The notes beneath the pieces are model-generated. The model worked only from the letters and a program-made list of their open reading frames with translations, made no database searches and was not told the DNA's origin. This document shows positions 1-64,000 of a stretch of 64,000 nucleotides of DNA, piece after piece. The position numbers were made by a program, and so were the translations under genes. The DNA is from Formosimonas sp. (GTDB lineage: Bacteria; Pseudomonadota; Gammaproteobacteria; Burkholderiales; Burkholderiaceae). The stretch's first letter is position 1; every line of letters begins with the position of its first letter. The DNA lies in NCBI GenBank assembly GCA_051650085.1, contig JBOFII010000021.1, positions 54,856-118,855 on the forward strand, in the 5' to 3' direction.

Positions 1-1
1 G

Positions 2-499
2 TTGAGCGCGTTAAACCTCAACAACGCGCTCATCGCGCAAAGTGAGCAAGATGCGCTGGATTTTTGGCATTTGCGCGAATGGTTGTCGGCGGCGCAAAAA
101 AAGGTCGGCAAAAACATCAAACACGACATCAGTTTGCCGATTGGCCGTTTGGTTACATTCAATCACGCTGCTCAAGCCGCGCTGGAGCAGCGTTTTGCGG
201 GCATCCAGCCGATGGTTTTTGGGCATGTCGGCGACGGTAATTTACATTTTAATGTGTCGATGGGGCAAGCATTTACCAGCGCGGATGAACTCATGCGCCA
301 TGAAGGCGAAATCAACGCGATTGTCTATGAACAGGTATTGGCGCATGACGGCAGTATTTCAGCCGAGCACGGCATTGGGTTGCTCAAACGCGACTTAATG
401 AGCCAAATTAAATCACCCGTTGAACTCAACCTCATGCGCGGCATCAAGCAACAACTCGACCCGCTCAACCTCATGAATCCACACAAAATTTTGCCATGA
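2..499 (+). CDS. FAD-linked oxidase, C-terminal part (GlcD / D-2-hydroxyacid dehydrogenase family). The 5' end lies outside the window.
   Basis: The ORF is open to the window edge. Motifs VFGHVGDGNLHFNV and ISAEHGIGLLKRD are typical of the FAD-oxidase C-terminal domain. The stop overlaps the prmC start (ATGA). Confidence 0.75.
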   Translation: MSALNLNNALIAQSEQDALDFWHLREWLSAAQKKVGKNIKHDISLPIGRLVTFNHAAQAALEQRFAGIQPMVFGHVGDGNLHFNVSMGQAFTSADELMRHEGEINAIVYEQVLAHDGSISAEHGIGLLKRDLMSQIKSPVELNLMRGIKQQLDPLNLMNPHKILP

Positions 500-1302
500 G
501 CACCATTCAAGTCGCTTTGCACTCCAGCCCGCTGCCCGCACTTGAAGCGCGTATGCTCATGCAGTATGTCACTCAATTGTCACGCACAGGGTTGATTAGT
601 CATGCTTATGATGAACTGACTGTGACCCAATTGGCGCAGCTAACGACATTAACCCAGCGCCGCTTAGCGGGCGAGCCAATGGCTTACATCATTGGTTCAC
701 GTGAGTTTTATGGGCGTGAGTTTATCGTGACCCCAGATGTGCTGATTCCACGTCCCGACACCGAAACGCTGATTGATACTTTGCTCGATTTATACGATGG
801 GCAAAACTGGCATGTGCTGGATTTGGGGACAGGTTCAGGGGCGATTGCGATTACGCTGGCTTTAGAATGCCCCAACTGGCAGGTTTGCGCTGCTGATATT
901 TCCACCGCTGCACTAACCGTGGCACAGCGCAATGCCACACAATTGGCGGCGACGGTGCAATTTGAGGCCAGTGACTGGTTGAGCGCGTTTACAGGGCAAA
1001 AATTTGACTTGATTGTCAGCAATCCGCCCTATATTGATGTCAACGATGACCATTTAAACCAAGGCGATTTACGCTTTGAACCGCGCATTGCCCTAACCGA
1101 CCAGCAAAATGGCTTGACGAATTACATCCACTTGATAGATACTGTCCCCGATTATTTAAACAACACAGGGCAGCTGTGGTTTGAGCACGGGTACGATCAA
1201 GCCGAACCCATCAGCAGCCTCATGAGACAAAAAGGCTACCACAACGTGCGCACCGTCATTGACTTAGGCGGCAACCCGCGCGTGACAGGTGGTCATTTAT
1301 AG
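496..1302 (+). CDS. prmC: Peptide chain release factor N5-glutamine methyltransferase (PrmC/HemK)
   Basis: 268 aa. SAM-binding motif LDLGTGSGAI and catalytic VSNPPYI (NPPY) motif. Confidence 0.9.
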   Translation: MSTIQVALHSSPLPALEARMLMQYVTQLSRTGLISHAYDELTVTQLAQLTTLTQRRLAGEPMAYIIGSREFYGREFIVTPDVLIPRPDTETLIDTLLDLYDGQNWHVLDLGTGSGAIAITLALECPNWQVCAADISTAALTVAQRNATQLAATVQFEASDWLSAFTGQKFDLIVSNPPYIDVNDDHLNQGDLRFEPRIALTDQQNGLTNYIHLIDTVPDYLNNTGQLWFEHGYDQAEPISSLMRQKGYHNVRTVIDLGGNPRVTGGHL

Positions 1303-1311
1303 GCGAGACCC

Positions 1312-1962
1312 ATGGCACGATTGCCCCGTTTGTATTTGCCCAATACCGCACAACTCGTGATGGTACGCGGCATCAACTCTGCCCCTGTTTTTTTAAGCGA
1401 CGTCGATTACCAACAATGGCACAACATACTGCGCAGTATTGTCCCCAATTATGCCGTCGCCATTCATGCATATGCGTTACTGGAGGACAGCCTGTACTTA
1501 TTGGTCAGTGCCGACGAGCCTGCCGCGCTGGGCAAATTGATGCAGGACTTGGGACGTCGCTATGTCCGTTACTTTAATCAACTGCATGGCCGAACAGGCA
1601 CATTATGGGAGGGCCGCTACCGCACCGCTTACTTGCAAGATGCTTATATTTTGAGCGCTTATTTGTGGTTAGACAGCATGAGCCAACAATCCAGCCGCAA
1701 TCACCATGAAGGCATGCAAACCCTTGGGTTCATCACCGAGCACCCGCAATATTGGGCTTTGGGCAACACGCCATTTGACCGCCAACATCAATATCGCCAA
1801 AGCATGCTCCATGGTCTCAATCCGCAAGTTGCAACCGAGCTTGCCCAAGCAGTCAAAACGGGCTGGGCTTTGGGCGATATTGCTTTTCTCAGCCACGCGG
1901 CGCGAATTGGCGGGCGACGCGTCACGCAAGCGGCGCGAGGACGACCTAAAAAAGCGTTATAA
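1312..1962 (+). CDS. IS200/RayT-like Y1-transposase-fold protein with a degenerate HUH motif, probably a domesticated or inactive derivative
   Basis: 216 aa. It aligns by eye to the COG1943/Y1_Tnp pattern (LP..Y.........R..........D, WEGRYR, AYLWLDS). The position where the family has HvH reads SLY (LLEDSLYLLV). Confidence 0.65.
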   Translation: MARLPRLYLPNTAQLVMVRGINSAPVFLSDVDYQQWHNILRSIVPNYAVAIHAYALLEDSLYLLVSADEPAALGKLMQDLGRRYVRYFNQLHGRTGTLWEGRYRTAYLQDAYILSAYLWLDSMSQQSSRNHHEGMQTLGFITEHPQYWALGNTPFDRQHQYRQSMLHGLNPQVATELAQAVKTGWALGDIAFLSHAARIGGRRVTQAARGRPKKAL

Positions 1963-1994
1963 AGCACGCAATTGATTTTATTCCCAACGAAATA

Positions 1995-2003
1995 TGCTAT
2001 AAT
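1995..2003 (+). promoter_or_regulatory. Candidate extended -10 promoter element (TGcTATAAT) upstream of rpoD
   Basis: tgctataat lies 43 nt upstream of the rpoD ATG. I see no convincing -35 element. Confidence 0.3.
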
Positions 2004-2045
2004 CCGCGCCTACCCCAAATAGATGGTTTCTAAAAGGCGCGTCCA

Positions 2046-4190
2046 ATGAGTTCTAGCAAAAACAGCACAACTATTGATAAAAGCACCCAAAAACCATCTG
2101 CGACAGAGAAAAAAAGTATGACCGCAAAAAAAGCAACGCCAACGCCCAAAGCCGCAACCAAAACAGTTGCCGACAAAAAATCAACCAAAATCAAAGCCAA
2201 ACCCATTGAACTGGAAGACGATTTAGATGTTGAAAACGACTTGCTGGACGACAGCGAATTGCTTGACACCGAAGAAATTCCCGAAATTCAAATCATTCCC
2301 GCCAAAGGCGACAAGGCCAAAGCACGTAAAAGCAAAGAGCAAGCTGCCGAGCAAAATGCCGCTGCGCTTGAAACCAAGCGTGCGCAAATGCGCAATTTGA
2401 TTAAACTGGGTAAAGACAAAGGTTACTTGACCCACGCCGAAATCAACGACAGCCTGCCCGACGACATGGTCGAAGGCGACGCGCTGGACGCCATGATTTC
2501 AGCCTTCACCGACATGGGGATTCAGGTTTACGAGCAAGCCCCCGATGCCGAAACCTTGTTGATGGCCGACAACGTGCCTACTGCCTCGAATGACGACGAC
2601 ACCGAAGAAGAAGCCGAAGCCGCACTGTCAACAGTCGACTCCGAATTTGGCCGCACCACCGACCCTGTGCGTATGTACATGCGTGAAATGGGCACGGTTG
2701 AGCTATTGACCAAAGTACAAGAAATCGAAATTGCCAAACGCATCGAAGAAGGCCAACGCGAAATGATGGCCGCGATTTCTGCCTGCCCATCGACCATTCA
2801 GCAAATCCGCGAACTGGTCGAGAAAATCCGCGCTGACGAGTTGTCTGTGAGTGATGTCGTGGATGGCTTTGTTGGCGTTGAAGAAGCGTTTGACAGCACT
2901 GACGAAGAGCTGGATGTTGATGCCGACGAAGAAGATGTTGAAGCCGCCAGCAATGCCGCTTCAGCCAAACAATTGCTCGCACTCAAAACCCAATCCCTTG
3001 AAAAATTCAGCGTTATCGAAAAAAACTTTGACAAAATGCGTGTTGCCTTTGGCAAAGATGGCTACTTGTCTGCAGCTTACAATAAAGCCCAAGAAGCCAT
3101 TACCAACGAGCTGATGAGCATCCGCTTCACCGCCCGAACAGTCGATAAACTGTGTGACAGCTTGCGCAACCAAGTTGAGTCTGTTCGCAAAATCGAAAAC
3201 CGCATTCGCACACTGTGCGTAGACCGCATCGGCATGGACGCACAGTTTTTCATCACCAATTTCCCTGGTCATGAAACCAATCTTGAATGGGCCACTGCCT
3301 TATTGGCAGGTAAACACAGCTTTAATCCTTTGCTGTCACGCAACGTCCCTGCACTGAACGAGTTACAAAACCAACTCATCGAACTGCAGAATCACGTGGT
3401 TTTGCCGTTGAGCGACTTGAAAAACATCAACCGCCAAATGATTGCAGGCGAAACCAAAACCCGCAGTGCCAAAAAAGAAATGGCTGAGGCCAACTTGCGT
3501 CTTGTGATTTCGATTGCCAAACGCTACACCAACCGTGGTTTGCAATTCCTTGATTTGATTCAAGAAGGCAACATTGGCTTGATGAAAGCGGTCGACAAAT
3601 TCGAATACCGTCGTGGCTATAAATTTTCAACCTACGCCACGTGGTGGATTCGCCAAGCGATTACCCGCTCCATCGCCGACCAAGCCCGCACCATTCGCAT
3701 TCCTGTGCACATGATTGAAACCATCAACAAAATGAATCGCATTTCACGCCAGATTTTGCAAGAAACTGGCTCTGAGCCTGATGCCGCAGTTTTGGCCGAA
3801 AAGATGGAAATGCCAGAGCACAAAATCCGCAAAATCATGAAAATCGCGCGTGAGCCGATTTCGATGGAAACGCCAATTGGCGATGACGAAGATTCACATT
3901 TAGGTGATTTCATTGAAGACGGCAACACCATGACTCCTGCCGAATCTGCATTGCATACAGGCATGCAAGACATCGTTAAAGATGTTTTGGACTCTCTCAC
4001 CCCACGTGAAGCCAAGGTTTTGCGCATGCGTTTTGGGATTGAAATGACCACCGACCACACGCTAGAAGAAGTCGGCAAACAATTTGACGTCACGCGCGAG
4101 CGCATCCGCCAAATCGAAGCCAAGGCCTTGCGCAAACTGCGCCACCCTTCTCGCTCCGAAAAGCTCAAGAGTTTCCTCGAAAACTCTTAA
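2046..4190 (+). CDS. rpoD: RNA polymerase primary sigma factor RpoD (sigma-70) with a long Lys-rich/acidic N-terminal extension
   Basis: 714 aa. Region 2 ([32 protein letters not shown]) and region 4 ([30 protein letters not shown]) are unmistakable. Confidence 0.97.
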
Positions 4191-4198
4191 CCCTTTAC

Positions 4199-4275
4199 GG
4201 GCCGTTAGCTCAGTTGGTTAGAGCAGAGGACTCATAATCCTTTGGTCGGCGGTTCAAGTCCGCCACGGCCTACCA
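4199..4275 (+). tRNA. tRNA with a CAU anticodon, more likely tRNA-Ile2 (lysidine-modified) than elongator tRNA-Met
   Basis: A 77-nt cloverleaf. The acceptor gggccgt pairs with acggcct, followed by A and an encoded CCA. The anticodon loop is cTCATAa and the T arm is ggcgg-ttcaagt-ccgcc. C4:G69 and C5:G68, the TGGTC variable loop and the TTCAAGT T loop match my recollection of E. coli tRNA-Ile2 better than tRNA-Met. Confidence 0.9.
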
Positions 4276-4282
4276 ATAAAAT

Positions 4283-4315
4283 AGCGGCACTCCAAGTGAG
4301 TAGCCGCTTTTTTTA
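4283..4315 (+). terminator. Rho-independent terminator after the rpoD-tRNA unit
   Basis: An agcggc ... gccgct stem followed by a T7 run (tttttttatttttt). Confidence 0.7.
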
Positions 4316-4609
4316 TTTTTTGTTTATTGGCATTTTTAATTATGCCCGCCAGTAAATAACAAACCTCATAATTCATCCACTTGTTTGCAAGCAGCATCTA
4401 TTTTTAGATGTTGTTCCATATTTTGCGACTATTCAATCCCCAGCCTTGACTCTAAGCGCAAAGCCATTAAGAGCGATATGGCCGCCCACTCATTCAAAAT
4501 GCGTGACAAGGCCGCGGATAACGCTTTTGTTTAAAGCAGGCAATGGGCTGTTGCTTGCTCATTTTTCGCACGCCAATCAGTTACGCGCCGCGCTTCATCA
4601 AGTAGTTTT

Positions 4610-5293
4610 TCACACCGTCGCCACTGCCAAGCGCACCGCAAACCCGACAAACATCAACCCAACCGTTGCCGTGCCCGCAACCATCCAAACAGGGCGGGCG
4701 CGAAAGGCACTGGCAAGGCGTGCGCCTGCAAAAATCAGTGCGCTCAAATATATAAAACTGAACAATTGCAAAATCAAGCCCAAAATCAAAAACGCGACGT
4801 ACGGATGTTCGGCTTCAGGCGAGACAAATTGCAAAAAAAACGACAACACGAACAAAATCGCTTTGGGGTTGACAAGGCTCACCAGCAAGGCTTTTTTGAA
4901 CGGATGCAAGCCTTCGGGCGTAGTGAGGCTTGACGCTTCGGTTAAATCGAGTTGGCTGGCCGCTGCCACGGTCAACTGCGCACGGTTGCGCCAAATGCGC
5001 CACGCGCCTGTGAGCATTTGCAGGCCAAGGTAACCCAGATACAACGCGCCTGTGACTTTGAGGGCGACAAACACACTCGGCGCATTTTGCAACACCGTCG
5101 CTGCGCCAATCACCGCCAAGACCATGATGATGGTGTCGCCGACAAACACGCCGCACGCACCTGCATAACCACGGCGCACGCCTTGCTGGGCGGCGGTGGT
5201 CAAAACATACATTGAGTTGGGGCCTGGCAATAAAATAATCGCAATCGTGCCAATAACGTAAGCGGTGAGGTCGGTGATGCCCAAAAAGCCCAT
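4610..5293 (-). CDS. LysE/RhtB-family amino-acid exporter (LeuE/YeaS-like)
   Basis: 227 aa and polytopic. The N-terminus, ...VIGTIAIILLPGPNSMYVLTTAAQQGVRRGY, is characteristic of the LysE superfamily. Confidence 0.85.
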   Translation of the reverse strand: MGFLGITDLTAYVIGTIAIILLPGPNSMYVLTTAAQQGVRRGYAGACGVFVGDTIIMVLAVIGAATVLQNAPSVFVALKVTGALYLGYLGLQMLTGAWRIWRNRAQLTVAAASQLDLTEASSLTTPEGLHPFKKALLVSLVNPKAILFVLSFFLQFVSPEAEHPYVAFLILGLILQLFSFIYLSALIFAGARLASAFRARPVWMVAGTATVGLMFVGFAVRLAVATV

Positions 5294-5295
5294 AT

Positions 5296-5625
5296 TTAAG
5301 CCTTTGCGGTGAACGAATACGCACGTTCGACTTTAGCGACGCGCGTGATGTAATGCTCATACCATTTTTCGCGCCCTGTTTCTTGCGCAATCACGTGCTC
5401 GGCCTGCGCTTTCCACGCGGCGATGTGCGCTTCGGTTTGCCAATATGATACTGTAATACCAAACCCATCCTCGCCACGCACACTTTCGGCACCCAAAAAA
5501 CCTCCCTGCTGTTGCGCCAATTCGACCATGCGCTCGCCCATGGCATCGTAGCCTTGGTCACCTGCGGTGCGCTGGCTTGTGAAAATAACCGCGTAGTACG
5601 GTGGCTGAGGTGTGTTGGCAAACAT
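5296..5625 (-). CDS. Antibiotic-biosynthesis-monooxygenase (ABM) domain protein
   Basis: About 109 aa with the ferredoxin-like ABM pattern (YYAVIFTSQR ... GFLGAESVR ... ITVSYWQTEAHIAAWK). The chosen ATG overlaps the carA stop as TAATG. An alternative start at 5637 (MCEIM) is possible. Confidence 0.75.
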   Translation of the reverse strand: MFANTPQPPYYAVIFTSQRTAGDQGYDAMGERMVELAQQQGGFLGAESVRGEDGFGITVSYWQTEAHIAAWKAQAEHVIAQETGREKWYEHYITRVAKVERAYSFTAKA

Positions 5626-6767
5626 TATTTCGCACACTCCATGAGGTCAATAAAACGGTCAAACAAATACGCAATGTCATTCGGACCGGGTGAGGCTTCG
5701 GGGTGGCCCTGAAAACTAAACGCGGGTTTGTCGGTAAACGCCAAGCCTTGCAAACTGCCATCAAACAGCGATACATGCGTGGCGCGGACGTTGGCGGGCA
5801 GCGTGGTTTCATCGGCGGCAAAGCCGTGGTTTTGCGAGGTAATCACCACGCGGCCTGTGTCTAAATCTTTGACAGGATGGTTCGCACCGTGGTGGCCAAA
5901 CTTCATTTTGAGGGTTTGCGCACCTGCGGCAAGTGCCATGATTTGATGACCCAAGCAAATACCAAACGTCGGCACATTTTGCGCCAAAAACTCGCGCGTC
6001 GCGGCAATCGCGTAGTCGCACGGCTGTGGGTCGCCTGGCCCATTGGACAAAAACACGCCGTCAGGATTCATCGCCAACACGTCCGCAGCGGACGTTTGCG
6101 CGGGCACAACGGTAATGTCGCAGCCGCGCGAAGCGAGCATGCGCAAAATATTGTGTTTCACACCAAAATCATACGCCACCACTTTAAAACGCGGATTTTG
6201 CGCGGTGGCGTAGCCTGCGCCCAAAGCCCATTCGCTTTGATTCCATGCGTAAGTTTGTTTTGTCGTGACGACTTTAGCCAAGTCCAAGCCGCTCATCCCA
6301 CCAAAACTGGCGGCCAATGCCTGCGCTTGCGCCATATCGTCGCCGACCAAAATACAACCGCCCTGCGCACCCGTTTCACGCAGCACGCGGGTGAGTTCGC
6401 GCGTGTCCACACCCGCAATCGCCACGACATTGTTGGCTTGCAAGTATTCAGGCAATGACTGCTGTGCGCGGAAATTGCTCACGGTTTGTGATAAATCACG
6501 AATGATTAAGCCCGCGGCGTAAACTTTATCGGCCTCGACGTCTTCAGAGTTGACGCCGACATTACCGATGTGCGGATACGTCAACGTGACCATTTGCGCG
6601 GTGTACGATGGGTCGGTCAAAATTTCTTGATAGCCCGTCATGGCGGTGTTAAACACCACTTCGGCGACAACCTGCCCTGCCGCGCCAATACTGTAGCCCT
6701 GAAAAACCGTGCCATCGGCCAAGGCCAAAATCGCGGGGGAAAATTGATTTGAAAAAATCGGTAACAT
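5625..6767 (-). CDS. carA: Carbamoyl-phosphate synthase small (glutamine amidotransferase) subunit
   Basis: 380 aa from the ATG at 6767, which is preceded by GGAG. It has the class I GATase motif [10 protein letters not shown] and HHGANHPV. The ORF-track N-terminal extension (to 6824) was rejected. Confidence 0.95.
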
Positions 6768-6994
6768 GATTGAACTCCATCTGGATCGCCTCACTGAACC
6801 TAAAAAAAACCGCCCCAGCATCAATTATTATTGCGCGGAGCGGTTTTTCTTACGGAGTCAAGTTTAGCGTGGCCTGCATATATATTTTCGTTGAGTTTGC
6901 GGTTAAAGCAAAGTTTTATCATTTAACCGTGCCATTTTATCAGAAAAAGCACTTATAATTGAGCGGATTTTCAACACCTAACAATAGAGGGCAT

Positions 6995-7942
6995 ATGAAT
7001 ACTTTAGAGCAACTCAAGCAATACACCACCGTCGTCGCTGATACGGGCGACTTCGCAGCAATGGCGCAATTTTTGCCGCAAGATGCAACCACCAACCCGT
7101 CGTTGATTCTCAAGGCCGTGCAAAAGCCTGAATATCAGCCTTTGTTTGCCGCTGCGGTCAAAGCCAATGCACATGAGTCAACCAGCGACATCATGGATCA
7201 CGTTTTGGTGGCGTTTGGCTTAGAAATCTTAAAAATCGTTCCAGGTCGCGTCTCAACCGAAGTCGATGCACGGTTGTCGTTTGATACCGAAGCGTCGTTG
7301 GTCAAAGCACGCCGCATCATTAAGTTGTATGAAGCGCAAGGCATCGACAAAAACCGCATTTTGATTAAACTGGCCTCAACTTGGGAAGGCATTAAAGCGG
7401 CTGAAGTGCTCGAAAAAGAAGGCATTCACACCAATTTGACCCTGATGTTTAGTTTGGCGCAAGCCTTGGCGTGCTCTGACGCGGGCGTGACGCTGATTTC
7501 ACCGTTTGTGGGTCGCATTTACGACTGGTACAAAAAACAAACAGGCGTTGAATACGATGCGGTCAAAGACAAAAACGACCCAGGTGTTGAATCAGTTGAA
7601 ACCATTTACAATTACTACAAAAAATTCGGCATCAAAACCGAAGTCATGGGCGCGAGTTTCCGCAATGTCGGCCAAATCATTGCCCTTGCAGGCTGTGATT
7701 TATTGACCATCAGCCCTGATTTGTTGGCCAAACTACAAGAGATGAACGAGCCATTAACCCCTGCGTTGAATGCAAAGGCCGCACAACAGTCCGACGCAGT
7801 CGAGTTAAAACTTACTGAAGCCTCATTCCGTTTGGCGTTGAATAACGAAGCCATGGCGATTGAAAAACTTTCTGAAGGCATTCGTTTGTTCTGCATCGAC
7901 ACCGAAAAATTCGCCACCTTAATCGAGCAAGCACGCGCTTAA
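6995..7942 (+). CDS. tal: Transaldolase B
   Basis: [20 protein letters not shown]...DATTNPSL...[12 protein letters not shown]. The ATG at 6995 follows AGAGGG. Confidence 0.93.
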
Positions 7943-8032
7943 ATTAAAGGCGATTAAAAACAAAATGTTAGGCTCACATTGACAGATTTCACTCGAAAAA
8001 ATCCGTTCAATTTTGCTTCACATTTATCTGAA

Positions 8033-8058
8033 GAGCACCCAGCGGGGTGCTTTTTTTT
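8033..8058 (+). terminator. Rho-independent terminator after tal
   Basis: gcaccc-agcg-gggtgc stem-loop followed by T8. Confidence 0.75.
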
Positions 8059-8282
8059 CTGTTATGATTACGCATTCGCACGCTCATGAATTGGCAAAAA
8101 TTTAAAATTTAACCTTTAAAATCAACAGGTTAAATCAAACAAAAGCCCTTTACAGCACCACGGCCTTCTCATGAATCAGCACGATTGTTCAAGCCTCCAG
8201 CAGCCTTGGTGGGCGCGAAATTTTGTTTGCAGTTGGCACGTGCACTTTTGAACGAATTAATACACGCATTTAAGGGCTTTTT

Positions 8283-9302
8283 ATGTCCAATCAGTTACCT
8301 ATTGAACAACCTTCTTTCTTTTCGGATGAGTTTGATCCGAGCATTGAACCGATTTTGGCACACAACCCAGATCGTTTTGTTTTATTGCCCATTCAGCACC
8401 CCAATTTGTGGCAACAATACAAACGCCAAAAAGCCTGTTTTTGGACGGCGCAAGAAATTGACCTTGAACCCGATTTAGTCGATTGGCGCAAACTCACCGA
8501 TGGCGAACGGCACTTTATCAGCCACGTTTTGGCGTTTTTTGCCGCCTCAGATGGGATTGTCAACGAAAATTTGGCCGTCAACTTCATGAAAGAAGTGCAA
8601 ATTCCTGAAGCGCGTTGTTTTTACGGCTTTCAAGTGGCGATGGAAAACATCCACTCTGAAACCTACGCTTTGCTGATTGACACCTATATTCAAAACGAAG
8701 AAGAAAAAAATCGCCTGTTTCACGCGATTGACACCATTCCAGCGGTGACCAACAAAGCACAGTGGGCTTTGCGCTGGATTGACAACGGCAACTTTGCCGA
8801 GCGACTGGTGGCGTTTGCCGCGGTTGAAGGTATCTTTTTTAGCGGTAGTTTTTGTGCGTTGTATTGGCTCAAAAAGCGCGGCTTAATGCCAGGTTTAACC
8901 TTCAGCAACGAGCTTATCAGCCGTGACGAAGGTTTACATTGTGAATTTGCGTGCACTTTATACCGCATGCTCAAACAACGCTTGTCCACCGAAGCGGTGC
9001 AAACCATTATTCGCGATGCGGTCGCCATTGAAAAAGACTTTGTCTGCGACGCCCTGCCCGTCAATTTAATCGGCATGAATGCAGAACTCATGGCGCAATA
9101 CATTGAGTTTGTCGCGGATCATTGGCTGGTGGCTTTGGGTTACCCCAAAATTTACAACACCAAAAACCCATTTGACTTTATGGACATGATTTCACTCGAA
9201 GGCAAAACCAACTTCTTTGAAAAACGCGTCGGCGATTATCAAAAAGCAGGTGTTTTGGCCAGCAAAAGCGAGCAGGTATTTTCACTCGAAGAAGACTTTT
9301 AA
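8283..9302 (+). CDS. nrdB: Class Ia ribonucleotide reductase small subunit (R2), eukaryote-like subtype
   Basis: 339 aa. Long stretches match my recollection of human RRM2: [75 protein letters not shown], and a C-terminal F.L..DF tail. Confidence 0.93.
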
Positions 9303-9311
9303 GGAAAACAA

Positions 9312-11654
9312 ATGTACGTTATCAAACGCAATGGCAAATCTGAATCTGTCCAATTTGACAAAATCACCGCCCGCATCGAAAAACTCTCTTACAGCTTAAA
9401 CCCCATTGTTGAGCCGATTGAAGTAGCCAAAAAAGTCATTATGGGCTTGTACGACGGTGTCACCACGAGCGAGTTGGACAACTTGGCTGCCGAAACCGCC
9501 GCCAGCTTGGCCACATTGCACCCCGATTATGCGGTTTTGGCGGCACGAATTGCTGTGAGCAACTTGCACAAAAACACCACCAAATCATTCTCACAAACCA
9601 TTCAACAGCTGTACGACAACACCGATGCCAACACAGGCAAACACTCACCGATTATCACAGCAGATGTGTTGAATGTAGTCAAACAAAACGCAGATGTGTT
9701 GGACTCAACGATTATTTACGATCGTGACTTTAACTTTGATTACTTTGGTTTCAAAACCCTTGAACACAGCTATTTGCTGCGCATCCACGGCAAAATCGTA
9801 GAGCGCCCACAGCACATGTACATGCGCGTGGCCATTGGCATTCATGGCGACGACATTGCAGCGGCGATTGAAACCTACAATTTAATGTCAGAGGGCTGGT
9901 TCACCCACGCCACGCCAACGCTGTTCAACTCTGGTACGCCACACCCACAAATGAGTTCGTGCTTTTTGTTGACCATGCAAGACGACTCAGTCGAAGGGAT
10001 TTACAACACCCTCAAACAAACCGCGCTTATTTCTAAAAATGCAGGCGGCATTGGCCTGTCGATTCACAAAATCCGCGCCAAAGGCAGCACGATTGCAGGC
10101 ACCAACGGCCACAGCAATGGCATTGTACCAATGCTCAAAGTGTTCAACGACACCGCGCGTTACATTGACCAAGGCGGTGGCAAGCGCAAAGGCGCATTTG
10201 CGGTTTATCTTGAACCTTGGCACGCGGATATTTTTGAGTTTTTACAACTCAAGAAAAACCACGGCTCTGAAGAATTGCGTGCCCGCGACTTGTTTTACGC
10301 CATGTGGGTCAATGATTTGTTCATGCAACGCGTGCAAGCCGATGGCGAATGGAATTTATTCTGCCCGCACGAATGCCCAGGTTTGGACGAATGCTGGGGC
10401 GATGCATTTGAAGCCCTGTACACCCGCTACGAGCGCGAAGGCAAAAGCCGCCGCACGATTCGAGCGCAAGAGTTGTGGTTCAGCATTTTAGAATCGCAAA
10501 TCGAAACAGGCACGCCGTACATTTTGTACAAAGACCACGCCAACCGCAAGAGCAATCAACAGCACTTGGGCACGATTAAGAGCAGCAATTTGTGTACTGA
10601 AATCATCCAATACACCAGCCCTGACGAAATCGCGGTGTGTAATTTGGCTTCAATTGCTTTGCCTAAATTTGTCGATGGCAACCAGTTCAACCACCAAAAG
10701 CTGTTTGACGTGACCTATCACGCCACGCGCAACCTGAACAAAATCATCGATCGCAACCTCTACCCAGTCCCTGAAGCACGCAACTCCAACATGCGCCATC
10801 GCCCGATTGGCTTGGGGGTGCAAGGCTTGGCCGACACCTTCATCATGCTGCGCTTGCCGTTTGACTCAGACCAAGCGCAAACTTTGAACCAATTGATTTT
10901 TGAAACCATTTACTACGCCGCCATGCGTGCGTCGATAGACTTGGCTAAAGACTTGGGCGCGTATGAGTCGTATCAAGGCTCACCGTTGTCGCAAGGCCAA
11001 CTCCAGTGCGACTTATGGGGACACACGCCATCTTCACGCTGGGATTGGGCACAATTGCGCAGCGACTTGGCCGCGCATGGCGCACGCAACTCTTTGTTGC
11101 TCGCGCCCATGCCAACCGCTTCGACGTCGCAAATTTTGGGCAACAACGAGTGCTTTGAGCCGTACACCTCGAATATTTACACCCGTCGCGTGTTGAGCGG
11201 CGAGTTCATCGTGGTCAACAAGCATTTGTTGCGTGACCTCAATGAGTTGGGGCTGTGGGACGACAAAATGCGCAACGACTTGATTCGCGCCAATGGCTCG
11301 GTACAAGAGATTCCACGCATTCCTGAGCACATCAAGGCGTTGTACAAAACCGTGTGGGAAATCAAGCAAAAAACCTTGATTGACATGGCCGCCGACCGTG
11401 GCGCATTCATCTGTCAATCGCAATCCATGAATTTATTCATGGCGCAACCGACCATCGCCAAACTCTCGTCCATGCATTTTTACACGTGGACAAAAGGCTT
11501 AAAAACAGGGATTTACTACCTGCGCAGTAAAGCGGCCGCGCAAGCGGTGCAATTTACCGTATCGGATGCCGAGAAAGATGAAGAAGTCGCCGACGACATC
11601 ATCGACGGCGCGGTGTGCACCATGGAAGAAGGCTGTATCTCCTGCGGCTCATAA
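9312..11654 (+). CDS. nrdA: Class Ia ribonucleotide reductase large subunit (R1), eukaryote-like subtype with an N-terminal ATP cone
   Basis: 780 aa. Features are the ATP cone (V.KR.G....V.FDKIT.RI..L), [45 protein letters not shown], and a C-terminal CxxCGS tail. Confidence 0.95.
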
Positions 11655-11663
11655 CCGCTCACG

Positions 11664-11694
11664 AAAAATAGGCTGCTGGTTCAGCCTATTTTTC
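11664..11694 (+). terminator. Rho-independent terminator after nrdA
   Basis: An aaaataggctg-ctggtt-cagcctatttt hairpin with a T-run. Confidence 0.7.
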
Positions 11695-11723
11695 CGTCAT
11701 TCCCGCGCAGGCGGGAATGACGG
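11694..11723. repeat. dRS3-like palindromic repeat (CGTCATTCCCGC-gcag-GCGGGAATGACG)
   Basis: A perfect 13-bp inverted repeat. Its core, ATTCCC-N8-GGGAAT, equals the Neisseria dRS3 consensus form. Confidence 0.85.
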
Positions 11724-11743
11724 CGTTGAAAAACATTCATTTT

Positions 11744-12667
11744 ATGCGCATCACACGTCACCCTTTTACCCTCACCCACGCCCCTGCTTGTGCCTTGACC
11801 ATTGGTAACTTCGACGGCGTGCATGTTGGGCACGCCGAGATTTTGCGCCAGCTGGTGCGCGAGGCGCACACACGCGGCCTCACGCCCACAGTCATGACAT
11901 TTGAGCCGCACCCCAAGGCTTTTTTTGCGTCTGCACATGCGCCACGCCAAATTTTGCCGCTGCGCAACAAACTGGCTTTGCTGGCCGAACACGGGATTGA
12001 GCACACGATTGTCCTACCATTCAATGCAGCCTTGGCGCACATGACCGCCCGCGACTTTGTCGCTCAATTACTCTGCCAGCAACTCAACATGCGCTATTTG
12101 CTGATTGGCGACGACTTTAAATTCGGCGCCAAGCGCACAGGCGACTTTGCCCTGCTCCGCGCCATGAGTAACACGCACAGTTTTGCGTTGCACGCACAAG
12201 ATTCAATCCAACTAACGGGTGAGCGCGTCTCAAGCAGCGCCATCCGTCATGCAATTGCCGCTGGGCAATTGAACCATGCCACGGCCCTACTCGGCCACCC
12301 ATTGACATTATCGGGACATGTGATGCACGGTCAACAACTCGGTCGCACGATTGGTTGCCCAACCATCAACCTCAAAATGCCGCATTTACTGGCCGCGCAA
12401 GGCATTTATGCGGTGCAGGTTTGTTTTGACAGCACCCCATTGCAAGGCGTGGCCAGCATCGGCACGCGTCCGACGGTGGCCAATAATGGCCAATGTTGGC
12501 TGGAAGTGCATATTTTGGACTTTGAGCGCGATGTGTACGGCCAACTCGCCCACGTCACCTTGCAGCACAAAATCCGCGATGAGGCCAAATTTGACGGGCT
12601 TGAAGCCCTCAAAAACGCAATTGCGCAAGACATTCAAGAAGCGCGTGGTTTTTTTGCGGCCAAGTGA
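11744..12667 (+). CDS. ribF: Bifunctional riboflavin kinase / FMN adenylyltransferase
   Basis: LTIGNFDGVHVGH, and C-terminal kinase motifs (GVASIGTRPT, LEVHILDF). The ORF-track ATG at 11717 lies inside the dRS3 repeat, so the start was moved to 11744. Confidence 0.9.
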   Translation: MRITRHPFTLTHAPACALTIGNFDGVHVGHAEILRQLVREAHTRGLTPTVMTFEPHPKAFFASAHAPRQILPLRNKLALLAEHGIEHTIVLPFNAALAHMTARDFVAQLLCQQLNMRYLLIGDDFKFGAKRTGDFALLRAMSNTHSFALHAQDSIQLTGERVSSSAIRHAIAAGQLNHATALLGHPLTLSGHVMHGQQLGRTIGCPTINLKMPHLLAAQGIYAVQVCFDSTPLQGVASIGTRPTVANNGQCWLEVHILDFERDVYGQLAHVTLQHKIRDEAKFDGLEALKNAIAQDIQEARGFFAAK

Positions 12668-12705
12668 GGTAAAATGGCGGTTTTCTACGCCTTAAACCCA
12701 CCACC

Positions 12706-15471
12706 ATGACCGACTCTAAAAAATCCAACTACCCCGTCAATCTCCTTGACACCCCATTTCCGATGCGCGGCGACTTGGCCAAACGCGAACCCGTTTGGGT
12801 CAAAGAATGGCAAGCGCAAAAACGCTACCAAAAAATCCGCGCCGCAGCAGCAGGTCGGCCTAAATTCATTTTGCACGACGGCCCGCCGTACGCCAATGGC
12901 GACATTCACATCGGCCACGCGGTCAACAAAATTTTAAAAGACATCATCATCAAATCGCGGACAATGGCGGGTTTTGACGCGCCTTACGTACCGGGCTGGG
13001 ACTGCCACGGCATGCCGATTGAAAATAAAATCGAGTCGATTCATGGTAAAGGTTTGCCCACGCAAGAAGTCCAACAAAAATCCCGCGCCTACGCCACCGA
13101 ACAAATCGAAAAACAAAAAACCGATTTTTTGCGCTTAGGAATTTTGGGCGACTTTGATAACCCGTACAAAACCATGAATTTTTCCAACGAAGCCGATGAA
13201 ATTCGCGCCTTGGGAGCGATTTTGCACAAAGGCTACGTGTATCGCGGCTTAAAGCCCGTCAACTGGTGCTTTGACTGCGAATCGGCACTGGCCGAGGCAG
13301 AAGTCGAATATCAAAACAAAGTCGACTTGGCAATTGACGTGGGTTTTGAGTTTGCCCAGCACGACCAACTCGCCCACGCCTTCAATGCACCAATTGCCGC
13401 AATCGGCCACATCGTGATTTGGACGACCACGCCGTGGACAATTCCCGCCAATCAGGCTTTGAACGTGCATCCAGAAGTGTCATACGCTTTGGTTGAGCTG
13501 GACAACGGCAGCCAATTGATTTTGGCGACCGACTTGGTTGAAGCCACTCTGACGCGCTACGAATTGAACGGCAAAATCGTCGCCACCTGCCAAGGTGCTG
13601 CGCTGGATAAAATCGCGTTCAAACACCCGCTATACGCACGTTTGTCACCGATTTACTTGGGCGACTACGTCACCACCGACGCGGGCACGGGCATCGTGCA
13701 TTCCGCACCTGCGTACGGCGTGGAAGACTTTGCCTCATGCCGCGCCAATGGCGTCGCCAACGACGACATTTTAACCCCCGTCATGGGCAATGGCGTTTAT
13801 GCGGCCGACTTGCCCGACTTTGGTGGCATGCACATTTGGAAGGCCAATCCACGGATTGTTGAAAAATTAACCGAAGTCGGCGCGTTGTTCAAAGTCGTTC
13901 AATACGACCACAGCTACATGCACTGCTGGCGACACAAAACCCCGCTGATTTTCCGCGCCACCACGCAATGGTTTGCCTCAATGGACAACGCAGTTGATGG
14001 CAGCAGCCTGCGCGAACGCGCCTTGGCGGGCGTAGAAGCCACCGAGTTTTTCCCCGCGTGGGGCAAAGCGCGTTTGCACAGCATGATTGCCAACCGCCCC
14101 GATTGGACGCTCTCACGCCAACGCCAATGGGGCGTGCCGATGCCGTTTTTCTTGCACAAAGCAACAGGCCAACTCCACCCCAACACGCCAGAACTACTCG
14201 AAAAAATCGCGCAATTGGTCGAAGCCAGCGGCATTGAAGCGTGGCAAACCTTGGACATTAACGAATTCCTTGGCGCAGATGCAGCGGATTATGTCAAAAA
14301 CAAAGACACACTGGACGTGTGGTTTGACTCAGGCACAACGCATTTTCATGTGTTGCGCGGCTCGCACGCCGCCGACTTGGCATGGCCTGCCGATTTGTAC
14401 CTTGAAGGCTCAGACCAACACCGTGGCTGGTTTCACTCGTCACTGTTAACAGGCTGCATGCTCGATGGCCGCGCCCCGTACAAAGCCCTGCTCACGCATG
14501 GTTTCGCCGTCGATGGCGCGGGCCGCAAAATGAGTAAATCCGAAGGCAATATTGTCGTGCCGCAAGAAGTGGCCAACAAAATGGGCGCGGAAATCATCCG
14601 TTTGTGGGTTGCCTCAACCGATTATTCGGGCGAATTGTCGATTTCGGACGAAATTTTGAAACGTGTCTCCGAAGGCTATCGCCGCGTGCGCAACACGCTG
14701 CGCTTTTTGCTCGCCAATTTGACCGATTTTGATGCGACCACGCAACTGTTGCCAACCGATGAGTTGCAAGACATCGACCAATACATGCTCGCCCTGACCG
14801 CCAACTGGCAAGCCGACGTGCTCGCCTTGGCCGAAAAATACGAGTTTCACCCATTGGTCGCCAAACTGCAAAATTTCTGCTCCGAAGACTTGGGCGGCTT
14901 TTACTTAGACATCATCAAAGACCGCTTGTACACCAGCGCGGCCAACGCCCCCGCTCGCCGCGCCGCACAAACCGCGCTATGGCATATTGCACAAAGTTTG
15001 CTGCGCGTGATGGCACCGATTTTGAGTTTCACCGCCGAAGAAGCGTGGCCTGTGCTCAACCGCTGCTCAAGCGACGAGACGATTTTTGTTGAGTTGTACC
15101 ACAACATTCCCGCGCCCGCTCAAGCCGACGCGCTCATCACGCGCTGGTCGCGCATCCGCGAATTGCGCGACGACGTGAACAAAGCCCTCGAAGACGCACG
15201 CACCGCCAACCAAATCGGCTCGGCGTTGCAAGCGGCGGTGACCATTGTCGCCCCTGCCGCTGATGCCGCCCTGCTGCACGACTTGGGTGAGGACTTGCGT
15301 TTTGTCCTCATCACTTCAGCCGCGCAAGTCTCGACGGGCGAGCAAATTTCGGTGCACGTCGATGTGGCACAAGGCCACAAATGCGAACGGTGCTGGCATG
15401 TGACGGTTGATGTGGGCGCGAATGCAGCGCATCCGACGTTGTGTGCGCGTTGTATTGGCAATTTATTTTAA
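12706..15471 (+). CDS. ileS: Isoleucine--tRNA ligase
   Basis: 921 aa. It has the HIGH motif ([11 protein letters not shown]), KMSKS ([10 protein letters not shown]) and a C-terminal Zn-binding CERCW...CARC. Confidence 0.97.
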
Positions 15472-15475
15472 TCAT

Positions 15476-15552
15476 CGTCATTGCGGGCTTGACCCGCAAT
15501 CTCCTAAATGAGGAGATGCCGCACGCGACAAAATCGCTACGCGCGGCATGAC
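15476..15552. repeat. Composite structured repeat (Y-X type): CGTCA-[attgcggg/cccgcaat hairpin]-[tctcct/aggaga hairpin]-[tgccgc/gcggca hairpin]-TGAC
   Basis: It sits between the ileS stop and the lspA start. The same module order and arms occur at 43643-43710, with a rearranged version at 24514-24620. Confidence 0.8.
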
Positions 15553-15568
15553 CTAACCATCCAAAATT

Positions 15569-16039
15569 ATGCAAAAAAAACTCACCCCATATTTTTTACT
15601 CACCTTCATTCTCATCATCATCGACCAAGCCAGCAAGCTGGCGATTGAAGCCAATTTCGCGGAGTTTGAGTTCAAACCCGTCACTTCGTTTTTCAACCTC
15701 GGTTTGGTGTACAACCCAGGTGCCGCGTTTAGTTTTTTGGCCAGCCACGATGGCTGGCAACGCTGGTTTTTTACCGCGCTCTCAACCGCTGCGTCAATTT
15801 TTATCATCATTTACATGCGCAAAAGCCGCCATTTGCCTCGGCTTTGTTTGGGTTTGGCGTTTATTTTGAGCGGAGCAATTGGCAATTTAATCGACCGCGT
15901 GCGGATTGGTAAAGTGGTGGATTTTTTGGACTTTTATGTACAAAACCACCATTGGCCTGCGTTTAATATTGCCGATTCGGCGATTTTTATCGGCGTGGCG
16001 ATTTTGCTGGTCGATGAATTCTCTAAGAAAAAATCATGA
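15569..16039 (+). CDS. lspA: Lipoprotein signal peptidase (signal peptidase II)
   Basis: 156 aa, with NPGAAFSFL and FNIADSAI motifs. It occupies the conserved ribF-ileS-lspA position. Confidence 0.93.
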   Translation: MQKKLTPYFLLTFILIIIDQASKLAIEANFAEFEFKPVTSFFNLGLVYNPGAAFSFLASHDGWQRWFFTALSTAASIFIIIYMRKSRHLPRLCLGLAFILSGAIGNLIDRVRIGKVVDFLDFYVQNHHWPAFNIADSAIFIGVAILLVDEFSKKKS

Positions 16040-17376
16040 GCAGTGCCCCTAAATTTGTGACTGGCTCGACGCTGCGCCACGTCATCAACATGACCGCTTC
16101 AGGCTCGATTGGCTTGGTGGCGGTTTTTATCGTTGATGCACTCAATTTATTTTACATTTCACGCTTGGGTCAGGCCGAATTGGCGGCGGCGGTCGGTTAT
16201 GCGGGCACGTTGTTGTTTTTTCACACGTCCATTGCGATTGGGTTGTCGATTGCCGCCACAGCGTTGGTCTCGCGAGCCTTGGGTTCGGGCAATCGCGCTT
16301 ATGCGCAAGAGTTGGCGGGCGCGTCGCTGCTGATTATGGGCGGCATTATGACGTTGTTGACCCTGCTGTTTTACCCTTTTTTGCTGCCGATGGTCAAAAT
16401 GATTGGCGCGACGGGGCAAACCGCTGATTTGGCGGTGCGGTTTATGCATTTTGTCTTGCCGTCGGTGCCAATTGTGGCGATTGGCATGTGCATGTCGGCC
16501 TTGCTGCGGGCGGTGGGCGATGCCAAACGCGCCATGTATGTCACACTCGGTGCGGCGGCTTGCACGGCGGTGCTCGACCCGATTTTGATTTTTGGCTTTA
16601 ATTTAGGTTTGGACGGTGCGGCGATTGCCACTTCGGTGGCGCGTTTGACTATGCTGACCATTGGTTTTCACGGTTTGATTCGCGTGCATCAGTTGTTCAA
16701 ACGGCCCAGCGCCAGCCTTGTCAAAGCTGAACTGCCCGCTTATTTTGCGATTGCCATGCCTGCGGTTTTAACCCAAGTGGCCACGCCTGTCGGCAACACC
16801 TTTGTGACCGAGGCGATGGCGGGCTATGGCGATGCGGCGGTGGCGGCGTGGTCGGTGATTGGTCGTTTGATTCCCGTGGCGTTTGGGGTGATTTTTGCCT
16901 TGTCAGGGGCCATCGGGCCGATTATTGGGCAAAATTTAGGCGCAAAGCAATACGGGCGCATTCGCTCAACCGTGCGCGACAGCCTCAAAGTCACGCTAAT
17001 TTACGTATTGTGCATGTGGGCGATTTTGTCACTGGCACGTCATTACATTGCGCAAGCCTTTGGCGCACAAGGCCAAGCCCATGATTTGATTGTGTTTTTC
17101 TGCGTGGTGGTCTCGGCGAGTTTTTTATTCAACGGCACTTTATTTGTCGCCAATGCAGCGTTCAACAACTTGGGTTATGCTTTTTACTCGACCATGCTCA
17201 ACTGGGGTCGCTCCACGCTGGGCGTGATTCCGTTTGTTTGGCTCGGCTCGCATTACTTTGGCGCAACGGGCGTTTTGGCGGGTTACGGCTTGGGCGTGGT
17301 GATTTTTGGCGTTATCGGCGGGATTTTGTGCTTTAAAGTGATTGACCAATTGGAGTCAAAAAATGTTGCAACATAA
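16036..17376 (+). CDS. MATE-family efflux transporter
   Basis: 446 aa with about 12 predicted TM segments and a MATE-like duplicated architecture. The start overlaps the lspA stop (ATGA). Confidence 0.8.
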   Translation: MSSAPKFVTGSTLRHVINMTASGSIGLVAVFIVDALNLFYISRLGQAELAAAVGYAGTLLFFHTSIAIGLSIAATALVSRALGSGNRAYAQELAGASLLIMGGIMTLLTLLFYPFLLPMVKMIGATGQTADLAVRFMHFVLPSVPIVAIGMCMSALLRAVGDAKRAMYVTLGAAACTAVLDPILIFGFNLGLDGAAIATSVARLTMLTIGFHGLIRVHQLFKRPSASLVKAELPAYFAIAMPAVLTQVATPVGNTFVTEAMAGYGDAAVAAWSVIGRLIPVAFGVIFALSGAIGPIIGQNLGAKQYGRIRSTVRDSLKVTLIYVLCMWAILSLARHYIAQAFGAQGQAHDLIVFFCVVVSASFLFNGTLFVANAAFNNLGYAFYSTMLNWGRSTLGVIPFVWLGSHYFGATGVLAGYGLGVVIFGVIGGILCFKVIDQLESKNVAT

Positions 17377-18559
17377 ACACATTATTTTGGGCGTGACAGG
17401 CGGCGTGGCGGCGTATAAAAGCGCTGATTTGGCGCGGCTGCTCATCAAACAAGGTGCGCGCGTCACCACGGTGATGACGGCGGGGGCGCAAGAGTTCATC
17501 ACGCCGTTGACCTTTGCGGCCTTGACCAACCAGCCTGTTTACGATGATTTATGGGCCAGCCGCTCGGCGGACTCATCGAGCATTACGCACATCAACCTCA
17601 CCCGCGAGGCCGATGCGCTGCTGATTGCGCCATGCACCGCCAATGTCGCAGCCAAAATCGCCCATGGCTTGGCCGATGATTTACTGACCAACCTCGCGCT
17701 CGCCCGCGACCCTACCACCTGCCCGCTGGCGATTGCCCCCGCCATGAACGTACAAATGTGGCACAACCCTGCCACCGTGCGCAACATGGCGCAACTGCGT
17801 GCCGATGGCGTGCGGATTTTAGGGCCTGCAGCGGGCGAGCAAGCCTGCGGAGAAGTCGGTCAAGGGCGAATGCTTGAGCCGCTTGACTTGGTGGCCGCGC
17901 TTGAATCTTTGTTCGTCGCGCAAACTTTGGCGGGTAAAAAAGTCCTCATCACCGCAGGCCCGACCTTTGAAGCGATTGACCCCGTGCGCGGCATCACCAA
18001 TCGCTCCAGCGGCAAAATGGGTTATGCGCTGGCGCATGCGGCAGCTTGCGCGGGAGCGCAAGTGACTCTGATTTCAGGCCCCACCGCCCTTGCCACACCG
18101 TTTGGCGTGCAGCGCATCAACGTCGAATCGGCGCACAACATGCTCGACGCCTGTCTGCAACACGCCAGCCAAGCCGATGTATTTATCGCCGTCGCCGCCG
18201 TGGCCGATTGGCGCGTGGCGCAAGTGGCGAGCCACAAAATCAAAAAACAAAATGATTCTGACGTACCGACCCTGCAATTCACGCAAAACCCAGATATTTT
18301 GCACACCGTTGCGCAACTGCCCAACGCGCCGTATTGCGTCGGTTTTGCCGCCGAAACCGAGCACGTGGCCGAATACGGCCAAGCCAAGCGACGCAAAAAA
18401 GGCATTCCCCTGCTCATTGCCAACCATGGCCCGGCCACTTTTGGCGCAAGCGACAACCAAGTGATTTTAATCGACGAGGCAGGCGAGCACGCCCTGCCGC
18501 TCATGCCCAAAGCCCAACTGGCGCACCAACTCATTCAACACATCGCTCAACGACTCTAG
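17363..18559 (+). CDS. coaBC: Bifunctional phosphopantothenoylcysteine decarboxylase / phosphopantothenate--cysteine ligase
   Basis: ILGVTGGVAAYKS, PAMN..MW, ITNRSSGKMG. The ATG at 17363 is preceded by GGAG at a 7-nt spacing. Confidence 0.92.
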   Translation: MLQHKHIILGVTGGVAAYKSADLARLLIKQGARVTTVMTAGAQEFITPLTFAALTNQPVYDDLWASRSADSSSITHINLTREADALLIAPCTANVAAKIAHGLADDLLTNLALARDPTTCPLAIAPAMNVQMWHNPATVRNMAQLRADGVRILGPAAGEQACGEVGQGRMLEPLDLVAALESLFVAQTLAGKKVLITAGPTFEAIDPVRGITNRSSGKMGYALAHAAACAGAQVTLISGPTALATPFGVQRINVESAHNMLDACLQHASQADVFIAVAAVADWRVAQVASHKIKKQNDSDVPTLQFTQNPDILHTVAQLPNAPYCVGFAAETEHVAEYGQAKRRKKGIPLLIANHGPATFGASDNQVILIDEAGEHALPLMPKAQLAHQLIQHIAQRL

Positions 18560-18568
18560 GAGACTGAC

Positions 18569-19015
18569 ATGCACATTGACATCAAAATCGTCAACCCAAT
18601 GATGAAAGACCAGCTGCCCGCTTATGCCACGGCAGGCAGCGCGGGCTTGGATTTACGCGCTGCGATTGACGCGCCCATCACGCTTGAAGCGGGGCAAACC
18701 GTCCTGATTCCAACAGGTTTGGCGATTCATTTGAGCAACCACCACACCGCCGCCATGATTTTGCCACGCAGTGGTTTGGGGCACAAACACGGCATTGTTT
18801 TGGGTAATTTGGTCGGTTTGATTGATTCAGACTATCAAGGCGAAATCATGATTTCGACATGGAACCGCGGCCAAACCGCCTTCACGATTGAGCCGCTGGA
18901 ACGCATTGCGCAACTGGTTGTCGTGCCTGTGATTCAAGCCACCTTCAATTTGGTGGACGACTTTGCCGCCACCGAGCGTGGCGCAGGCGGCTTTGGCAGT
19001 ACGGGCGTCAAATAA
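18569..19015 (+). CDS. dut: dUTP diphosphatase
   Basis: 148 aa. Motifs are [28 protein letters not shown] and [10 protein letters not shown]. Confidence 0.95.
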
Positions 19016-20150
19016 CCCCGCTGGGCACATGCACCCAGCCACTCATCAGCACACGAGCACTGCGGCTCATCACCGCTTTGCTCACCACCCACTCGCCCGC
19101 CGCACACGCCGCTTGCGCCCCCACGCGCAGCGTGCCTGACGGATGACCAAAACGCACCCCTTCACGCGCACCACCCGCCGCACGACTGACCAGCGTCCCT
19201 TCAATTGCCGCCGCCGTGCCAATGGCCACCGCAGCCGTGCCCATCATGGCGTGGTGCAACTGCCCCATTGACAGTGCCCGCACCAACACATCAATCTCGC
19301 CCGCCGCAACAGGTTTGCCGCTGGCCGCCACATAGTCCGCTGGCGGCGCGACAAAGGCAATTTTAGGCGTGTGTTGGCGCGTTTTGGCCTCATCTAAATG
19401 CGCAATAAACCCCATTTTGAGCGCGGCATGGGCGCGAATTAGTTCAAACTTAGCCAACAAGGCGGCGTCGCCATTCACCGTATCTTGCAACTCAACCCCC
19501 GTGCAGCCGACATCCGTCGCGTTCACAAACACGGTCGGAATCCCCGCATTGATGAGCGTCGCGGGCAAACACCCCACCTGCGGCACATCCAACTCATCGA
19601 CCAGCCGCCCCGTTGGAAACAACGCGCCTTCCGCCGCTGGGCTGATAAACTCTAAAACCACCTCAGCCGATGGAAACGTCACGCCATCGAGTTCAAAGTC
19701 GCCCGCCTCTTGTACCAAACCACCGCACATCGGCACATGCGCCACAATGGTTTTACCGATATTGGCCTGCCAAATCCGCACCGAGCACACCCCATCGGCA
19801 GGCGCATCCATCAGCCCCACATGAATCGCAAACGCCCCGACTGCCGCCGACAAATTGCCGCAATTGCCCGACCAATCGACCAACGCCGCGCCCACACTCA
19901 CCTGCGCAAACCAATAATCCACATCGTGATTCGCCCGCGTGCTTTTGCTCAAAATCACCGCCTTGCTGGTTGATGAACTGCCACCGCCCATGCCATCCAT
20001 CTGCTTACCGTACGGGTCAGGACTGCCCAACACCCGCAGCAAAACCGCATCCCGCGCCGCACCCGCCGCAGGCAAATCGGCCGCATTGAAAAAAACGCCT
20101 TTACTCGTGCCACCACGCATGTAGGTGGCGGGGATTTTAAGAGTACCCAT
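19008..20150 (-). CDS. PrpF/AcnD-accessory family isomerase (2-methylaconitate isomerase / 4-oxalomesaconate tautomerase-like)
   Basis: 380 aa from the ATG at 20150 (AGGAG upstream). The N-terminus [16 protein letters not shown] is typical of PrpF. No prp genes are adjacent. Confidence 0.8.
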
Positions 20151-20166
20151 AAAAACTCCTTTTGGA

Positions 20167-21684
20167 TTAAGAACTACATGACAACATCGAGCAACCCGCT
20201 CGACTTTTCGCCCAATCGGGGCGTTTGGCGTATAAATGTTGCAAATCTGACTGCTCGTCATACGGGTTGAGCAAGGCGCGTTGCAGGTCGTGCAATGGTT
20301 TTAAGTCGCCTTGCTCGGCGGCATCTATCGCCAATTGACTCAAATAATTGCGCAAAACAAAGCGTGGATTGACGGCGTTCATGCGCTGGCGGCGCAATGC
20401 TCCGCTGTCGTTTTGCGCATCAAGCCGCGTTTGGTAGCGTTGCAGCCACTGATTGACTTCGGCTTGCGCCTCTGGCGTTAAAGGCTCATAAAACGCCGCA
20501 CTCAAGTCGCTGCCATTGGCCAAGCTGCGAAACAGTTCGGTGTAATCGACCGTGTAGCGTTGCATCCATGCGAATAAGTCGTTGACCAGCGTCATGTCGC
20601 TGTCTTGCCACGCCAAAAAACCCAGTTTGGCGGCCAAAGTGGTTTGCAATTGTTGCTGGTAAACTGCGTCAAAATGTGCCAATCCGTCGAGCAAGGCGTT
20701 TTGCGACGGCGCGACGCTGATTAAACTTTGCGCCAGTTGGTGCAAATTCCAGCGCGCCACGCCCGCTTGGCGGCCAAAAGCGTAGCGCTTGTGCGCAGCG
20801 TCGGTGGTGTTGGGCGTCCAGCCAAAATCAAGGTTGTCCATCCAGCCATATGGCCCGTAGTCGATGGTCAATCCCATAATCGACATATTGTCGGTGTTCA
20901 TCACCCCGTGCACAAAGCCAACGCGCAGCCATTCGACCATCAGATGCGCGGTGCGCTCACAGACAAGTTTGAACCACGCGGCAAAGTCACCATCAACTTG
21001 CGGGTAATCGCGCCGCAAGGTGAAATCGACCAGTTGGCGCAAAAGGTCAGTGTCACCACGTTGGGCGAATAACTCAAACTGCCCAAAACGGGTGAACGAT
21101 TGGGCGACGCGGCAGACAATCGCGCCCGCCTCGGCCTGCGCGTTGCCGTCATAAAACATGTCGCGCACTACCGCATCGCCCGTGGCGATTAAACTCAATG
21201 CACGAGTGGTCGGCACGCCAAGGTGATGCATGGCCTCAGAGCACAAAAACTCGCGAATCGACGAGCGCAGCACGGCTCTGCCATCGGCGGTGCGCGAGTA
21301 TGGCGTGGGGCCGGCGCCTTTGAGTTGCAACTCCATGCGCTGGCCGTTGTGCAGCACTTCACCGAGTGAAATCGCTCGCCCATCGCCCAATTGCCCCGCC
21401 CAATGGCCGAATTGATGGCCGCCGTAGCAAGTGGCGTACGGCTGCATGCCGTCCAACAACCGATTGCCCGCAAACACCTGCGCAAACTCATCGCTGCGCA
21501 CGTCAGATTCACTCAAACCCAGCGCGGTGGCGACATCGGACGAATGCGCTAAAAGTTGAGGCTGCGCCACGGGCGTAGGTTGCACGGCCGACCAACACGC
21601 GCCATGCACTTGACGCGGTGCGCCGCCTGTTTGTGGGTCGCGCGGCAGTTCACGAGTCAATTGATTGTCAAAATTTAGTTTCAT
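20167..21684 (-). CDS. selO: Protein adenylyltransferase SelO (YdiU)
   Basis: 505 aa. Motifs are YGGHQFG.WAGQLGDGRA, LKGAGPTPYSR, GVMNTDNMSI and ATCYGGHQF. Confidence 0.9.
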   Translation of the reverse strand: MKLNFDNQLTRELPRDPQTGGAPRQVHGACWSAVQPTPVAQPQLLAHSSDVATALGLSESDVRSDEFAQVFAGNRLLDGMQPYATCYGGHQFGHWAGQLGDGRAISLGEVLHNGQRMELQLKGAGPTPYSRTADGRAVLRSSIREFLCSEAMHHLGVPTTRALSLIATGDAVVRDMFYDGNAQAEAGAIVCRVAQSFTRFGQFELFAQRGDTDLLRQLVDFTLRRDYPQVDGDFAAWFKLVCERTAHLMVEWLRVGFVHGVMNTDNMSIMGLTIDYGPYGWMDNLDFGWTPNTTDAAHKRYAFGRQAGVARWNLHQLAQSLISVAPSQNALLDGLAHFDAVYQQQLQTTLAAKLGFLAWQDSDMTLVNDLFAWMQRYTVDYTELFRSLANGSDLSAAFYEPLTPEAQAEVNQWLQRYQTRLDAQNDSGALRRQRMNAVNPRFVLRNYLSQLAIDAAEQGDLKPLHDLQRALLNPYDEQSDLQHLYAKRPDWAKSRAGCSMLSCSS

Positions 21685-21740
21685 ATTGGCCTGTTTGAGT
21701 GAAGTTTTCGGTATTATGTCTTATCTTTATCTTTGGAGTT

Positions 21741-22889
21741 ATGATGAACGTCCGCTCTTCTTTTTTTATTTTAGCCACATTATTTGCCGCCACAACGGCT
21801 CTGGCCAAGCCATCCGCACACATTTTATTAGACCCCGCCACTCAAAAGCCTTTGCCGCACACGCCGTATTTCATGGTACTCAAAGGCGAAAAGGTCAAAG
21901 GAATAGCTTACACCGATGCCAATGGTAAAACTCAAGCAACCTCACGTCAGCCCGATATTTTGGTACAAGCCGAAGGGACAGGCAAAGAGCTGCTTTTGGT
22001 TAATCTTAAAGAAGCACAAATTGAACAAGCGGGCAAAGCCAGTGTTCCTTATATCATTTACAACCCTGTGAGCCATCAAGCCTTATGTGCTCACGCCAAT
22101 GCCAAAGGGGACAGTCATGCTTATTTCATGGATGATGCCCAACTGTGGTACAAAAATGCACTGATGTTTGAACGCCAAACCAATGCCAGTTGCGCCCAAG
22201 CCCGCACCGACATTAGCCCACTGCTCAACTCTGACAGCGAAAAATTTTTAGCGGCCTACGAGTCGGGTTCATCTTCGGTGTTGATGAGTAAAAAGCAAAA
22301 AAAACAGCTCCTGTACGCCCATGTGAGCAACCTTATTGACGACAAAAAATCGGATTTTAATAGTAAAGCAGCCCAAAAAACGCTTGACCTTGCCGCCAAC
22401 ACCGCCAGCGATGAGCAAAACAGCATGCAGCTGAACAGCATCGGTTATAGCCTTGGCATTGAACGGCAAAACTATAAACAAGGCTTGCGTTTGCTCGACG
22501 AAGCACTACTCATCAGCCCCAACGACTGCTACGCCACCAACAGCAAAGGCTATTTGCTCATGCGCTCAGGCAAAATCGAGCAGTCGCGTGAATACTTTGA
22601 AGCCTCCGATAAAAGTTGCAAAGAAGCCGCCAAAACAGGCTCTACCAACACCTATGACTACCCAATTACCGTCAACACCGTACATTTGGCTGAAAATTAC
22701 GCTTTATTGGGCGATGTCGACAAAGCCAACGCCTATTTTTTAAGCGCACTTAAAATCGGTTCAGCCAAAGCCGAACGCGAAATCAGCGAAGTAGCCAGAA
22801 ACCTCATCAAGAGCAAGGTACTTTCGGCCAGCAATCAACGCCTATACGCTGCTTATCTGCAATGGATTGAACGCAAAAATGCGCCATAA
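21741..22889 (+). CDS. Secreted hypothetical protein with a C-terminal TPR-like region
   Basis: The signal peptide is MMNVRSSFFILATLFAATTALA|KP. The C-terminal third shows TPR-like helical repeats. I recognise no catalytic motif. Confidence 0.6.
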   Translation: MMNVRSSFFILATLFAATTALAKPSAHILLDPATQKPLPHTPYFMVLKGEKVKGIAYTDANGKTQATSRQPDILVQAEGTGKELLLVNLKEAQIEQAGKASVPYIIYNPVSHQALCAHANAKGDSHAYFMDDAQLWYKNALMFERQTNASCAQARTDISPLLNSDSEKFLAAYESGSSSVLMSKKQKKQLLYAHVSNLIDDKKSDFNSKAAQKTLDLAANTASDEQNSMQLNSIGYSLGIERQNYKQGLRLLDEALLISPNDCYATNSKGYLLMRSGKIEQSREYFEASDKSCKEAAKTGSTNTYDYPITVNTVHLAENYALLGDVDKANAYFLSALKIGSAKAEREISEVARNLIKSKVLSASNQRLYAAYLQWIERKNAP

Positions 22890-22891
22890 AC

Positions 22892-23791
22892 ATGTTTGAA
22901 CTTTTTCTCAAAATAGCCAGCATCATCGCGCCCGTTTTGGGCATGGTGCTGTGCGGCTACATTTATGCTCGCCTGCGCCCACACAGCGCACGGCAAGAGA
23001 TGGTCTCGGTCAATCAAGTCATCGGCGGTCTACTCACGCCGCTGATGATTTTTTCGGCCATGAGTGCCAAAGAGTTTGACATTTACACCAACTGGCCGCT
23101 GTTTTTAGCGGGTTTGTGGGTGATTGCGGGCAGCATTTTGATTGGGTTCATCGTCGCGCGGTTCATGGGTTTTAGCATCAAAACCTTTGTCCCGCCGATG
23201 ATGTACAACAACTGCGGCAACATGGGTCTGCCACTGGCCTTATTTGCCTTTGGGCAACTTGGCTTTGCGCAAGCCACGGTTTTGTTTGTGTTGTGCAACG
23301 TGTTGTATTTCACACTTGGCGCATGGATTTTATCAGGCGGCAAAATGTCATGGCAATTGCTCAAAACTCCGATTGTCGGCGCCATGGCATTCGGCCTCGT
23401 TTTCGCGCTCTTGCGCATCCCCGTACCCGAACCGATTCAACACACCCTCACCTTCATGAGCCACACCTGCATCACCATGATGATGATTTCACTGGGCGTG
23501 CGCCTGATGGATGTCGAATTCAAAGAAGCCAAAATCGGTTTGATTGGCGGCATGGTTTGCCCATTGAGCAGTTTACTGTTTGCTTATATTTTGTTGCACT
23601 ATCGCTTCATCCCCATCAACAACGCGCAAATGAGCTCACTTCTGCTGTTCGCCAGTTTGCCACCTGGGGTTTTTTCGTATATTTTGGCCGATGCGTACAA
23701 CCAACAACCCAACAAAGTGGCGGCCATTGTCTTGCTGGGTAACCTCATGTCTCTGATTTTTGTCCCGTTGGGCTTGGCTTTGGCTCTGTAA
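22892..23791 (+). CDS. AEC (auxin efflux carrier) family transporter
   Basis: 299 aa with about 10 TM segments and Mem_trans-like halves. Confidence 0.75.
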   Translation: MFELFLKIASIIAPVLGMVLCGYIYARLRPHSARQEMVSVNQVIGGLLTPLMIFSAMSAKEFDIYTNWPLFLAGLWVIAGSILIGFIVARFMGFSIKTFVPPMMYNNCGNMGLPLALFAFGQLGFAQATVLFVLCNVLYFTLGAWILSGGKMSWQLLKTPIVGAMAFGLVFALLRIPVPEPIQHTLTFMSHTCITMMMISLGVRLMDVEFKEAKIGLIGGMVCPLSSLLFAYILLHYRFIPINNAQMSSLLLFASLPPGVFSYILADAYNQQPNKVAAIVLLGNLMSLIFVPLGLALAL

Positions 23792-23792
23792 G

Positions 23793-24485
23793 TTAATCCA
23801 TCGACCAAAGCACGCTCTTTTTGCTTTTTTTGCCCAACATGGCCAAAACCTCCTCGTGCGCGGCGGCGTCATCCGCGCTCACTTCAATCAGCGGCAAGTC
23901 AAGGCTGCGCACATCAATCGGTGCGCCGCCGCTGGCGTTGACGCTCACATCCACGTCCATCGCCAGCGTTTCTTGGCCACGGGTCATGGCCAAATACACT
24001 TCGGCCAAAATTTCGGCGTCAAGCAACGCGCCGTGCAACACCCGATGCGCGTTACTCACGCCAAGCCGCTCACACAGCGCGTCTAAGTTGTTGCGCTTAC
24101 CAGGGAACATGTTTTTCGCCATGCGCAGCGTGTCTTCAATCTCGCACACCTCGTTCATCGGCGGTAAATTGAGCAAGGCCAACTCGGCATTGATGAACTT
24201 GGTGTCAAACGATGCATTGTGAATCAGCACCGTCGCGCCACGCACAAATTCGATTAAATCTGTCGCAATTTCTTTAAACAATGGCTTGTCGCGCAAGAAT
24301 TCAGTCGTCAAACCGTGCACCGCCAACGCGCCCTCGTCCGACTCGCGTTGTGGATTAAGGTAATGGTGAAAATGCCGACCCGTCAATTGACGGTTAATCA
24401 TTTCCACACAACCGACCTCAACCAGTTTGTGGCCTGTCGCAGGGTCTAGCCCTGTGGTTTCGGTATCTAAAATGACATGTCTCAT
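23793..24485 (-). CDS. dnaQ: DNA polymerase III epsilon subunit (3'-5' proofreading exonuclease)
   Basis: Exo I is VILDTETTGL, Exo II is LIHNASFD and Exo III is HGALLDAEILAEVY. Confidence 0.9.
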   Translation of the reverse strand: MRHVILDTETTGLDPATGHKLVEVGCVEMINRQLTGRHFHHYLNPQRESDEGALAVHGLTTEFLRDKPLFKEIATDLIEFVRGATVLIHNASFDTKFINAELALLNLPPMNEVCEIEDTLRMAKNMFPGKRNNLDALCERLGVSNAHRVLHGALLDAEILAEVYLAMTRGQETLAMDVDVSVNASGGAPIDVRSLDLPLIEVSADDAAAHEEVLAMLGKKSKKSVLWSMD

Positions 24486-24513
24486 AAGTTCTCTTTAAAC
24501 GATTTCCCAAACA

Positions 24514-24620
24514 AGGAGATGCCGTGTCAAGCACGGCATGACGGATGGGATGGGTTGACTTAAAACGCCGCCCCACCCGTCATTGCGGGCCTGACCCGCA
24601 ATCCCCCAAACACGGCATGG
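24514..24620. repeat. Rearranged or tandem decayed copies of the Y-X structured repeat (X - 33-nt spacer - Y - partial X)
   Basis: aggagat-gccgtg/cacggc-atgacgg, then a spacer, then ccgtcat-tgcggg/cccgca-atccccc, then cacggcatg. It lies between the dnaQ start and the end of the enoyl-CoA hydratase gene. Confidence 0.75.
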
Positions 24621-24628
24621 CGAACGGT

Positions 24629-25393
24629 TTACTTAAACACCGCTTTGCGTTTTTCAACAAACGCCGCCATGCCTTCTTTTTGGTCTGCGGTGGCAAATAA
24701 ACTGTGGAACGCGCGGCGTTCAAACTGCAAACCTGCGGCTAAGTTTTGTTCAAACGCCGCATTAACGGCCTCTTTCGCCATCAGCGTCGAGACACGGCCG
24801 TACCGCGCCATGGTTTGCGCCATTTTGAGGGCTTCATCCCGCAAGTCAGACAACGGCACCACTCGCGCCACCAGTCCCGCTCGCTCGGCCTCAGCAGCAT
24901 CCATCATGCGCCCTGTCAAAATCATGTCCATCGCCTTGGCCTTGCCAATCGCACGGGTCAAGCGTTGCGTGCCGCCCGCACCAGGGATGATGCCCAATTT
25001 GATTTCAGGCTGGCCAAACTGCGCGTTGTCAGCGGCAATGATGGTATCGCACGCCAACGCCAACTCGCAACCACCACCGAGCGCAAAGCCCGCCACAGCA
25101 GCGATAATCGGCTTGCGAATCTGCGCCACCGTGTCCCAGTTGCGGCTGATGAAATTTTGCGTGTAGGCGGTTTCAAAATCCAACGCCGCCATTGCCTTAA
25201 TGTCCGCCCCCGCCGCAAAGGCTTTATCAGAGCCTGTAATGATGATGACGGCAATGCTCGGATCAGCATCCAAACGCAGCAAAGCCGCGCCCAGCTCATC
25301 CATCAGTTCATCATTAAGCGCGTTAAGCTGCTCAGGGCGGTTCAGCGTGATGCGGGCCACCGCATCAAAGGTGTCGAGGATTATAGTGTTCAT
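24629..25393 (-). CDS. Enoyl-CoA hydratase (crotonase family)
   Basis: 254 aa. Motifs are [29 protein letters not shown] and [12 protein letters not shown]. Confidence 0.9.
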
Positions 25394-25440
25394 GGGTTCT
25401 TTCTTAAAAAATAAACGTGATGTCTTACGAGAAGCAGGGG

Positions 25441-26355
25441 TTAAGCCGCCAATCCGACATCGTTAATCACAGGGACATTGTTGGCATCCAACAAGCGGCG
25501 GTTTTGATTCAAAAAATCGATGAATAAAAACGCGCCGCTGCGTTTGTTGCCGTCGGTAAATGGATGGTTTTTGACCACAAAATACAATAAATGCGCGGCT
25601 TTGCTCTCAATGCTCGGATAAGCAGGCTCGCCAAAAACGCTTTGCGCCAAGTTGCCCAACAATGCAGCCAAGCCGTCGCCACGCTCCAATGCAAACAACT
25701 CTGTGGCTTCGCCTCGGCCAATCAACTCGCTTTTGAGCCGCGCCAAGGCGGCACGGGTCTCACTCAAACTGGGCAAACTGCCGCCTGCTTGCGCGGCTGG
25801 CTCGTCAAGCAAACCTTCATCGTATTGTTGCAACAACAAAAACGTGTGCGCATAACGCGCCAAAACATCCACCAAACCGCGCCCCATGTCGGATGAGAGT
25901 TCGGGCGATGCGGCGGCTTTTTGCACCAGTGCCAATGCGGCAGCAAAGGCTTGTGTGTTGTGCTGCAAACGTTGCTGGTTGAGCGTGTAGCCTTGGGTGA
26001 GGTGCGTGCGCAAGGTACGGGTGGCCCATTGGCGAAAACCCACCGCGCGTTTAGAGCTGACTCGGTAGCCGACCGATAAAATCATGTCCAAATTGTAATG
26101 TTTGATGTTGCGCTTAACCTGCCGCGCCCCTTCCATTTGAACTGCTAAGAAATCCTTAGTAGTTGAAACGTCATCCAGTTCTTGGTCTTTGATGATGTTT
26201 TTAATATGCATCAAAATATTTTCAGGCGTCGTTTCAAACAACATGGCCATTTGTTTTTGACTAAGCCATACCGTATCTTGCCCGCCATCCAAGCGCACTT
26301 CTAACGCGCCTGTTTCGGTTTGATAAATCATGAGTTCGTTATTGGGGTGGTTCAT
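25441..26355 (-). CDS. RhuM-family N-terminal domain fused to a Doc-subtype Fic domain
   Basis: 304 aa. The N-terminal half has the RhuM pattern ([22 protein letters not shown]...EL; [26 protein letters not shown]). The C-terminal motif [12 protein letters not shown] fits the Doc signature HxFx(D/N)(A/G)NKR. Confidence 0.8.
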
Positions 26356-26439
26356 AGTTCAGTCCTACCAGTTGGTGTTTGATTTGAGTTTCTAATTCAT
26401 GCGATTAGGCGAATAACGGTATGCCTTACAACTCAAATA

Positions 26440-27819
26440 TCAATTCAAAACAATCAAACGATTTTTAGCACGGGTAAATGCAACATAATGTAAGCGCTTA
26501 ATATTTTGATTATTGAGCTTTAAAAAGTCATTGGCATAAACAAATACATTATTAAACTCCAAACCTTTAGCACTGTGTATGGTCATGGCGATTTGATCAC
26601 ACAGTGGGTTATGTCTGAAAAAACCAGTCACCTCCTCATCTTTCAGCGACTCAATGAAATTATCAATTTGCTCACTTCGTAAAACGGGAAAAACGCTATT
26701 GAGAGCCTGCAAAGTCTGCGCGTTTGGGTTCTGATTAAAGACTCGTAATTTTGATATAAATGACACAGGGGTTGTTTCGTCGGTATAAACTGCATCATAA
26801 AAATGATACTCGCTAAATTTCTGCCCCAAAAGAGCCAAGCGATAAAGATTAGCAGTTAACTCAGGATTATCAGATTGTTCAACTAACTCAGGCGTTTTAA
26901 CCACTTTAATATGAGCGGGCAAAGATTCAAGCTGTCTATTGCTCTGCACAAGAACAGCGAATCCTTCCGTTTTTAATCTTTCATGGTCTGCGCTTTTATT
27001 TTCCAAAAAGTCAATCGGACAACGAAATACACCATGTTTTGTGTTTTCATCATAATCACCCTGCATGGGCAAATCCGTTTGATTTGCCCAAAAATCAATT
27101 CGCGCATTGCACCTATGATTTTTTAAGAGGTGAAAAACCCCACCAGACTGGATAAATCGTTGGTCATTACTCAAAGCATTAAATTTGTCTGGATCTGCAC
27201 CTCGAAACCCAAAAATAGTTTGACTTGAATCACCAATCAGCACGCACTCAAGCCCAAGCCCCATCAATTCATCAACAATATCGTATTGCCAATGGTTATT
27301 GTCTTGTGCTTCATCAATATAAACCGCATGAAACTTGGCTTGTAAATATCTTCTGAGCTGCGGTTTGCTTTTGATGAGTGATAAAGCATGTTCAAAAAGG
27401 AAATCATCATTGGCCTGAGCTGCAAATGGAATTTTTCCATTCTGTACAAAGTATGCGAGCCAATTATCTAAGCTGCTTTGTTTGTTCGAATACGTAAACG
27501 GTAATTTTCGCCCCCGAAACCGCTCATCAAAGCCTAACACGTGCCTTTTTAAAAAAACATGAAAGGTCGAAGATTCAATTTGCGAATGCACGCCGCCTTT
27601 AGCCTGCAATTTATTGCGTAAATCTTGAGCCGATTTATTGGTAAATGATATCAGCGCAATCGATTGCCAAGGCTGTATCCGCGCAGTGTGTCGAACACAA
27701 CGCTCAATAATCGTTGTCGACTTTCCCGATCCTGCGCACGCCGAAATAATGGCATTCCCCCATTTGGCAGGTTCAAAAATAGCCACTTGTTCAGAAGTCC
27801 ATTCAAAAGCTTTAATCAC
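26440..27819 (-). CDS. gajB: UvrD/PcrA-like superfamily 1 helicase, GajB-like (Gabija component B)
   Basis: The start was reassigned to the GTG at 27819, which is preceded by GGAG and overlaps the upstream stop by 8 nt. It has Walker A CAGSGKST, motif II VYIDEAQDN and motif VI YVAFTRAKNRL. Confidence 0.8.
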   Translation of the reverse strand: MIKAFEWTSEQVAIFEPAKWGNAIISACAGSGKSTTIIERCVRHTARIQPWQSIALISFTNKSAQDLRNKLQAKGGVHSQIESSTFHVFLKRHVLGFDERFRGRKLPFTYSNKQSSLDNWLAYFVQNGKIPFAAQANDDFLFEHALSLIKSKPQLRRYLQAKFHAVYIDEAQDNNHWQYDIVDELMGLGLECVLIGDSSQTIFGFRGADPDKFNALSNDQRFIQSGGVFHLLKNHRCNARIDFWANQTDLPMQGDYDENTKHGVFRCPIDFLENKSADHERLKTEGFAVLVQSNRQLESLPAHIKVVKTPELVEQSDNPELTANLYRLALLGQKFSEYHFYDAVYTDETTPVSFISKLRVFNQNPNAQTLQALNSVFPVLRSEQIDNFIESLKDEEVTGFFRHNPLCDQIAMTIHSAKGLEFNNVFVYANDFLKLNNQNIKRLHYVAFTRAKNRLIVLN

Positions 27820-29548
27820 GACTGATCTCCGCCAAACACTTGAATAACGGTGAATCAAAAATGTTGTCGATTTGCTGAGCAAACTCACCATTGACAATGG
27901 CTTCGTACATATTGTGCCATTTTTTGTTTTGCAACTTTTCAACCCACTTCGGGTCTTTTTGCAGAACTTCTGCTAGGTCATTTTCTAAATCAATTTTTGA
28001 TAGATAAATATGATGACTTTCAAATCTTGAAACAAAATTGTTGTCTGCTTGTGCATTATTTTCATATATATTAATTTTGGTAATGTCATTAAGTTCTGAT
28101 TTTGGCTTAGAATCTAGCAAAAATACTGGTGTCTCAGTGCTTGGAATCACTAAATTGAGCAACTCAATGCAGCGGTTAAGCCCAATATAACTGAACGTAT
28201 CATTGTTATTGGCTTTTATATCATTATCAGTTTTTACCATAACTTCAATACCTAAACCGCGCAAAATAGTCCAGTACTCTTTGAAGTGCGCGCCCATTAC
28301 ATGCATGACATAAATGCGTTGGCGCAGGTTTTGATTGTTTTTGAGCTTCTCATCTAATAAATAATCAAACAAAAGTTTTTCAGAAGGGCCTTCCACCAGC
28401 AACACCCTATCGACAAACAAACAGTGCGCCAAGTTTTCTAATAACTTTTGCTTCATGCTTGGGTAAGCGCTTGAAAGCTGCGCCACTGCCGACTGAGAGT
28501 TCGTTGTGTGTGATTTTGAATACAGCCGAATCAATTGTGCGGAGTCAGAAATATGATAAAAAAGTTGTGGTGAGTGCGTGGTTAAAAACACATAGGAAAT
28601 CGGGCTTTTCTCACCAAACAAAGCCAATGACAAATCGACCTGCGCAGATAAAAACAAATGGTTTTCAGGCTCCTCTATTAATAGCAACGGAATCTCACGT
28701 TGCCGCTGCGGATCTGATGATTGCGTCAATAAATGCGTAATCATCGCATACATAAGCTTTTTTTTGCGACCATCACCTGATGTTGGATACAGTTTTGCAT
28801 TGCCTTCATTTGGTGCTTTACCATAAAGAGCCAAGTGATTGTGAATACCGCCAACGCTTTGCTCTGAAGCGATTTCGATTTCGTATTGCTCGTCAAATAT
28901 TTTTAAACTACTGTTAATCGCCGATTGTATGGCATCAACAGAGGGTAATTCTTTAATTTGTTGATTAATTTGTTCAGTAAGTCCTTCGATTTTTTGCAAC
29001 GCACCACTGTCTTGTTGCCTCCAATTTTTTGAGTCATCGGACAGCAACTCCTTTTTAAGTTCAGAAAATGTACGCTCCAACTCAATGCCTGATGGAATGT
29101 AAACACAACGAAACAATTTGTCCAAAATAGTTTTACTGACGCCATAGCTGGGTATCGGCATCAGTGTTTCGGGATTGCTCCCCCACAGCAGTGTCAATAG
29201 TTTGTCTTCATTTAATTCTTGCTTGATACTCAATTGAACGTAAAATGCTGAGCCATCAGCATCAATTGCTTCACCTGCCGATGCTCTTAATTTATTTGTA
29301 TCAGCATCGTCCTCACTGGTATCAAAGCAGCATTCGATGATAATTTCATCTACGGTGTTATAAGCATGAAAATCAGAATCTAATATTTCTTGATTACGGA
29401 CACGAGGATCAAACAACATACGCAGGGCATGCATCATGTTGGACTTACCCACATCGTTCATGCCGAAAATGAGATTTTTATTTGCAATGTCGATGGTTAC
29501 ATCGGCAAAATTTCGGAAATTCTTTATCTTTAACTGGGCTAATTTCAT
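27812..29548 (-). CDS. gajA: OLD-family ATPase/Toprim nuclease, GajA-like (Gabija component A)
   Basis: 578 aa. N-terminal ABC-type ATPase features are Walker A GMNDVGKSN and Walker B LLLIEEPENHL. C-terminal Toprim features are VLLVEGPSEKLLF and the acidic cluster KTDNDIK. GGGAG lies before the ATG. Confidence 0.85.
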   Translation of the reverse strand: MKLAQLKIKNFRNFADVTIDIANKNLIFGMNDVGKSNMMHALRMLFDPRVRNQEILDSDFHAYNTVDEIIIECCFDTSEDDADTNKLRASAGEAIDADGSAFYVQLSIKQELNEDKLLTLLWGSNPETLMPIPSYGVSKTILDKLFRCVYIPSGIELERTFSELKKELLSDDSKNWRQQDSGALQKIEGLTEQINQQIKELPSVDAIQSAINSSLKIFDEQYEIEIASEQSVGGIHNHLALYGKAPNEGNAKLYPTSGDGRKKKLMYAMITHLLTQSSDPQRQREIPLLLIEEPENHLFLSAQVDLSLALFGEKSPISYVFLTTHSPQLFYHISDSAQLIRLYSKSHTTNSQSAVAQLSSAYPSMKQKLLENLAHCLFVDRVLLVEGPSEKLLFDYLLDEKLKNNQNLRQRIYVMHVMGAHFKEYWTILRGLGIEVMVKTDNDIKANNNDTFSYIGLNRCIELLNLVIPSTETPVFLLDSKPKSELNDITKINIYENNAQADNNFVSRFESHHIYLSKIDLENDLAEVLQKDPKWVEKLQNKKWHNMYEAIVNGEFAQQIDNIFDSPLFKCLAEISRD

Positions 29549-29618
29549 GGATACTCCCTTAAATAGGCACTGTTTTGTTACTGGTCATTTTGGCTTTAGC
29601 AAGCATTAAAGCACATCA

Positions 29619-29792
29619 TTAACCTGCAAGCTTTGAATATCGTCCTGTGTTGATTTTTTGCAACGCAACACAAAAAACATCGGTGGCAACGTCCCATTGC
29701 GCATTTTTAAGCGACAAATAATCATTGCCCAAGCGCATTAAATGTAAAATTGCAGGGATTTTGACTCGCGAGTCTTCGGTGTGTATGGTCAT
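29619..29792 (-). pseudogene. Remnant of the 5' end of a type I restriction enzyme R-subunit gene (about 57 codons)
   Basis: It translates as MTIHTEDSRVKIPAILHLMRLGNDYLSLKNAQWDVATDVF..ALQKIN, which matches my recollection of the conserved HsdR N-terminal domain (EDSRVKIPAILHL.RLGY.YLSLK). After about codon 48 it diverges and stops. Confidence 0.45.
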
Positions 29793-29864
29793 TTTGGGCG
29801 TGCATCCTGTCAGGACTGGAAAATCATCCGCCATGATACGCGAAACCCTCTTTTGAATGCAAAA

Positions 29865-31568
29865 ATGAACCCCACCCTCCACTACACCGTTACCCCTTTG
29901 ATGGCCCGCAATGTTTTTGCGATTCGTTTGCAGATTGCGGCTTGCCCCGCTGAGTTTGAGTTGTATTTGCCGACTTGGATTACGGGCAGTTATATGTTGC
30001 GCGATTTTGCGCGGCATGTGGTGCGGATTGAGTCCAACGACGCGCAGCTCACGCCGCTGACGCAGTCGTCGTGGCGGGTCAATTGCCACGGTTCGGTGAC
30101 GATTGATTACGAGGTTTACGCGCACGACACGTCGGTGCGCACGGCGTTTTTGGACAGCACGGGTGGTTTTTTTAACGGCACGTCGCTGTTTTTGTCTGCG
30201 CCGTGTTTGGCCGATGCGCCGCACCGCGTGACGCTGGTTGCGCCCGAGGCGCAGGCCGATTGGCAGGTGGCGAGCACCTTGCCTGCTGCGCCGAGCACCG
30301 CGTCGCGTGGGTTTGGCGATTATGTGGCAGCGAATTATGATGAATTAGTCGACCATCCTGTGCGCATGGGTTGCTTGACATGGCTGACGTTTAATGTCGC
30401 CAATACACCGCACGAGGTGGCGATTGCGGGGCATGTGCCGCATTTGGCGGGGCAGTTGTTGGTGGCGGATTTAGAGCGCATTTGTGCGGCGCAGATTGAG
30501 TTATTTGGCGGGGTTGCGCCGTTTGCGCGGTATTTATTTATGGTCGATGCGCGGGGCGAGGGCTATGGCGGCTTGGAGCACCGCGATTCAACCGCCTTGC
30601 TGTGCCGTCGGCAAGATTTGCCCACGCATTTGGATGAAATCGAGCGACGCGATGATTATTTGACCTTTTTGGGGCTGTGCAGCCACGAATATTTTCACGC
30701 GTGGAACGTCAAACGCATCAAGCCCGCCGCTTTTGTGAACTACGACCTGACGCAAACCATCGACACGTCGCTGCTGTGGTTTTTTGAAGGCGTGACCAGT
30801 TATTACGACGATTTAATTTTGCGCCGCACCGAGATTTTGAGCGAGGCGCAGTATTTCAAACGGCTCAACACCACGCTCAACGCCGTTTTGCGCCACGATG
30901 GCGCACGGGTGCAAAGTGCGCACGACAGCGGTTTTTACGCATGGAGCAAATATTACCAAACCTCGCCCAACACGCCCAACGCCGTGGTCAGTTACTACGC
31001 CAAAGGCTCGCTCATCGCGCTGGTGCTCGATTTTTACTTGCAAGCACACAGCAGTGCCAGTTTGGACGACGTGATGCGCGATTTATGGCACGAGTTTGGT
31101 CAAAATTTCGCGCAAGAGCCACACGGCGTGACGCTGGATGACATTGTCCGCGCCTGCACGCGCTACGCCCCCGCGATTGAGCCGATACTTTTATCCGCCG
31201 TGCACAGCACCGACGACTTGCCGCTGGATGAACTGCTCGCCACGCAAAACATCAGCCTCAAGCGCATCGACAGCCCCGCGCAACTGGGCGCAAGCGTGAG
31301 TAAAACCGACGGCGGCTACGCCATCACCCGCGTATTTAACAACGGCGCGGCGCAAAAAGCCCAACTCGCGCCCGATGACATTTTGCTCGCTGTTGACACC
31401 CTCAAACTCACCGCCACCCCCGATGAGGTTTTAGCCCAATACCCACTCGGCCAAGCCATTACCGTACATTTTTGGCGCGACGGTGTGTTGAGCAGCACAG
31501 TTTTGGTCAATCAAACAGGGGTACAACCAACGGTTGAACTGGTACGCAACACTACTGCTTTATCGTAG
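29865..31568 (+). CDS. M61 family (glycyl aminopeptidase-like) metallopeptidase with a C-terminal PDZ-like domain
   Basis: 567 aa from the ATG at 29865. The zinc motif is CSHEYFHAWNVKRI (HExxH), with GLEH upstream. Confidence 0.8.
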   Translation: MNPTLHYTVTPLMARNVFAIRLQIAACPAEFELYLPTWITGSYMLRDFARHVVRIESNDAQLTPLTQSSWRVNCHGSVTIDYEVYAHDTSVRTAFLDSTGGFFNGTSLFLSAPCLADAPHRVTLVAPEAQADWQVASTLPAAPSTASRGFGDYVAANYDELVDHPVRMGCLTWLTFNVANTPHEVAIAGHVPHLAGQLLVADLERICAAQIELFGGVAPFARYLFMVDARGEGYGGLEHRDSTALLCRRQDLPTHLDEIERRDDYLTFLGLCSHEYFHAWNVKRIKPAAFVNYDLTQTIDTSLLWFFEGVTSYYDDLILRRTEILSEAQYFKRLNTTLNAVLRHDGARVQSAHDSGFYAWSKYYQTSPNTPNAVVSYYAKGSLIALVLDFYLQAHSSASLDDVMRDLWHEFGQNFAQEPHGVTLDDIVRACTRYAPAIEPILLSAVHSTDDLPLDELLATQNISLKRIDSPAQLGASVSKTDGGYAITRVFNNGAAQKAQLAPDDILLAVDTLKLTATPDEVLAQYPLGQAITVHFWRDGVLSSTVLVNQTGVQPTVELVRNTTALS

Positions 31569-32249
31569 AGAATATCCTTTCAATACCTGCACACAACGCC
31601 GATAATCAGGGTAAATCCGCGCCACCACCGCCCAAAAGTCGCGGCTGTGGTTCATGTGAACGGTGTGCGCCAATTCGTGGGCGAGCACATAATCGGCTAA
31701 TTCGGCAGGTAAAAACACCAAACGGCTGTTGATGCGAATTTGCCCGTCGGAGCGGCATGAGCCCCACCGAGTACGCGCGTTGGAGAGCAAAATTTGACGA
31801 GCGTGTAAAGCATATTGCTGGGCATAAAAATCAGCGCGTTGGCTCAAATAAACCAGCAAAATCTGCCCCAATGCGGCAGGCAAGACTTTGGACGAAGCCA
31901 AGTGCAATTCAGTCGCACCGCTCAACCAAAATTCACGCGCCTCCAACTGCGCATCCGCCCGCCAGCGCACACGCACGTTGCGCCCCAAAATGCTCAGTTC
32001 GTCACCATCGCGCAGGTTTAAATCGGGCACAACAGGTTTGCGCGGCTCACGTTGAGGGCTGGCCCATAAATGTTTGACCAGCCACGCTGCTTTAGCCTGC
32101 AACGCCGTTTCGATTTGCGCCATGCTCACACGAGGATGGGCGCGCACTTGCAGGCCGTTGGCGGTAATCACCATGCCAATGCTGCGCCGATTCGTGCGCA
32201 CAATTTCATAGGCAATGTTGCGTCCAGCCAAGCTGATGTGCTGGGTCAT
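31560..32249 (-). CDS. YgjP-like (DUF45 / M48-type) zinc metallohydrolase
   Basis: 229 aa with a C-terminal YVLAHELAHTVHMNHS (HExxH...H). The ATG overlaps the plsC stop (TAATG). Confidence 0.8.
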   Translation of the reverse strand: MTQHISLAGRNIAYEIVRTNRRSIGMVITANGLQVRAHPRVSMAQIETALQAKAAWLVKHLWASPQREPRKPVVPDLNLRDGDELSILGRNVRVRWRADAQLEAREFWLSGATELHLASSKVLPAALGQILLVYLSQRADFYAQQYALHARQILLSNARTRWGSCRSDGQIRINSRLVFLPAELADYVLAHELAHTVHMNHSRDFWAVVARIYPDYRRCVQVLKGYSLR

Positions 32250-32971
32250 TACCGCGCCTTAGGTAAACGCGCCATTTCGCTTTGAATGCTATTGACCATG
32301 TCATCGTGCACCTCATTCATGCTGCGACCATTGGGTTTAATCATGGGTAAAATCGACACGGTAATTTTGCCAGCACGTTTGACCCATGGTTTTTTCGGCC
32401 AACATTCACCCGCGTTGTGGGCAATTGGAATAATCGGTGCATCAAGGGCGACCGCCAGTCGCGCCCCGCCCGTTTTGAATTTAGATGGCGCATGGGGCGC
32501 AATCCGCGTGCCTTGCGGAAACATAATCATCCACACGCCATCATTCAAGCGAATGCGGGCTTGTTGGGTGGTTTGCTCAAAGGCATCTAAGCCCGACTTG
32601 CGGTCAATCGCCACCATGCGCAGCAAACCCAAACCCCAGCCAAAAAACGGCACAAACAGCAATTCGCGCTTGAACACAAAACACAGTGGGTTGCCCAAGG
32701 CGTACAGTAAAAAAATCGTTTCCCACGCCGATTGATGGTTGGCCAACACAATCGCCCCCGTATTTTTGGGCGGCAGGTTTTCAAGCCCTTTAAGCTCATA
32801 ACGAATGCCCAAAATCCAACGCGCCAGAAAGATAGCCACTCGATTCCAAATCGAGGTAAACGCATAACGAGCGCGGTATGGCAACACTGCGGTGAGCATG
32901 CACAGCATCGAAAACGGCACCGTCCACAGCACAACCAACCCCATAAACAACGCCGATCGAATCGCGGCCAT
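32249..32971 (-). CDS. plsC: 1-acyl-sn-glycerol-3-phosphate acyltransferase
   Basis: 240 aa with an N-terminal TM segment, an acyltransferase block LANHQSAWETIF (an Hx4E variant of the Hx4D block) and a FPQGTR block. Confidence 0.85.
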   Translation of the reverse strand: MAAIRSALFMGLVVLWTVPFSMLCMLTAVLPYRARYAFTSIWNRVAIFLARWILGIRYELKGLENLPPKNTGAIVLANHQSAWETIFLLYALGNPLCFVFKRELLFVPFFGWGLGLLRMVAIDRKSGLDAFEQTTQQARIRLNDGVWMIMFPQGTRIAPHAPSKFKTGGARLAVALDAPIIPIAHNAGECWPKKPWVKRAGKITVSILPMIKPNGRSMNEVHDDMVNSIQSEMARLPKAR

Positions 32972-32982
32972 TTTTCTCTCCT

Positions 32983-34086
32983 CTAGATTTTACGTGCCAA
33001 ACAATTTTTAAAGCGCCGATTGACATTGTCGGCGTACCACTGCGTGGTCAATTTGCGCGTGATTTTATCGCTTTTCAGCACAATGGTTGGAATTTGCTCT
33101 TGCAAAACGCTGCCAAACTGCTTTTGATGCAACTGGGCAATGGTTTGGTAAACCGTGGTCTCGACAAAATCCGCCTGTTTTTCGCGCTTCAAATCGCGCA
33201 ACACATCAGCCTCTGTCCATTTTAAGCCTTGCTTTTGCGCATAAGCCATAAGCGTGCGTGAGACTTGCGAAGGCTGCGCGGTGCCGTCTTTGTACGACAA
33301 CAAGTCACCATCAAAGGCGATTTTTTTGTCGCGCGTTAATGCAAGCAGCATTTTTTGAAACGCCGCATTGCGGCTGGCGTAATGCCCTGCATTGTAATCG
33401 GCAAACCGATAATACATCGCGCTGTAGTCGGCAGGATAATACAACAAATGCGCCGTGCCATACAATACGCCGCCTGCACGGCTGTAAATTTGCTCACGGA
33501 TGTTGCCACTGGGCTGGTTCAACTCTGAAGCCACATCTCGCGCGTAATCAACCGAAACCTGCATCGAGCCTGCAGTGGTCACAATGTCACTCACGTCTTT
33601 TTTGAGCAGTTTCAAGCCCAAAAACGTGTATTTCTCGGCGGTGAATTCGTTGTACCACGCCTCAAAATCATGCTCGGTGTGGATATTTTTCATGTTGTCG
33701 CGAAAGGTTTTGCCGTTTTGCGCGGTTTGCGCCATGCGCAGATTGAGCGCAACAGCCATGACGGGGTTCGACTCCATGCTGGCGATTTTTTTAGCCAAAA
33801 TCTGCCGTATGCCCGCCACCGCTGGATCGGCCTTAAAGCCGCTTTCTTGCTCAATCACCGCCACCACGGCGCACACATTGTCTTGCGTGGTCGGTTGTTT
33901 GACGGCGTCCAGCGCACGCACAATATCGCTCGCCCACAAATCGGCCGATTCGCCCGAACGCATGGCAGGCTTAATCAGCGCACTGACCCGCTCCACCGAA
34001 AGCAGCGCACTGGGCGCGACCTCTGGCGCAGCCGAGTGTTTATTGCACGCAGCCAGCAGCAGCCCCAACAGCCAAGCGCGTTTCAT
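32983..34086 (-). CDS. Conserved lipoprotein of unknown function (possibly the DUF1615 family)
   Basis: The lipobox is LLLAAC|N. The ATG overlaps the zapE stop (ATGA). The family assignment is from memory only. Confidence 0.55.
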   Translation of the reverse strand: MKRAWLLGLLLAACNKHSAAPEVAPSALLSVERVSALIKPAMRSGESADLWASDIVRALDAVKQPTTQDNVCAVVAVIEQESGFKADPAVAGIRQILAKKIASMESNPVMAVALNLRMAQTAQNGKTFRDNMKNIHTEHDFEAWYNEFTAEKYTFLGLKLLKKDVSDIVTTAGSMQVSVDYARDVASELNQPSGNIREQIYSRAGGVLYGTAHLLYYPADYSAMYYRFADYNAGHYASRNAAFQKMLLALTRDKKIAFDGDLLSYKDGTAQPSQVSRTLMAYAQKQGLKWTEADVLRDLKREKQADFVETTVYQTIAQLHQKQFGSVLQEQIPTIVLKSDKITRKLTTQWYADNVNRRFKNCLARKI

Positions 34087-35180
34087 AGCGTTTTCACTGC
34101 CAAAACAGGCTCGGCCAAATACTCTTGCGACTGCATTTCAGTCAAGCGCGAGACCGTTCTAAAAAACTCGTTGGCCATTTGCCCCTCGGTGTACAGATGT
34201 TCGGGCGCGGTCGCTGCGCTGATGAACAGTTTGATTTTGTGGTCGTACATGACATCAATCAGCCACGTGAAACGCCGCGCACTGGAAAACATCGCCGCGC
34301 TCAATTGCGGCACGTTGGCCACCATAATCGTATGAAAACGGGCAATTAACGCCAAATAATCGGTTTGCGAGCGTGCCGTGCTGCACAGCGCATCAAAATC
34401 AAACCACGCCACTTTATCGCCCACGCCACGCGCTTTGATGTCGCGGTGATTGATGTGCACGCTGCTCGCTTGTGACAGACCCGCCAAGTCTTTGAACAAT
34501 TGCTGCATTTGTGCATCGGCTTGCGTGTCGTTCGGCGTGAGATAAACCGTGGCTTGCGCCAGCGTGCGGTGACGGTAGTCAATTCCCGCATCAACGTTAC
34601 ACACATCGGTGATGTGCTTAATCAAATCAATCGCGGGCAAAATGCGGTCGCGGTGCAAGCCGTTGGGGTACAAATCATCGGGCTTGTAGTTTGAAGTCAT
34701 GATAAAGCCCACGCCGTTTTTGACCAAGGCATCGAGCAAGCGGTGCAAAATCATCGCGTCGGCAATGTCCGACACATGAAACTCATCAAAACAAATCAGT
34801 CGATAGCGTTCGCTCACCCGCCGCGCCACTTCATCGAGCGGGTCAAACATGCCTTTAAGCTGCGCCAACTCAGTGTGCACACTCAACATAAACTCATGAA
34901 AATGAATGCGGATTTTGCGCCGCAAGTTTATGTGCGCGTAAAACGTATCCATCAAAACGCTTTTGCCGCGCCCAACGCCCCCCCACAAATACACGCCCAC
35001 AGGCGTTTGCGGTTTGGTGAAAAACTTCAAAAACTGATTGGAGCGTTTGGCCTTAAACGCCGCCCAATCGTCTTCGCACTTTTGCAAGCGCTGCGCAGCG
35101 GCCATTTGCGCCGAGTCAGGCTGATAACCTTGCTGAGCCAAAACCGCCAAGTAATGGGTGGTGAAGTTGTTTTTTTTCAT
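34083..35180 (-). CDS. zapE: Cell division protein ZapE (AFG1-like ATPase)
   Basis: 365 aa. It has Walker A YLWGGVGRGKSVLMD and Walker B LICFDEFHVSDI. Confidence 0.88.
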   Translation of the reverse strand: MKKNNFTTHYLAVLAQQGYQPDSAQMAAAQRLQKCEDDWAAFKAKRSNQFLKFFTKPQTPVGVYLWGGVGRGKSVLMDTFYAHINLRRKIRIHFHEFMLSVHTELAQLKGMFDPLDEVARRVSERYRLICFDEFHVSDIADAMILHRLLDALVKNGVGFIMTSNYKPDDLYPNGLHRDRILPAIDLIKHITDVCNVDAGIDYRHRTLAQATVYLTPNDTQADAQMQQLFKDLAGLSQASSVHINHRDIKARGVGDKVAWFDFDALCSTARSQTDYLALIARFHTIMVANVPQLSAAMFSSARRFTWLIDVMYDHKIKLFISAATAPEHLYTEGQMANEFFRTVSRLTEMQSQEYLAEPVLAVKTL

Positions 35181-35208
35181 ATCATTGAACTTATCTCATA
35201 AACCACTT

Positions 35209-35337
35209 CGTCATTCCCGCATGGGGTTAGCGGGAATCCAGTGGGGCGCGAAGCGCACCTTTTGCCTTTGACTTATCAAGGCCAAACAAACGCTTTGCGT
35301 TTGGCTGGATTCCCGCTAAAAGCACTCGGGAATGACG
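35209..35337. mobile_element. NIME/MITE-like element (129 bp): a dRS3-like unit, CCAG, a core, CTGG, then a dRS3-like unit
   Basis: The termini are cgtcattcccgc-N9-gcgggaatccag ... ctggattcccgc-N9-tcgggaatgacg. The core shares tggggcgcgaagcgcacc and caaacgc..tgcgtttgg with the copy at 41757-41887, but in the opposite orientation. Confidence 0.8.
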
Positions 35338-35346
35338 GCGTAAGCC

Positions 35347-35865
35347 TCAATCGGCCAATCGCCCACCCTCTGCATACGGATTTTCAAACCCCAGCCGCGC
35401 CAAAATCTGCACTTCGAGTTGCTCCATGATTTCGGCTTCGTCGTCGTCAATATGATCCAACCCTTGCGCGTGCAACACGCCATGCACCACCAAGTGCGCG
35501 GCGTGCGCGAGCAGGGTTTTGCCCTGCTCGGCGGCCTCGCGCTGCAACACTGCGCCGCACAGCACAATATCGGCCTCAACCACATTCGCACTCATCTGCG
35601 CCAACTCGGCGCGAACTTCTGCGGGTAAATCAGCGAACTCGTCTTCGTCGTTATAGGCAAAGGTCAACACATTGGTTGGGTAATCTTTACCACGATACTC
35701 ATGGTTGAGGCTCTGCCCTTCGGCTTCATCAACAAAACGCAGAGTCAAACTCGCATCAACTTGCACGGCGGCCTTAACCCAACGGCGCAGCAATGGGCGC
35801 GGCAAAAGCGTGACCCAGTCGTGTTGCGCATCAGCGTATTGAACGGTTAACGATAATGAACTCAT
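35347..35865 (-). CDS. ybeY: Endoribonuclease YbeY (16S rRNA 3'-end maturation)
   Basis: 172 aa from the ATG at 35865. The zinc motif is HLVVHGVLHAQGLDH. Confidence 0.9.
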   Translation of the reverse strand: MSSLSLTVQYADAQHDWVTLLPRPLLRRWVKAAVQVDASLTLRFVDEAEGQSLNHEYRGKDYPTNVLTFAYNDEDEFADLPAEVRAELAQMSANVVEADIVLCGAVLQREAAEQGKTLLAHAAHLVVHGVLHAQGLDHIDDDEAEIMEQLEVQILARLGFENPYAEGGRLAD

Positions 35866-35879
35866 GTGTGCTTTCAAGG

Positions 35880-37229
35880 TTAAATCATCTGTTTGGCGGC
35901 ATCCAAACCACTCATGTACGCGCCGTGCGCGGTGGCAAAATATTGGCTGTGGGTCGCTTCGCCCGCAAAAAACACTCGCTTGCCCAGTGGCTCGGCCAGC
36001 GCTTTTCGTGCGTCTTTTCGCATGCCCAGCGCATTGCACGAGTACGAGCCATAACTGAACTCATCTTGCGCCCAACGGGTGATTTGATGGTCAATCGGGT
36101 TGGGTATATTCGCGCCAAACATCTGGCGCAACACGTCCATCGCCTGCGCCACAATTTGTGCATCAGTTTTGTGCTCAATCTCACGGCCATAGTCGGCGGC
36201 GTTAAAGCCCAATAAAACGGGCTTGCCCAGCAGGTTGGCAAAGTCGACCCATTCGGCCCACTGGCCTTTTTTGGGCGACATCCACTCCAACCACGTTGAT
36301 TTGGGTTGCCAAAAAACTTTATCAAAGCGCAGATAAACTTTGTTCAACACACCCATTTTCAGCGCGTCAATCGCCTGTTGTTTGTCCGCGGGCAACGCGG
36401 GGGCGAACTCAATTTTGCCTGCTTTGAGCACGCCCAGCGGCACGGTGACCAGCACCGCATCGGCGCTAAACACCTTGCCATTGGCCGTCACGCGCACGCC
36501 TTGCTCGTCGTGCTCAATTTTTTGCACCACATGACGGGTCAAAATAGCCAAGCCTTGAGCCAAAAATTGCACCAACGCCGCGTAACCTTGTGGCATGACC
36601 ACGTCGTCGCCGTCAAATTCTGCCATCTGCTCCAAATACTTAGCCGATAGCTCCTCGACCGAGCCTGCGTATTCGTGCTCAATCGTGGTGTTGAGCAAAA
36701 AGTCAATTTGCTGCGCCATGCCCGCGCTGATGTCTTTGGTCTGCAACAAAGCCCCGACCGCATTGCCCACCGACTGGTCTTGCGATTGCCCCATCGCTCG
36801 CTGCACCGCTTGGTGTATGAGTTTTTCTGCGCCTTCGTAGTATTCATCATCTTGCACCACTGAGTCGCGTGCATAAAACGTGCGGCTACTGTCCAGCGGC
36901 GATACCACGGTTTGCGCCTGCGCCTGCGCCGCCAAGTCAGTCAACGGATTGTCTTCAATGCCATGAATCCACGACGCACCCAAGTCGAGCGGAATATCAG
37001 CCCATTTCGTACTGGTGTGCGTGCGCCCGCCAATGCGCTCACGCGCTTCCAAAACCTGCACGCTGTGCCCTGCTTTTGTGAGTTTTTTGGCGGCGGCCAA
37101 ACCCGCCAAACCTGAACCAATCACAATCACTTGTTTGCCTTTGGCCATAATCGCTTGAGCCCCTAAAGTTGGGGCAGCCACGGTCAACGCGGCCAATAGT
37201 TTCAACCACAATCTGCGTTCATTGTTCAT
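35880..37229 (-). CDS. Flavin-containing amine oxidase with a Tat-type signal peptide
   Basis: About 449 aa. The N-terminus MNNERRLWLKLLAALTVAAPTLGAQA has an RRxWLK twin-arginine motif and an AxA site. The FAD dinucleotide fold is VIVIGSGLAGLAAA and the C-terminal motif is FFAGEATH. The start overlaps the phoH stop by 11 nt. Confidence 0.78.
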   Translation of the reverse strand: MNNERRLWLKLLAALTVAAPTLGAQAIMAKGKQVIVIGSGLAGLAAAKKLTKAGHSVQVLEARERIGGRTHTSTKWADIPLDLGASWIHGIEDNPLTDLAAQAQAQTVVSPLDSSRTFYARDSVVQDDEYYEGAEKLIHQAVQRAMGQSQDQSVGNAVGALLQTKDISAGMAQQIDFLLNTTIEHEYAGSVEELSAKYLEQMAEFDGDDVVMPQGYAALVQFLAQGLAILTRHVVQKIEHDEQGVRVTANGKVFSADAVLVTVPLGVLKAGKIEFAPALPADKQQAIDALKMGVLNKVYLRFDKVFWQPKSTWLEWMSPKKGQWAEWVDFANLLGKPVLLGFNAADYGREIEHKTDAQIVAQAMDVLRQMFGANIPNPIDHQITRWAQDEFSYGSYSCNALGMRKDARKALAEPLGKRVFFAGEATHSQYFATAHGAYMSGLDAAKQMI

Positions 37230-38313
37230 TTTTCGCTTCCTTTTTGGCACGTGCTTCATAAGCATCCACAATTCGCGCCACCAACGGATGGCGCACCACA
37301 TCGGCACTGGTGAATTCTGAAAAACCAATCCCTTTGACTTTTTGGAGGGTTTGCAATGCGTCGGTCAAACCACTTTTCATACCACGCGGCAAGTCCAACT
37401 GCGACGGGTCGCCCGTCACCACCGCACGTGCACCAAAGCCGATGCGGGTTAAGAACATTTTCATTTGTTCAGGCGTGGTGTTTTGCGCCTCATCCAAAAT
37501 AATGAAGGCATGGTTGAGCGTGCGCCCGCGCATATAGGCCAGCGGCGCGATTTCAATCATTTGCTTTTCAAACATTTTTTGGACTTTTTCAAAGCCCATC
37601 AAATCATACAACGCGTCGTACAAAGGCCGCAAATACGGGTCAACCTTTTGCGTCAAGTCACCTGGCAAAAACCCCAGCCGCTCGCCCGCCTCAACGGCGG
37701 GGCGGGTCAAAATAATCCGCTTGACCGCGTCGCGTTCCAGCGCATCGACCGCACAGGCCACCGCCAAATAGGTTTTACCCGTGCCCGCCGGCCCCGTGCC
37801 AAACGTGATGTCGTGCGACAAAATGTTTTCGAGATACGTTTTTTGCCGTGGCGTGCGGGCTTGTAGGTCAGAGCGGCGCGTGTACAACACGGGGCCGGCA
37901 TCATCCATCTGCGGCAAACTGTGCGCGGTCAACCGTGCGCTGATGTGCCGTTCATCGTCGGCATCCACCCGCGCCCGCGCCGCGTGCAACAACACCCGCG
38001 CGTCATGCCGCTGCTCGTCCGTGCCGTGCTGCTTGACCTTGAAACCCGCCTGCAACTGCACAATCCCCAATTGCACCTCATCAATCGTCAACTCGCGCCC
38101 CGCCATGTCATAAAAATGCGCCAACGCCGCCCGCACCTCGGCCACCCGCGACGCGCTTGAGCCATTGACGGTAAACCGCGTGGCGCGGCGGGTAATCGTC
38201 ACGTTGTACGCCTGCTCCATTTGGCGCAAATTTTCATCCAACACACCGCATAGATTGGCAAGGCGTTTGTTGTCGGACTTGGGGGCTAGGAATTGGGATT
38301 TGAGTGAAGCCAT
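37219..38313 (-). CDS. phoH: PhoH-like ATPase (YbeZ)
   Basis: 364 aa. Motifs are Walker A GPAGTGKTYLA, ILDEAQN and GDPSQ.DLP. Confidence 0.9.
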   Translation of the reverse strand: MASLKSQFLAPKSDNKRLANLCGVLDENLRQMEQAYNVTITRRATRFTVNGSSASRVAEVRAALAHFYDMAGRELTIDEVQLGIVQLQAGFKVKQHGTDEQRHDARVLLHAARARVDADDERHISARLTAHSLPQMDDAGPVLYTRRSDLQARTPRQKTYLENILSHDITFGTGPAGTGKTYLAVACAVDALERDAVKRIILTRPAVEAGERLGFLPGDLTQKVDPYLRPLYDALYDLMGFEKVQKMFEKQMIEIAPLAYMRGRTLNHAFIILDEAQNTTPEQMKMFLTRIGFGARAVVTGDPSQLDLPRGMKSGLTDALQTLQKVKGIGFSEFTSADVVRHPLVARIVDAYEARAKKEAKNEQ

Positions 38314-38315
38314 AA

Positions 38316-39116
38316 TTACTCAAAAAACGTGCGCAACTCATCCGCCACCGCTTGGGTTTGCTCAACGGATAAATGTTGCATTTGGTTGGAACGTTCAATA
38401 TTGTGGCGGTGCTCGTCGTTGTGCACATGATTCACCCGCGTGTGGCTGTCGTGGTGTAAGTGGTACAGCGGCGAGTCAAACGACTCCCATTTCATACCTA
38501 AATTGCGGGTGCGGTAAAAAAACTCATTGTCTTCGCCACCCCAGCCTTTGAACGAGGCATTCATGCCACCCAAGCGAATGTAGTCGGCACGTTTTATCAT
38601 CAACGCGCCACCAATGTTGCGGTCATACAAGCGGGTCACGCCATGTGGTAAGGCATGGCGATTGATTAAGGCCAAAACCTCAAATGTATGCGCGGTGCAA
38701 AACACGCTTTTGTAATCACCATCAATATTCAAACACTCCAAATACGGCGAAAAAACCATGTTTTGAGTCTCAGCCAAACTCAAACGATAGGCCAAACGCT
38801 CAAATAAATCAGGCTCAACCACACAATCGGCATCCAAAATGCAGATTTTATCGGCAGTGGCCAATTTAACCGCGTAGTTGCACAACAGCGCTTTGTTGAA
38901 CTTGCCAGTGCAGTGCATAAACAGATGTTTGATTTTCGAGTCAGCAACGTCACCCCACGCAAAACGCGGTGTGACGTCGGACTCCACCAAGGTCAGCGAA
39001 TAATCTTGATGGGTGTTGTTCAAATAATGCAACAGCGCAATCAAATTGCTCATGCGCTCCGCCGTTGCCCCCCGAAACGGGACAATAATCTCAAGGTTGT
39101 GCAGCGTTTTTTTCAT
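38316..39116 (-). CDS. GT-A fold glycosyltransferase, galactosyltransferase-related (GT2 / Glyco_transf_7C-like)
   Basis: 266 aa. The N-terminal IIVPFRG, the DxD-like ILDADCVV and [14 protein letters not shown] recall the beta-1,4-GalT WGGEDDD block. The ATG overlaps the miaB stop (ATGA), and the stop lies 2 nt before the phoH ATG. Confidence 0.7.
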
Positions 39117-40522
39117 AGCGATTTGATGGGAATATTGATAAAGCCGCTGTACGGCATGGGCTGCAATGCCGCAATGGCCGCGTCACTCATCGCCACGTCG
39201 CCGCGCAGTGAGTTGGTGAATGAATGGGTGATGTCCACGTCAATCATTTGTCCAATCAAGCGCGAGCGCGTGCCTTGCGGGGCTTTAAAATTAACAATGC
39301 GGTTGTTTTCGGTGCGGCCAAACAACTCAGACGGGTCTTTGACCGACAGGCCTTCGACCAAAATCCGCTCGGTTGTGCCTATCATGTTATTGGCAATCCG
39401 CTTGGCATTCTCGCCAATCACCTGCTGCAAACGCTGCAAACGCGCGTGTTTGACCTCATACGGCGTATCGTCAATGAGTTCAGCCGCAGGCGTGCCAGGG
39501 CGAGCGCTGTAGATGAACGAGAAACTGATGTCAAAGCCAACCGTGTCAATCAGGCGCATGGTGTCGTCAAAATCGGCTTCGGTTTCACCAGGAAAACCGA
39601 TGATAAAGTCGGACGACAAGGCCAAGTTCGGCCGAATTGCACGCATTTTGCGGATGATGTCGAGGTATTTGTCCGCCGTGTAGTTGCGCTTCATGGCGGT
39701 GAGGATTTTGTCCGAGCCTGACTGCACGGGCAGGTGCAAATGATTGACCAGCTGCGGTACTTTGTCGTACACGGCAATCAAGCGGTCGCTAAAGTCATTC
39801 GGGTGGCTGGTGGTGTAGCGGATGCGTTCAATACCGGGAATATGCGCCATAGTTTCGAGTAACATGGCAAAGTCGGCAATCTCGCTCGTGCCGCCCATTT
39901 GGCCAAGGTAGCCGTTGACGTTTTGGCCGAGCAAATTGACTTCTTTCACGCCTTGGTCGGCCAAGTCGGCGATTTCGGTCAGCACATCGTCAAACGGGCG
40001 CGAGACTTCTTCGCCGCGCGTGTACGGCACAATGCAAAAACTGCAATATTTCGAGCAACCTTCCATGATGGAAACATAAGCCGTGGCTTTTTCGACGCGT
40101 GGCGGCGGCAAATGGTCGAATTTTTCGATTTCGACAAACTCAATATCGACCTGCGATTTGCCCGTGCTGGCACGCTTGGCGAGCAAAGTCGGCAAGCGGT
40201 GCAGGGTTTGCGGGCCAAACACCACATCGACATACGGCGCACGTGCGACGATGTTTTGCCCTTCTTGCGAGGCGACGCAGCCGCCCACACCAATGATGAG
40301 GTCAGGATTTTTGGCTTTGAGTTTGCGAATGCGCCCAAGGTCGGAAAATACTTTTTCTTGCGCTTTTTCGCGGATGGAGCAGGTGTTGAGCAGCACCACA
40401 TCGGCAGCGTTGATGTCGTCGGTTTTAACATAACCGTTTTGGTCGCGCAGCACGTCGTGCATTTTGTCGGTGTCGTATTCATTCATTTGACAGCCGAAGG
40501 TTTTGATATAAACTTTTTTCAT
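39113..40522 (-). CDS. miaB: tRNA-i6A37 methylthiotransferase
   Basis: 469 aa. It has the UPF0004 domain (FGCQMNEYD), the radical-SAM motif [11 protein letters not shown] and a C-terminal TRAM domain. Confidence 0.95.
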
Positions 40523-40574
40523 GGGGTTCTCGTCGAGACAGGTTTAAAAACTGGGGACGTTGGTCAGCGCGACA

Positions 40575-41627
40575 TTATACACGCAAAAACGCTTCCAGCC
40601 GCGCCAGCTCGGCCGCCAATTCAACCTGATAACGCGACTCACTCGGCGCACCGTTGATGTAACCCAGCTCAACCTGTAACTGCCCCGCCTCAACTTTTGC
40701 ATTGCCCCAACCCACACACGAATCGCGCCAAAACAGCGGCAGCGCGTAGTAGCCGAACTGCCGCGTTGGCGCGGGTTTGTAGGCCTCAAATTTATACGTC
40801 CAGCCCCACAAATATTCAAACCGCGCCCTGTCCCACACCAACGGGTCAAACGGTGTGAGCAAGCGCACGGTGTCGGCGACTGCAAACGACACTTGCTCAT
40901 CACGCGGCCAATACCAGCGCACGCCATCGACCAGTGCGCTGGCAAAATCATCGTCCAAACGGCTCAACGCCAGCTTAATCTGCGCCTTGGCATCTGGCCG
41001 ACACTGCGCCAACAACCGCCCCAAATACGTCAGCGACGCGGCCGTGAGCGGTGCGTAGGTGCGCACCAGTTGCGCAAACGCCGCCGCGACCATGTCCGCC
41101 ACGCTCACATCCGCCGTTTCAAGCGGCAAACCGTACACCCGATTGTTTTTATCGCGCCGCACAATGCGCAGCAAGCCGTTGTGGTGCATGCGTTGCAGGG
41201 TTTGCGTCACCTGCAAACCCGCGCCGCCCCACGCATTGGCCACGGTTTTTGCACCCAATTGCTGATTGAGCACTTTGGGATGCACCTCAGCGTTGTCCCG
41301 CGCGTACGCCAAAATGGCCGCCACCTGCCCCGCATGCTCGGTCAAATAAGCGCTCTCACCGCGATTGCACCACAACATCGCCGCCAACGAACGCGGCACA
41401 TAACCATGGTTGACAAAAAACGCCTCCTCCATCGGCAAAGTAGCGTAAGCCCGCGCCATATCGCCATTGCGATAACCCGCCACCCGCTGGCGCAAAATCA
41501 AATCTTGCGCACAAGCAGGGGCTTTGATGGGGTCGATTTGCACAAAACCGAGTTGCTGTACATCCGTCGGGGTTGAAAATTGGCGGGCGTAGGCGAATTG
41601 GCGTAGGGTGGTGTGGGTGAGTTGCAT
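40575..41627 (-). CDS. YcaQ/AlkZ-family winged-helix DNA glycosylase (interstrand-crosslink unhooking)
   Basis: 350 aa from the ATG at 41627. The N-terminal FVQIDPI fits the YcaQ Q-phi-D motif. The C-terminal TPFDPLVWDRARFEYLWGWTYKFEAYKPAPTRQFGYYALPLFWR closely parallels my recollection of E. coli YcaQ. The ORF-track start at 41762 lies inside a repeat element. Confidence 0.78.
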   Translation of the reverse strand: MQLTHTTLRQFAYARQFSTPTDVQQLGFVQIDPIKAPACAQDLILRQRVAGYRNGDMARAYATLPMEEAFFVNHGYVPRSLAAMLWCNRGESAYLTEHAGQVAAILAYARDNAEVHPKVLNQQLGAKTVANAWGGAGLQVTQTLQRMHHNGLLRIVRRDKNNRVYGLPLETADVSVADMVAAAFAQLVRTYAPLTAASLTYLGRLLAQCRPDAKAQIKLALSRLDDDFASALVDGVRWYWPRDEQVSFAVADTVRLLTPFDPLVWDRARFEYLWGWTYKFEAYKPAPTRQFGYYALPLFWRDSCVGWGNAKVEAGQLQVELGYINGAPSESRYQVELAAELARLEAFLRV

Positions 41628-41756
41628 CCGTGAATCGTACGCATCCGCACACTCATTTGTCAACACAAAAGCCTGCACATATCGCGCATCACAGCTACAA
41701 TTGGTCATCTTTAAAAATACATTTTGCAAAGCCGAGAAGTCTAAAAGCAAACCTCT

Positions 41757-41887
41757 CGTCATTCCCGCACGCCTTTAGCGGGAATCCAGCCAAACGCAAG
41801 GCGTTTGACATTGCCCCTTAAAAATCAAGGGCTTAAGGTGCGCTTCGCGCCCCACTGGATTCCCGCTAAAAGCGTGCGGGAATGACG
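41757..41887. mobile_element. NIME/MITE-like element (131 bp), a second copy with an inverted core relative to 35209-35337
   Basis: It has the same dRS3-like termini (cgtcattcccgc...gcgggaatccag / ctggattcccgc...cgggaatgacg). Its core is the reverse complement of parts of copy 1. Confidence 0.8.
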
Positions 41888-42002
41888 GGTGGGTTATTTT
41901 TGGCGTACGGACTCTGTTCATATCAATTTTTAGAGGTCGCCAATTCAAGCAAAACCCGTGCGGAAATGAAGTTCAACACATCACTCAAACAAGGAGCGCC
42001 CC

Positions 42003-42821
42003 ATGTCCCTCACCCACGTCAACACCTACCTCACCCAAGTTCAAAACGGCCACGCCGCCAGTACGTTTAGCATCACGCCCGATTGGGGGCAAGGTCGCGC
42101 GACGTTTGGCGGGCTGATTGGCGGTATGCTTTATACGGCGATGCGCCGCGAGATGAACGATGCGCGGCCGTTGTATTCGTTCATGCTCTCGTTTGTCGGG
42201 CCGTTGACGACGCTTGAACCGTTCACAATTGAGGTGACGATTTTGCGCCAAGGGCGCAGCGCGGTGCAAGTTGAGGGCAAAGTCGTGCAAAACGCGCAGG
42301 TGGTCAGCGTGGCACTGGCCTGTTTTGGCACGGCGCGAGCGTCCAATGTGAGCGTTGCGTCATTGCCCGCACCCAGCGTGGCGGCACCCGCGAGTTTGCC
42401 TGAGTTACCGTATTTGCCCAACGTCACTCCTGCTTTTACACAGCACATTGATTTTCGTTGGACATTTGGCGGCCTGCCATTTGCGGGGGTGACGGCGCGT
42501 GAGATGGGCGGCTGGATGAAACTGCGCGATTTGAGCGCGGGGGACGAGTTCACAATAGCGCACCTCATCACGCTCATCGACGCATGGCCACCTGCGGTTT
42601 TGCCCATGCTTAAATCGCCTGCGCCCGCTTCAAGCGTGACGTGGAATTTAGCGTTTATGCACCCGATGCCGCAATTAAACGCCGATTATTACCTGTATCG
42701 TGCGCACATCGACCAAGCGGCGCAGGGCTACGGCCAAACCCACGCACATATTTGGAACGCCGACGGCGCATTGATTGCCACCAGTAGTCAAACTGTGGCG
42801 GTATTTGATGGTGTAGAATAG
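42003..42821 (+). CDS. Acyl-CoA thioesterase (double hot-dog, TesB-like)
   Basis: 272 aa. Motifs [13 protein letters not shown] and a C-terminal half ending [15 protein letters not shown] fit the thioesterase II-like family. Confidence 0.7.
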
Positions 42822-42843
42822 CGTTTTTTCTCACCGATTCATC

Positions 42844-43638
42844 ATGCACAATTACCTTAACTTCATGCGTCACGTTTATGAACACGGCGCGGACAAAACC
42901 GACCGCACGGGCACGGGCACGCGCTCGGTGTTTGGTCATCAAATGCGGTTTGACCTGACGCAAGGCTTTCCGTTGGTCACCACCAAAAAAATTCATTTAA
43001 AATCAGTCATTTATGAATTATTGTGGTTTATCGCAGGCAACACCAACAACAATTGGCTCGCCGAGCGCGGCGTGCGGATTTGGAACGAATGGGCCGATGC
43101 AAACGGCGAACTCGGCCCGATTTATGGTCACCAATGGCGCAGCTGGCCCGACGGCCAAGGCGGTCACATCGACCAACTCGCGCAAGTCATCGAACAACTC
43201 AAAACCTCGCCAGACTCGCGCCGCATCATTGTCAGCGCGTGGAATGTCGCCGACCTACCGAACATGGCTCTGCCGCCCTGCCACGCGTTTTTTCAGTTTT
43301 ATGTCGCCAACGGCGAACTCTCGTGCCAGTTGTACCAACGCAGCGCGGATATTTTTCTCGGCGTGCCGTTCAATATCGCCTCTTACGCGCTATTGACCCA
43401 CATGGTCGCGCAGCAAACAGGCTTGATCGCCAAAGAGTTCATCTGGACAGGCGGCGACTGCCACCTGTACAACAACCATTTTGAACAAGTGCAAACGCAA
43501 CTCGCCCGCGAACCGCTGGCTTTGCCGCAACTGCTCATCAAACGCAAACCCGACTCGATTTTTGATTATGCGTTTGAGGATTTTGAGTTTGTGGATTATC
43601 AGCACCACGAGGCGATTAAGGCTTCGGTGGCGGTTTAA
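42844..43638 (+). CDS. thyA: Thymidylate synthase (ThyA type)
   Basis: 264 aa. Motifs are [23 protein letters not shown] and the C-terminal IKA.VAV. Confidence 0.97.
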
Positions 43639-43642
43639 AGCC

Positions 43643-43710
43643 CCGTCATTGCGGCCTTGCGCCGCAATCTCCTAAAAGTAGGAGATGCCGCGTCCAGCGC
43701 GGCATGACGG
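43643..43710. repeat. Composite structured repeat (Y-X type), best-preserved copy: three perfect hairpins enclosed by a 7-bp terminal inverted repeat
   Basis: ccgtcat | tgcggc-cttgc-gccgca | atctcct-aaaagt-aggagat | gccgcg-tccag-cgcggc | atgacgg. Confidence 0.85.
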
Positions 43711-43743
43711 AGATTTTCAACAATTAACACTTGGCTCAACACC

Positions 43744-44301
43744 ATGCTCACCGCGCACCACATCACCCTAACCCCCATCCAAACCGCACACTTCGCGCCG
43801 CTGTACGCGATTGTTGCGGCGCATCCTGAACTGTATCAATACACGACTTTGGGGCAAACCGAGGCCTCATTCCAAAAGTGGTTTGACCTTGCGCTCAAAG
43901 ATGGGGCGTTTGTGGTGTTGGACAACGCCAGCCACGCGCCGATTGGCAGCACGCGGCTGTACAACCTTAACCCCAAAGTGCCGCAGGCGAATCTGGGCTA
44001 CACGTGGTACGCGCCGCAATGCATCGGCACGGCGGTCAATCCTGAAGCCAAATTATTATTGCTCAGCCATGCGTTTGAAACACTCGGTTTGCACCGCGTC
44101 GGCTTTGAGGTGGACAGCCGCAATGCGCGTTCGTGCCAAGCCGTGCGCAAACTGGGCGCGAGTGCCGAGGGCGTGTTGCGCCAACACCGCCGTGGCGTGG
44201 CCGATGGTGTTTTGTGCGACACAAGTGTGTTCAGCATTTTGGACAGCGAGTGGCCAAGCGTGAAAGCAGGTTTACAGCGCAGAATCGGCGGCGCAACATG
44301 A
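43744..44301 (+). CDS. GNAT-family N-acetyltransferase (RimJ/RimL-like)
   Basis: 185 aa with the acetyl-CoA binding region LGLHRVGFEVDSRNARSCQAVRKLGA. Confidence 0.82.
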   Translation: MLTAHHITLTPIQTAHFAPLYAIVAAHPELYQYTTLGQTEASFQKWFDLALKDGAFVVLDNASHAPIGSTRLYNLNPKVPQANLGYTWYAPQCIGTAVNPEAKLLLLSHAFETLGLHRVGFEVDSRNARSCQAVRKLGASAEGVLRQHRRGVADGVLCDTSVFSILDSEWPSVKAGLQRRIGGAT

Positions 44302-45188
44302 GCCGCACACGAGCCAATTTATTGCTGTTGCTGTGCGCTTGCGTGTGGGGCGTGGCGTTTGTGCCGCAGGCCTTTGCTGCGCCGTATATTGGCGCGTTTG
44401 CGTTTACGGGGGCGCGGTTTTTGCTCGGCGCGTTGGTGATTTCGCCGCTGGTGTGGCGCGAATGGCGGCGTTTGGCGGTCAAGCCAAACGGACAAAATTG
44501 GCGACAAATCGCGCTGATGGGCGGCTTATTATTCGCGGGTGCGACCGTGCAGCAAATTGGCATGCAGTACACCAGCGTGACCAACGCAGGATTTTTGACG
44601 GGGCTTTATGTGCCAATGGTGCCGTTTTTGGCTTATTTTTTATACAAACGCCGTGCCAATTTGTGGGTTTGGCTGGCCGCGCTGACCTGCTTTGTCGGCA
44701 CGTGGCTGTTGACGGGCGCGGGGCAGATTTCGCTGAACTTGGGCGACTTGTGGGTTTTGGGTGCGGTCATTCCATTTGCGCTGCACGTGCTGTGGATTGG
44801 CGATTTGGCCGATAACCTCGGTGCGCCGCTGCTTGTCGCGTGGGGTCAATTTGTCGTGTGCGGGATTTTGGGGCTGGGATTTGCTGTGCCGCTGGAGTCG
44901 TTCAATTGGGGCAACCTGCCTGTTTTGCTCGCCCCGATGGCGTACATGAGCCTGATTTCAGTCGGCATCGGTTTTACAGGACAAGTCATCGCCCAGCAAT
45001 TTGCGCGGCCTGCCGAGGCGGCGATTATTTTGTCGTCTGAAAGCGTGTTCGCTGCGCTGGCAGGCGCAACTTTGCTGAACGAACGGCTGACTTTTACAGG
45101 TTACTTGGGCTGCGCCCTGATTTTTGCAGGGATTATCGCGGTGCAAATCATCCCCAGCAAACCCACGCCACTGATTGAACAGCACTGA
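44298..45188 (+). CDS. DMT-superfamily (EamA-like) transporter
   Basis: 296 aa from the ATG at 44298, overlapping the GNAT stop (ATGA). It has 10 TM segments in two EamA halves. Confidence 0.82.
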   Translation: MSRTRANLLLLLCACVWGVAFVPQAFAAPYIGAFAFTGARFLLGALVISPLVWREWRRLAVKPNGQNWRQIALMGGLLFAGATVQQIGMQYTSVTNAGFLTGLYVPMVPFLAYFLYKRRANLWVWLAALTCFVGTWLLTGAGQISLNLGDLWVLGAVIPFALHVLWIGDLADNLGAPLLVAWGQFVVCGILGLGFAVPLESFNWGNLPVLLAPMAYMSLISVGIGFTGQVIAQQFARPAEAAIILSSESVFAALAGATLLNERLTFTGYLGCALIFAGIIAVQIIPSKPTPLIEQH

Positions 45189-45190
45189 TA

Positions 45191-45218
45191 CGTCATTCCC
45201 GCCTACGCGGGAATGACG
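45191..45218. repeat. dRS3-like palindromic repeat (CGTCATTCCCGC-ctac-GCGGGAATGACG)
   Basis: A perfect 12-bp arm inverted repeat with an ATTCCC-N8-GGGAAT core. It starts 3 nt after the transporter stop. Confidence 0.85.
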
Positions 45219-45237
45219 CGTTTTAAACAAGGACATC

Positions 45238-45753
45238 ATGACCCGCTTAACCCTCATCGCCGCCGTCGCACGCAACCGCGCACTGGGCAAAGACAATCAA
45301 CTGCTCTGGCATTTGCCCAACGATTTGCAGTTTTTCAAACGCACCACGCTCAACCATCCGATTATCATGGGACGCAAAACTTATGAATCCATCGGGCGGC
45401 CATTGCCGCATCGGCTCAACATCATCATTTCGCGCCAATTGGGTTTGACCATTGACGGCTGCGTGGTCGTGCCCAGCCTAACTGCCGCGATTGAGTTGGC
45501 CGAGCAAATGAAGCACCAGCCCGCTGATATTAACCCCGAAATTTTCATCATCGGCGGTGGCGAAATCTACGCCGCCGCCCTGCCGCTCGCACAGCGTTTG
45601 GTGTTGACCGAGGTACATCGTGAGTTCGCCGCCGATGTGTTTTTCCCCGAATTTGACAAAACCCAATGGCAAGAAGTCTCGCGTGAAACCAACCACGATG
45701 CAGCCACAGGGTTGGATTATGATTTTGTAGACTACCGACGAGTCAACGCATGA
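45238..45753 (+). CDS. folA: Dihydrofolate reductase
   Basis: 171 aa. Motifs are LIAAVARNRALGKDNQLLW, IIMGRKTYESIG and FIIGGGEIY. Confidence 0.93.
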   Translation: MTRLTLIAAVARNRALGKDNQLLWHLPNDLQFFKRTTLNHPIIMGRKTYESIGRPLPHRLNIIISRQLGLTIDGCVVVPSLTAAIELAEQMKHQPADINPEIFIIGGGEIYAAALPLAQRLVLTEVHREFAADVFFPEFDKTQWQEVSRETNHDAATGLDYDFVDYRRVNA

Positions 45754-46598
45754 AGCCTAAAAAACTAGATAAATCAACTGCTTACGACGTGCGCCCCGAA
45801 CAATCGGTCGATTTACTCAAAGCCCTGCACATTTTGACCCACGACGGCAAAATGAACCAAGACAGCCGCCGCAAACTCAAGCAGGTGTATCACTTATTTC
45901 GCTTCATCGAGCCGCTGCTCGCCCAAGTTTGGGCCGACAACGGCCAATTGACCGTGGTCGATCACGGCGCGGGCAAGTCGTACCTTGGCTTTATTTTGTA
46001 CGATTTATTTTTCAAACCGCAGCAACTGCCCGCCAGTCACGCCATGATTTACGGCATCGAAACCCGCGAAGAGTTGGTCAAAACCTCACAAACCCTCGCC
46101 GCGCAAGCGGGTTTTGACGGCATGGCTTTTTTGAACTTATCGGTCGCCGACTCGATTACCTCCAGCCAATTGCCCGCACGGATTGACGTGGTCACCGCCC
46201 TGCACGCCTGCAACACCGCAACCGATGATGCGATTGAGTTTGCACTGGCCAAAAACGCCCAGCACATCGTGCTCGTGCCGTGCTGCCAAGCCGAAGTCGC
46301 ATCTGTATTGCGCAAAAACAAAAACCACGCCAGCCCGATAAGTGAAATGTGGCGCCACCCGATTCACACCCGCGAATTTGGCAGCCAACTCACCAACGTC
46401 TTGCGCTGCCTGCAACTTGAAGCGCACGGTTACAGCGTCACCGTCACCGAACTAGTCGGCTGGGAGCACTCGATGAAAAACGAGTTGATTGTTGCTTCTC
46501 ACAAAAATACGCGCAATAAAAAAGCCGCAGAGCGGCTAAATAAGGTTTTGACAGAGACAGGATTGCATGAACTGAGCAAACGATTTTTTGTGCCATAA
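45750..46598 (+). CDS. Class I SAM-dependent methyltransferase (Methyltransf_32-like), substrate unknown
   Basis: 282 aa, with VVDHGAGKSYLG (SAM motif I) and LHACNTATDDAI. The ATG overlaps the folA stop (ATGA). Confidence 0.65.
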   Translation: MKPKKLDKSTAYDVRPEQSVDLLKALHILTHDGKMNQDSRRKLKQVYHLFRFIEPLLAQVWADNGQLTVVDHGAGKSYLGFILYDLFFKPQQLPASHAMIYGIETREELVKTSQTLAAQAGFDGMAFLNLSVADSITSSQLPARIDVVTALHACNTATDDAIEFALAKNAQHIVLVPCCQAEVASVLRKNKNHASPISEMWRHPIHTREFGSQLTNVLRCLQLEAHGYSVTVTELVGWEHSMKNELIVASHKNTRNKKAAERLNKVLTETGLHELSKRFFVP

Positions 46599-46626
46599 AC
46601 ATTCCCATCTTGCTGTATGTTTGGCT

Positions 46627-47529
46627 TTATCGACTTCCACCAAAAGCGGCATTCAAGCTCGCATTAGAAAACTGCGCTTGTCCAGCCAACTCCTGTGCAG
46701 CAGGGCCATAAAAGTTCCCCGAAAACCCGCCAATTGCAGAACCTGAACGCGCAAGGCCAACAAAACCATTGCCCAAAACCAAACCATTCAGACGAAGGGC
46801 ATCACCAAAGCTTGCGTTGCTGCCGCTTGTTCCTGTGAGCACACGAGAACCAAAATTCACATTGACCGTCATCGGCACCGATGACATCGAAACGCTGCGT
46901 ATTGCATTACCCGTATAAGTTGCTCGACCACCTCGTGGCATTTGAGCGGTAGGCGTGACCGAGCCACCTGCAAAAAGCCCATTTGACACAGGCGTTACTG
47001 CTATAGTCGCGGGCCCGCAAGGCGTACTTGATGAAGCTGTGCAATCAATAGTTTCTGTGATATTGTTAACATTCCAAGCCCCGTAGCGAGAATAACTGCC
47101 ACCTGAATATGTGACCCGTCCAACAGCGAATTTATTAATGTTAAGCGCATTATTTTGTATTTGCACCACATCAGAACGACTCCCTACTGTTACCGTATTT
47201 ACCGCTTGAGGATTACTCGGAGCGGATAAGACATAACCACCTTGATACACAGGAGAGCCCATCATGAAGCCTCCTGGCGAAACAACGGTCTGGGCGTTCA
47301 AGCTAAATCTAGGTACTTGCCATGGAAAAATATAATCCTGCGTGTCCACGCCAGATGCGTTGTAAATGACGCTTGTACTGCCGTGATGTTGAACATGGTT
47401 TGTTGTATCCGTAATCAACACCGATGGGGGTGGGGTTACAGGGCCACTTACAATTTCTATTTCTTGTGCTTGCGCACGCCCCACAAATGCCACAGCAAGC
47501 GCAAGACCTAATAATTTAAAATGTTTCAT
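46627..47529 (-). CDS. Secreted protein with a C-terminal TbpB/hemophilin-type 8-stranded barrel: putative Slam-dependent cargo, with no lipobox
   Basis: The signal peptide is MKHFKLLGLALAVAFVGRAQA|QE and contains no Cys. The C-terminal ATYTGNAI...VNVNFGSRVLTGT...LNGLVLGNGFVG...GGFSGNFYGPAAQELAGQAQF...AAFGGSR follows the A.Y.G....V.F..k.l.G......G.I.GN.F.G....G.FYGP.A.E.AG.F...GAFGG pattern of Slam substrates. The start is taken at the ATG 7 nt after AGGA; an alternative lies at 47535. Confidence 0.72.
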   Translation of the reverse strand: MKHFKLLGLALAVAFVGRAQAQEIEIVSGPVTPPPSVLITDTTNHVQHHGSTSVIYNASGVDTQDYIFPWQVPRFSLNAQTVVSPGGFMMGSPVYQGGYVLSAPSNPQAVNTVTVGSRSDVVQIQNNALNINKFAVGRVTYSGGSYSRYGAWNVNNITETIDCTASSSTPCGPATIAVTPVSNGLFAGGSVTPTAQMPRGGRATYTGNAIRSVSMSSVPMTVNVNFGSRVLTGTSGSNASFGDALRLNGLVLGNGFVGLARSGSAIGGFSGNFYGPAAQELAGQAQFSNASLNAAFGGSR

Positions 47530-47745
47530 CGTCATTTCCTAACATGTACGTTCATTCAAATATTTCAAGGAATCTCTAAAGCTTGAAAACGCATTTTCTG
47601 TAGACTACGGCACAACTACAAAAATTTAGACTCACACTTGAAACCAGTATATGCCAACCTTCGCATGTATGCGAGCTTATACACATACACTTTTCATTAT
47701 AACAAATATAAAGAGTAAAATATTGATAAAACAAGCAGTTCAATT

Positions 47746-49158
47746 TTAAAATGTCTTATTTAATGTCAAATTAATTTGATTTTTTGAATATTTATATAGA
47801 GACAAATTGCTTTTAACTCGATTATGCTCAAACGATAATTTCGGCGATAGACCCAAAAAATCCACCTTATCATTCCAAAGTGTCAGGCCATATCCCACCT
47901 CTTGGTCATGCCGACGCGTATTAAACAAGCTAGGCGCGTCTTTAAACAGCCGATTGGCATAACTGACATCTAAGCGGGCGGTAAAATGCCATGGCAAATG
48001 TTGCACCAGCCCTGCTCGATAACCAACCCGTAAGGATGAGGCACTTTTTTCTTCTGTAAGGTCAAATAACGCATCAAGCCCGCCAAATAGGACACTCTTA
48101 TCGTTGATTTTATAAGACAACATGAGCGAAGCGAAGCTGTTGTGTCCGTCGAAATAGCGTGTTTGAGTATGCCGCAAACGGTTGTATTCATAAGTGACTG
48201 CACTTTGCCAATTGGGTGAAATCATGTATCGCCACTCAGCACGCAAGCCCAATGCTTTTGAATAAGCTTGATTCGCCAACCAGCGTTTTTGGTAAGTGGG
48301 CAAAAGCGCAAGGGCATGGACAGCACTTTGCCAGTGGTAACCGATATTCAACTGCGCAGATTGATCATCAGACTCATGCCAGCTCGGATAAGTTTTACCA
48401 AACACTCTAGCGCCCACGCTGAGCGACTGCTGGTCTGCAATGCGAAACTTTTGAGAAACATCCACCTTATAGTGCAAGCCATAGCCTTTTTGCGGCAAAC
48501 TCTCTGGTGTGCGCTCCAATACAAAAGGCCCTAAGACCACATATTTGTCCGTTGAGGCATGGTTAATATTGCTGTCCCAAACCCCACTCACACTCACATT
48601 CAACTGTGGTTTATATTTTTGATTCATTTGCTGCACAAAAGCACTGATGTTTTGCTTCACATTTGGCGGTGGATTGTCTTGTTGCACGCGCTCAAACTGT
48701 TCAATCGCCGAAACGTCTTGATTGTTTTCGGCCAATGTCGCAGCCAGCTCCAAACGCACCCGTGCCAACTCTGGGTATTGCTGCGCCAAACGCTGATAAC
48801 GCCTGATGGAATTTTCGTATTGACCGTGATAACGCTCCAGCCCTGCATGGGCAAACTCAACCAGCAGCGCATCATGTTCAGGCAACTGCGCATACAAACG
48901 CATCAAGCGTTCAACATGCGGCCATTGCCCCAAATCAACCAAGTCATTTAATGTTTGCCTGAGCTGTTCAGGCTGCGCGCGCCACTGTTCATCCAACCAG
49001 TCAGGCTGGGGCGTTGCCTGTGCATTTAAAGGTTGTGACACTTGTGGCGGTAAAACGGCCGCAGGAACGCTCTGAACTTGCGCTTGTGTGTGATGTGCCC
49101 ATAGCAAAAAAATCACACAAGGCGCATGAGCAGATAAAATTTTGAAAGGTAAATTCAT
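47746..49158 (-). CDS. Surface lipoprotein assembly modifier (Slam; type XI secretion outer-membrane translocon, TPR + DUF560 barrel)
   Basis: 470 aa. It has a signal peptide and an N-terminal TPR-like region (YENSIRRYQRLAQQYPELARVRLELAATLAENNQDVSAIEQFERV). The C-terminus is beta-rich with alternating hydrophobics, ending ...INLTLNKTF (terminal Phe). Confidence 0.78.
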   Translation of the reverse strand: MNLPFKILSAHAPCVIFLLWAHHTQAQVQSVPAAVLPPQVSQPLNAQATPQPDWLDEQWRAQPEQLRQTLNDLVDLGQWPHVERLMRLYAQLPEHDALLVEFAHAGLERYHGQYENSIRRYQRLAQQYPELARVRLELAATLAENNQDVSAIEQFERVQQDNPPPNVKQNISAFVQQMNQKYKPQLNVSVSGVWDSNINHASTDKYVVLGPFVLERTPESLPQKGYGLHYKVDVSQKFRIADQQSLSVGARVFGKTYPSWHESDDQSAQLNIGYHWQSAVHALALLPTYQKRWLANQAYSKALGLRAEWRYMISPNWQSAVTYEYNRLRHTQTRYFDGHNSFASLMLSYKINDKSVLFGGLDALFDLTEEKSASSLRVGYRAGLVQHLPWHFTARLDVSYANRLFKDAPSLFNTRRHDQEVGYGLTLWNDKVDFLGLSPKLSFEHNRVKSNLSLYKYSKNQINLTLNKTF

Positions 49159-49227
49159 GAATATTAAAGGGCTTAAAGTTTAAAGAATACGAGAAAAATA
49201 AGCATGCTCCCATGCCAAGAACCAGAG

Positions 49228-49539
49228 TTATCCATCAAACTTCATCACCCACTGTTCAATCGCCAAATACAAATGAGCCGCCTCCTGCCCTTTTGTCGTC
49301 AACTGATACAAACTTTCTTCTTTGACCACCATGTGATTGTCCATGGCTTGGCGCAAGGTTCGATTCAATTGTCCAGCGCTCATGAATGGGAAGTTGGCTT
49401 CTAATTCACTAAAACGCTTGTTGGCGTCTTGCAAACTCAAAATTATACCCGCCATCCAGCGGGATTTGAGTTGCTCCATGCCTGAGCTTAATTCGCATTG
49501 ATTGATATTACAGTCTTGTGAACGATTGATGTGAAGCAT
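49228..49539 (-). CDS. HxlR-family winged-helix transcriptional regulator
   Basis: 103 aa, with W...II..L.....RFSEL........S...L...L pattern. It is divergent from an SDR gene. Confidence 0.78.
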   Translation of the reverse strand: MLHINRSQDCNINQCELSSGMEQLKSRWMAGIILSLQDANKRFSELEANFPFMSAGQLNRTLRQAMDNHMVVKEESLYQLTTKGQEAAHLYLAIEQWVMKFDG

Positions 49540-49645
49540 TTAAACCCTCGCAATATTGATAGTATTTTTTTCAGGGCAAGCCGCCTACAATGCCCCCACC
49601 GAAACAATGAACGGTATTGTTTAATATTTTATAGGAATTTAGAAC

Positions 49646-50371
49646 ATGTCTAAAAAACTCGTTGTCATCACAGGCGCCAGCAGCGGCTTTGGTTTGGAAT
49701 TGGCCAAGGAATTTGCATCGCAAGGCTATCCCATGCTTTTATTGGCGCGTCGCACTGAAAATCTGGCCTCAATTGGTTTTAAAAACACCCTCATCAAATC
49801 AGTAGATGTCGCCGATTACGTGGCTTTTCAAAATGCCATTGCACAAGCCGAGGCTTTGTACGGCAAAACTGATCTTTTGGTCAATAACGCAGGCGTGATG
49901 TTGCTGGGCAGTTTATTGGACCAAAACCCGAACGAGTGGCAAACCATGCTCAACGTGAATGTCACGGGAGTTTTGAATGGCATTCAAATGGTATTGAAAG
50001 ACATGGTGGCGGCCAACACGGGGACGATTGTCAATATTTCGTCCATTGCTGGACGCAAAACCTTTGGCAACCATGCAGCGTATTGCGGCACCAAATTTGC
50101 CGTGCATGCGCTGACCGAAACGGTGCGCCAAGAAGTGGCCTCCAGCAATGTGCGCGTGCTCACGGTGGCGCCTGGCGCGGCCGAAACCGCCCTGTTGTCG
50201 CACACCACCTCGCAAACCATCATCGATGGCTACAACGAGTGGAAAGAAACCATGGGCGGAAAATCGCTCGACCCCAAACACATTGCCACGTCGGTGCGCT
50301 TCATGTATGAATTGCCACAAGAGGTGTCAATTCGTGAATTGGTGATTTCTGCCACCATGCAAGACGCTTAA
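49646..50371 (+). CDS. Short-chain dehydrogenase/reductase (SDR) family oxidoreductase
   Basis: 241 aa. Motifs are TGASSGFG, NNAG, and the catalytic S...YCGTK (YxxxK). Confidence 0.9.
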   Translation: MSKKLVVITGASSGFGLELAKEFASQGYPMLLLARRTENLASIGFKNTLIKSVDVADYVAFQNAIAQAEALYGKTDLLVNNAGVMLLGSLLDQNPNEWQTMLNVNVTGVLNGIQMVLKDMVAANTGTIVNISSIAGRKTFGNHAAYCGTKFAVHALTETVRQEVASSNVRVLTVAPGAAETALLSHTTSQTIIDGYNEWKETMGGKSLDPKHIATSVRFMYELPQEVSIRELVISATMQDA

Positions 50372-50859
50372 TCCCGCCGACTCGGCTCACTTTGATGCAA
50401 AAACGCGGTGAAAATATCGCGTGGCGGTGCGACGGATGCGCTGAACATAATCCGTCCCACCGCGCCGCGATGGTAGCCGCCATGCGTGATGATGTGCGCA
50501 AGCATTTCTCCGCGCGACATGCGCCCCGCCGCTTGGTCGGTGAACGTAAAAGTAATCTGCTCATTGAGCATATCTTCATTTAAACCGCCCACATACTGAA
50601 TATACCAATCGTCCAGTTCACTGACCGCTTGGCGCAAGTCGCTTAAAGTCGGGGTTTCTGGCGTGTTGGTTGCTTGATAAGCATGCGACTTGCCCTGTAA
50701 GTGCGCGGCAAAAATACAGTCCACCACATAAATGTGATTGAGCAAACGAGTGGCCGCATGCCGTTTTTCGGTTGACTTGACCTCTTCTAAAGCCACAAAC
50801 AGCTCTTGGTTCGCCCATGCTTTGTATTGAAACAAAGACACCCACAGATTTGCCGCCAT
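50368..50859 (-). CDS. DinB-family (damage-inducible, four-helix bundle) protein
   Basis: 163 aa from the ATG at 50859 (GGGGAG upstream). Features are the YKAWANQELF N-terminus and the HIITHGGYHRG His triad region. Confidence 0.78.
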   Translation of the reverse strand: MAANLWVSLFQYKAWANQELFVALEEVKSTEKRHAATRLLNHIYVVDCIFAAHLQGKSHAYQATNTPETPTLSDLRQAVSELDDWYIQYVGGLNEDMLNEQITFTFTDQAAGRMSRGEMLAHIITHGGYHRGAVGRIMFSASVAPPRDIFTAFLHQSEPSRRD

Positions 50860-50869
50860 TGCACTCCCC

Positions 50870-52327
<1,458 letters not shown>

Positions 52328-52335
52328 GAAATTCC

Positions 52336-52629
52336 TTAATTCAATTCGCGCAAAGCGGTGGTTAAATAGTCGTCAAACGCGGCGTTGTCGCGCGTGTTGC
52401 GCCATTGCCCAGCGTCAAGTTTGAAATGATAGCCGCCGCTGCGCGAAGCGAGCCAGACTTCTTGCATGGCTGCTTGTTGGTTTATGATGATTTTGTGCCC
52501 ATTGTCGGCTTCGATTTCGAGCAATGCGCCATGACGCAGCACGTCAAAATCGTCGTCCAACGCTTCGATTTTGCGCTCAATCGCATCAAACAGCACTTTT
52601 ACCTGTTGCAAAAACTCGGTTTCCGTCAT
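52336..52629 (-). CDS. cyaY: Iron-sulfur cluster assembly protein CyaY (frataxin homologue)
   Basis: 97 aa. It reads MTETEF...D.IE..I......D.D......L.I......KIIINQQ....E.WLAS..GGYHF. Confidence 0.88.
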   Translation of the reverse strand: MTETEFLQQVKVLFDAIERKIEALDDDFDVLRHGALLEIEADNGHKIIINQQAAMQEVWLASRSGGYHFKLDAGQWRNTRDNAAFDDYLTTALRELN

Positions 52630-52679
52630 AATAGACCCTTTGTTGATGAACGCCCTTGGGCAGAATTTGAGAATTATAT

Positions 52680-52808
52680 ATGAGAACCTCGACTCGCCTG
52701 TTTTTTATCGTCGCGCTCGCGGCACTCGTTGTCAGCGCCTGCGGTTATCGCGGCGCATTGTATTTACCCGAAAACGCCCCTGCCCCCAAAACCAGCCCGC
52801 TTAAATAA
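52680..52808 (+). CDS. lptM: Small lipoprotein LptM (YifL family), 42 aa and absent from the ORF track
   Basis: MRTSTRLFFIVALAALVVSA|CGYRGALYLPENAPAPK. It has a lipobox plus the CG.KG.LYLP signature and occupies the conserved position between cyaY and lysA. The stop lies 1 nt before the lysA ATG. Confidence 0.7.
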   Translation: MRTSTRLFFIVALAALVVSACGYRGALYLPENAPAPKTSPLK

Positions 52809-52809
52809 C

Positions 52810-54075
52810 ATGACTTTATTCCCAAACCCGACCCTTAATATTGACCACAACCAACTTGTTTTAGAGCAAACCCCGCTCACCGCGCTGGCGCGTGAGCACG
52901 GCACGCCGCTGTACGTGTACTCCAAAGCCGCGCTGCAATCGGCATGGGATGCGTGGCAATTTCCCGACGCTGACCGCGACATTCACGTGTGCTACGCGGT
53001 TAAAGCCAATTCTAATTTAGCGATTTTGCAGTTTTTTGCCCAGCGCGGCGCGTTTTTTGACACGGTGTCGATGGGCGAAATCAGCCGCGCATTGGCTGCG
53101 GGTGCGCCCGCCAGCCGCATCGTTTTTTCGGGCGTGGGCAAAACCGTGGCCGAAATCACCTTTGCACTGGAACAAGGGATTTACTGCTTTAACGTCGAGT
53201 CGATTCCCGAACTCGACCGCATTCATGAAGTGGCCACCCGTTTGGGCAAACGTGCACCGATTTCGTTGCGCATCAACCCTGATGTGGACGCGCAAACCCA
53301 TCCGTATATTTCGACGGGTTTAAAAGAAAACAAATTCGGCATTGACCACACACTGGCCGAGGCGACTTACGCGCACGCCGCAACGCTGTCGGGCTTGCAG
53401 ATTACGGGGATTGATTACCATATCGGCTCACAGTTGACCAGCCTCACGCCGTTTCTCGATGCGCAAAACCGCTTGTTTGACTTGGTGAGCAAACTCGCCG
53501 CCCGCGGGATTGAGTTGCAACACATTGACTTGGGCGGCGGTCTGGGCGTGCGCTACAAAGACGAAACCCCGCCCGTGGCCGCCGACTTAATCGCGCAATC
53601 GCTGCACGGTTTGCGCAGCGCGGGCTTCAAACACACGCTGATGTTTGAACCAGGCCGCTCGCTGGTCGCCAACGCTGGGGTTTTGCTCACGCAAGTTGAA
53701 TACCTCAAACCGACCGAAGCCAAAAACTTCGCAATTGTCGATGCAGGCATGAACGACTTGATGCGCCCCGCGCTATATCAAGCGTGGATGCAAGTGGTCA
53801 ACACCGTGCAGCACGACGAGCCAGTCATTAATTACGACATTGTCGGCCCCGTGTGCGAATCCACCGACTGGTTCGCTCGCGAGCGAGAACTGGCGATTCA
53901 TCCAGGCGATGTTTTGGCGATTTTGAGCGCGGGCGCATACAGCATGACCATGGCCTCCAACTACAACACCCGCCAACGCCCCGCCGAGATTCTCGTTGAT
54001 GGTGCACAACACCACGTGATTCGCACGCGCGATACGTTGGAAAGTTTGTGGGCCGATGAATGTTTATTGCCCTAA
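52810..54075 (+). CDS. lysA: Diaminopimelate decarboxylase
   Basis: 421 aa from the ATG at 52810. Motifs are the PLP-Lys region YAVKANSN, GGGLGV, and CES.D. Confidence 0.95.
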   Translation: MTLFPNPTLNIDHNQLVLEQTPLTALAREHGTPLYVYSKAALQSAWDAWQFPDADRDIHVCYAVKANSNLAILQFFAQRGAFFDTVSMGEISRALAAGAPASRIVFSGVGKTVAEITFALEQGIYCFNVESIPELDRIHEVATRLGKRAPISLRINPDVDAQTHPYISTGLKENKFGIDHTLAEATYAHAATLSGLQITGIDYHIGSQLTSLTPFLDAQNRLFDLVSKLAARGIELQHIDLGGGLGVRYKDETPPVAADLIAQSLHGLRSAGFKHTLMFEPGRSLVANAGVLLTQVEYLKPTEAKNFAIVDAGMNDLMRPALYQAWMQVVNTVQHDEPVINYDIVGPVCESTDWFARERELAIHPGDVLAILSAGAYSMTMASNYNTRQRPAEILVDGAQHHVIRTRDTLESLWADECLLP

Positions 54076-54107
54076 AAAAAGCCCATCGACATGATGGGCT
54101 TTTTTTT
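54075..54107. terminator. Bidirectional rho-independent terminator between convergent lysA and the amidohydrolase gene
   Basis: An aaaaaaa-gcccatc-gacat-gatgggc-tttttttt structure with A and T runs on either side. Confidence 0.75.
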
Positions 54108-55353
54108 ACAACGCAACCGCTCGCTCCAGCACCGCATGCAACAACACATTACAACCTGCTTCAATGTGTTCAGGCTCTGCATCTTCGATTTCGTTGTGGC
54201 TAATGCCGTCTTTACAGGGGATGAAAATCATCCCCGTCGGGGCGAGTCGCGCCATATACACTGCGTCGTGCCCCGCCCCTGAGACAGCAGGCATATGGCT
54301 GTAACCGAGTCTTTGCGCGGCTTTTTCAACCGCTTGAACACAATCGGCATGAAAGGCTTGCGCGGGATACGCGCTGACGGGGGTGATGTCAATCGGCAAA
54401 CCTGTTTGCGCCGAAATTCTGGCGGCGACAGCGCGGATGTCGGCATCCATTTGTTCGCACAGCTCATCTGTGGCGTTGCGTAAATCAATGCTGAATTTGA
54501 CTTGCCCTGGAATCACGTTGCGGCTGTTGGGATGAACCTGCACCATACCGACCGTGCCGCGCCCGTGCGGCGGGTGGCGATATGCGCAGTCAACCACTTC
54601 TTGCATGAGTTGCGCAGCGGCTTGCAACGCGTCTTTACGCAGAGCCATGGGTGTGGGGCCAGCATGGGCTTCCATGCCTGAAACCACACAATCGTACCAG
54701 CGAATCCCCAAAACCCCTGTCACCACGCCGATGGTTTTGCCATGGTCTTCTAAAACGGGGCCTTGCTCAATATGCGCTTCAAAATACGCACCAATCGGGT
54801 GTTGCCCTGCAACTTCGTCGCCCAAGTAACCGATGCGAGCCAATTCGTCTTTAACGCTAACGCCCTGCGTGTCGGTCGCGGCATAGGCGTGTTCGAGCGA
54901 AAACGCATTGGCAAACACACCTGAGCCCATCATGACGGGTACAAAACGCGAGCCTTCTTCGTTAGTCCACCACGCCACTTCAATTGGGGCTTCAGTTTCA
55001 ATCTGATGGTCATTGAGCGTGCGCACCACTTCAAGCCCTGCCAAAACGCCATAGTTGCCATCAAATTTGCCGCCTGTCGGTTGGGTGTCGATGTGGCTGC
55101 CCATCATAATCGGTGGCAAGGCGTTGTTGCGCCCTGCGCGGCGCATGAAGCCGTTGCCGATTTGGTCGATGGTTACAGTCATGCCCGCTTCACGCGCCCA
55201 TTGGCTGACGAGGTCGCGCCCTTGTTTGTCCAAGTCTGTCAAGGCCAAGCGGCACACGCCGCCTTTGGCGGTTGCGCCAATTTGTGCCAAACGCATCAGT
55301 GAATCCCACAAACGTGAACCGTTGATGCGTAAGTTGTCGATATGCTCGCTCAT
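54106..55353 (-). CDS. M20-family Zn-dependent amidohydrolase (N-carbamoyl-beta-alanine / allantoate amidohydrolase type; beta-ureidopropionase role inferred)
   Basis: 415 aa from the ATG at 55353, overlapping the preA stop (ATGA). Motifs are GSHIDTQP.GGKFDG..GV and WTNEEGSRF. Confidence 0.82.
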   Translation of the reverse strand: MSEHIDNLRINGSRLWDSLMRLAQIGATAKGGVCRLALTDLDKQGRDLVSQWAREAGMTVTIDQIGNGFMRRAGRNNALPPIMMGSHIDTQPTGGKFDGNYGVLAGLEVVRTLNDHQIETEAPIEVAWWTNEEGSRFVPVMMGSGVFANAFSLEHAYAATDTQGVSVKDELARIGYLGDEVAGQHPIGAYFEAHIEQGPVLEDHGKTIGVVTGVLGIRWYDCVVSGMEAHAGPTPMALRKDALQAAAQLMQEVVDCAYRHPPHGRGTVGMVQVHPNSRNVIPGQVKFSIDLRNATDELCEQMDADIRAVAARISAQTGLPIDITPVSAYPAQAFHADCVQAVEKAAQRLGYSHMPAVSGAGHDAVYMARLAPTGMIFIPCKDGISHNEIEDAEPEHIEAGCNVLLHAVLERAVAL

Positions 55354-56663
55354 GAAGCCGCTCCAATCTGTTGCATGGGGTTGTTGGGATGGTCTATCCA
55401 TTTGAGATAACGCTCACTCACAGGCTTGCCTGTGCGTTGGTCGATTTCGCCCACAGCCAATGAGCGCAAACTAATGGCTTGCGGCACGGGACAAACCGAT
55501 ACGCACAAGTTGCAGCCCACACATTCTTCTTCTTTGATTTCAAACATCCGCACACCATTTTTGGACGCGCTGATGGCTTGATGCGAGGTGTCTTCGCAGA
55601 CCGCGTAGCAACGCCCACATTGGATGCAATGGTCTTGGTCAATCACGGCTTTATCGACGTGATTGAGGTTCAATTGCTGCCAGTCGGTGACGCTGGGCAC
55701 GGCTTTGCCGCGAAAATCGTCAATGCTGCGATAACCTTTGGTGTCGATAAAATGCGACAAACCATCGCACAACTCCTCAATGATTTTGAAACCATAAACC
55801 ATTGCGGCGGTGCACACCTGAACATTGCCGCAACCCATCGCAATGAACTCGGCCGCATCGCGCCAAGTGGTCACGCCGCCAATGCCCGAGATGGGCAAAC
55901 GCGCCGTCAACGGGTCACGAGCGATTTCGGCCACCATATTCAAGGCAATCGGTTTGACCGCCTCACCGCAATAGCCGCCGTGGCTGCCTTTGCCGCCTGT
56001 GTTGGGCGTCATCAGCATATGGTCTAAATCCACGCCCATAATCGAGTTGATGGTGTTGATTAAACTCACCGCGTCCGCACCGCCTTTGTGCGCCGCGCGA
56101 GCGGGCATACGAATGTCAGTGATGTTGGGCGTGAGTTTGACGATAACGGGCAGTTTAGAATAATGCTTGCACCATTCCGTGACCATTTGAATGTATTCAG
56201 GCACTTGGCCAACCGCCGCGCCCATGCCGCGCTCTGACATGCCGTGTGGGCAGCCAAAATTCAACTCAATCCCGTCGCAACCCGTGTCTTCGACCATCGG
56301 CAAAATATTTTTCCACGACGACTCCACGCACGGCACCATGATGGAGCAAATCACCGCGCGGTCAGACCAGTTGCGTTTGACACGTGCCATTTCTTCTAAA
56401 TTGGTGCGCAAAGGGCGGTCTGAAATCAACTCAATGTTGTTAAAACCAATCACGCGGCGGTCTTTGGCGTACAACGCCGAATAGCGCGGCCCATGCACAT
56501 TGACCACATGCGGGTCTTCGCCAACGGTTTTCCACACCACGCCGCCCCAGCCTGCCTCAAAGGCCCGTACGACGTTGACTTCTTTATCGGTTGGCGGCGC
56601 AGAAGCGAGCCAAAATGGATTGGGGCTTTTGATGCCCAAAAATGAAGTGGTTAAATCTGCCAT
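55350..56663 (-). CDS. preA: NAD-dependent dihydropyrimidine dehydrogenase subunit PreA (FMN / 2x[4Fe-4S])
   Basis: 437 aa with a DHOD-like TIM barrel (GCDGIELNFGCPHG) and C-terminal ferredoxin motifs CIQCGRCYAVC and CVGCNLCVSVCP. Confidence 0.9.
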   Translation of the reverse strand: MADLTTSFLGIKSPNPFWLASAPPTDKEVNVVRAFEAGWGGVVWKTVGEDPHVVNVHGPRYSALYAKDRRVIGFNNIELISDRPLRTNLEEMARVKRNWSDRAVICSIMVPCVESSWKNILPMVEDTGCDGIELNFGCPHGMSERGMGAAVGQVPEYIQMVTEWCKHYSKLPVIVKLTPNITDIRMPARAAHKGGADAVSLINTINSIMGVDLDHMLMTPNTGGKGSHGGYCGEAVKPIALNMVAEIARDPLTARLPISGIGGVTTWRDAAEFIAMGCGNVQVCTAAMVYGFKIIEELCDGLSHFIDTKGYRSIDDFRGKAVPSVTDWQQLNLNHVDKAVIDQDHCIQCGRCYAVCEDTSHQAISASKNGVRMFEIKEEECVGCNLCVSVCPVPQAISLRSLAVGEIDQRTGKPVSERYLKWIDHPNNPMQQIGAAS

Positions 56664-56675
56664 GTTGTGCTCCCG

Positions 56676-58016
56676 TTATGCGTTGGATAAAAATTGATGT
56701 ATCGAGGCCGCAGCCATTTTGCCGTCTTGCACCGCTTCAACCGTTAAGTCGCGCCCGCCCAAACGACAATCGCCACCCGCCCACACTTTGGTTAGATTGG
56801 TGCGTAAATTGGCGTCGGTCGGAATCCGCCCTGATTGCAACTCAATGCCAGAATCCTCCAACACCGTGGCGACAAAACTTTGCCCAATCGCGGTGAGCAG
56901 CATGTCCGCGGCAATGTCAAATGTCTCGCCCGTCTCAACCAATTGACCATCATGCACCTCGGTTTTGACACATTGCACGCTGGCCAAACTATGATCGGCG
57001 TGTAGCGTCACGCTTTTTGGACTGACCCAATGGATGATTTTGACCCCATTGTGGCACGCCCACTCTTGCTCATCAACCGATGCGCCCATCGCCTCAACGC
57101 CGCGCCGATAAACCATAGTGACATTTTGCGCACCGAGCAAACGAGCTTGCACTGACGCATCAACCGCCGTCATGCCACCACCAATCACCACGACATTAGC
57201 ACCAATCGGCACGTCGCTGGGCGACTTGGCTTGGCGCAACTGGCTAATAAAATCCACCGCAGGGCGAATGCTCAAGTGCTGTGGCACAGCAAAACCCAAC
57301 TCATTCACGCCCGCCAAACCCACGCCGACAAACACCGCGTCGTAGTCTTGCACCAATTGACTGACCTGAATCTCGCGCCCCAAGGCGTGATCGAGATGCA
57401 CATCAATCCCGCCAACCGACAACAGCCAGTCGATTTCTTTTTGCGCAAACGCACCCACGGTTTTGTACGTGGCCAAGCCGTACTCGTTCAACCCGCCCAA
57501 TTTATCTTTCGCGTCAAACAACGCCACCTGATGCCCTTGCACCGCCAACTGATGCGCACAGGCCAAACCCGCAGGCCCCGCACCCACCACGGCCACGCGC
57601 TTACCTGTTTCGGCGGCGCGGGTAAACATGGTCAACTCTGGCTGCGCAAAATGTGCGTCCGTTGCGAATCGCTGCAACAGGCCGATTTCGACAGGCTTGC
57701 CTTCGTTGGTGTTGCGCACACAAGCCTGCTCGCACAACTCTTCTGTGGGGCAAACCCGTGCGCACATGCCGCCCAACGGGTTGGCGGTCAAAATCTGCTT
57801 GGCCGCGCCATGTAAATTACCGTCGCTGATGCGGTGAATGAAACTGGGAATATCAATCGACGTGGGGCACGCCGTGGTGCACGGTGCGTCGTAGCAAAAA
57901 TAACAGCGGTCAGCCTCAATCAAGGCTTGCTTAAGATTGAGCGGCGGATGCGCATCACAAAAATTTTGTGCGTATTGCTCGCTGGACAAACGATGGGTTT
58001 GAATATTAGCACTCAT
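56676..58016 (-). CDS. preT: NAD-dependent dihydropyrimidine dehydrogenase subunit PreT (GltD-like)
   Basis: 446 aa from the ATG at 58016. It has an N-terminal Fe-S region (CYFCYDAPCTTACP, CARVCP) and dinucleotide folds VAVVGAGPAGLA and VVVIGGGMTAVD. Confidence 0.88.
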   Translation of the reverse strand: MSANIQTHRLSSEQYAQNFCDAHPPLNLKQALIEADRCYFCYDAPCTTACPTSIDIPSFIHRISDGNLHGAAKQILTANPLGGMCARVCPTEELCEQACVRNTNEGKPVEIGLLQRFATDAHFAQPELTMFTRAAETGKRVAVVGAGPAGLACAHQLAVQGHQVALFDAKDKLGGLNEYGLATYKTVGAFAQKEIDWLLSVGGIDVHLDHALGREIQVSQLVQDYDAVFVGVGLAGVNELGFAVPQHLSIRPAVDFISQLRQAKSPSDVPIGANVVVIGGGMTAVDASVQARLLGAQNVTMVYRRGVEAMGASVDEQEWACHNGVKIIHWVSPKSVTLHADHSLASVQCVKTEVHDGQLVETGETFDIAADMLLTAIGQSFVATVLEDSGIELQSGRIPTDANLRTNLTKVWAGGDCRLGGRDLTVEAVQDGKMAAASIHQFLSNA

Positions 58017-58032
58017 ACAATTTCCTTCACAA

Positions 58033-59487
<1,455 letters not shown>

Positions 59488-60906
59488 TTATTTGTTTTTG
59501 GATGCGGTCAACGCGTAATAAAGCCCAGCCACGGCCAAACTGAAGAACCAACCAAAGCTGAAAATATCACCCCAAATCGGTGCAATACTGCCTTTTTCGA
59601 TAATCCCCGCCACTTCAAAATAACCGGGCATACACGGCGCAACCCCCAAAATCATGGCCACAATCGCGTGGATGTTCCAGCCATTGCTGTAACTGTATTG
59701 CCCTTGATGTTTGTATAAATCGTCCACCACCAAACGACCTTTGCGCACGATGTAGTAATCGACCAGCAAAATCCCCGCAATCGCGCCAAGCAAAGTGCCA
59801 TAACCACCCAACCACGAAAACAAATAACCGCCTGAGGTTGCCAATAATTTCCACGGCATAAACAATAAACCAATCACCGCTGCAATCAAACCGCCCATGC
59901 GAAAACTGATTTTATCGGGCGCAACTTGCGAAAAATCATACGATGGCGAGACCAAATTGGCCGCCACATTGGTGGTCAAGTTAGCCAATAAAATCACCAA
60001 CAAGCCCACGCTGGCGGCAAATGTACCCATTTGCGTCAACAAACCATCGGGGAACAATTGCGCTTTGCCGTACAAAATTTGTGAGGCCGAAAAACCGAGC
60101 ACACCGACCAACGAAAACAACGCCATTGGAATCGGTAAACCAATGGATTGACCCACCACTTGGTCTTTTTGCGACTTGGCAAAGCGCGTAAAGTCAGGAA
60201 TATTGAGCGCCAAAGTCGCCCAAAAACCGACCAAACCCGTCAACGCCGCCCAAGTTTTTGGCCCGCCCTCCACCACTTTAACGGGCAAGTCCAAAATTTG
60301 GCTCAAAGGGATTTTGACCAGCAAATACACCACCAAAGCCAGCGATGCAGCAATCATCAAAGGTGCAGCAATAACTTCGAGTTTGCGAATGGATTCGGGG
60401 CCTTTCCAAATGAAATACAAATGCACCAGCCAAAAGGCCAAAAAGCACATGAACTGTGATGTGCTGATGAACTCGCCTTGCGCAGGCGCGGCCAAACCAA
60501 AACCGAGCACATTGAAAAAACCGTGCAAAGCCAGTGCGCCAAAATAGCAGTTGATGCTGAACCAACCGCACGCCACTAAACCGCGCAGCACCGCAGGCAG
60601 TGTCGCGCCTTTGACGCCAAACGACGCTCGCGCCACCACAGGAAACGGAATGCCATACGTCGCGCCAATCCGCCCCATCAACACCATGGGCACCAAAACA
60701 ATCACGTTGGCCACCAACACCAACCACAAGGCCATAGACCACGAAAATCCTTGGTCAAGCATGCTGCTCGCCATGGTGTAGGTCGGCACACACACCACCA
60801 TGCCGACCCACAGCGCGGCAAAATCTTGCCAGCGCCATGTTCGATGCGATGGATGTGTGGGTAACAGATCTTCGTTGATTAAGTTGCTGTTGCTCTGGCT
60901 CATCAT
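59488..60906 (-). CDS. NCS1-family nucleobase/hydantoin:cation symporter
   Basis: 472 aa with 12 TM segments. The N-terminus NEDLLPT....R.W.....A.LW.GM is typical of NCS1. The stop abuts the dihydropyrimidinase ORF. Confidence 0.85.
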   Translation of the reverse strand: MMSQSNSNLINEDLLPTHPSHRTWRWQDFAALWVGMVVCVPTYTMASSMLDQGFSWSMALWLVLVANVIVLVPMVLMGRIGATYGIPFPVVARASFGVKGATLPAVLRGLVACGWFSINCYFGALALHGFFNVLGFGLAAPAQGEFISTSQFMCFLAFWLVHLYFIWKGPESIRKLEVIAAPLMIAASLALVVYLLVKIPLSQILDLPVKVVEGGPKTWAALTGLVGFWATLALNIPDFTRFAKSQKDQVVGQSIGLPIPMALFSLVGVLGFSASQILYGKAQLFPDGLLTQMGTFAASVGLLVILLANLTTNVAANLVSPSYDFSQVAPDKISFRMGGLIAAVIGLLFMPWKLLATSGGYLFSWLGGYGTLLGAIAGILLVDYYIVRKGRLVVDDLYKHQGQYSYSNGWNIHAIVAMILGVAPCMPGYFEVAGIIEKGSIAPIWGDIFSFGWFFSLAVAGLYYALTASKNK

Positions 60907-61114
60907 AGTCTCCTGTAAAATGATTGGTATTTTTTTTAATAACGAACTTTATACAACCATTGTTTTTTATCCACAATAAATAAAATTGGTGCAATGCAAT
61001 GGATTTACACCATTTGAAGCACCGCCGCATTAAAAAACCAATAAACACAAGGCATACAACAACAGTGCCAATTCAACAATCCTCTAAAGACCACTTCATC
61101 CGCCCTATTGACTA

Positions 61115-61141
61115 AAAAGCCGTCTAAAAGAACGGCTTTTT
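61115..61141. terminator. Rho-independent (symmetrical) terminator downstream of the adhesin gene
   Basis: An aaaagccgt-ctaaaaga-acggctttt hairpin flanked by A/T runs. Confidence 0.7.
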
Positions 61142-61153
61142 AAATACAACAGG

Positions 61154-63268
61154 CTAATCCCACACATAACCCACACCAACAGTGCCACTAAAATGCTTGC
61201 CCACATGAGACAAACTGCTCTTATAAACCCACTTACCATCAGGGGTTTGCCCAGAAACACCCATGGCAAATGCCGCATGCCCTCGATAAACACTGCCTGA
61301 AATCGCAAACATTTTTTTACCCACTTGCGCCGCGAGCGGCAATCCAGCCACAGCCAAAGCCATTGCGACCCCTTGATTGGCATAATCATTGGCCTGAGCC
61401 AATGCGCTGGCCGTGTAGCCACGCAATTGGCTGACATTCACCGCATCCGTATCCGCCGTGCCCGCAGCTACATGGCTGATTTGACGCTCACGCCCAGCCG
61501 AGCCTACTGAAATGGTATTTGCCCTATCGGCCACAGAGTTTGCCCCCAAGGCCACAGCATTGTCAGCTATCGCCCTACTGTTGGCACCCAAAGCCATTGA
61601 ATTCACACTCAATGCCGTAGCAGCATGGCCTAAAGCCACTGCATTGTCATGAGCAGCCAAAGCACTCGGCCCAATAGCAACAGCCTCATTCCCAGCAGCC
61701 ACCGCATCCGCCCCCTCTGAATTGGCCTTGAAATACTTCGTCGCACGGTATATCGCGGTTGAACTAGAAGTACTCAACGAAGCAACAGCACTGGCGACAT
61801 TAGAAAAACTCATAGAAGAAATAGTAGAGCTCAAAGACGCTGTCGCAGTATGTGCGCTGGCAATGCCTGTCGACGTTGAAGCACTTAACGATGAGGTCGC
61901 GCTATTGGCTACAACAATCCCCGTTGACGTTGACGTGCTCAATGATGACGTTACACTGTTGGCTGCGATAATCCCAGTCGACACCGATGTACTCAACGAT
62001 GATGTCGCGCTGTTGGCTACAACAATCCCCGTTGACGCCGATGTGCTCAACGATGACGTTGCACTGTTGGCTGCGATAATCCCAGTTGATGTTGATGTGC
62101 TCAACGATGAAGTCGCACTGTTCGCTGCGATAATCCCAGTTGATGTTGATGTGCTCAACGATGAAGTCGCACTGTTCGCTGTAACAATCCCAGTTGACGC
62201 CGATGTGCTCAATGATGAGGTCGCGCTATTCGCTACAACAACCGCTGTTGATGTTGATGTACTTAACGATGACGTTGCACTGTTCGCGGCAACAATCCCT
62301 GTCGACGCCGATGTACTCAATGATGAGGTCGCGCTATTCGCTACAACAACCGCTGTTGATGTTGATGTACTTAACGATGAAGTCGCACTGTTCGCTGTAA
62401 CAATCCCAGTTGACGCCGATGTACTCAATGATGACGTTGAACTGCTCGCTGCAATAATCCCTGTCGACGCCGATGTACTCAACGATGAGGTCGCGCTATT
62501 CGCTGCAAAAATCCCCGTTGACGTTGACGTGCTCAACGATGAAGTCGCACTGTTCGCTGCGATAATCCCAGTTGATGCTGATGTGCTCAATGATGAAGTC
62601 GCACTGTTCGCTGCGATAATCCCAGTTGATGCTGATGTGCTCAACGATGAAGTCGCACTATTCGCTGCAACAATCCCAGTTGACGCCGATGTACTTAATG
62701 ATGAAGTCGCACTGTTCGCTGCAACAATCCCAGTTGATGCTGATGTGCTCAATGATGAAGCCGCACTACTGACAGAAACAATGCCAGTTGAGGTTGATGT
62801 ACTCAATGATGACGTTGCACTGTTGGCTGAAACAATGCCCATTGACGTTGATGCACTCAACGATGCAACCGAACTATGTGTTGAAGCAATGGCCGTTGAG
62901 GCAGAGGTGCTCAACGATGCAACAGCACTTTCGACATTGGCGACAACAGCACCTCCTGTCGCTGCGACTTGATCCGCGCAGGCTTGTTGCTCTGCTGCAG
63001 TGGGGGTATTGCCAGCGCTCACTGGTTCTATTTGTAAATTGGCATTGCCATTACCAACAAAAGTATACACGCAAGAACCGAAAGTAATAGTTGCATCAGC
63101 ACGAGCATCTTTTTCTGCAATGAGGAAAATACTTAAAATTGGCCAAGCAACCAGCGAAACAGCAGAAGTTAATACATTTTTACATTTGCCTTGACTTGTA
63201 GAAATTTCCGAGACCGCCACCCAAGTATTCGTTTTTTGATTGAATACTGTTTTATATTTCGCATTCAT
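61154..63268 (-). CDS. Trimeric autotransporter adhesin (YadA-like anchor) with a highly repetitive Ser/Thr-rich passenger
   Basis: The ATG at 63268 lies 5 nt after AGGAGG. It has an extended signal peptide region (MNAKYKTVFNQKTNTWVAVSEIS), short YadA-like head repeats (NAVALG/NSMALG), a neck (ISHVAAGTADTDAVNVSQL) and a C-terminal YadA anchor (MALAVAGLP...GHAAFAMGVS...GVGYVWD). Confidence 0.9.
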   Translation of the reverse strand: MNAKYKTVFNQKTNTWVAVSEISTSQGKCKNVLTSAVSLVAWPILSIFLIAEKDARADATITFGSCVYTFVGNGNANLQIEPVSAGNTPTAAEQQACADQVAATGGAVVANVESAVASLSTSASTAIASTHSSVASLSASTSMGIVSANSATSSLSTSTSTGIVSVSSAASSLSTSASTGIVAANSATSSLSTSASTGIVAANSATSSLSTSASTGIIAANSATSSLSTSASTGIIAANSATSSLSTSTSTGIFAANSATSSLSTSASTGIIAASSSTSSLSTSASTGIVTANSATSSLSTSTSTAVVVANSATSSLSTSASTGIVAANSATSSLSTSTSTAVVVANSATSSLSTSASTGIVTANSATSSLSTSTSTGIIAANSATSSLSTSTSTGIIAANSATSSLSTSASTGIVVANSATSSLSTSVSTGIIAANSVTSSLSTSTSTGIVVANSATSSLSASTSTGIASAHTATASLSSTISSMSFSNVASAVASLSTSSSTAIYRATKYFKANSEGADAVAAGNEAVAIGPSALAAHDNAVALGHAATALSVNSMALGANSRAIADNAVALGANSVADRANTISVGSAGRERQISHVAAGTADTDAVNVSQLRGYTASALAQANDYANQGVAMALAVAGLPLAAQVGKKMFAISGSVYRGHAAFAMGVSGQTPDGKWVYKSSLSHVGKHFSGTVGVGYVWD
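61751..62932. repeat. Tandem 54-bp (18-codon) repeat array, about 22 units, inside the adhesin gene
   Basis: The protein-level unit is SATSSLSTS(A/T)STGI(V/I)(A/V)AN. A 108-bp two-unit block is duplicated almost exactly (for example 62216-62270 versus 62324-62378). Confidence 0.92.
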
Positions 63269-63494
63269 CACAACCTCCTAAGAAATTTGACTTTCAATAC
63301 GTATTAATACTTTTGGCAAATATACTATTTATTTATTTTTTTGCATATCAAAAATCAATTATGGGCGTATTTACAACACTTTTTTTGTGTGAACACTCAA
63401 GGTTGATGCAGCGAAAAAAGTGTCCATCTCACGCCCAACCCGCTCATAAAACGTTAAAATAACGCCTTTGTTCGATGTCACACGAAAGATATGT

Positions 63495-64000
63495 ATGGGT
63501 ACTCCCTCCAATCCGCTCAAAGTCCTGTCCTTATCTGAACGCGCCAGCCAATTATTACGCGAAATGAAATGGGCTTTATTCGCCATTTTGGGCATTGCGC
63601 TGTTGTTGATGCTCGTCAGCTACGATGCCAATGACTCATCGTTCAACCATGTCAGTAAACAAAACACTGTCACCAACAACTGGGTTGGCTCGATTGGCGC
63701 ATGGGTATCGGATGCGATGCTGTATGTCTTTGGTCTATCCGCTTACTGGTGGGTGGCCTTGTGCGCGGTGATTATTGTGGTTGGCTATCGACGATTTTTG
63801 CACTTGAGTTTGCTCTCACCGAACGAGCGAGCGCAAGTCGCCAGCAGCACACAAGGCTCACGCGATGCATTTTTGTTTCGCACAGGTTTTGTTGTTTTGC
63901 TGCTTTCCAGTACCGCACTTGAGATGCTACACATGAGTCACTGGCAATTGGAGTTGCCTTACAAAGCGGGCGGTATTTTGGGTCAGATGCTCGGCGGCGC
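63495..64000 (+). CDS. ftsK: DNA translocase FtsK, N-terminal membrane domain. The 3' end lies outside the window and the ORF is absent from the ORF track.
   Basis: The frame is open from 63450 to the window end. MGTPSNPLKVLSLSERASQLLREMKWALFAILGIALLLMLVSYDANDSSFNH...GSIGAWVSDAMLYVFGLSAYWW parallels the E. coli FtsK N-terminus (SF.PSDPSW...GG..GAWLAD.LF..FG..AY). An alternative TTG start lies at 63468. Confidence 0.82.
   Translation, partial: MGTPSNPLKVLSLSERASQLLREMKWALFAILGIALLLMLVSYDANDSSFNHVSKQNTVTNNWVGSIGAWVSDAMLYVFGLSAYWWVALCAVIIVVGYRRFLHLSLLSPNERAQVASSTQGSRDAFLFRTGFVVLLLSSTALEMLHMSHWQLELPYKAGGILGQMLGG

What the first reader, a model, noticed from the sequence alone, without database searches (positions are those of the whole stretch)
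46627..49158. Stand-alone Slam (type XI secretion) translocon with a non-lipidated, hemophilin/TbpB-barrel cargo and no adjacent TonB-dependent receptor
Two co-directional genes sit in a stretch that looks AT-richer by eye.

- The upstream gene has the Slam architecture: a signal peptide, a TPR-like periplasmic region and a DUF560-like beta-barrel ending in Phe.
- The downstream gene ends with the diagnostic 8-stranded barrel motif of Slam substrates (ATYTG ... VNFG...L.G ... GN.F.G ... FYGP.A.ELAG.F ... AFGG).
- Its signal peptide (…VGRAQA|QE) has no lipobox cysteine. It should therefore be a secreted or soluble cargo, as in the Acinetobacter hemophilin HphA paradigm, and not a surface lipoprotein like TbpB/fHbp.
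- The roughly 190-residue N-terminal handle has no motif I recognise. It contains an HVQHHG cluster and two Cys.
- No TonB-dependent receptor lies next to the pair, so the ligand and the function (haem, metal or something else) are open.
- The HxlR regulator immediately upstream on the same strand (69-bp gap) may or may not be linked.
Basis: partly seen in the sequence, partly recalled or inferred. Interest (0 to 1): 0.7.

Follow-up and report, generated by a model that had tools for sequence, protein, structure and literature searches.

The report
Stand-alone Slam secretion pair, soluble cargo
Two neighbouring genes in a freshwater-type Burkholderiales genome encode a Slam (type 11) outer-membrane secretion pore and its probable non-lipidated cargo; this kind of system is already documented, and only the cargo's N-terminal part is new.

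Summary
On the minus strand, 47746..49158 encodes a 470-aa Slam/T11SS outer-membrane protein (Pfam SlipAM 4e-63, TPR_Slam 5e-25, leader peptide, C-terminal Phe). 46627..47535 encodes a 302-aa protein whose last ~117 residues form the 8-stranded TbpB-type barrel of Slam cargo (Pfam 8e-11, AF2 pLDDT >95, Foldseek top hits all Slam cargo). Its leader ends in AQA|QE, with no Cys before residue 165, so it is a soluble-type cargo.

No TonB-dependent receptor lies in the 64 kb. Both genes have low GC3 (0.39 and 0.46, against a median of 0.63), so the pair looks horizontally acquired.

An exhaustive search of 1.84 billion representative proteins matched only the barrel and part of the handle. Residues ~24-105 have no relative and could not be modelled.

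The closest relatives are also TBDR-less pairs set among housekeeping genes, but with lipoprotein cargo and the order cargo then Slam. HxlR is not linked to the pair. It forms a conserved divergent pair with the SDR in Hydromonas duriensis, where no Slam is present.

Soluble T11SS cargo and TBDR-less loci are already published (Grossman 2021, 2025). Verdict: a new member of a known kind, ligand unknown, hemophilin membership not supported. Interest is modest.

The parts
47746..49158 (-). Slam / type 11 secretion outer-membrane protein, 470 aa (the public annotation starts at V40, giving 431 aa without a leader)
   Evidence: PF04575 4e-63 and PF24575 4.8e-25. 35-40% identical over the full length to Slams that sit next to TbpB_B_D cargo. 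C-terminal Phe is invariant in five homologues.
49081..49158 (-). Slam leader peptide (residues 1-26, MNLPFKILSAHAPCVIFLLWAHHTQA|QV)
   Evidence: Hydrophobic core by Kyte-Doolittle scan. Homologues have leaders at the same position. The cleavage site is inferred by reading.
48694..48990 (-). Periplasmic TPR domain of Slam (residues 57-155)
   Evidence: PF24575 TPR_Slam 4.8e-25, profile positions 6-104 of 104.
47749..48606 (-). SlipAM/DUF560 beta-barrel of Slam (residues 185-470)
   Evidence: PF04575 4e-63, profile positions 2-288 of 288.
47536..47745 (-). 210-bp spacer between Slam and cargo, GC 0.32, with an extended -10 element TGTTATAAT at 47696-47704. Possibly the cargo's own promoter and a ~160-nt leader.
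   Evidence: Sequence read directly. GC. No Rfam family. The fold is not unusually stable, z = -1.2. No convincing ORF. The promoter role is inferred.
46627..47535 (-). Cargo gene, 302 aa (300 aa from the second ATG, which has the better-placed AGGAA ribosome-binding site)
47467..47535 (-). Cargo signal peptide (residues 1-23), signal peptidase I type, no lipobox
   Evidence: AQA|QE site, and the first Cys is at residue 165. 46 of 63 barrel relatives carry a lipobox-like motif at this position.
47221..47466 (-). Orphan N-terminal region of the cargo (residues 24-105). It contains a PVTPPPS linker and the cluster H47/H50/H51.
   Evidence: No hit in 1.84e9 representative proteins, in the PDB, in Pfam at E<=10 or in JGI metagenome contigs. 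AF2 pLDDT below 50.
46981..47220 (-). Canonical handle/pedestal beta-sheet (residues 106-185), with the YSRYGAW motif and a C165...C173 loop
   Evidence: Aligns with the handle of relatives. AF2 strands 135-155 have pLDDT 80-93. The disulfide is inferred.
46630..46980 (-). C-terminal 8-stranded TbpB-type barrel (residues 186-302), the presumed Slam targeting domain
   Evidence: PF01298 7.8e-11 and slam_lipo 76 bits. pLDDT above 95 with eight strands. Foldseek hits to HpuA, HphA, TbpB and fHbp at E 5e-10 to 3e-7.
46523..46537 (-). Terminator-like hairpin plus T-run downstream of the cargo stop codon, inside the 3' end of the convergent methyltransferase gene
   Evidence: Consensus scan. A weak match only.

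Best explanation
**What it is**
- This is a horizontally acquired two-gene type 11 secretion (Slam) module in a Burkholderiales chromosome, close to Hydromonas.

**How it most likely works**
- Both proteins are exported by the Sec pathway.
- The 470-aa Slam is inserted into the outer membrane. Its TPR domain faces the periplasm.
- Signal peptidase I cleaves the 302-aa cargo, so the cargo is not lipid-anchored.
- The cargo is kept unfolded in the periplasm, probably by Skp as shown for TbpB.
- Slam recognises the cargo through its C-terminal 8-stranded barrel and translocates it across the outer membrane.
- The cargo is then released, or stays loosely attached to the cell surface.
- Outside the cell, the handle binds a ligand. 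The handle consists of a canonical pedestal plus an ~80-residue N-terminal extension that has no relatives and carries a His47/His50/His51 cluster.
- The ligand is unknown.
- This Slam clade sits away from TonB-dependent receptors in every locus examined. The ligand is therefore more likely a surface, host or matrix partner, or a metal, than a haem cargo handed to an adjacent receptor.

**Shown here**
- The domain architectures, the absence of a lipobox, the barrel fold, the absence of a TBDR in 64 kb, the foreign base composition and the context of relatives.

**Inferred**
- Slam-dependent secretion, release from the cell, the Skp step, the cargo's own promoter and any ligand.
For: **Slam and cargo identity**
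- Slam domains are present over the full length of their profiles.
- The cargo barrel is supported by Pfam and NCBIfam, by AF2 and by Foldseek, where all top hits are proven Slam cargo.
- The signal peptide has no Cys.

**Context of relatives**
- The nearest Slam relatives are 35-40% identical. Each sits next to a TbpB_B_D cargo among housekeeping genes.
- None has a TBDR in up to 10 kb of flank, although two of the contigs are only 2-4 kb long. The loci are L001/L002, L083, L085-87 and L088-90.

**Signs of acquisition**
- GC3 is 0.39 and 0.46, against a median of 0.63.
- In a Hydromonas-like metagenome contig, a cargo-Slam cassette replaces a different gene between blocks that are syntenic with H. 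duriensis.

**Published mechanism**
- Slam acts as a translocon and Skp as a holdase (PMC9090332).
- Soluble signal-peptidase-I cargo is secreted by T11SS (PMC8406197; bioRxiv 10.1101/2023.03.29.534853).
Against: - Nothing here shows expression or secretion.
- The cargo has no orthologue, so purifying selection cannot be assessed.
- Slam lacks an obvious Shine-Dalgarno sequence, and the public annotation starts it at V40, without a leader.
- Only 64 kb of the genome was visible, so a partner receptor elsewhere cannot be excluded.
- The closest relatives have the opposite gene order and lipidated cargo. This soluble variant could behave differently.
Confidence: 0.8

Rival explanations
1. It is a hemophilin/HphA-type haemophore or metallophore. 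The secreted cargo captures haem or a metal through the His cluster and hands it to a TonB-dependent receptor encoded elsewhere in the genome.
For: - It has a signal peptidase I leader and a single barrel, as in HphA/Hpl/HrpC (bioRxiv 10.1101/2023.03.29.534853; PMC8406197).
- The best PDB sequence hit is the Haemophilus haemolyticus haemophore 6om5, for the barrel only.
- It carries the cluster H47/H50/H51.
Against: - HphA_C scores 19 bits against a cut-off of 31.
- There is no similarity to any hemophilin handle.
- No TBDR, TonB/ExbBD or haem oxygenase was found among the window ORFs that were checked.
- No Fur or Zur box scores better than background.
- Every related Slam locus examined lacks a TBDR.
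Confidence: 0.15
2. It is a decaying or non-functional acquisition. The cargo descends from a surface lipoprotein that lost its lipobox, and it is no longer properly secreted or useful.
For: - 46 of 63 barrel relatives carry a lipobox-like motif.
- slam_lipo scores just under its cut-off, and the lipobox part of the profile is unmatched.
- The protein is a singleton in 15 billion proteins.
- The gene order is inverted relative to relatives, and there is a long AT-rich spacer.
Against: - Both ORFs are intact.
- The leader has a canonical AXA site, not a degraded lipobox.
- About 7 other relatives also have signal-peptidase-I-like leaders.
- Barrel motifs that are nearly invariant in the family are kept.
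Confidence: 0.07
3. HxlR, Slam and cargo form one regulated operon. HxlR senses an aldehyde or redox signal and controls secretion.
For: - The three genes are on the same strand, with a 69-bp gap between HxlR and Slam.
- HxlR GC3 is somewhat low, at 0.53.
Against: - HxlR plus the divergent SDR is conserved as a pair in Hydromonas duriensis, with no Slam or cargo.
- Nucleotide homology ends at the HxlR stop codon.
- A terminator-like hairpin lies at 49201-49216, between HxlR and Slam.
- None of the related Slam loci has an HxlR gene.
Confidence: 0.1

Closest known systems
Soluble T11SS/Slam cargo ('TbpBBDsol'): hemophilin Hpl, HphA, HrpC, with their secretors HsmA/HrpB
   Same: - Sec leader cut by signal peptidase I.
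- One N-terminal handle and one C-terminal 8-stranded barrel.
- The gene lies next to a DUF560/Slam gene.
- Foldseek matches to HphA 8gm3, 8gmm, 7re4 and to Hpl 6om5 at E ~1e-9 to 1e-7.
   Different: - There is no sequence match in the haem-binding clamp, and HphA_C is below threshold.
- No adjacent TBDR, TonB or haem genes, which are part of the described hphA/hrp locus organisation (bioRxiv 10.1101/2023.03.29.534853; PMC8406197).
- No Fur box.
Stand-alone lipoprotein cargo-Slam pairs in uncultured Burkholderiales and other metagenomic bacteria (L001/L002, L083, L085-87, L088-90)
   Same: - Closest Slam (35-40% identity) and closest barrels (31-43% identity).
- A two-gene (in one case three-gene) module among housekeeping genes without a TBDR.
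- Cassette-like placement.
   Different: - Those cargos have lipoboxes and short Gly/Ser/Pro/Thr linkers.
- Their gene order is cargo then Slam, with gaps of 38-130 bp.
- Here the order is Slam then cargo, with a 210-bp AT-rich spacer, no lipobox, and an ~80-residue hydrophobic, aromatic-containing N-terminal extension.
Slam-dependent surface lipoproteins without a receptor partner (fHbp, NilC with NilB, Pls with TepS, PmSLP)
   Same: - The T11SS cargo function is not TonB-dependent uptake; it is adhesion or immune evasion.
- The same C-terminal barrel. fHbp structures are among the Foldseek hits.
- The 'fHbp-like' class in PMC12282271 is mostly soluble (285 soluble, 54 lipidated).
   Different: - Those proteins come from animal-associated bacteria and have known host ligands.
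- This organism's nearest relatives are freshwater or soil Burkholderiales.
- There is no N-terminal homology to any of them. That the NilB/NilC locus lacks a TBDR is from my own knowledge.
TbpB / LbpB bilobed transferrin and lactoferrin receptors
   Same: The barrel fold and the handle-barrel unit are shared. The TbpB C-lobe aligns at E 2e-5 by sequence and ~1e-9 by fold.
   Different: This protein has one lobe only, is not lipidated, and has no TbpA-type TBDR next to it.

Membership tests
Slam / T11SS outer-membrane protein (DUF560, SlipAM) | C-terminal SlipAM/DUF560 beta-barrel domain | tested here: met
   PF04575 4e-63, 214 bits against a cut-off of 22, profile positions 2-288 of 288.
Slam / T11SS outer-membrane protein (DUF560, SlipAM) | N-terminal periplasmic TPR domain | tested here: met
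   PF24575 TPR_Slam 4.8e-25, 88 bits against a cut-off of 35.
Slam / T11SS outer-membrane protein (DUF560, SlipAM) | Sec leader peptide and a terminal aromatic residue typical of outer-membrane barrels | tested here: met
   The 470-aa reading has a hydrophobic leader that aligns with the leaders of four homologues, and it ends in Phe, which is invariant. No SignalP run. The public annotation uses a later start.
Slam / T11SS outer-membrane protein (DUF560, SlipAM) | Adjacent gene for a cargo with a TbpB_B_D / lipoprotein-C barrel | tested here: met
   The cargo lies 210 bp downstream on the same strand.
Slam / T11SS outer-membrane protein (DUF560, SlipAM) | Required for translocation of the cargo across the outer membrane | not testable with these tools
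   Needs co-expression and secretion assays.
Slam-dependent cargo (TbpBBD class) | C-terminal 8-stranded beta-barrel | tested here: met
   PF01298 43 bits against a cut-off of 26. AF2 gives eight strands with pLDDT above 95. Foldseek top 50 hits are all known cargo.
Slam-dependent surface lipoprotein (NCBIfam NF041636 slam_lipo) | Score above the curated cut-off, and a lipobox Cys | tested here: not met
   76 bits against a cut-off of 80. Profile positions 1-32 are unmatched. No Cys before residue 165.
Hemophilin / HphA haemophores | HphA-type C-terminal domain above the Pfam threshold | tested here: not met
   PF22829 HphA_C 19.1 bits against a cut-off of 31.
Hemophilin / HphA haemophores | N-terminal haem-binding clamp with the conserved axial His (beta5-beta6 loop) | tested here: inconclusive
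   No sequence similarity to any hemophilin handle. The structure of residues 24-130 is not predictable, pLDDT below 50. His47/50/51 exist but cannot be placed.
Hemophilin / HphA haemophores | Locus includes a cognate TonB-dependent receptor | tested here: not met
   No TBDR among any ORF of 578 aa or more in the 64-kb window. The rest of the genome was not visible.
Hemophilin / HphA haemophores | Binds haem | not testable with these tools
   Needs purified protein.
TbpB/LbpB bilobed receptors | Two handle-barrel lobes, lipidated, paired with TbpA/LbpA | tested here: not met
   A single TbpB_B_D stretch, 302 aa, no lipobox, no TBDR.

The most novel reading that the evidence does not exclude
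The N-terminal ~80 residues (24-105), with the modified handle, form a previously unseen effector domain of a T11SS cargo. The cargo would be secreted in soluble form by a free-living, freshwater-type Burkholderiaceae. Its function would be independent of TonB, for example metal capture through His47/50/51 or binding to a surface or partner organism. This would extend type 11 secretion beyond the animal-associated nutrient and immune-evasion roles known so far.
Probability: 0.3. Interest if true: 0.5.

Novelty: new member of a known kind. Interest (0 to 1): 0.3.

Why it matters
- If the cargo is secreted, it adds a member with an unrelated N-terminal module to the type 11 secretion repertoire.
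- It comes from an environmental betaproteobacterial lineage, where these systems have hardly been studied.
- It belongs to a small clade of Slam-cargo cassettes that always sit away from TonB-dependent receptors.
- That clade is a reasonable place to look for T11SS functions other than iron or haem piracy.
- It does not change how the system is understood. Soluble cargo, varied N-terminal effectors and horizontally moving T11SS loci are already in the literature.

Tried and rejected
**Searches for relatives of the handle**
1. The word-indexed homology search for the cargo found only the cargo itself. An exact look-up of its contig failed.
2. The exhaustive phmmer search over 1.84e9 representatives gave 65 hits, all to the barrel or part of the handle and none to residues 24-105.
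3. The JGI metagenome scan gave the same result.
4. Pfam on the handle alone at E<=10 returned nothing. The PDB sequence search returned nothing credible.

**Structure prediction**
5. AF2 with a 45-sequence alignment resolved only the barrel and pedestal.
6. AF2 on the single sequence was useless, with mean pLDDT 39. No fold could therefore be assigned to the N-terminal part.

**Regulation**
7. The Fur and Zur box scan found no site better than background. The best site near the locus has 6 of 19 mismatches.
8. The Rfam search of 46400-49800 gave no hit. Folding of the spacer gave z = -1.2.

**Genomic context**
9. The genome-contig scan with Slam alone found nothing.
10. The scan with TldD identified the lineage but showed no synteny, so an 'empty site' could not be defined on that flank.
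11. The idea that the nearby SDR is linked to Slam, because an SDR also neighbours the MAG Slam, was rejected. The two SDRs are only 32% identical.

**Other checks**
12. Internal duplication of the cargo N-terminus: none found.
13. A second cargo copy in the window: none found.
14. Slam has no solved-structure relative by sequence.
Full report
**What is at the coordinates**

Two co-directional ORFs lie on the minus strand:
- 47746..49158, 470 aa.
- 46627..47535, 302 aa.

They are separated by a 210-bp spacer. A 103-aa ORF (49228..49539) lies 69 bp upstream on the same strand. A 241-aa ORF (49646..50371) is transcribed divergently from it.

**The upstream protein is a Slam/T11SS outer-membrane protein**
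- Pfam SlipAM (PF04575) scores E = 4e-63 and covers profile positions 2-288 of 288.
- The Slam-specific TPR domain PF24575 scores E = 4.8e-25.
- An alignment with four homologues shows a hydrophobic leader in all of them and an invariant C-terminal Phe. This supports the 470-aa start over the 431-aa start in the public annotation, which has no leader.

**The downstream protein is a Slam-type cargo**
- TbpB_B_D (PF01298) scores 43 bits against a cut-off of 26, over residues 199-302. HpuA and FHBP_C give weaker hits.
- NCBIfam 'Slam-dependent surface lipoprotein' scores 76 bits against a cut-off of 80. Only profile positions 33-154 match, so the leader/lipobox part of the profile is missing.
- AlphaFold2 with a 45-sequence alignment models residues 186-301 as eight strands with pLDDT above 95.
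- The 50 best Foldseek matches in the PDB are all proven Slam cargo: HpuA, HphA, hemophilin, TbpB, fHbp and LbpB, at E 5e-10 to 3e-7.
- The leader (M)TMKHFKLLGLALAVAFVGRAQA|QE has a classical AXA site. The first cysteine is residue 165.

By direct reading the protein is therefore a signal peptidase I substrate, not a lipoprotein. SignalP was not available.

**Composition and surroundings**
- GC3 is 0.386 for the cargo and 0.461 for Slam, against a median of 0.63 for the window's genes. HxlR is at 0.53 and the SDR at 0.60. The spacer has GC 0.32.
- None of the six ORFs of 578 aa or more in the 64 kb is a TonB-dependent receptor. They are RpoD, the ribonucleotide reductase (RNR) large subunit, IleRS, an M61 peptidase, GajA and an autotransporter-like protein.
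- The immediate neighbours are housekeeping genes: thyA, a GNAT acetyltransferase, an EamA transporter, folA, a methyltransferase, a DinB-family protein and tldD.
- A scan for Fur and Zur boxes found nothing better than background.
- Rfam found no RNA family in 46400-49800. The spacer does not fold unusually well, z = -1.2.
- The spacer carries an extended -10 element, TGTTATAAT, at 47696-47704. It could give the cargo its own promoter, but this is inference only.

**Organism**
- Housekeeping proteins of the window are singletons at 90% identity in a 15-billion-protein collection.
- TldD is 80% identical to Burkholderiaceae/Burkholderiales MAGs.
- The SDR is 88% and HxlR 68% identical to those of Hydromonas duriensis, a member of the Burkholderiaceae.
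- The genome is therefore a sparsely sampled Burkholderiales close to Hydromonas. That Hydromonas is a freshwater genus is from my own knowledge.

**HxlR is not part of the module**
- In H. duriensis the HxlR orthologue is divergently paired with the orthologous SDR. No Slam or cargo follows it.
- Nucleotide homology (71%) covers window 49233-50372 and stops at the HxlR stop codon.
- A terminator-like hairpin sits between HxlR and Slam.
- None of the related Slam loci has an HxlR gene.

**How unusual is the cargo?**
- The word-indexed search found only the protein itself.
- An exhaustive phmmer search of 1.84 billion representatives gave 65 hits at E<=1e-3. Nearly all align only from about residue 185 onwards. 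A few reach back to residues 105-165, and none reaches residues 24-105.
- The same holds for JGI metagenome contigs, the PDB and Pfam.
- Pairwise alignment with the cargo of the nearest Slam relative covers residues 108-285. Residues ~106-185 are therefore the ordinary handle/pedestal (YSRYGAW motif), here with an inserted loop bracketed by Cys165 and Cys173.
- The part with no relatives is ~24-105. It has a Pro-rich start (PVTPPPS), then a segment rich in Val, Ile, Tyr, Phe and Trp that contains His47, His50 and His51.
- Its composition looks like folded beta structure, not like the Gly/Ser/Thr/Pro linkers seen in relatives. AF2 could not model it (pLDDT below 50; single-sequence run mean pLDDT 39).

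**Relatives and their contexts**

The closest Slams are 35-40% identical. Every one of them lies beside a TbpB_B_D cargo among housekeeping genes, with no TBDR in the flanks available. The flanks reach up to 10 kb, but some contigs are only 2-4 kb long.
- L001/L002, a MAG labelled Sulfurovaceae.
- L083.
- L085-87.
- L088-90, with two tandem cargos.

In all of these the order is cargo then Slam, and the cargo is a lipoprotein.

L085 is syntenic at 72-75% nucleotide identity with H. duriensis on both sides of its cargo-Slam pair, and H. duriensis has a DUF2167 gene in that slot. The module therefore behaves as a cassette in this lineage.

Among 63 barrel relatives, 46 carry a lipobox-like motif (two further ones, P0011 and the truncated P0055, also appear to) and about 7 have signal-peptidase-I-like leaders. 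Non-lipidated versions are a minority but are not unique.

**Mechanism**

Established steps for the family:
- Slam is an outer-membrane translocon, and Skp holds the cargo unfolded (PMC9090332).
- Soluble signal-peptidase-I cargos HrpC and HphA are secreted into the medium by their T11SS/Slam partners (PMC8406197; bioRxiv 10.1101/2023.03.29.534853).

Applied here, the cargo is exported by Sec, cleaved after AQA, translocated by the neighbouring Slam through its C-terminal barrel, and released. I put about 0.8 on this module-level model.

The ligand is open. The haemophore/metallophore reading gets about 0.15. The leader type and the His cluster support it. The sub-threshold HphA_C score (19 bits against 31), the lack of clamp similarity, the absence of a TBDR and of a Fur box, and the TBDR-less contexts of relatives count against it.

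**Comparison with what is known**

Grossman et al. 2021 defined 'TbpBBDsol' cargo: signal peptidase I leader, single barrel, secreted by TXISS-1B.

Grossman et al. 2025 (PMC12282271) reported:
- 141 cargo clusters, of which 33 are soluble.
- Variable N-terminal effector domains on a common pedestal and barrel.
- Signs of mobile islands.
- Co-occurrence of T11SS genes with one-carbon and nucleotide genes, dihydrofolate reductase included. Here folA and thyA lie 0.9-3 kb away.

Specific to this locus are the orphan N-terminal segment, the inverted gene order with a long AT-rich spacer, and the environmental Burkholderiales host.

**Verdict**

This is a new member of a known kind, with interest about 0.3. 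The most novel reading still open is a new TonB-independent effector domain secreted by T11SS in a free-living betaproteobacterium. I give it about 0.3 probability and 0.5 interest if true.

Noticed in passing
window 26440-29548 (-): A complete Gabija anti-phage pair: GajA 27812..29548 (PADLOC 1e-161) and GajB 26440..27942 (1e-81). GC3 is 0.36-0.39 against a window median of 0.63, so this is another acquired islet.
   Followed up: partly
window 61154-63271 (-): A 705-aa ORF with an ESPR extended signal peptide and a YadA stalk motif, like a trimeric autotransporter adhesin. GC3 is 0.42, also a compositional outlier.
   Followed up: no
window 49228-50371: The HxlR regulator and the divergent short-chain dehydrogenase form a conserved pair. 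They share 71% nucleotide identity with Hydromonas duriensis SNZE01000003 (L103 9128-10307), and the homology ends exactly at the HxlR stop codon.
   Followed up: yes
window 42844-45753 and 54106-60906: thyA and folA lie 0.9-3 kb from the cargo gene. A reductive pyrimidine-catabolism cluster lies a few kb further on; its genes look like those for PreT/PreA-type dehydrogenase subunits, an amidohydrolase, an M20 peptidase and a cytosine/purine permease. Grossman 2025 lists dihydrofolate reductase and one-carbon/purine metabolism among the functions that co-occur with T11SS genes.
   Followed up: no
L085 4973-7581 versus L103 1602-2917: A Hydromonas-like metagenome contig carries a lipoprotein cargo-Slam pair between two blocks that are 72-75% identical to H. 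duriensis. H. duriensis has a DUF2167 gene in that slot, which suggests cassette-like replacement.
   Followed up: partly
L088-L090 9119-12360: Two tandem TbpB_B_D lipoprotein genes (256 and 270 aa) precede a single Slam, between housekeeping genes. The same protein is indexed in 284 blocks of the assembly collection, so this organism is common in some sampled habitat.
   Followed up: no
protein P0004 (not in the window): A 4685-aa predicted protein that matches the cargo barrel in 12 separate stretches. Its summed TbpB_B_D score is 195 bits. It appears to be a giant multi-barrel protein.
   Followed up: partly
window 47746-49158: The public gene call for Slam is 431 aa and starts at GTG (V40), so it has no leader peptide. 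The 470-aa ATG start restores a leader that aligns with those of homologues. This is probably a start-codon mis-annotation.
   Followed up: yes
window 46627-47535, mature cargo: The mature protein has one Lys among 279 residues and is very rich in Gly, Ser, Asn, Val and Thr. The significance is unknown.
   Followed up: no

What the first reader, a model, noticed from the sequence alone, without database searches (positions are those of the whole stretch)
61154..63268. Trimeric autotransporter whose passenger is mostly about 22 tandem 18-residue Ser/Thr-rich units, with the small YadA-like head placed next to the anchor
After an ESPR-type signal and a short Cys-containing N-terminal segment, about 390 residues consist of SATSSLSTS(A/T)STGI(V/I)(A/V)AN repeated with a strict 54-bp period.

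The only YadA-head-like repeats (NAVALG, NSMALG, NAVALG) and the neck lie C-terminal to the array, just before the anchor. That is an unusual order.

An 18-residue period equals five alpha-helical turns (18/5 = 3.6). If the array is helical, it would form an essentially unsupercoiled trimeric stalk, unlike the 7- or 15-residue periodicities described for TAA stalks.

Near-identical units, and an almost exact 108-bp two-unit duplication (62216-62270 versus 62324-62378), indicate recent expansion. They also make copy-number (length) variation by recombination or slippage likely. Because 54 is a multiple of 3, this would be size variation and not on/off switching.
Basis: partly seen in the sequence, partly recalled or inferred. 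Interest (0 to 1): 0.6.

Follow-up and report, generated by a model that had tools for sequence, protein, structure and literature searches.

The report
Headless adhesin with SLST coiled-coil stalk
This gene encodes a bacterial surface fibre (a trimeric autotransporter) whose shaft is 22 copies of a serine-rich 18-residue unit; this repeat is already described in Burkholderia relatives as an unusual coiled coil, so the gene is an ordinary, though head-less, member of a known family.

Summary
Window 61154-63268 (minus strand) encodes a 704/705-aa trimeric autotransporter. It has an ESPR signal, a 54-residue two-Cys cap and 22 in-register 18-residue Ser/Thr-rich units (aa 113-508). These are followed by a mini YadA-like head, a neck and an anchor.

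The unit is the "SLST repeat" named in Burkholderia BoaA/BoaB/BpaC. Szczesny & Lupas (2008) already read ITSLSTSTSTGLSSANSS as "a hendecad plus a heptad" coiled coil.

My evidence agrees. Conserved hydrophobic positions lie on one helical stripe. Unit lengths across more than 100 Burkholderiales loci follow 11+7n. In normally built paralogs the array follows a neck.

AF2 modelled the window's perfectly periodic array as a beta-solenoid. It modelled the same units, where irregular, in a B. stagnalis homolog as one 121-residue helix. The solenoid is therefore probably the documented AF2 repeat artefact.

The anchor-proximal mini-head is standard in this family. What is less usual is the lack of an N-terminal head, and that recurs within the genus (Hydromonas).

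The array is not a recent expansion: units are about 80% identical at DNA level, mostly through synonymous changes, with only a few recent duplications.

The parts
61154..63268 (-). Complete TAA gene (704 aa from ATG 63268; GTG at 63271 is in frame one codon upstream); stop codon at 61154-61156
63276..63281 (-). Shine-Dalgarno AGGAGG, 5 nt upstream of the ATG. The upstream spacer is AT-rich, with a weak sigma-70-like site (63351-63322) and (AAAT)3.
63098..63268 (-). ESPR-type extended signal peptide (aa 2-49 by Pfam). The probable cleavage after A-R-A (aa 56-58) is inferred from the -3/-1 rule.
   Evidence: sequence
62936..63097 (-). Short N-terminal cap of the mature protein (aa 59-112) with Cys67 and Cys98; no family match. 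AF2 gives low confidence here: three short strands plus helix 92-104.
61748..62935 (-). Array of 22 x 18-residue SLST units (aa 113-508). It is 53% Ser+Thr and has one charged residue. If helical it would be a ~59 nm stalk.
61496..61747 (-). Stalk-to-head transition (YRATKYFKANS) and mini YadA-like head (about 4 head repeats, aa ~509-592)
   Evidence: aligns to SadA 2yo0/2yo3, YadA 1p9h, BpaC 7o23
61367..61483 (-). Neck / YadA_stalk motif (aa 597-635) leading into the last coiled-coil helix (AF2 helix 613-642)
61157..61330 (-). YadA-like membrane anchor (aa 648-704; four beta-strands in the AF2 model)
   Evidence: (Hia anchor 2gr7/2gr8)
61120..61150 (-). Hairpin followed by a T-run directly after the stop codon (GCCGTTCTTTTAGACGGCTTTTT): probable intrinsic terminator, so the gene is monocistronic
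   Evidence: read from the sequence; the consensus scan did not list it
54106..63467 (.). About 9.3-kb species-specific segment (pyrimidine reductive-catabolism operon plus this TAA gene) between the lysA-like gene and ftsK. Those two genes are adjacent in three other Hydromonas genomes.

Best explanation
The gene encodes a type Vc (trimeric autotransporter) surface fibre.

Export and assembly (established TAA biology): the ESPR signal directs Sec export. The C-terminal 4-strand segment of three chains forms the 12-strand outer-membrane anchor, and the passenger is extruded.

The stalk (inferred from sequence, not solved): the 396-residue array of 18-residue SLST units forms a parallel three-stranded alpha-helical coiled coil. 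Each unit is one heptad plus one hendecad, that is 18 residues over 5 turns, or 3.6 per turn, so the helices run almost straight. The core is unusually polar. Counting from Leu = 0 the core positions are Leu(0), Ala/Thr(4), Gly(7)/Ile(8), Ala(11) and Thr(15).

Dimensions and function (inferred): the stalk would be about 59 nm long. It carries only a 54-residue disulfide-capable cap at its tip in place of a large head. It is joined to the membrane through the family's usual mini-head, neck and anchor. The likely function is adhesion or auto-aggregation, or a spacer fibre, on a freshwater Hydromonas cell. Length would be set by unit number, which can change in frame by recombination between units.
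For: TAA identity: ESPR, YadA_head, YadA_stalk and YadA_anchor all pass Pfam cut-offs. PDB sequence matches to SadA, YadA, BpaC and Hia cover aa 507-704.

Same repeat as the known SLST unit: the Burkholderia consensus LSTSTSTGLSSANSSITS compares with the window's LSTSASTGIVAANSATSS. At least 120 loci, almost all Burkholderiales, carry arrays with the same 18-codon spacing.

Coiled-coil evidence:
1. In 579 Hydromonas units the invariant hydrophobic positions 0, 8, 11, 15 plus Thr4 span only 80 degrees on a 100-degree-per-residue wheel. The chance of five positions doing so is 0.002.
2. Unit lengths are quantised. In Burkholderiales loci, 89.7% of the 1,445 non-18 spacings are 11+7n (11, 25, 32, 39, 46). 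In Hydromonas, 90.6% are sums of 7 and 11.
3. In normally built paralogs the array begins directly after a neck (...DAINGSQLYA...) and ends in ...KYFxANS, the places where TAA coiled coils sit.
4. The last unit aligns with the coiled-coil-to-head segment of SadA 2yo0/2yo3.
5. AF2 models the SLST units of a B. stagnalis homolog as one 121-residue helix continuous with the neck, at pLDDT 71-83.
6. Szczesny & Lupas 2008 annotate ITSLSTSTSTGLSSANSS as 'a hendecad plus a heptad' coiled coil.
Against: AF2 on the window's own protein models the array as a beta-solenoid with one 18-residue coil per unit, at pLDDT 65-83. That is higher than for the genuine head and anchor.

The composition (53% Ser+Thr, one Gly per unit, one charged residue in 396) has low intrinsic helix propensity.

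A hydrophobicity Fourier analysis of the window's array alone peaks at periods 9 and 4.5, not at 3.6.

The window's unit has a weaker core than the family: Val/Ile at position 15 is replaced by Thr, Val at 11 by Ala, and an extra Val/Ile sits at position 9 on the opposite face.

No experimental structure of any SLST unit was found. Both AF2 runs were monomers with shallow alignments of 10-11 sequences.
Confidence: 0.8

Rival explanations
1. The array folds as a beta-solenoid or beta-roll with one 18-residue coil per unit. Three such rods would pack around the trimer axis, like an elongated YadA-type head, giving a short (~10 nm) Ser/Thr-faced rod.
For: The AF2 model of the window protein has strands of 10 and 4 residues per unit at pLDDT 65-83. 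Ser/Thr/Gly-rich composition is typical of beta-solenoids. The strongest hydrophobic period in this array is 9 residues, which is half a coil.
Against: [quoted passage not shown] The model has no significant structural match in the PDB, with best Foldseek E = 0.68. The same units, where irregular, are modelled as one long helix. Unit-length variants in steps of exactly 7 or 11 residues would break the register of an 18-residue coil. The arrays start right after necks, which lead into helices.
Confidence: 0.1
2. The array is an intrinsically disordered, possibly O-glycosylated, mucin-like Ser/Thr spacer with no fixed structure.
For: The array is 53% Ser+Thr with almost no charge. Polar-core TAA coiled coils are routinely predicted as disordered and can be marginally stable (PMC13580157).
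Against: There is strong position-specific conservation: Leu, Gly, Ile and several Ser are invariant, while third-codon positions vary freely. Unit lengths are strictly quantised across hundreds of units and many genera. A TAA passenger has to trimerise along its length to hold the head, neck and anchor in register, which follows from established TAA architecture. No glycosyltransferase gene is adjacent.
Confidence: 0.07
3. The array length (22 units) is an assembly artefact, with a longer array collapsed or mis-joined in a short-read assembly.
For: Six contig ends of the same genome lie inside paralogous SLST arrays: C4, C23, C34, C36, C39 and C42. So these repeats do break this assembly.
Against: In this gene the longest exact internal DNA repeat is 65 bp, followed by 58, 53 and 50 bp. 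That is short enough for ordinary reads and k-mers to resolve. The array is flanked by unique sequence within a 127.6-kb contig, and the frame is intact.
Confidence: 0.1

Closest known systems
SLST-repeat TAAs of Burkholderia (BoaA, BoaB, BpaC/BMA1027) and the 'ITSLSTSTSTGLSSANSS' coiled coil of Szczesny & Lupas 2008
   Same: Essentially the same 18-residue unit. It sits in the same place, between a neck and a membrane-proximal head, neck and anchor. Both are Burkholderiales. Copy number varies between genes, and for Burkholderia between strains.
   Different: The window's protein has no N-terminal YadA-like head, and its array is a single uninterrupted run of 18-mers. Its unit has Thr instead of Ile/Val at core position 15, Ala instead of Val at position 11, and an extra Val/Ile at position 9. 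Outside the C-terminal ~200 residues there is no close ortholog.
Salmonella SadA / E. coli UpaG-type TAAs (PDB 2yo0, 2yo3) and the BpaC C-terminal head (7o23)
   Same: A coiled-coil stalk ends in the (T)KYF(K)xNS motif and runs into a small YadA-like head and then a neck. The best PDB sequence match has E = 7e-27.
   Different: Their stalks are heptad-based with N@d polar layers, not hendecad+heptad Ser-rich units. They also carry several heads and connector domains.
Neisseria NadA-type 'head-less' TAAs (from my own knowledge, not tested here)
   Same: The passenger is dominated by a coiled-coil stalk with only a small N-terminal element.
   Different: No sequence similarity was detected. NadA has no SLST units and no membrane-proximal mini-head.

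Membership tests
Trimeric autotransporter adhesin (type Vc secretion) | C-terminal YadA-like anchor (4 beta-strands per chain) | tested here: met
   PF03895, E = 1.4e-8, 35.1 bits against a cut-off of 22.7, on aa 648-704. Matches the Hia anchor 2gr7/2gr8. AF2 gives four strands at 654-704.
Trimeric autotransporter adhesin (type Vc secretion) | Neck/stalk motif and YadA-like head repeats in the passenger | tested here: met
   PF05662 at 42.2 bits and PF05658 at 38.6 bits with 4 stretches. Alignments to SadA, YadA and BpaC.
Trimeric autotransporter adhesin (type Vc secretion) | N-terminal Sec signal (often the ESPR type) | tested here: met
   PF13018, 42.8-45.8 bits, aa 2-49.
Trimeric autotransporter adhesin (type Vc secretion) | Forms surface-exposed homotrimers | not testable with these tools
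   The structure tool predicts monomers only. This needs SDS-resistant trimer detection or EM.
SLST-repeat coiled-coil stalk (Burkholderiales TAAs; hendecad + heptad unit) | 18-residue unit with the motif S-L-S-T-S-x-S-T-G-(hydrophobic), repeated in tandem | tested here: met
   22 units. The pattern scan recovers the same spacing in at least 120 loci, and the consensus units are nearly identical.
SLST-repeat coiled-coil stalk (Burkholderiales TAAs; hendecad + heptad unit) | Core positions following a heptad + hendecad (a-d-a'-d'/e'-h') stripe | tested here: met
   Met for the family: positions 0, 4, 8, 11, 15 lie within 80 degrees. In the window's own unit the stripe is kept but with Leu, Ala/Thr, Ile, Ala, Thr, so the core is weaker and more polar.
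SLST-repeat coiled-coil stalk (Burkholderiales TAAs; hendecad + heptad unit) | Actually alpha-helical and trimeric | tested here: inconclusive
   AF2 monomer models disagree: a solenoid for the window's array and a 121-residue helix for a B. stagnalis homolog. No solved structure exists.

The most novel reading that the evidence does not exclude
The window's variant of the SLST unit has Thr at the heptad a position, Ala at h', and a conserved Val/Ile on the face opposite the core. It may not simply be a weaker coiled coil. It could form a stalk with a continuous exposed hydrophobic line of about 60 Val/Ile per trimer. That line could itself be the adhesive or self-associating surface, which would explain why this protein needs no head. 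Alternatively, this variant could genuinely adopt a non-helical (beta) fold that the canonical units do not.
Probability: 0.1. Interest if true: 0.55.

Novelty: new member of a known kind. Interest (0 to 1): 0.25.

Why it matters
The finding is mainly of annotation value. It shows that the Ser-rich "low-complexity" stretch is a structured stalk module known from Burkholderia adhesins. The module extends to freshwater Hydromonas, where it builds both head-less fibres and giant ones (up to 5,675 aa).

It is also a clear natural case where AlphaFold2 gives opposite, similarly confident answers for the same repeat unit, depending on how regular the array is.

No experimental structure of this hendecad + heptad, ~50% serine coiled coil was found. 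The short, fully assembled gene here would be a convenient source of fragments for solving one.

Tried and rejected
- Hydrophobicity Fourier analysis on the window's array alone was ambiguous, with peaks at 9, 4.5 and 3.6. I replaced it with family-wide position profiles.
- The PDB sequence search with the repeat region alone found only a marginal SadA hit, driven by the KYF/head part.
- Foldseek of the AF2 model against the PDB found nothing significant.
I replaced it with a degenerate DNA pattern scan.
- The exact-sequence look-up of the protein found no cluster, so no length variants could be compared.
- The genus holds only 8 species genomes and none has a close ortholog of the N-terminal cap, with the best at 35-39% identity mostly in the ESPR. 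None of the fetched TAA loci shares the window's flanking genes.
- I considered a nonad (9-residue) alpha/beta coiled coil because of the period-9 peak. I rejected it because the two halves of the unit are unrelated and the unit-length steps are 7 and 11, not 9.
- Earlier notes of this scan hold nothing on this repeat.

Full report
**Observation**

The ORF at 61154..63271 on the minus strand is real and intact, at 705 aa from a GTG.

Tandem Repeats Finder reports a 54-bp period with 18.6 copies, 81% matches and no indels. Cutting the protein into 18-mers gives 22 in-register units at aa 113-508. The consensus is ANSATSSLSTS(A/T)STGI(V/I)A.

Pfam finds ESPR on the full protein. When the C-terminal 198 residues are scanned alone, it also finds YadA_head (4 stretches), the neck/YadA_stalk motif and YadA_anchor, all above their curated cut-offs. 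PDB sequence matches (SadA 2yo0/2yo3, YadA 1p9h, BpaC 7o23, Hia anchor) cover only aa ~507-704.

**Context in the genome and genus**

The window lies in a 2.19-Mb, 55-contig genome. A same-genus genome contig (G004:C5) is identical in sequence to a record titled "MAG: Hydromonas sp.". So the genus is Hydromonas, in the Burkholderiaceae.

The same repeat type fills many other genes:
- Six contig ends of the window's own genome lie inside such arrays.
- A complete same-genus genome encodes open frames of 5,675, 3,494+, 3,281, 2,454, 2,237 and 1,771 aa that consist mostly of these units.
- In normally built paralogs the order is ESPR, large YadA-like head, neck, SLST array, "KYFxANS" mini-head, neck, anchor.

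The anchor-proximal mini-head is therefore the family's standard C-terminal module, not an unusual placement. What distinguishes the window's gene is the missing N-terminal head. Only 54 residues, with two Cys, precede the array.

That head-less form recurs with at least three different two-Cys caps: the window; own C42 and G001; and G006 (1,771 aa) and G003. No close ortholog of the window's cap exists in the 8 species genomes of the genus.

The gene has its own terminator and a much lower GC3 (0.42) than its neighbours (0.60-0.66). Together with a pyrimidine-catabolism operon, it lies in a ~9.3-kb segment. That segment separates a lysA-like gene from ftsK, two genes that are adjacent in three other Hydromonas genomes.

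**What the repeat is**

A pattern scan required three S-L-S-T-S-x-S-T motifs at exactly 18-codon spacing. Nearly all were Burkholderiales: many Burkholderia, plus Collimonas, Paraburkholderia, Caballeronia, Trinickia, Variovorax, Polaromonas and Hydromonas.

The consensus unit in these loci, LSTSTSTGLSSANSSITS, is essentially the window's LSTSASTGIVAANSATSS.

These are the "serine-rich SLST repeats" named in B. mallei/pseudomallei BoaA and BoaB (PMC2955633) and in BpaC/BMA1027 (PMC4021183).

**Helix or solenoid?**

Independent sequence evidence supports the coiled coil:
1. In 579 Hydromonas 18-mers, the invariant hydrophobic positions (0, 8, 11, 15 from the Leu) plus Thr4 span only 80 degrees of a 100-degree-per-residue wheel. 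The chance of five positions doing so is 0.002.
2. Gly7 sits next to the large residue at position 8. This is what I would expect of a hendecad d/e layer (my inference).
3. Unit lengths are quantised. In the Burkholderiales loci, 89.7% of the 1,445 non-18 spacings equal 11+7n (11, 25, 32, 39, 46). In Hydromonas, 90.6% are sums of 7 and 11 (11, 22, 29, 40, 44). Steps of 7 and 11 keep a helical core in register but would break an 18-residue beta coil.
4. The arrays begin directly after necks and end in the motif that precedes YadA-like heads in solved SadA fragments.

Against this, AF2 (monomer, 10-sequence alignment) modelled the window's array as a beta-solenoid with one coil per unit. Its pLDDT was 65-83.

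That model has no significant PDB counterpart, with best Foldseek E = 0.68. [quoted passage not shown]

As a control I folded the C-terminal 351 residues of a B. stagnalis homolog. There, about 100 residues of SLST units with irregular lengths (11/14/18) follow a neck. AF2 gave one uninterrupted helix of 121 residues (49-169) at pLDDT 71-83.

AF2's answer therefore depends on regularity and context, and I treat the solenoid as a probable artefact. It remains a formal rival, at about 0.1, because no SLST unit has been solved.

**Peculiarities of this copy**

Relative to the family, the window's unit replaces core Val/Ile(15) by Thr and Val(11) by Ala. It also carries a conserved Val/Ile at position 9, on the face opposite the core. 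The array is 53% Ser+Thr with one charged residue in 396. If helical, it would be about 59 nm long.

**Age and variability**

Most unit pairs are 74-89% identical at DNA level. Among the core units, 16 of 18 third-codon positions vary but only 8 of 18 residues do. The array is therefore old and under purifying selection. A few duplications are recent: units 14 and 15 are identical, and there is the 102/108 two-unit block.

The longest exact internal repeat is 65 bp, so this array, unlike its paralogs, was probably assembled correctly. The exact protein is not in the protein collection, so no length variants could be compared.

**Verdict**

The gene is a correctly observed but ordinary member of a known class: a Burkholderiales TAA with an SLST hendecad + heptad stalk. 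Its head-less architecture is a minor variant that recurs in the genus.

Interest is low to moderate. The main residual value is as a compact source for the first experimental structure of this stalk type, and as a cautionary AF2 example.

Noticed in passing
L011 (G006:C1:1523500-1543000), frame from locus position 827: A complete same-genus (Hydromonas) genome encodes a 5,675-aa TAA in which about 4,770 residues (aa ~700-5470) are SLST units of 18, 11, 22 and 29 residues. If helical, that is a fibre of roughly 0.7 micrometres. Four further genes of 2,200-3,500 aa in the same 2.7-Mb genome are built the same way.
   Followed up: partly
own genome contigs C4, C23, C34, C36, C39, C42 (contig ends): Six contig ends of the window's genome lie inside SLST arrays. 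At least three more TAA genes are therefore split by assembly gaps, and their true lengths are unknown.
   Followed up: partly
window 54106-63467: A ~9.3-kb segment separates a lysA-like gene from ftsK, which are adjacent in G006, G007 and G004. It carries a reductive pyrimidine-catabolism operon (M20 amidohydrolase, PreA- and PreT-like subunits, dihydropyrimidinase, NCS1 permease) plus the TAA gene. The permease has no homolog in the other 7 genomes of the genus.
   Followed up: partly
window 63322-63345 (minus strand, upstream of the TAA start): An AT-rich promoter region contains A7 followed by (TAAA/AAAT)x3. This is reminiscent of tetranucleotide phase-variation tracts upstream of some TAA genes, but too short to argue for slippage.
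   Followed up: no
AF2 models m7139369e4395 (window protein) and m81dbf6c7e6d0 (L038:1679-2731): AlphaFold2 gives a beta-solenoid (pLDDT 65-83) for the strictly periodic SLST array and a single long alpha-helix (pLDDT 71-83) for the same units in an irregular array after a neck. This is a natural example of the published AF2 repeat artefact.
   Followed up: yes
L082, L090 (Caulobacteraceae MAGs), L100 (Sphingomonas MAG): SLST-type arrays with YadA-like anchors also occur in a few Alphaproteobacteria MAG contigs. The module is therefore not strictly confined to Burkholderiales, or else these contigs are mis-binned.
   Followed up: no
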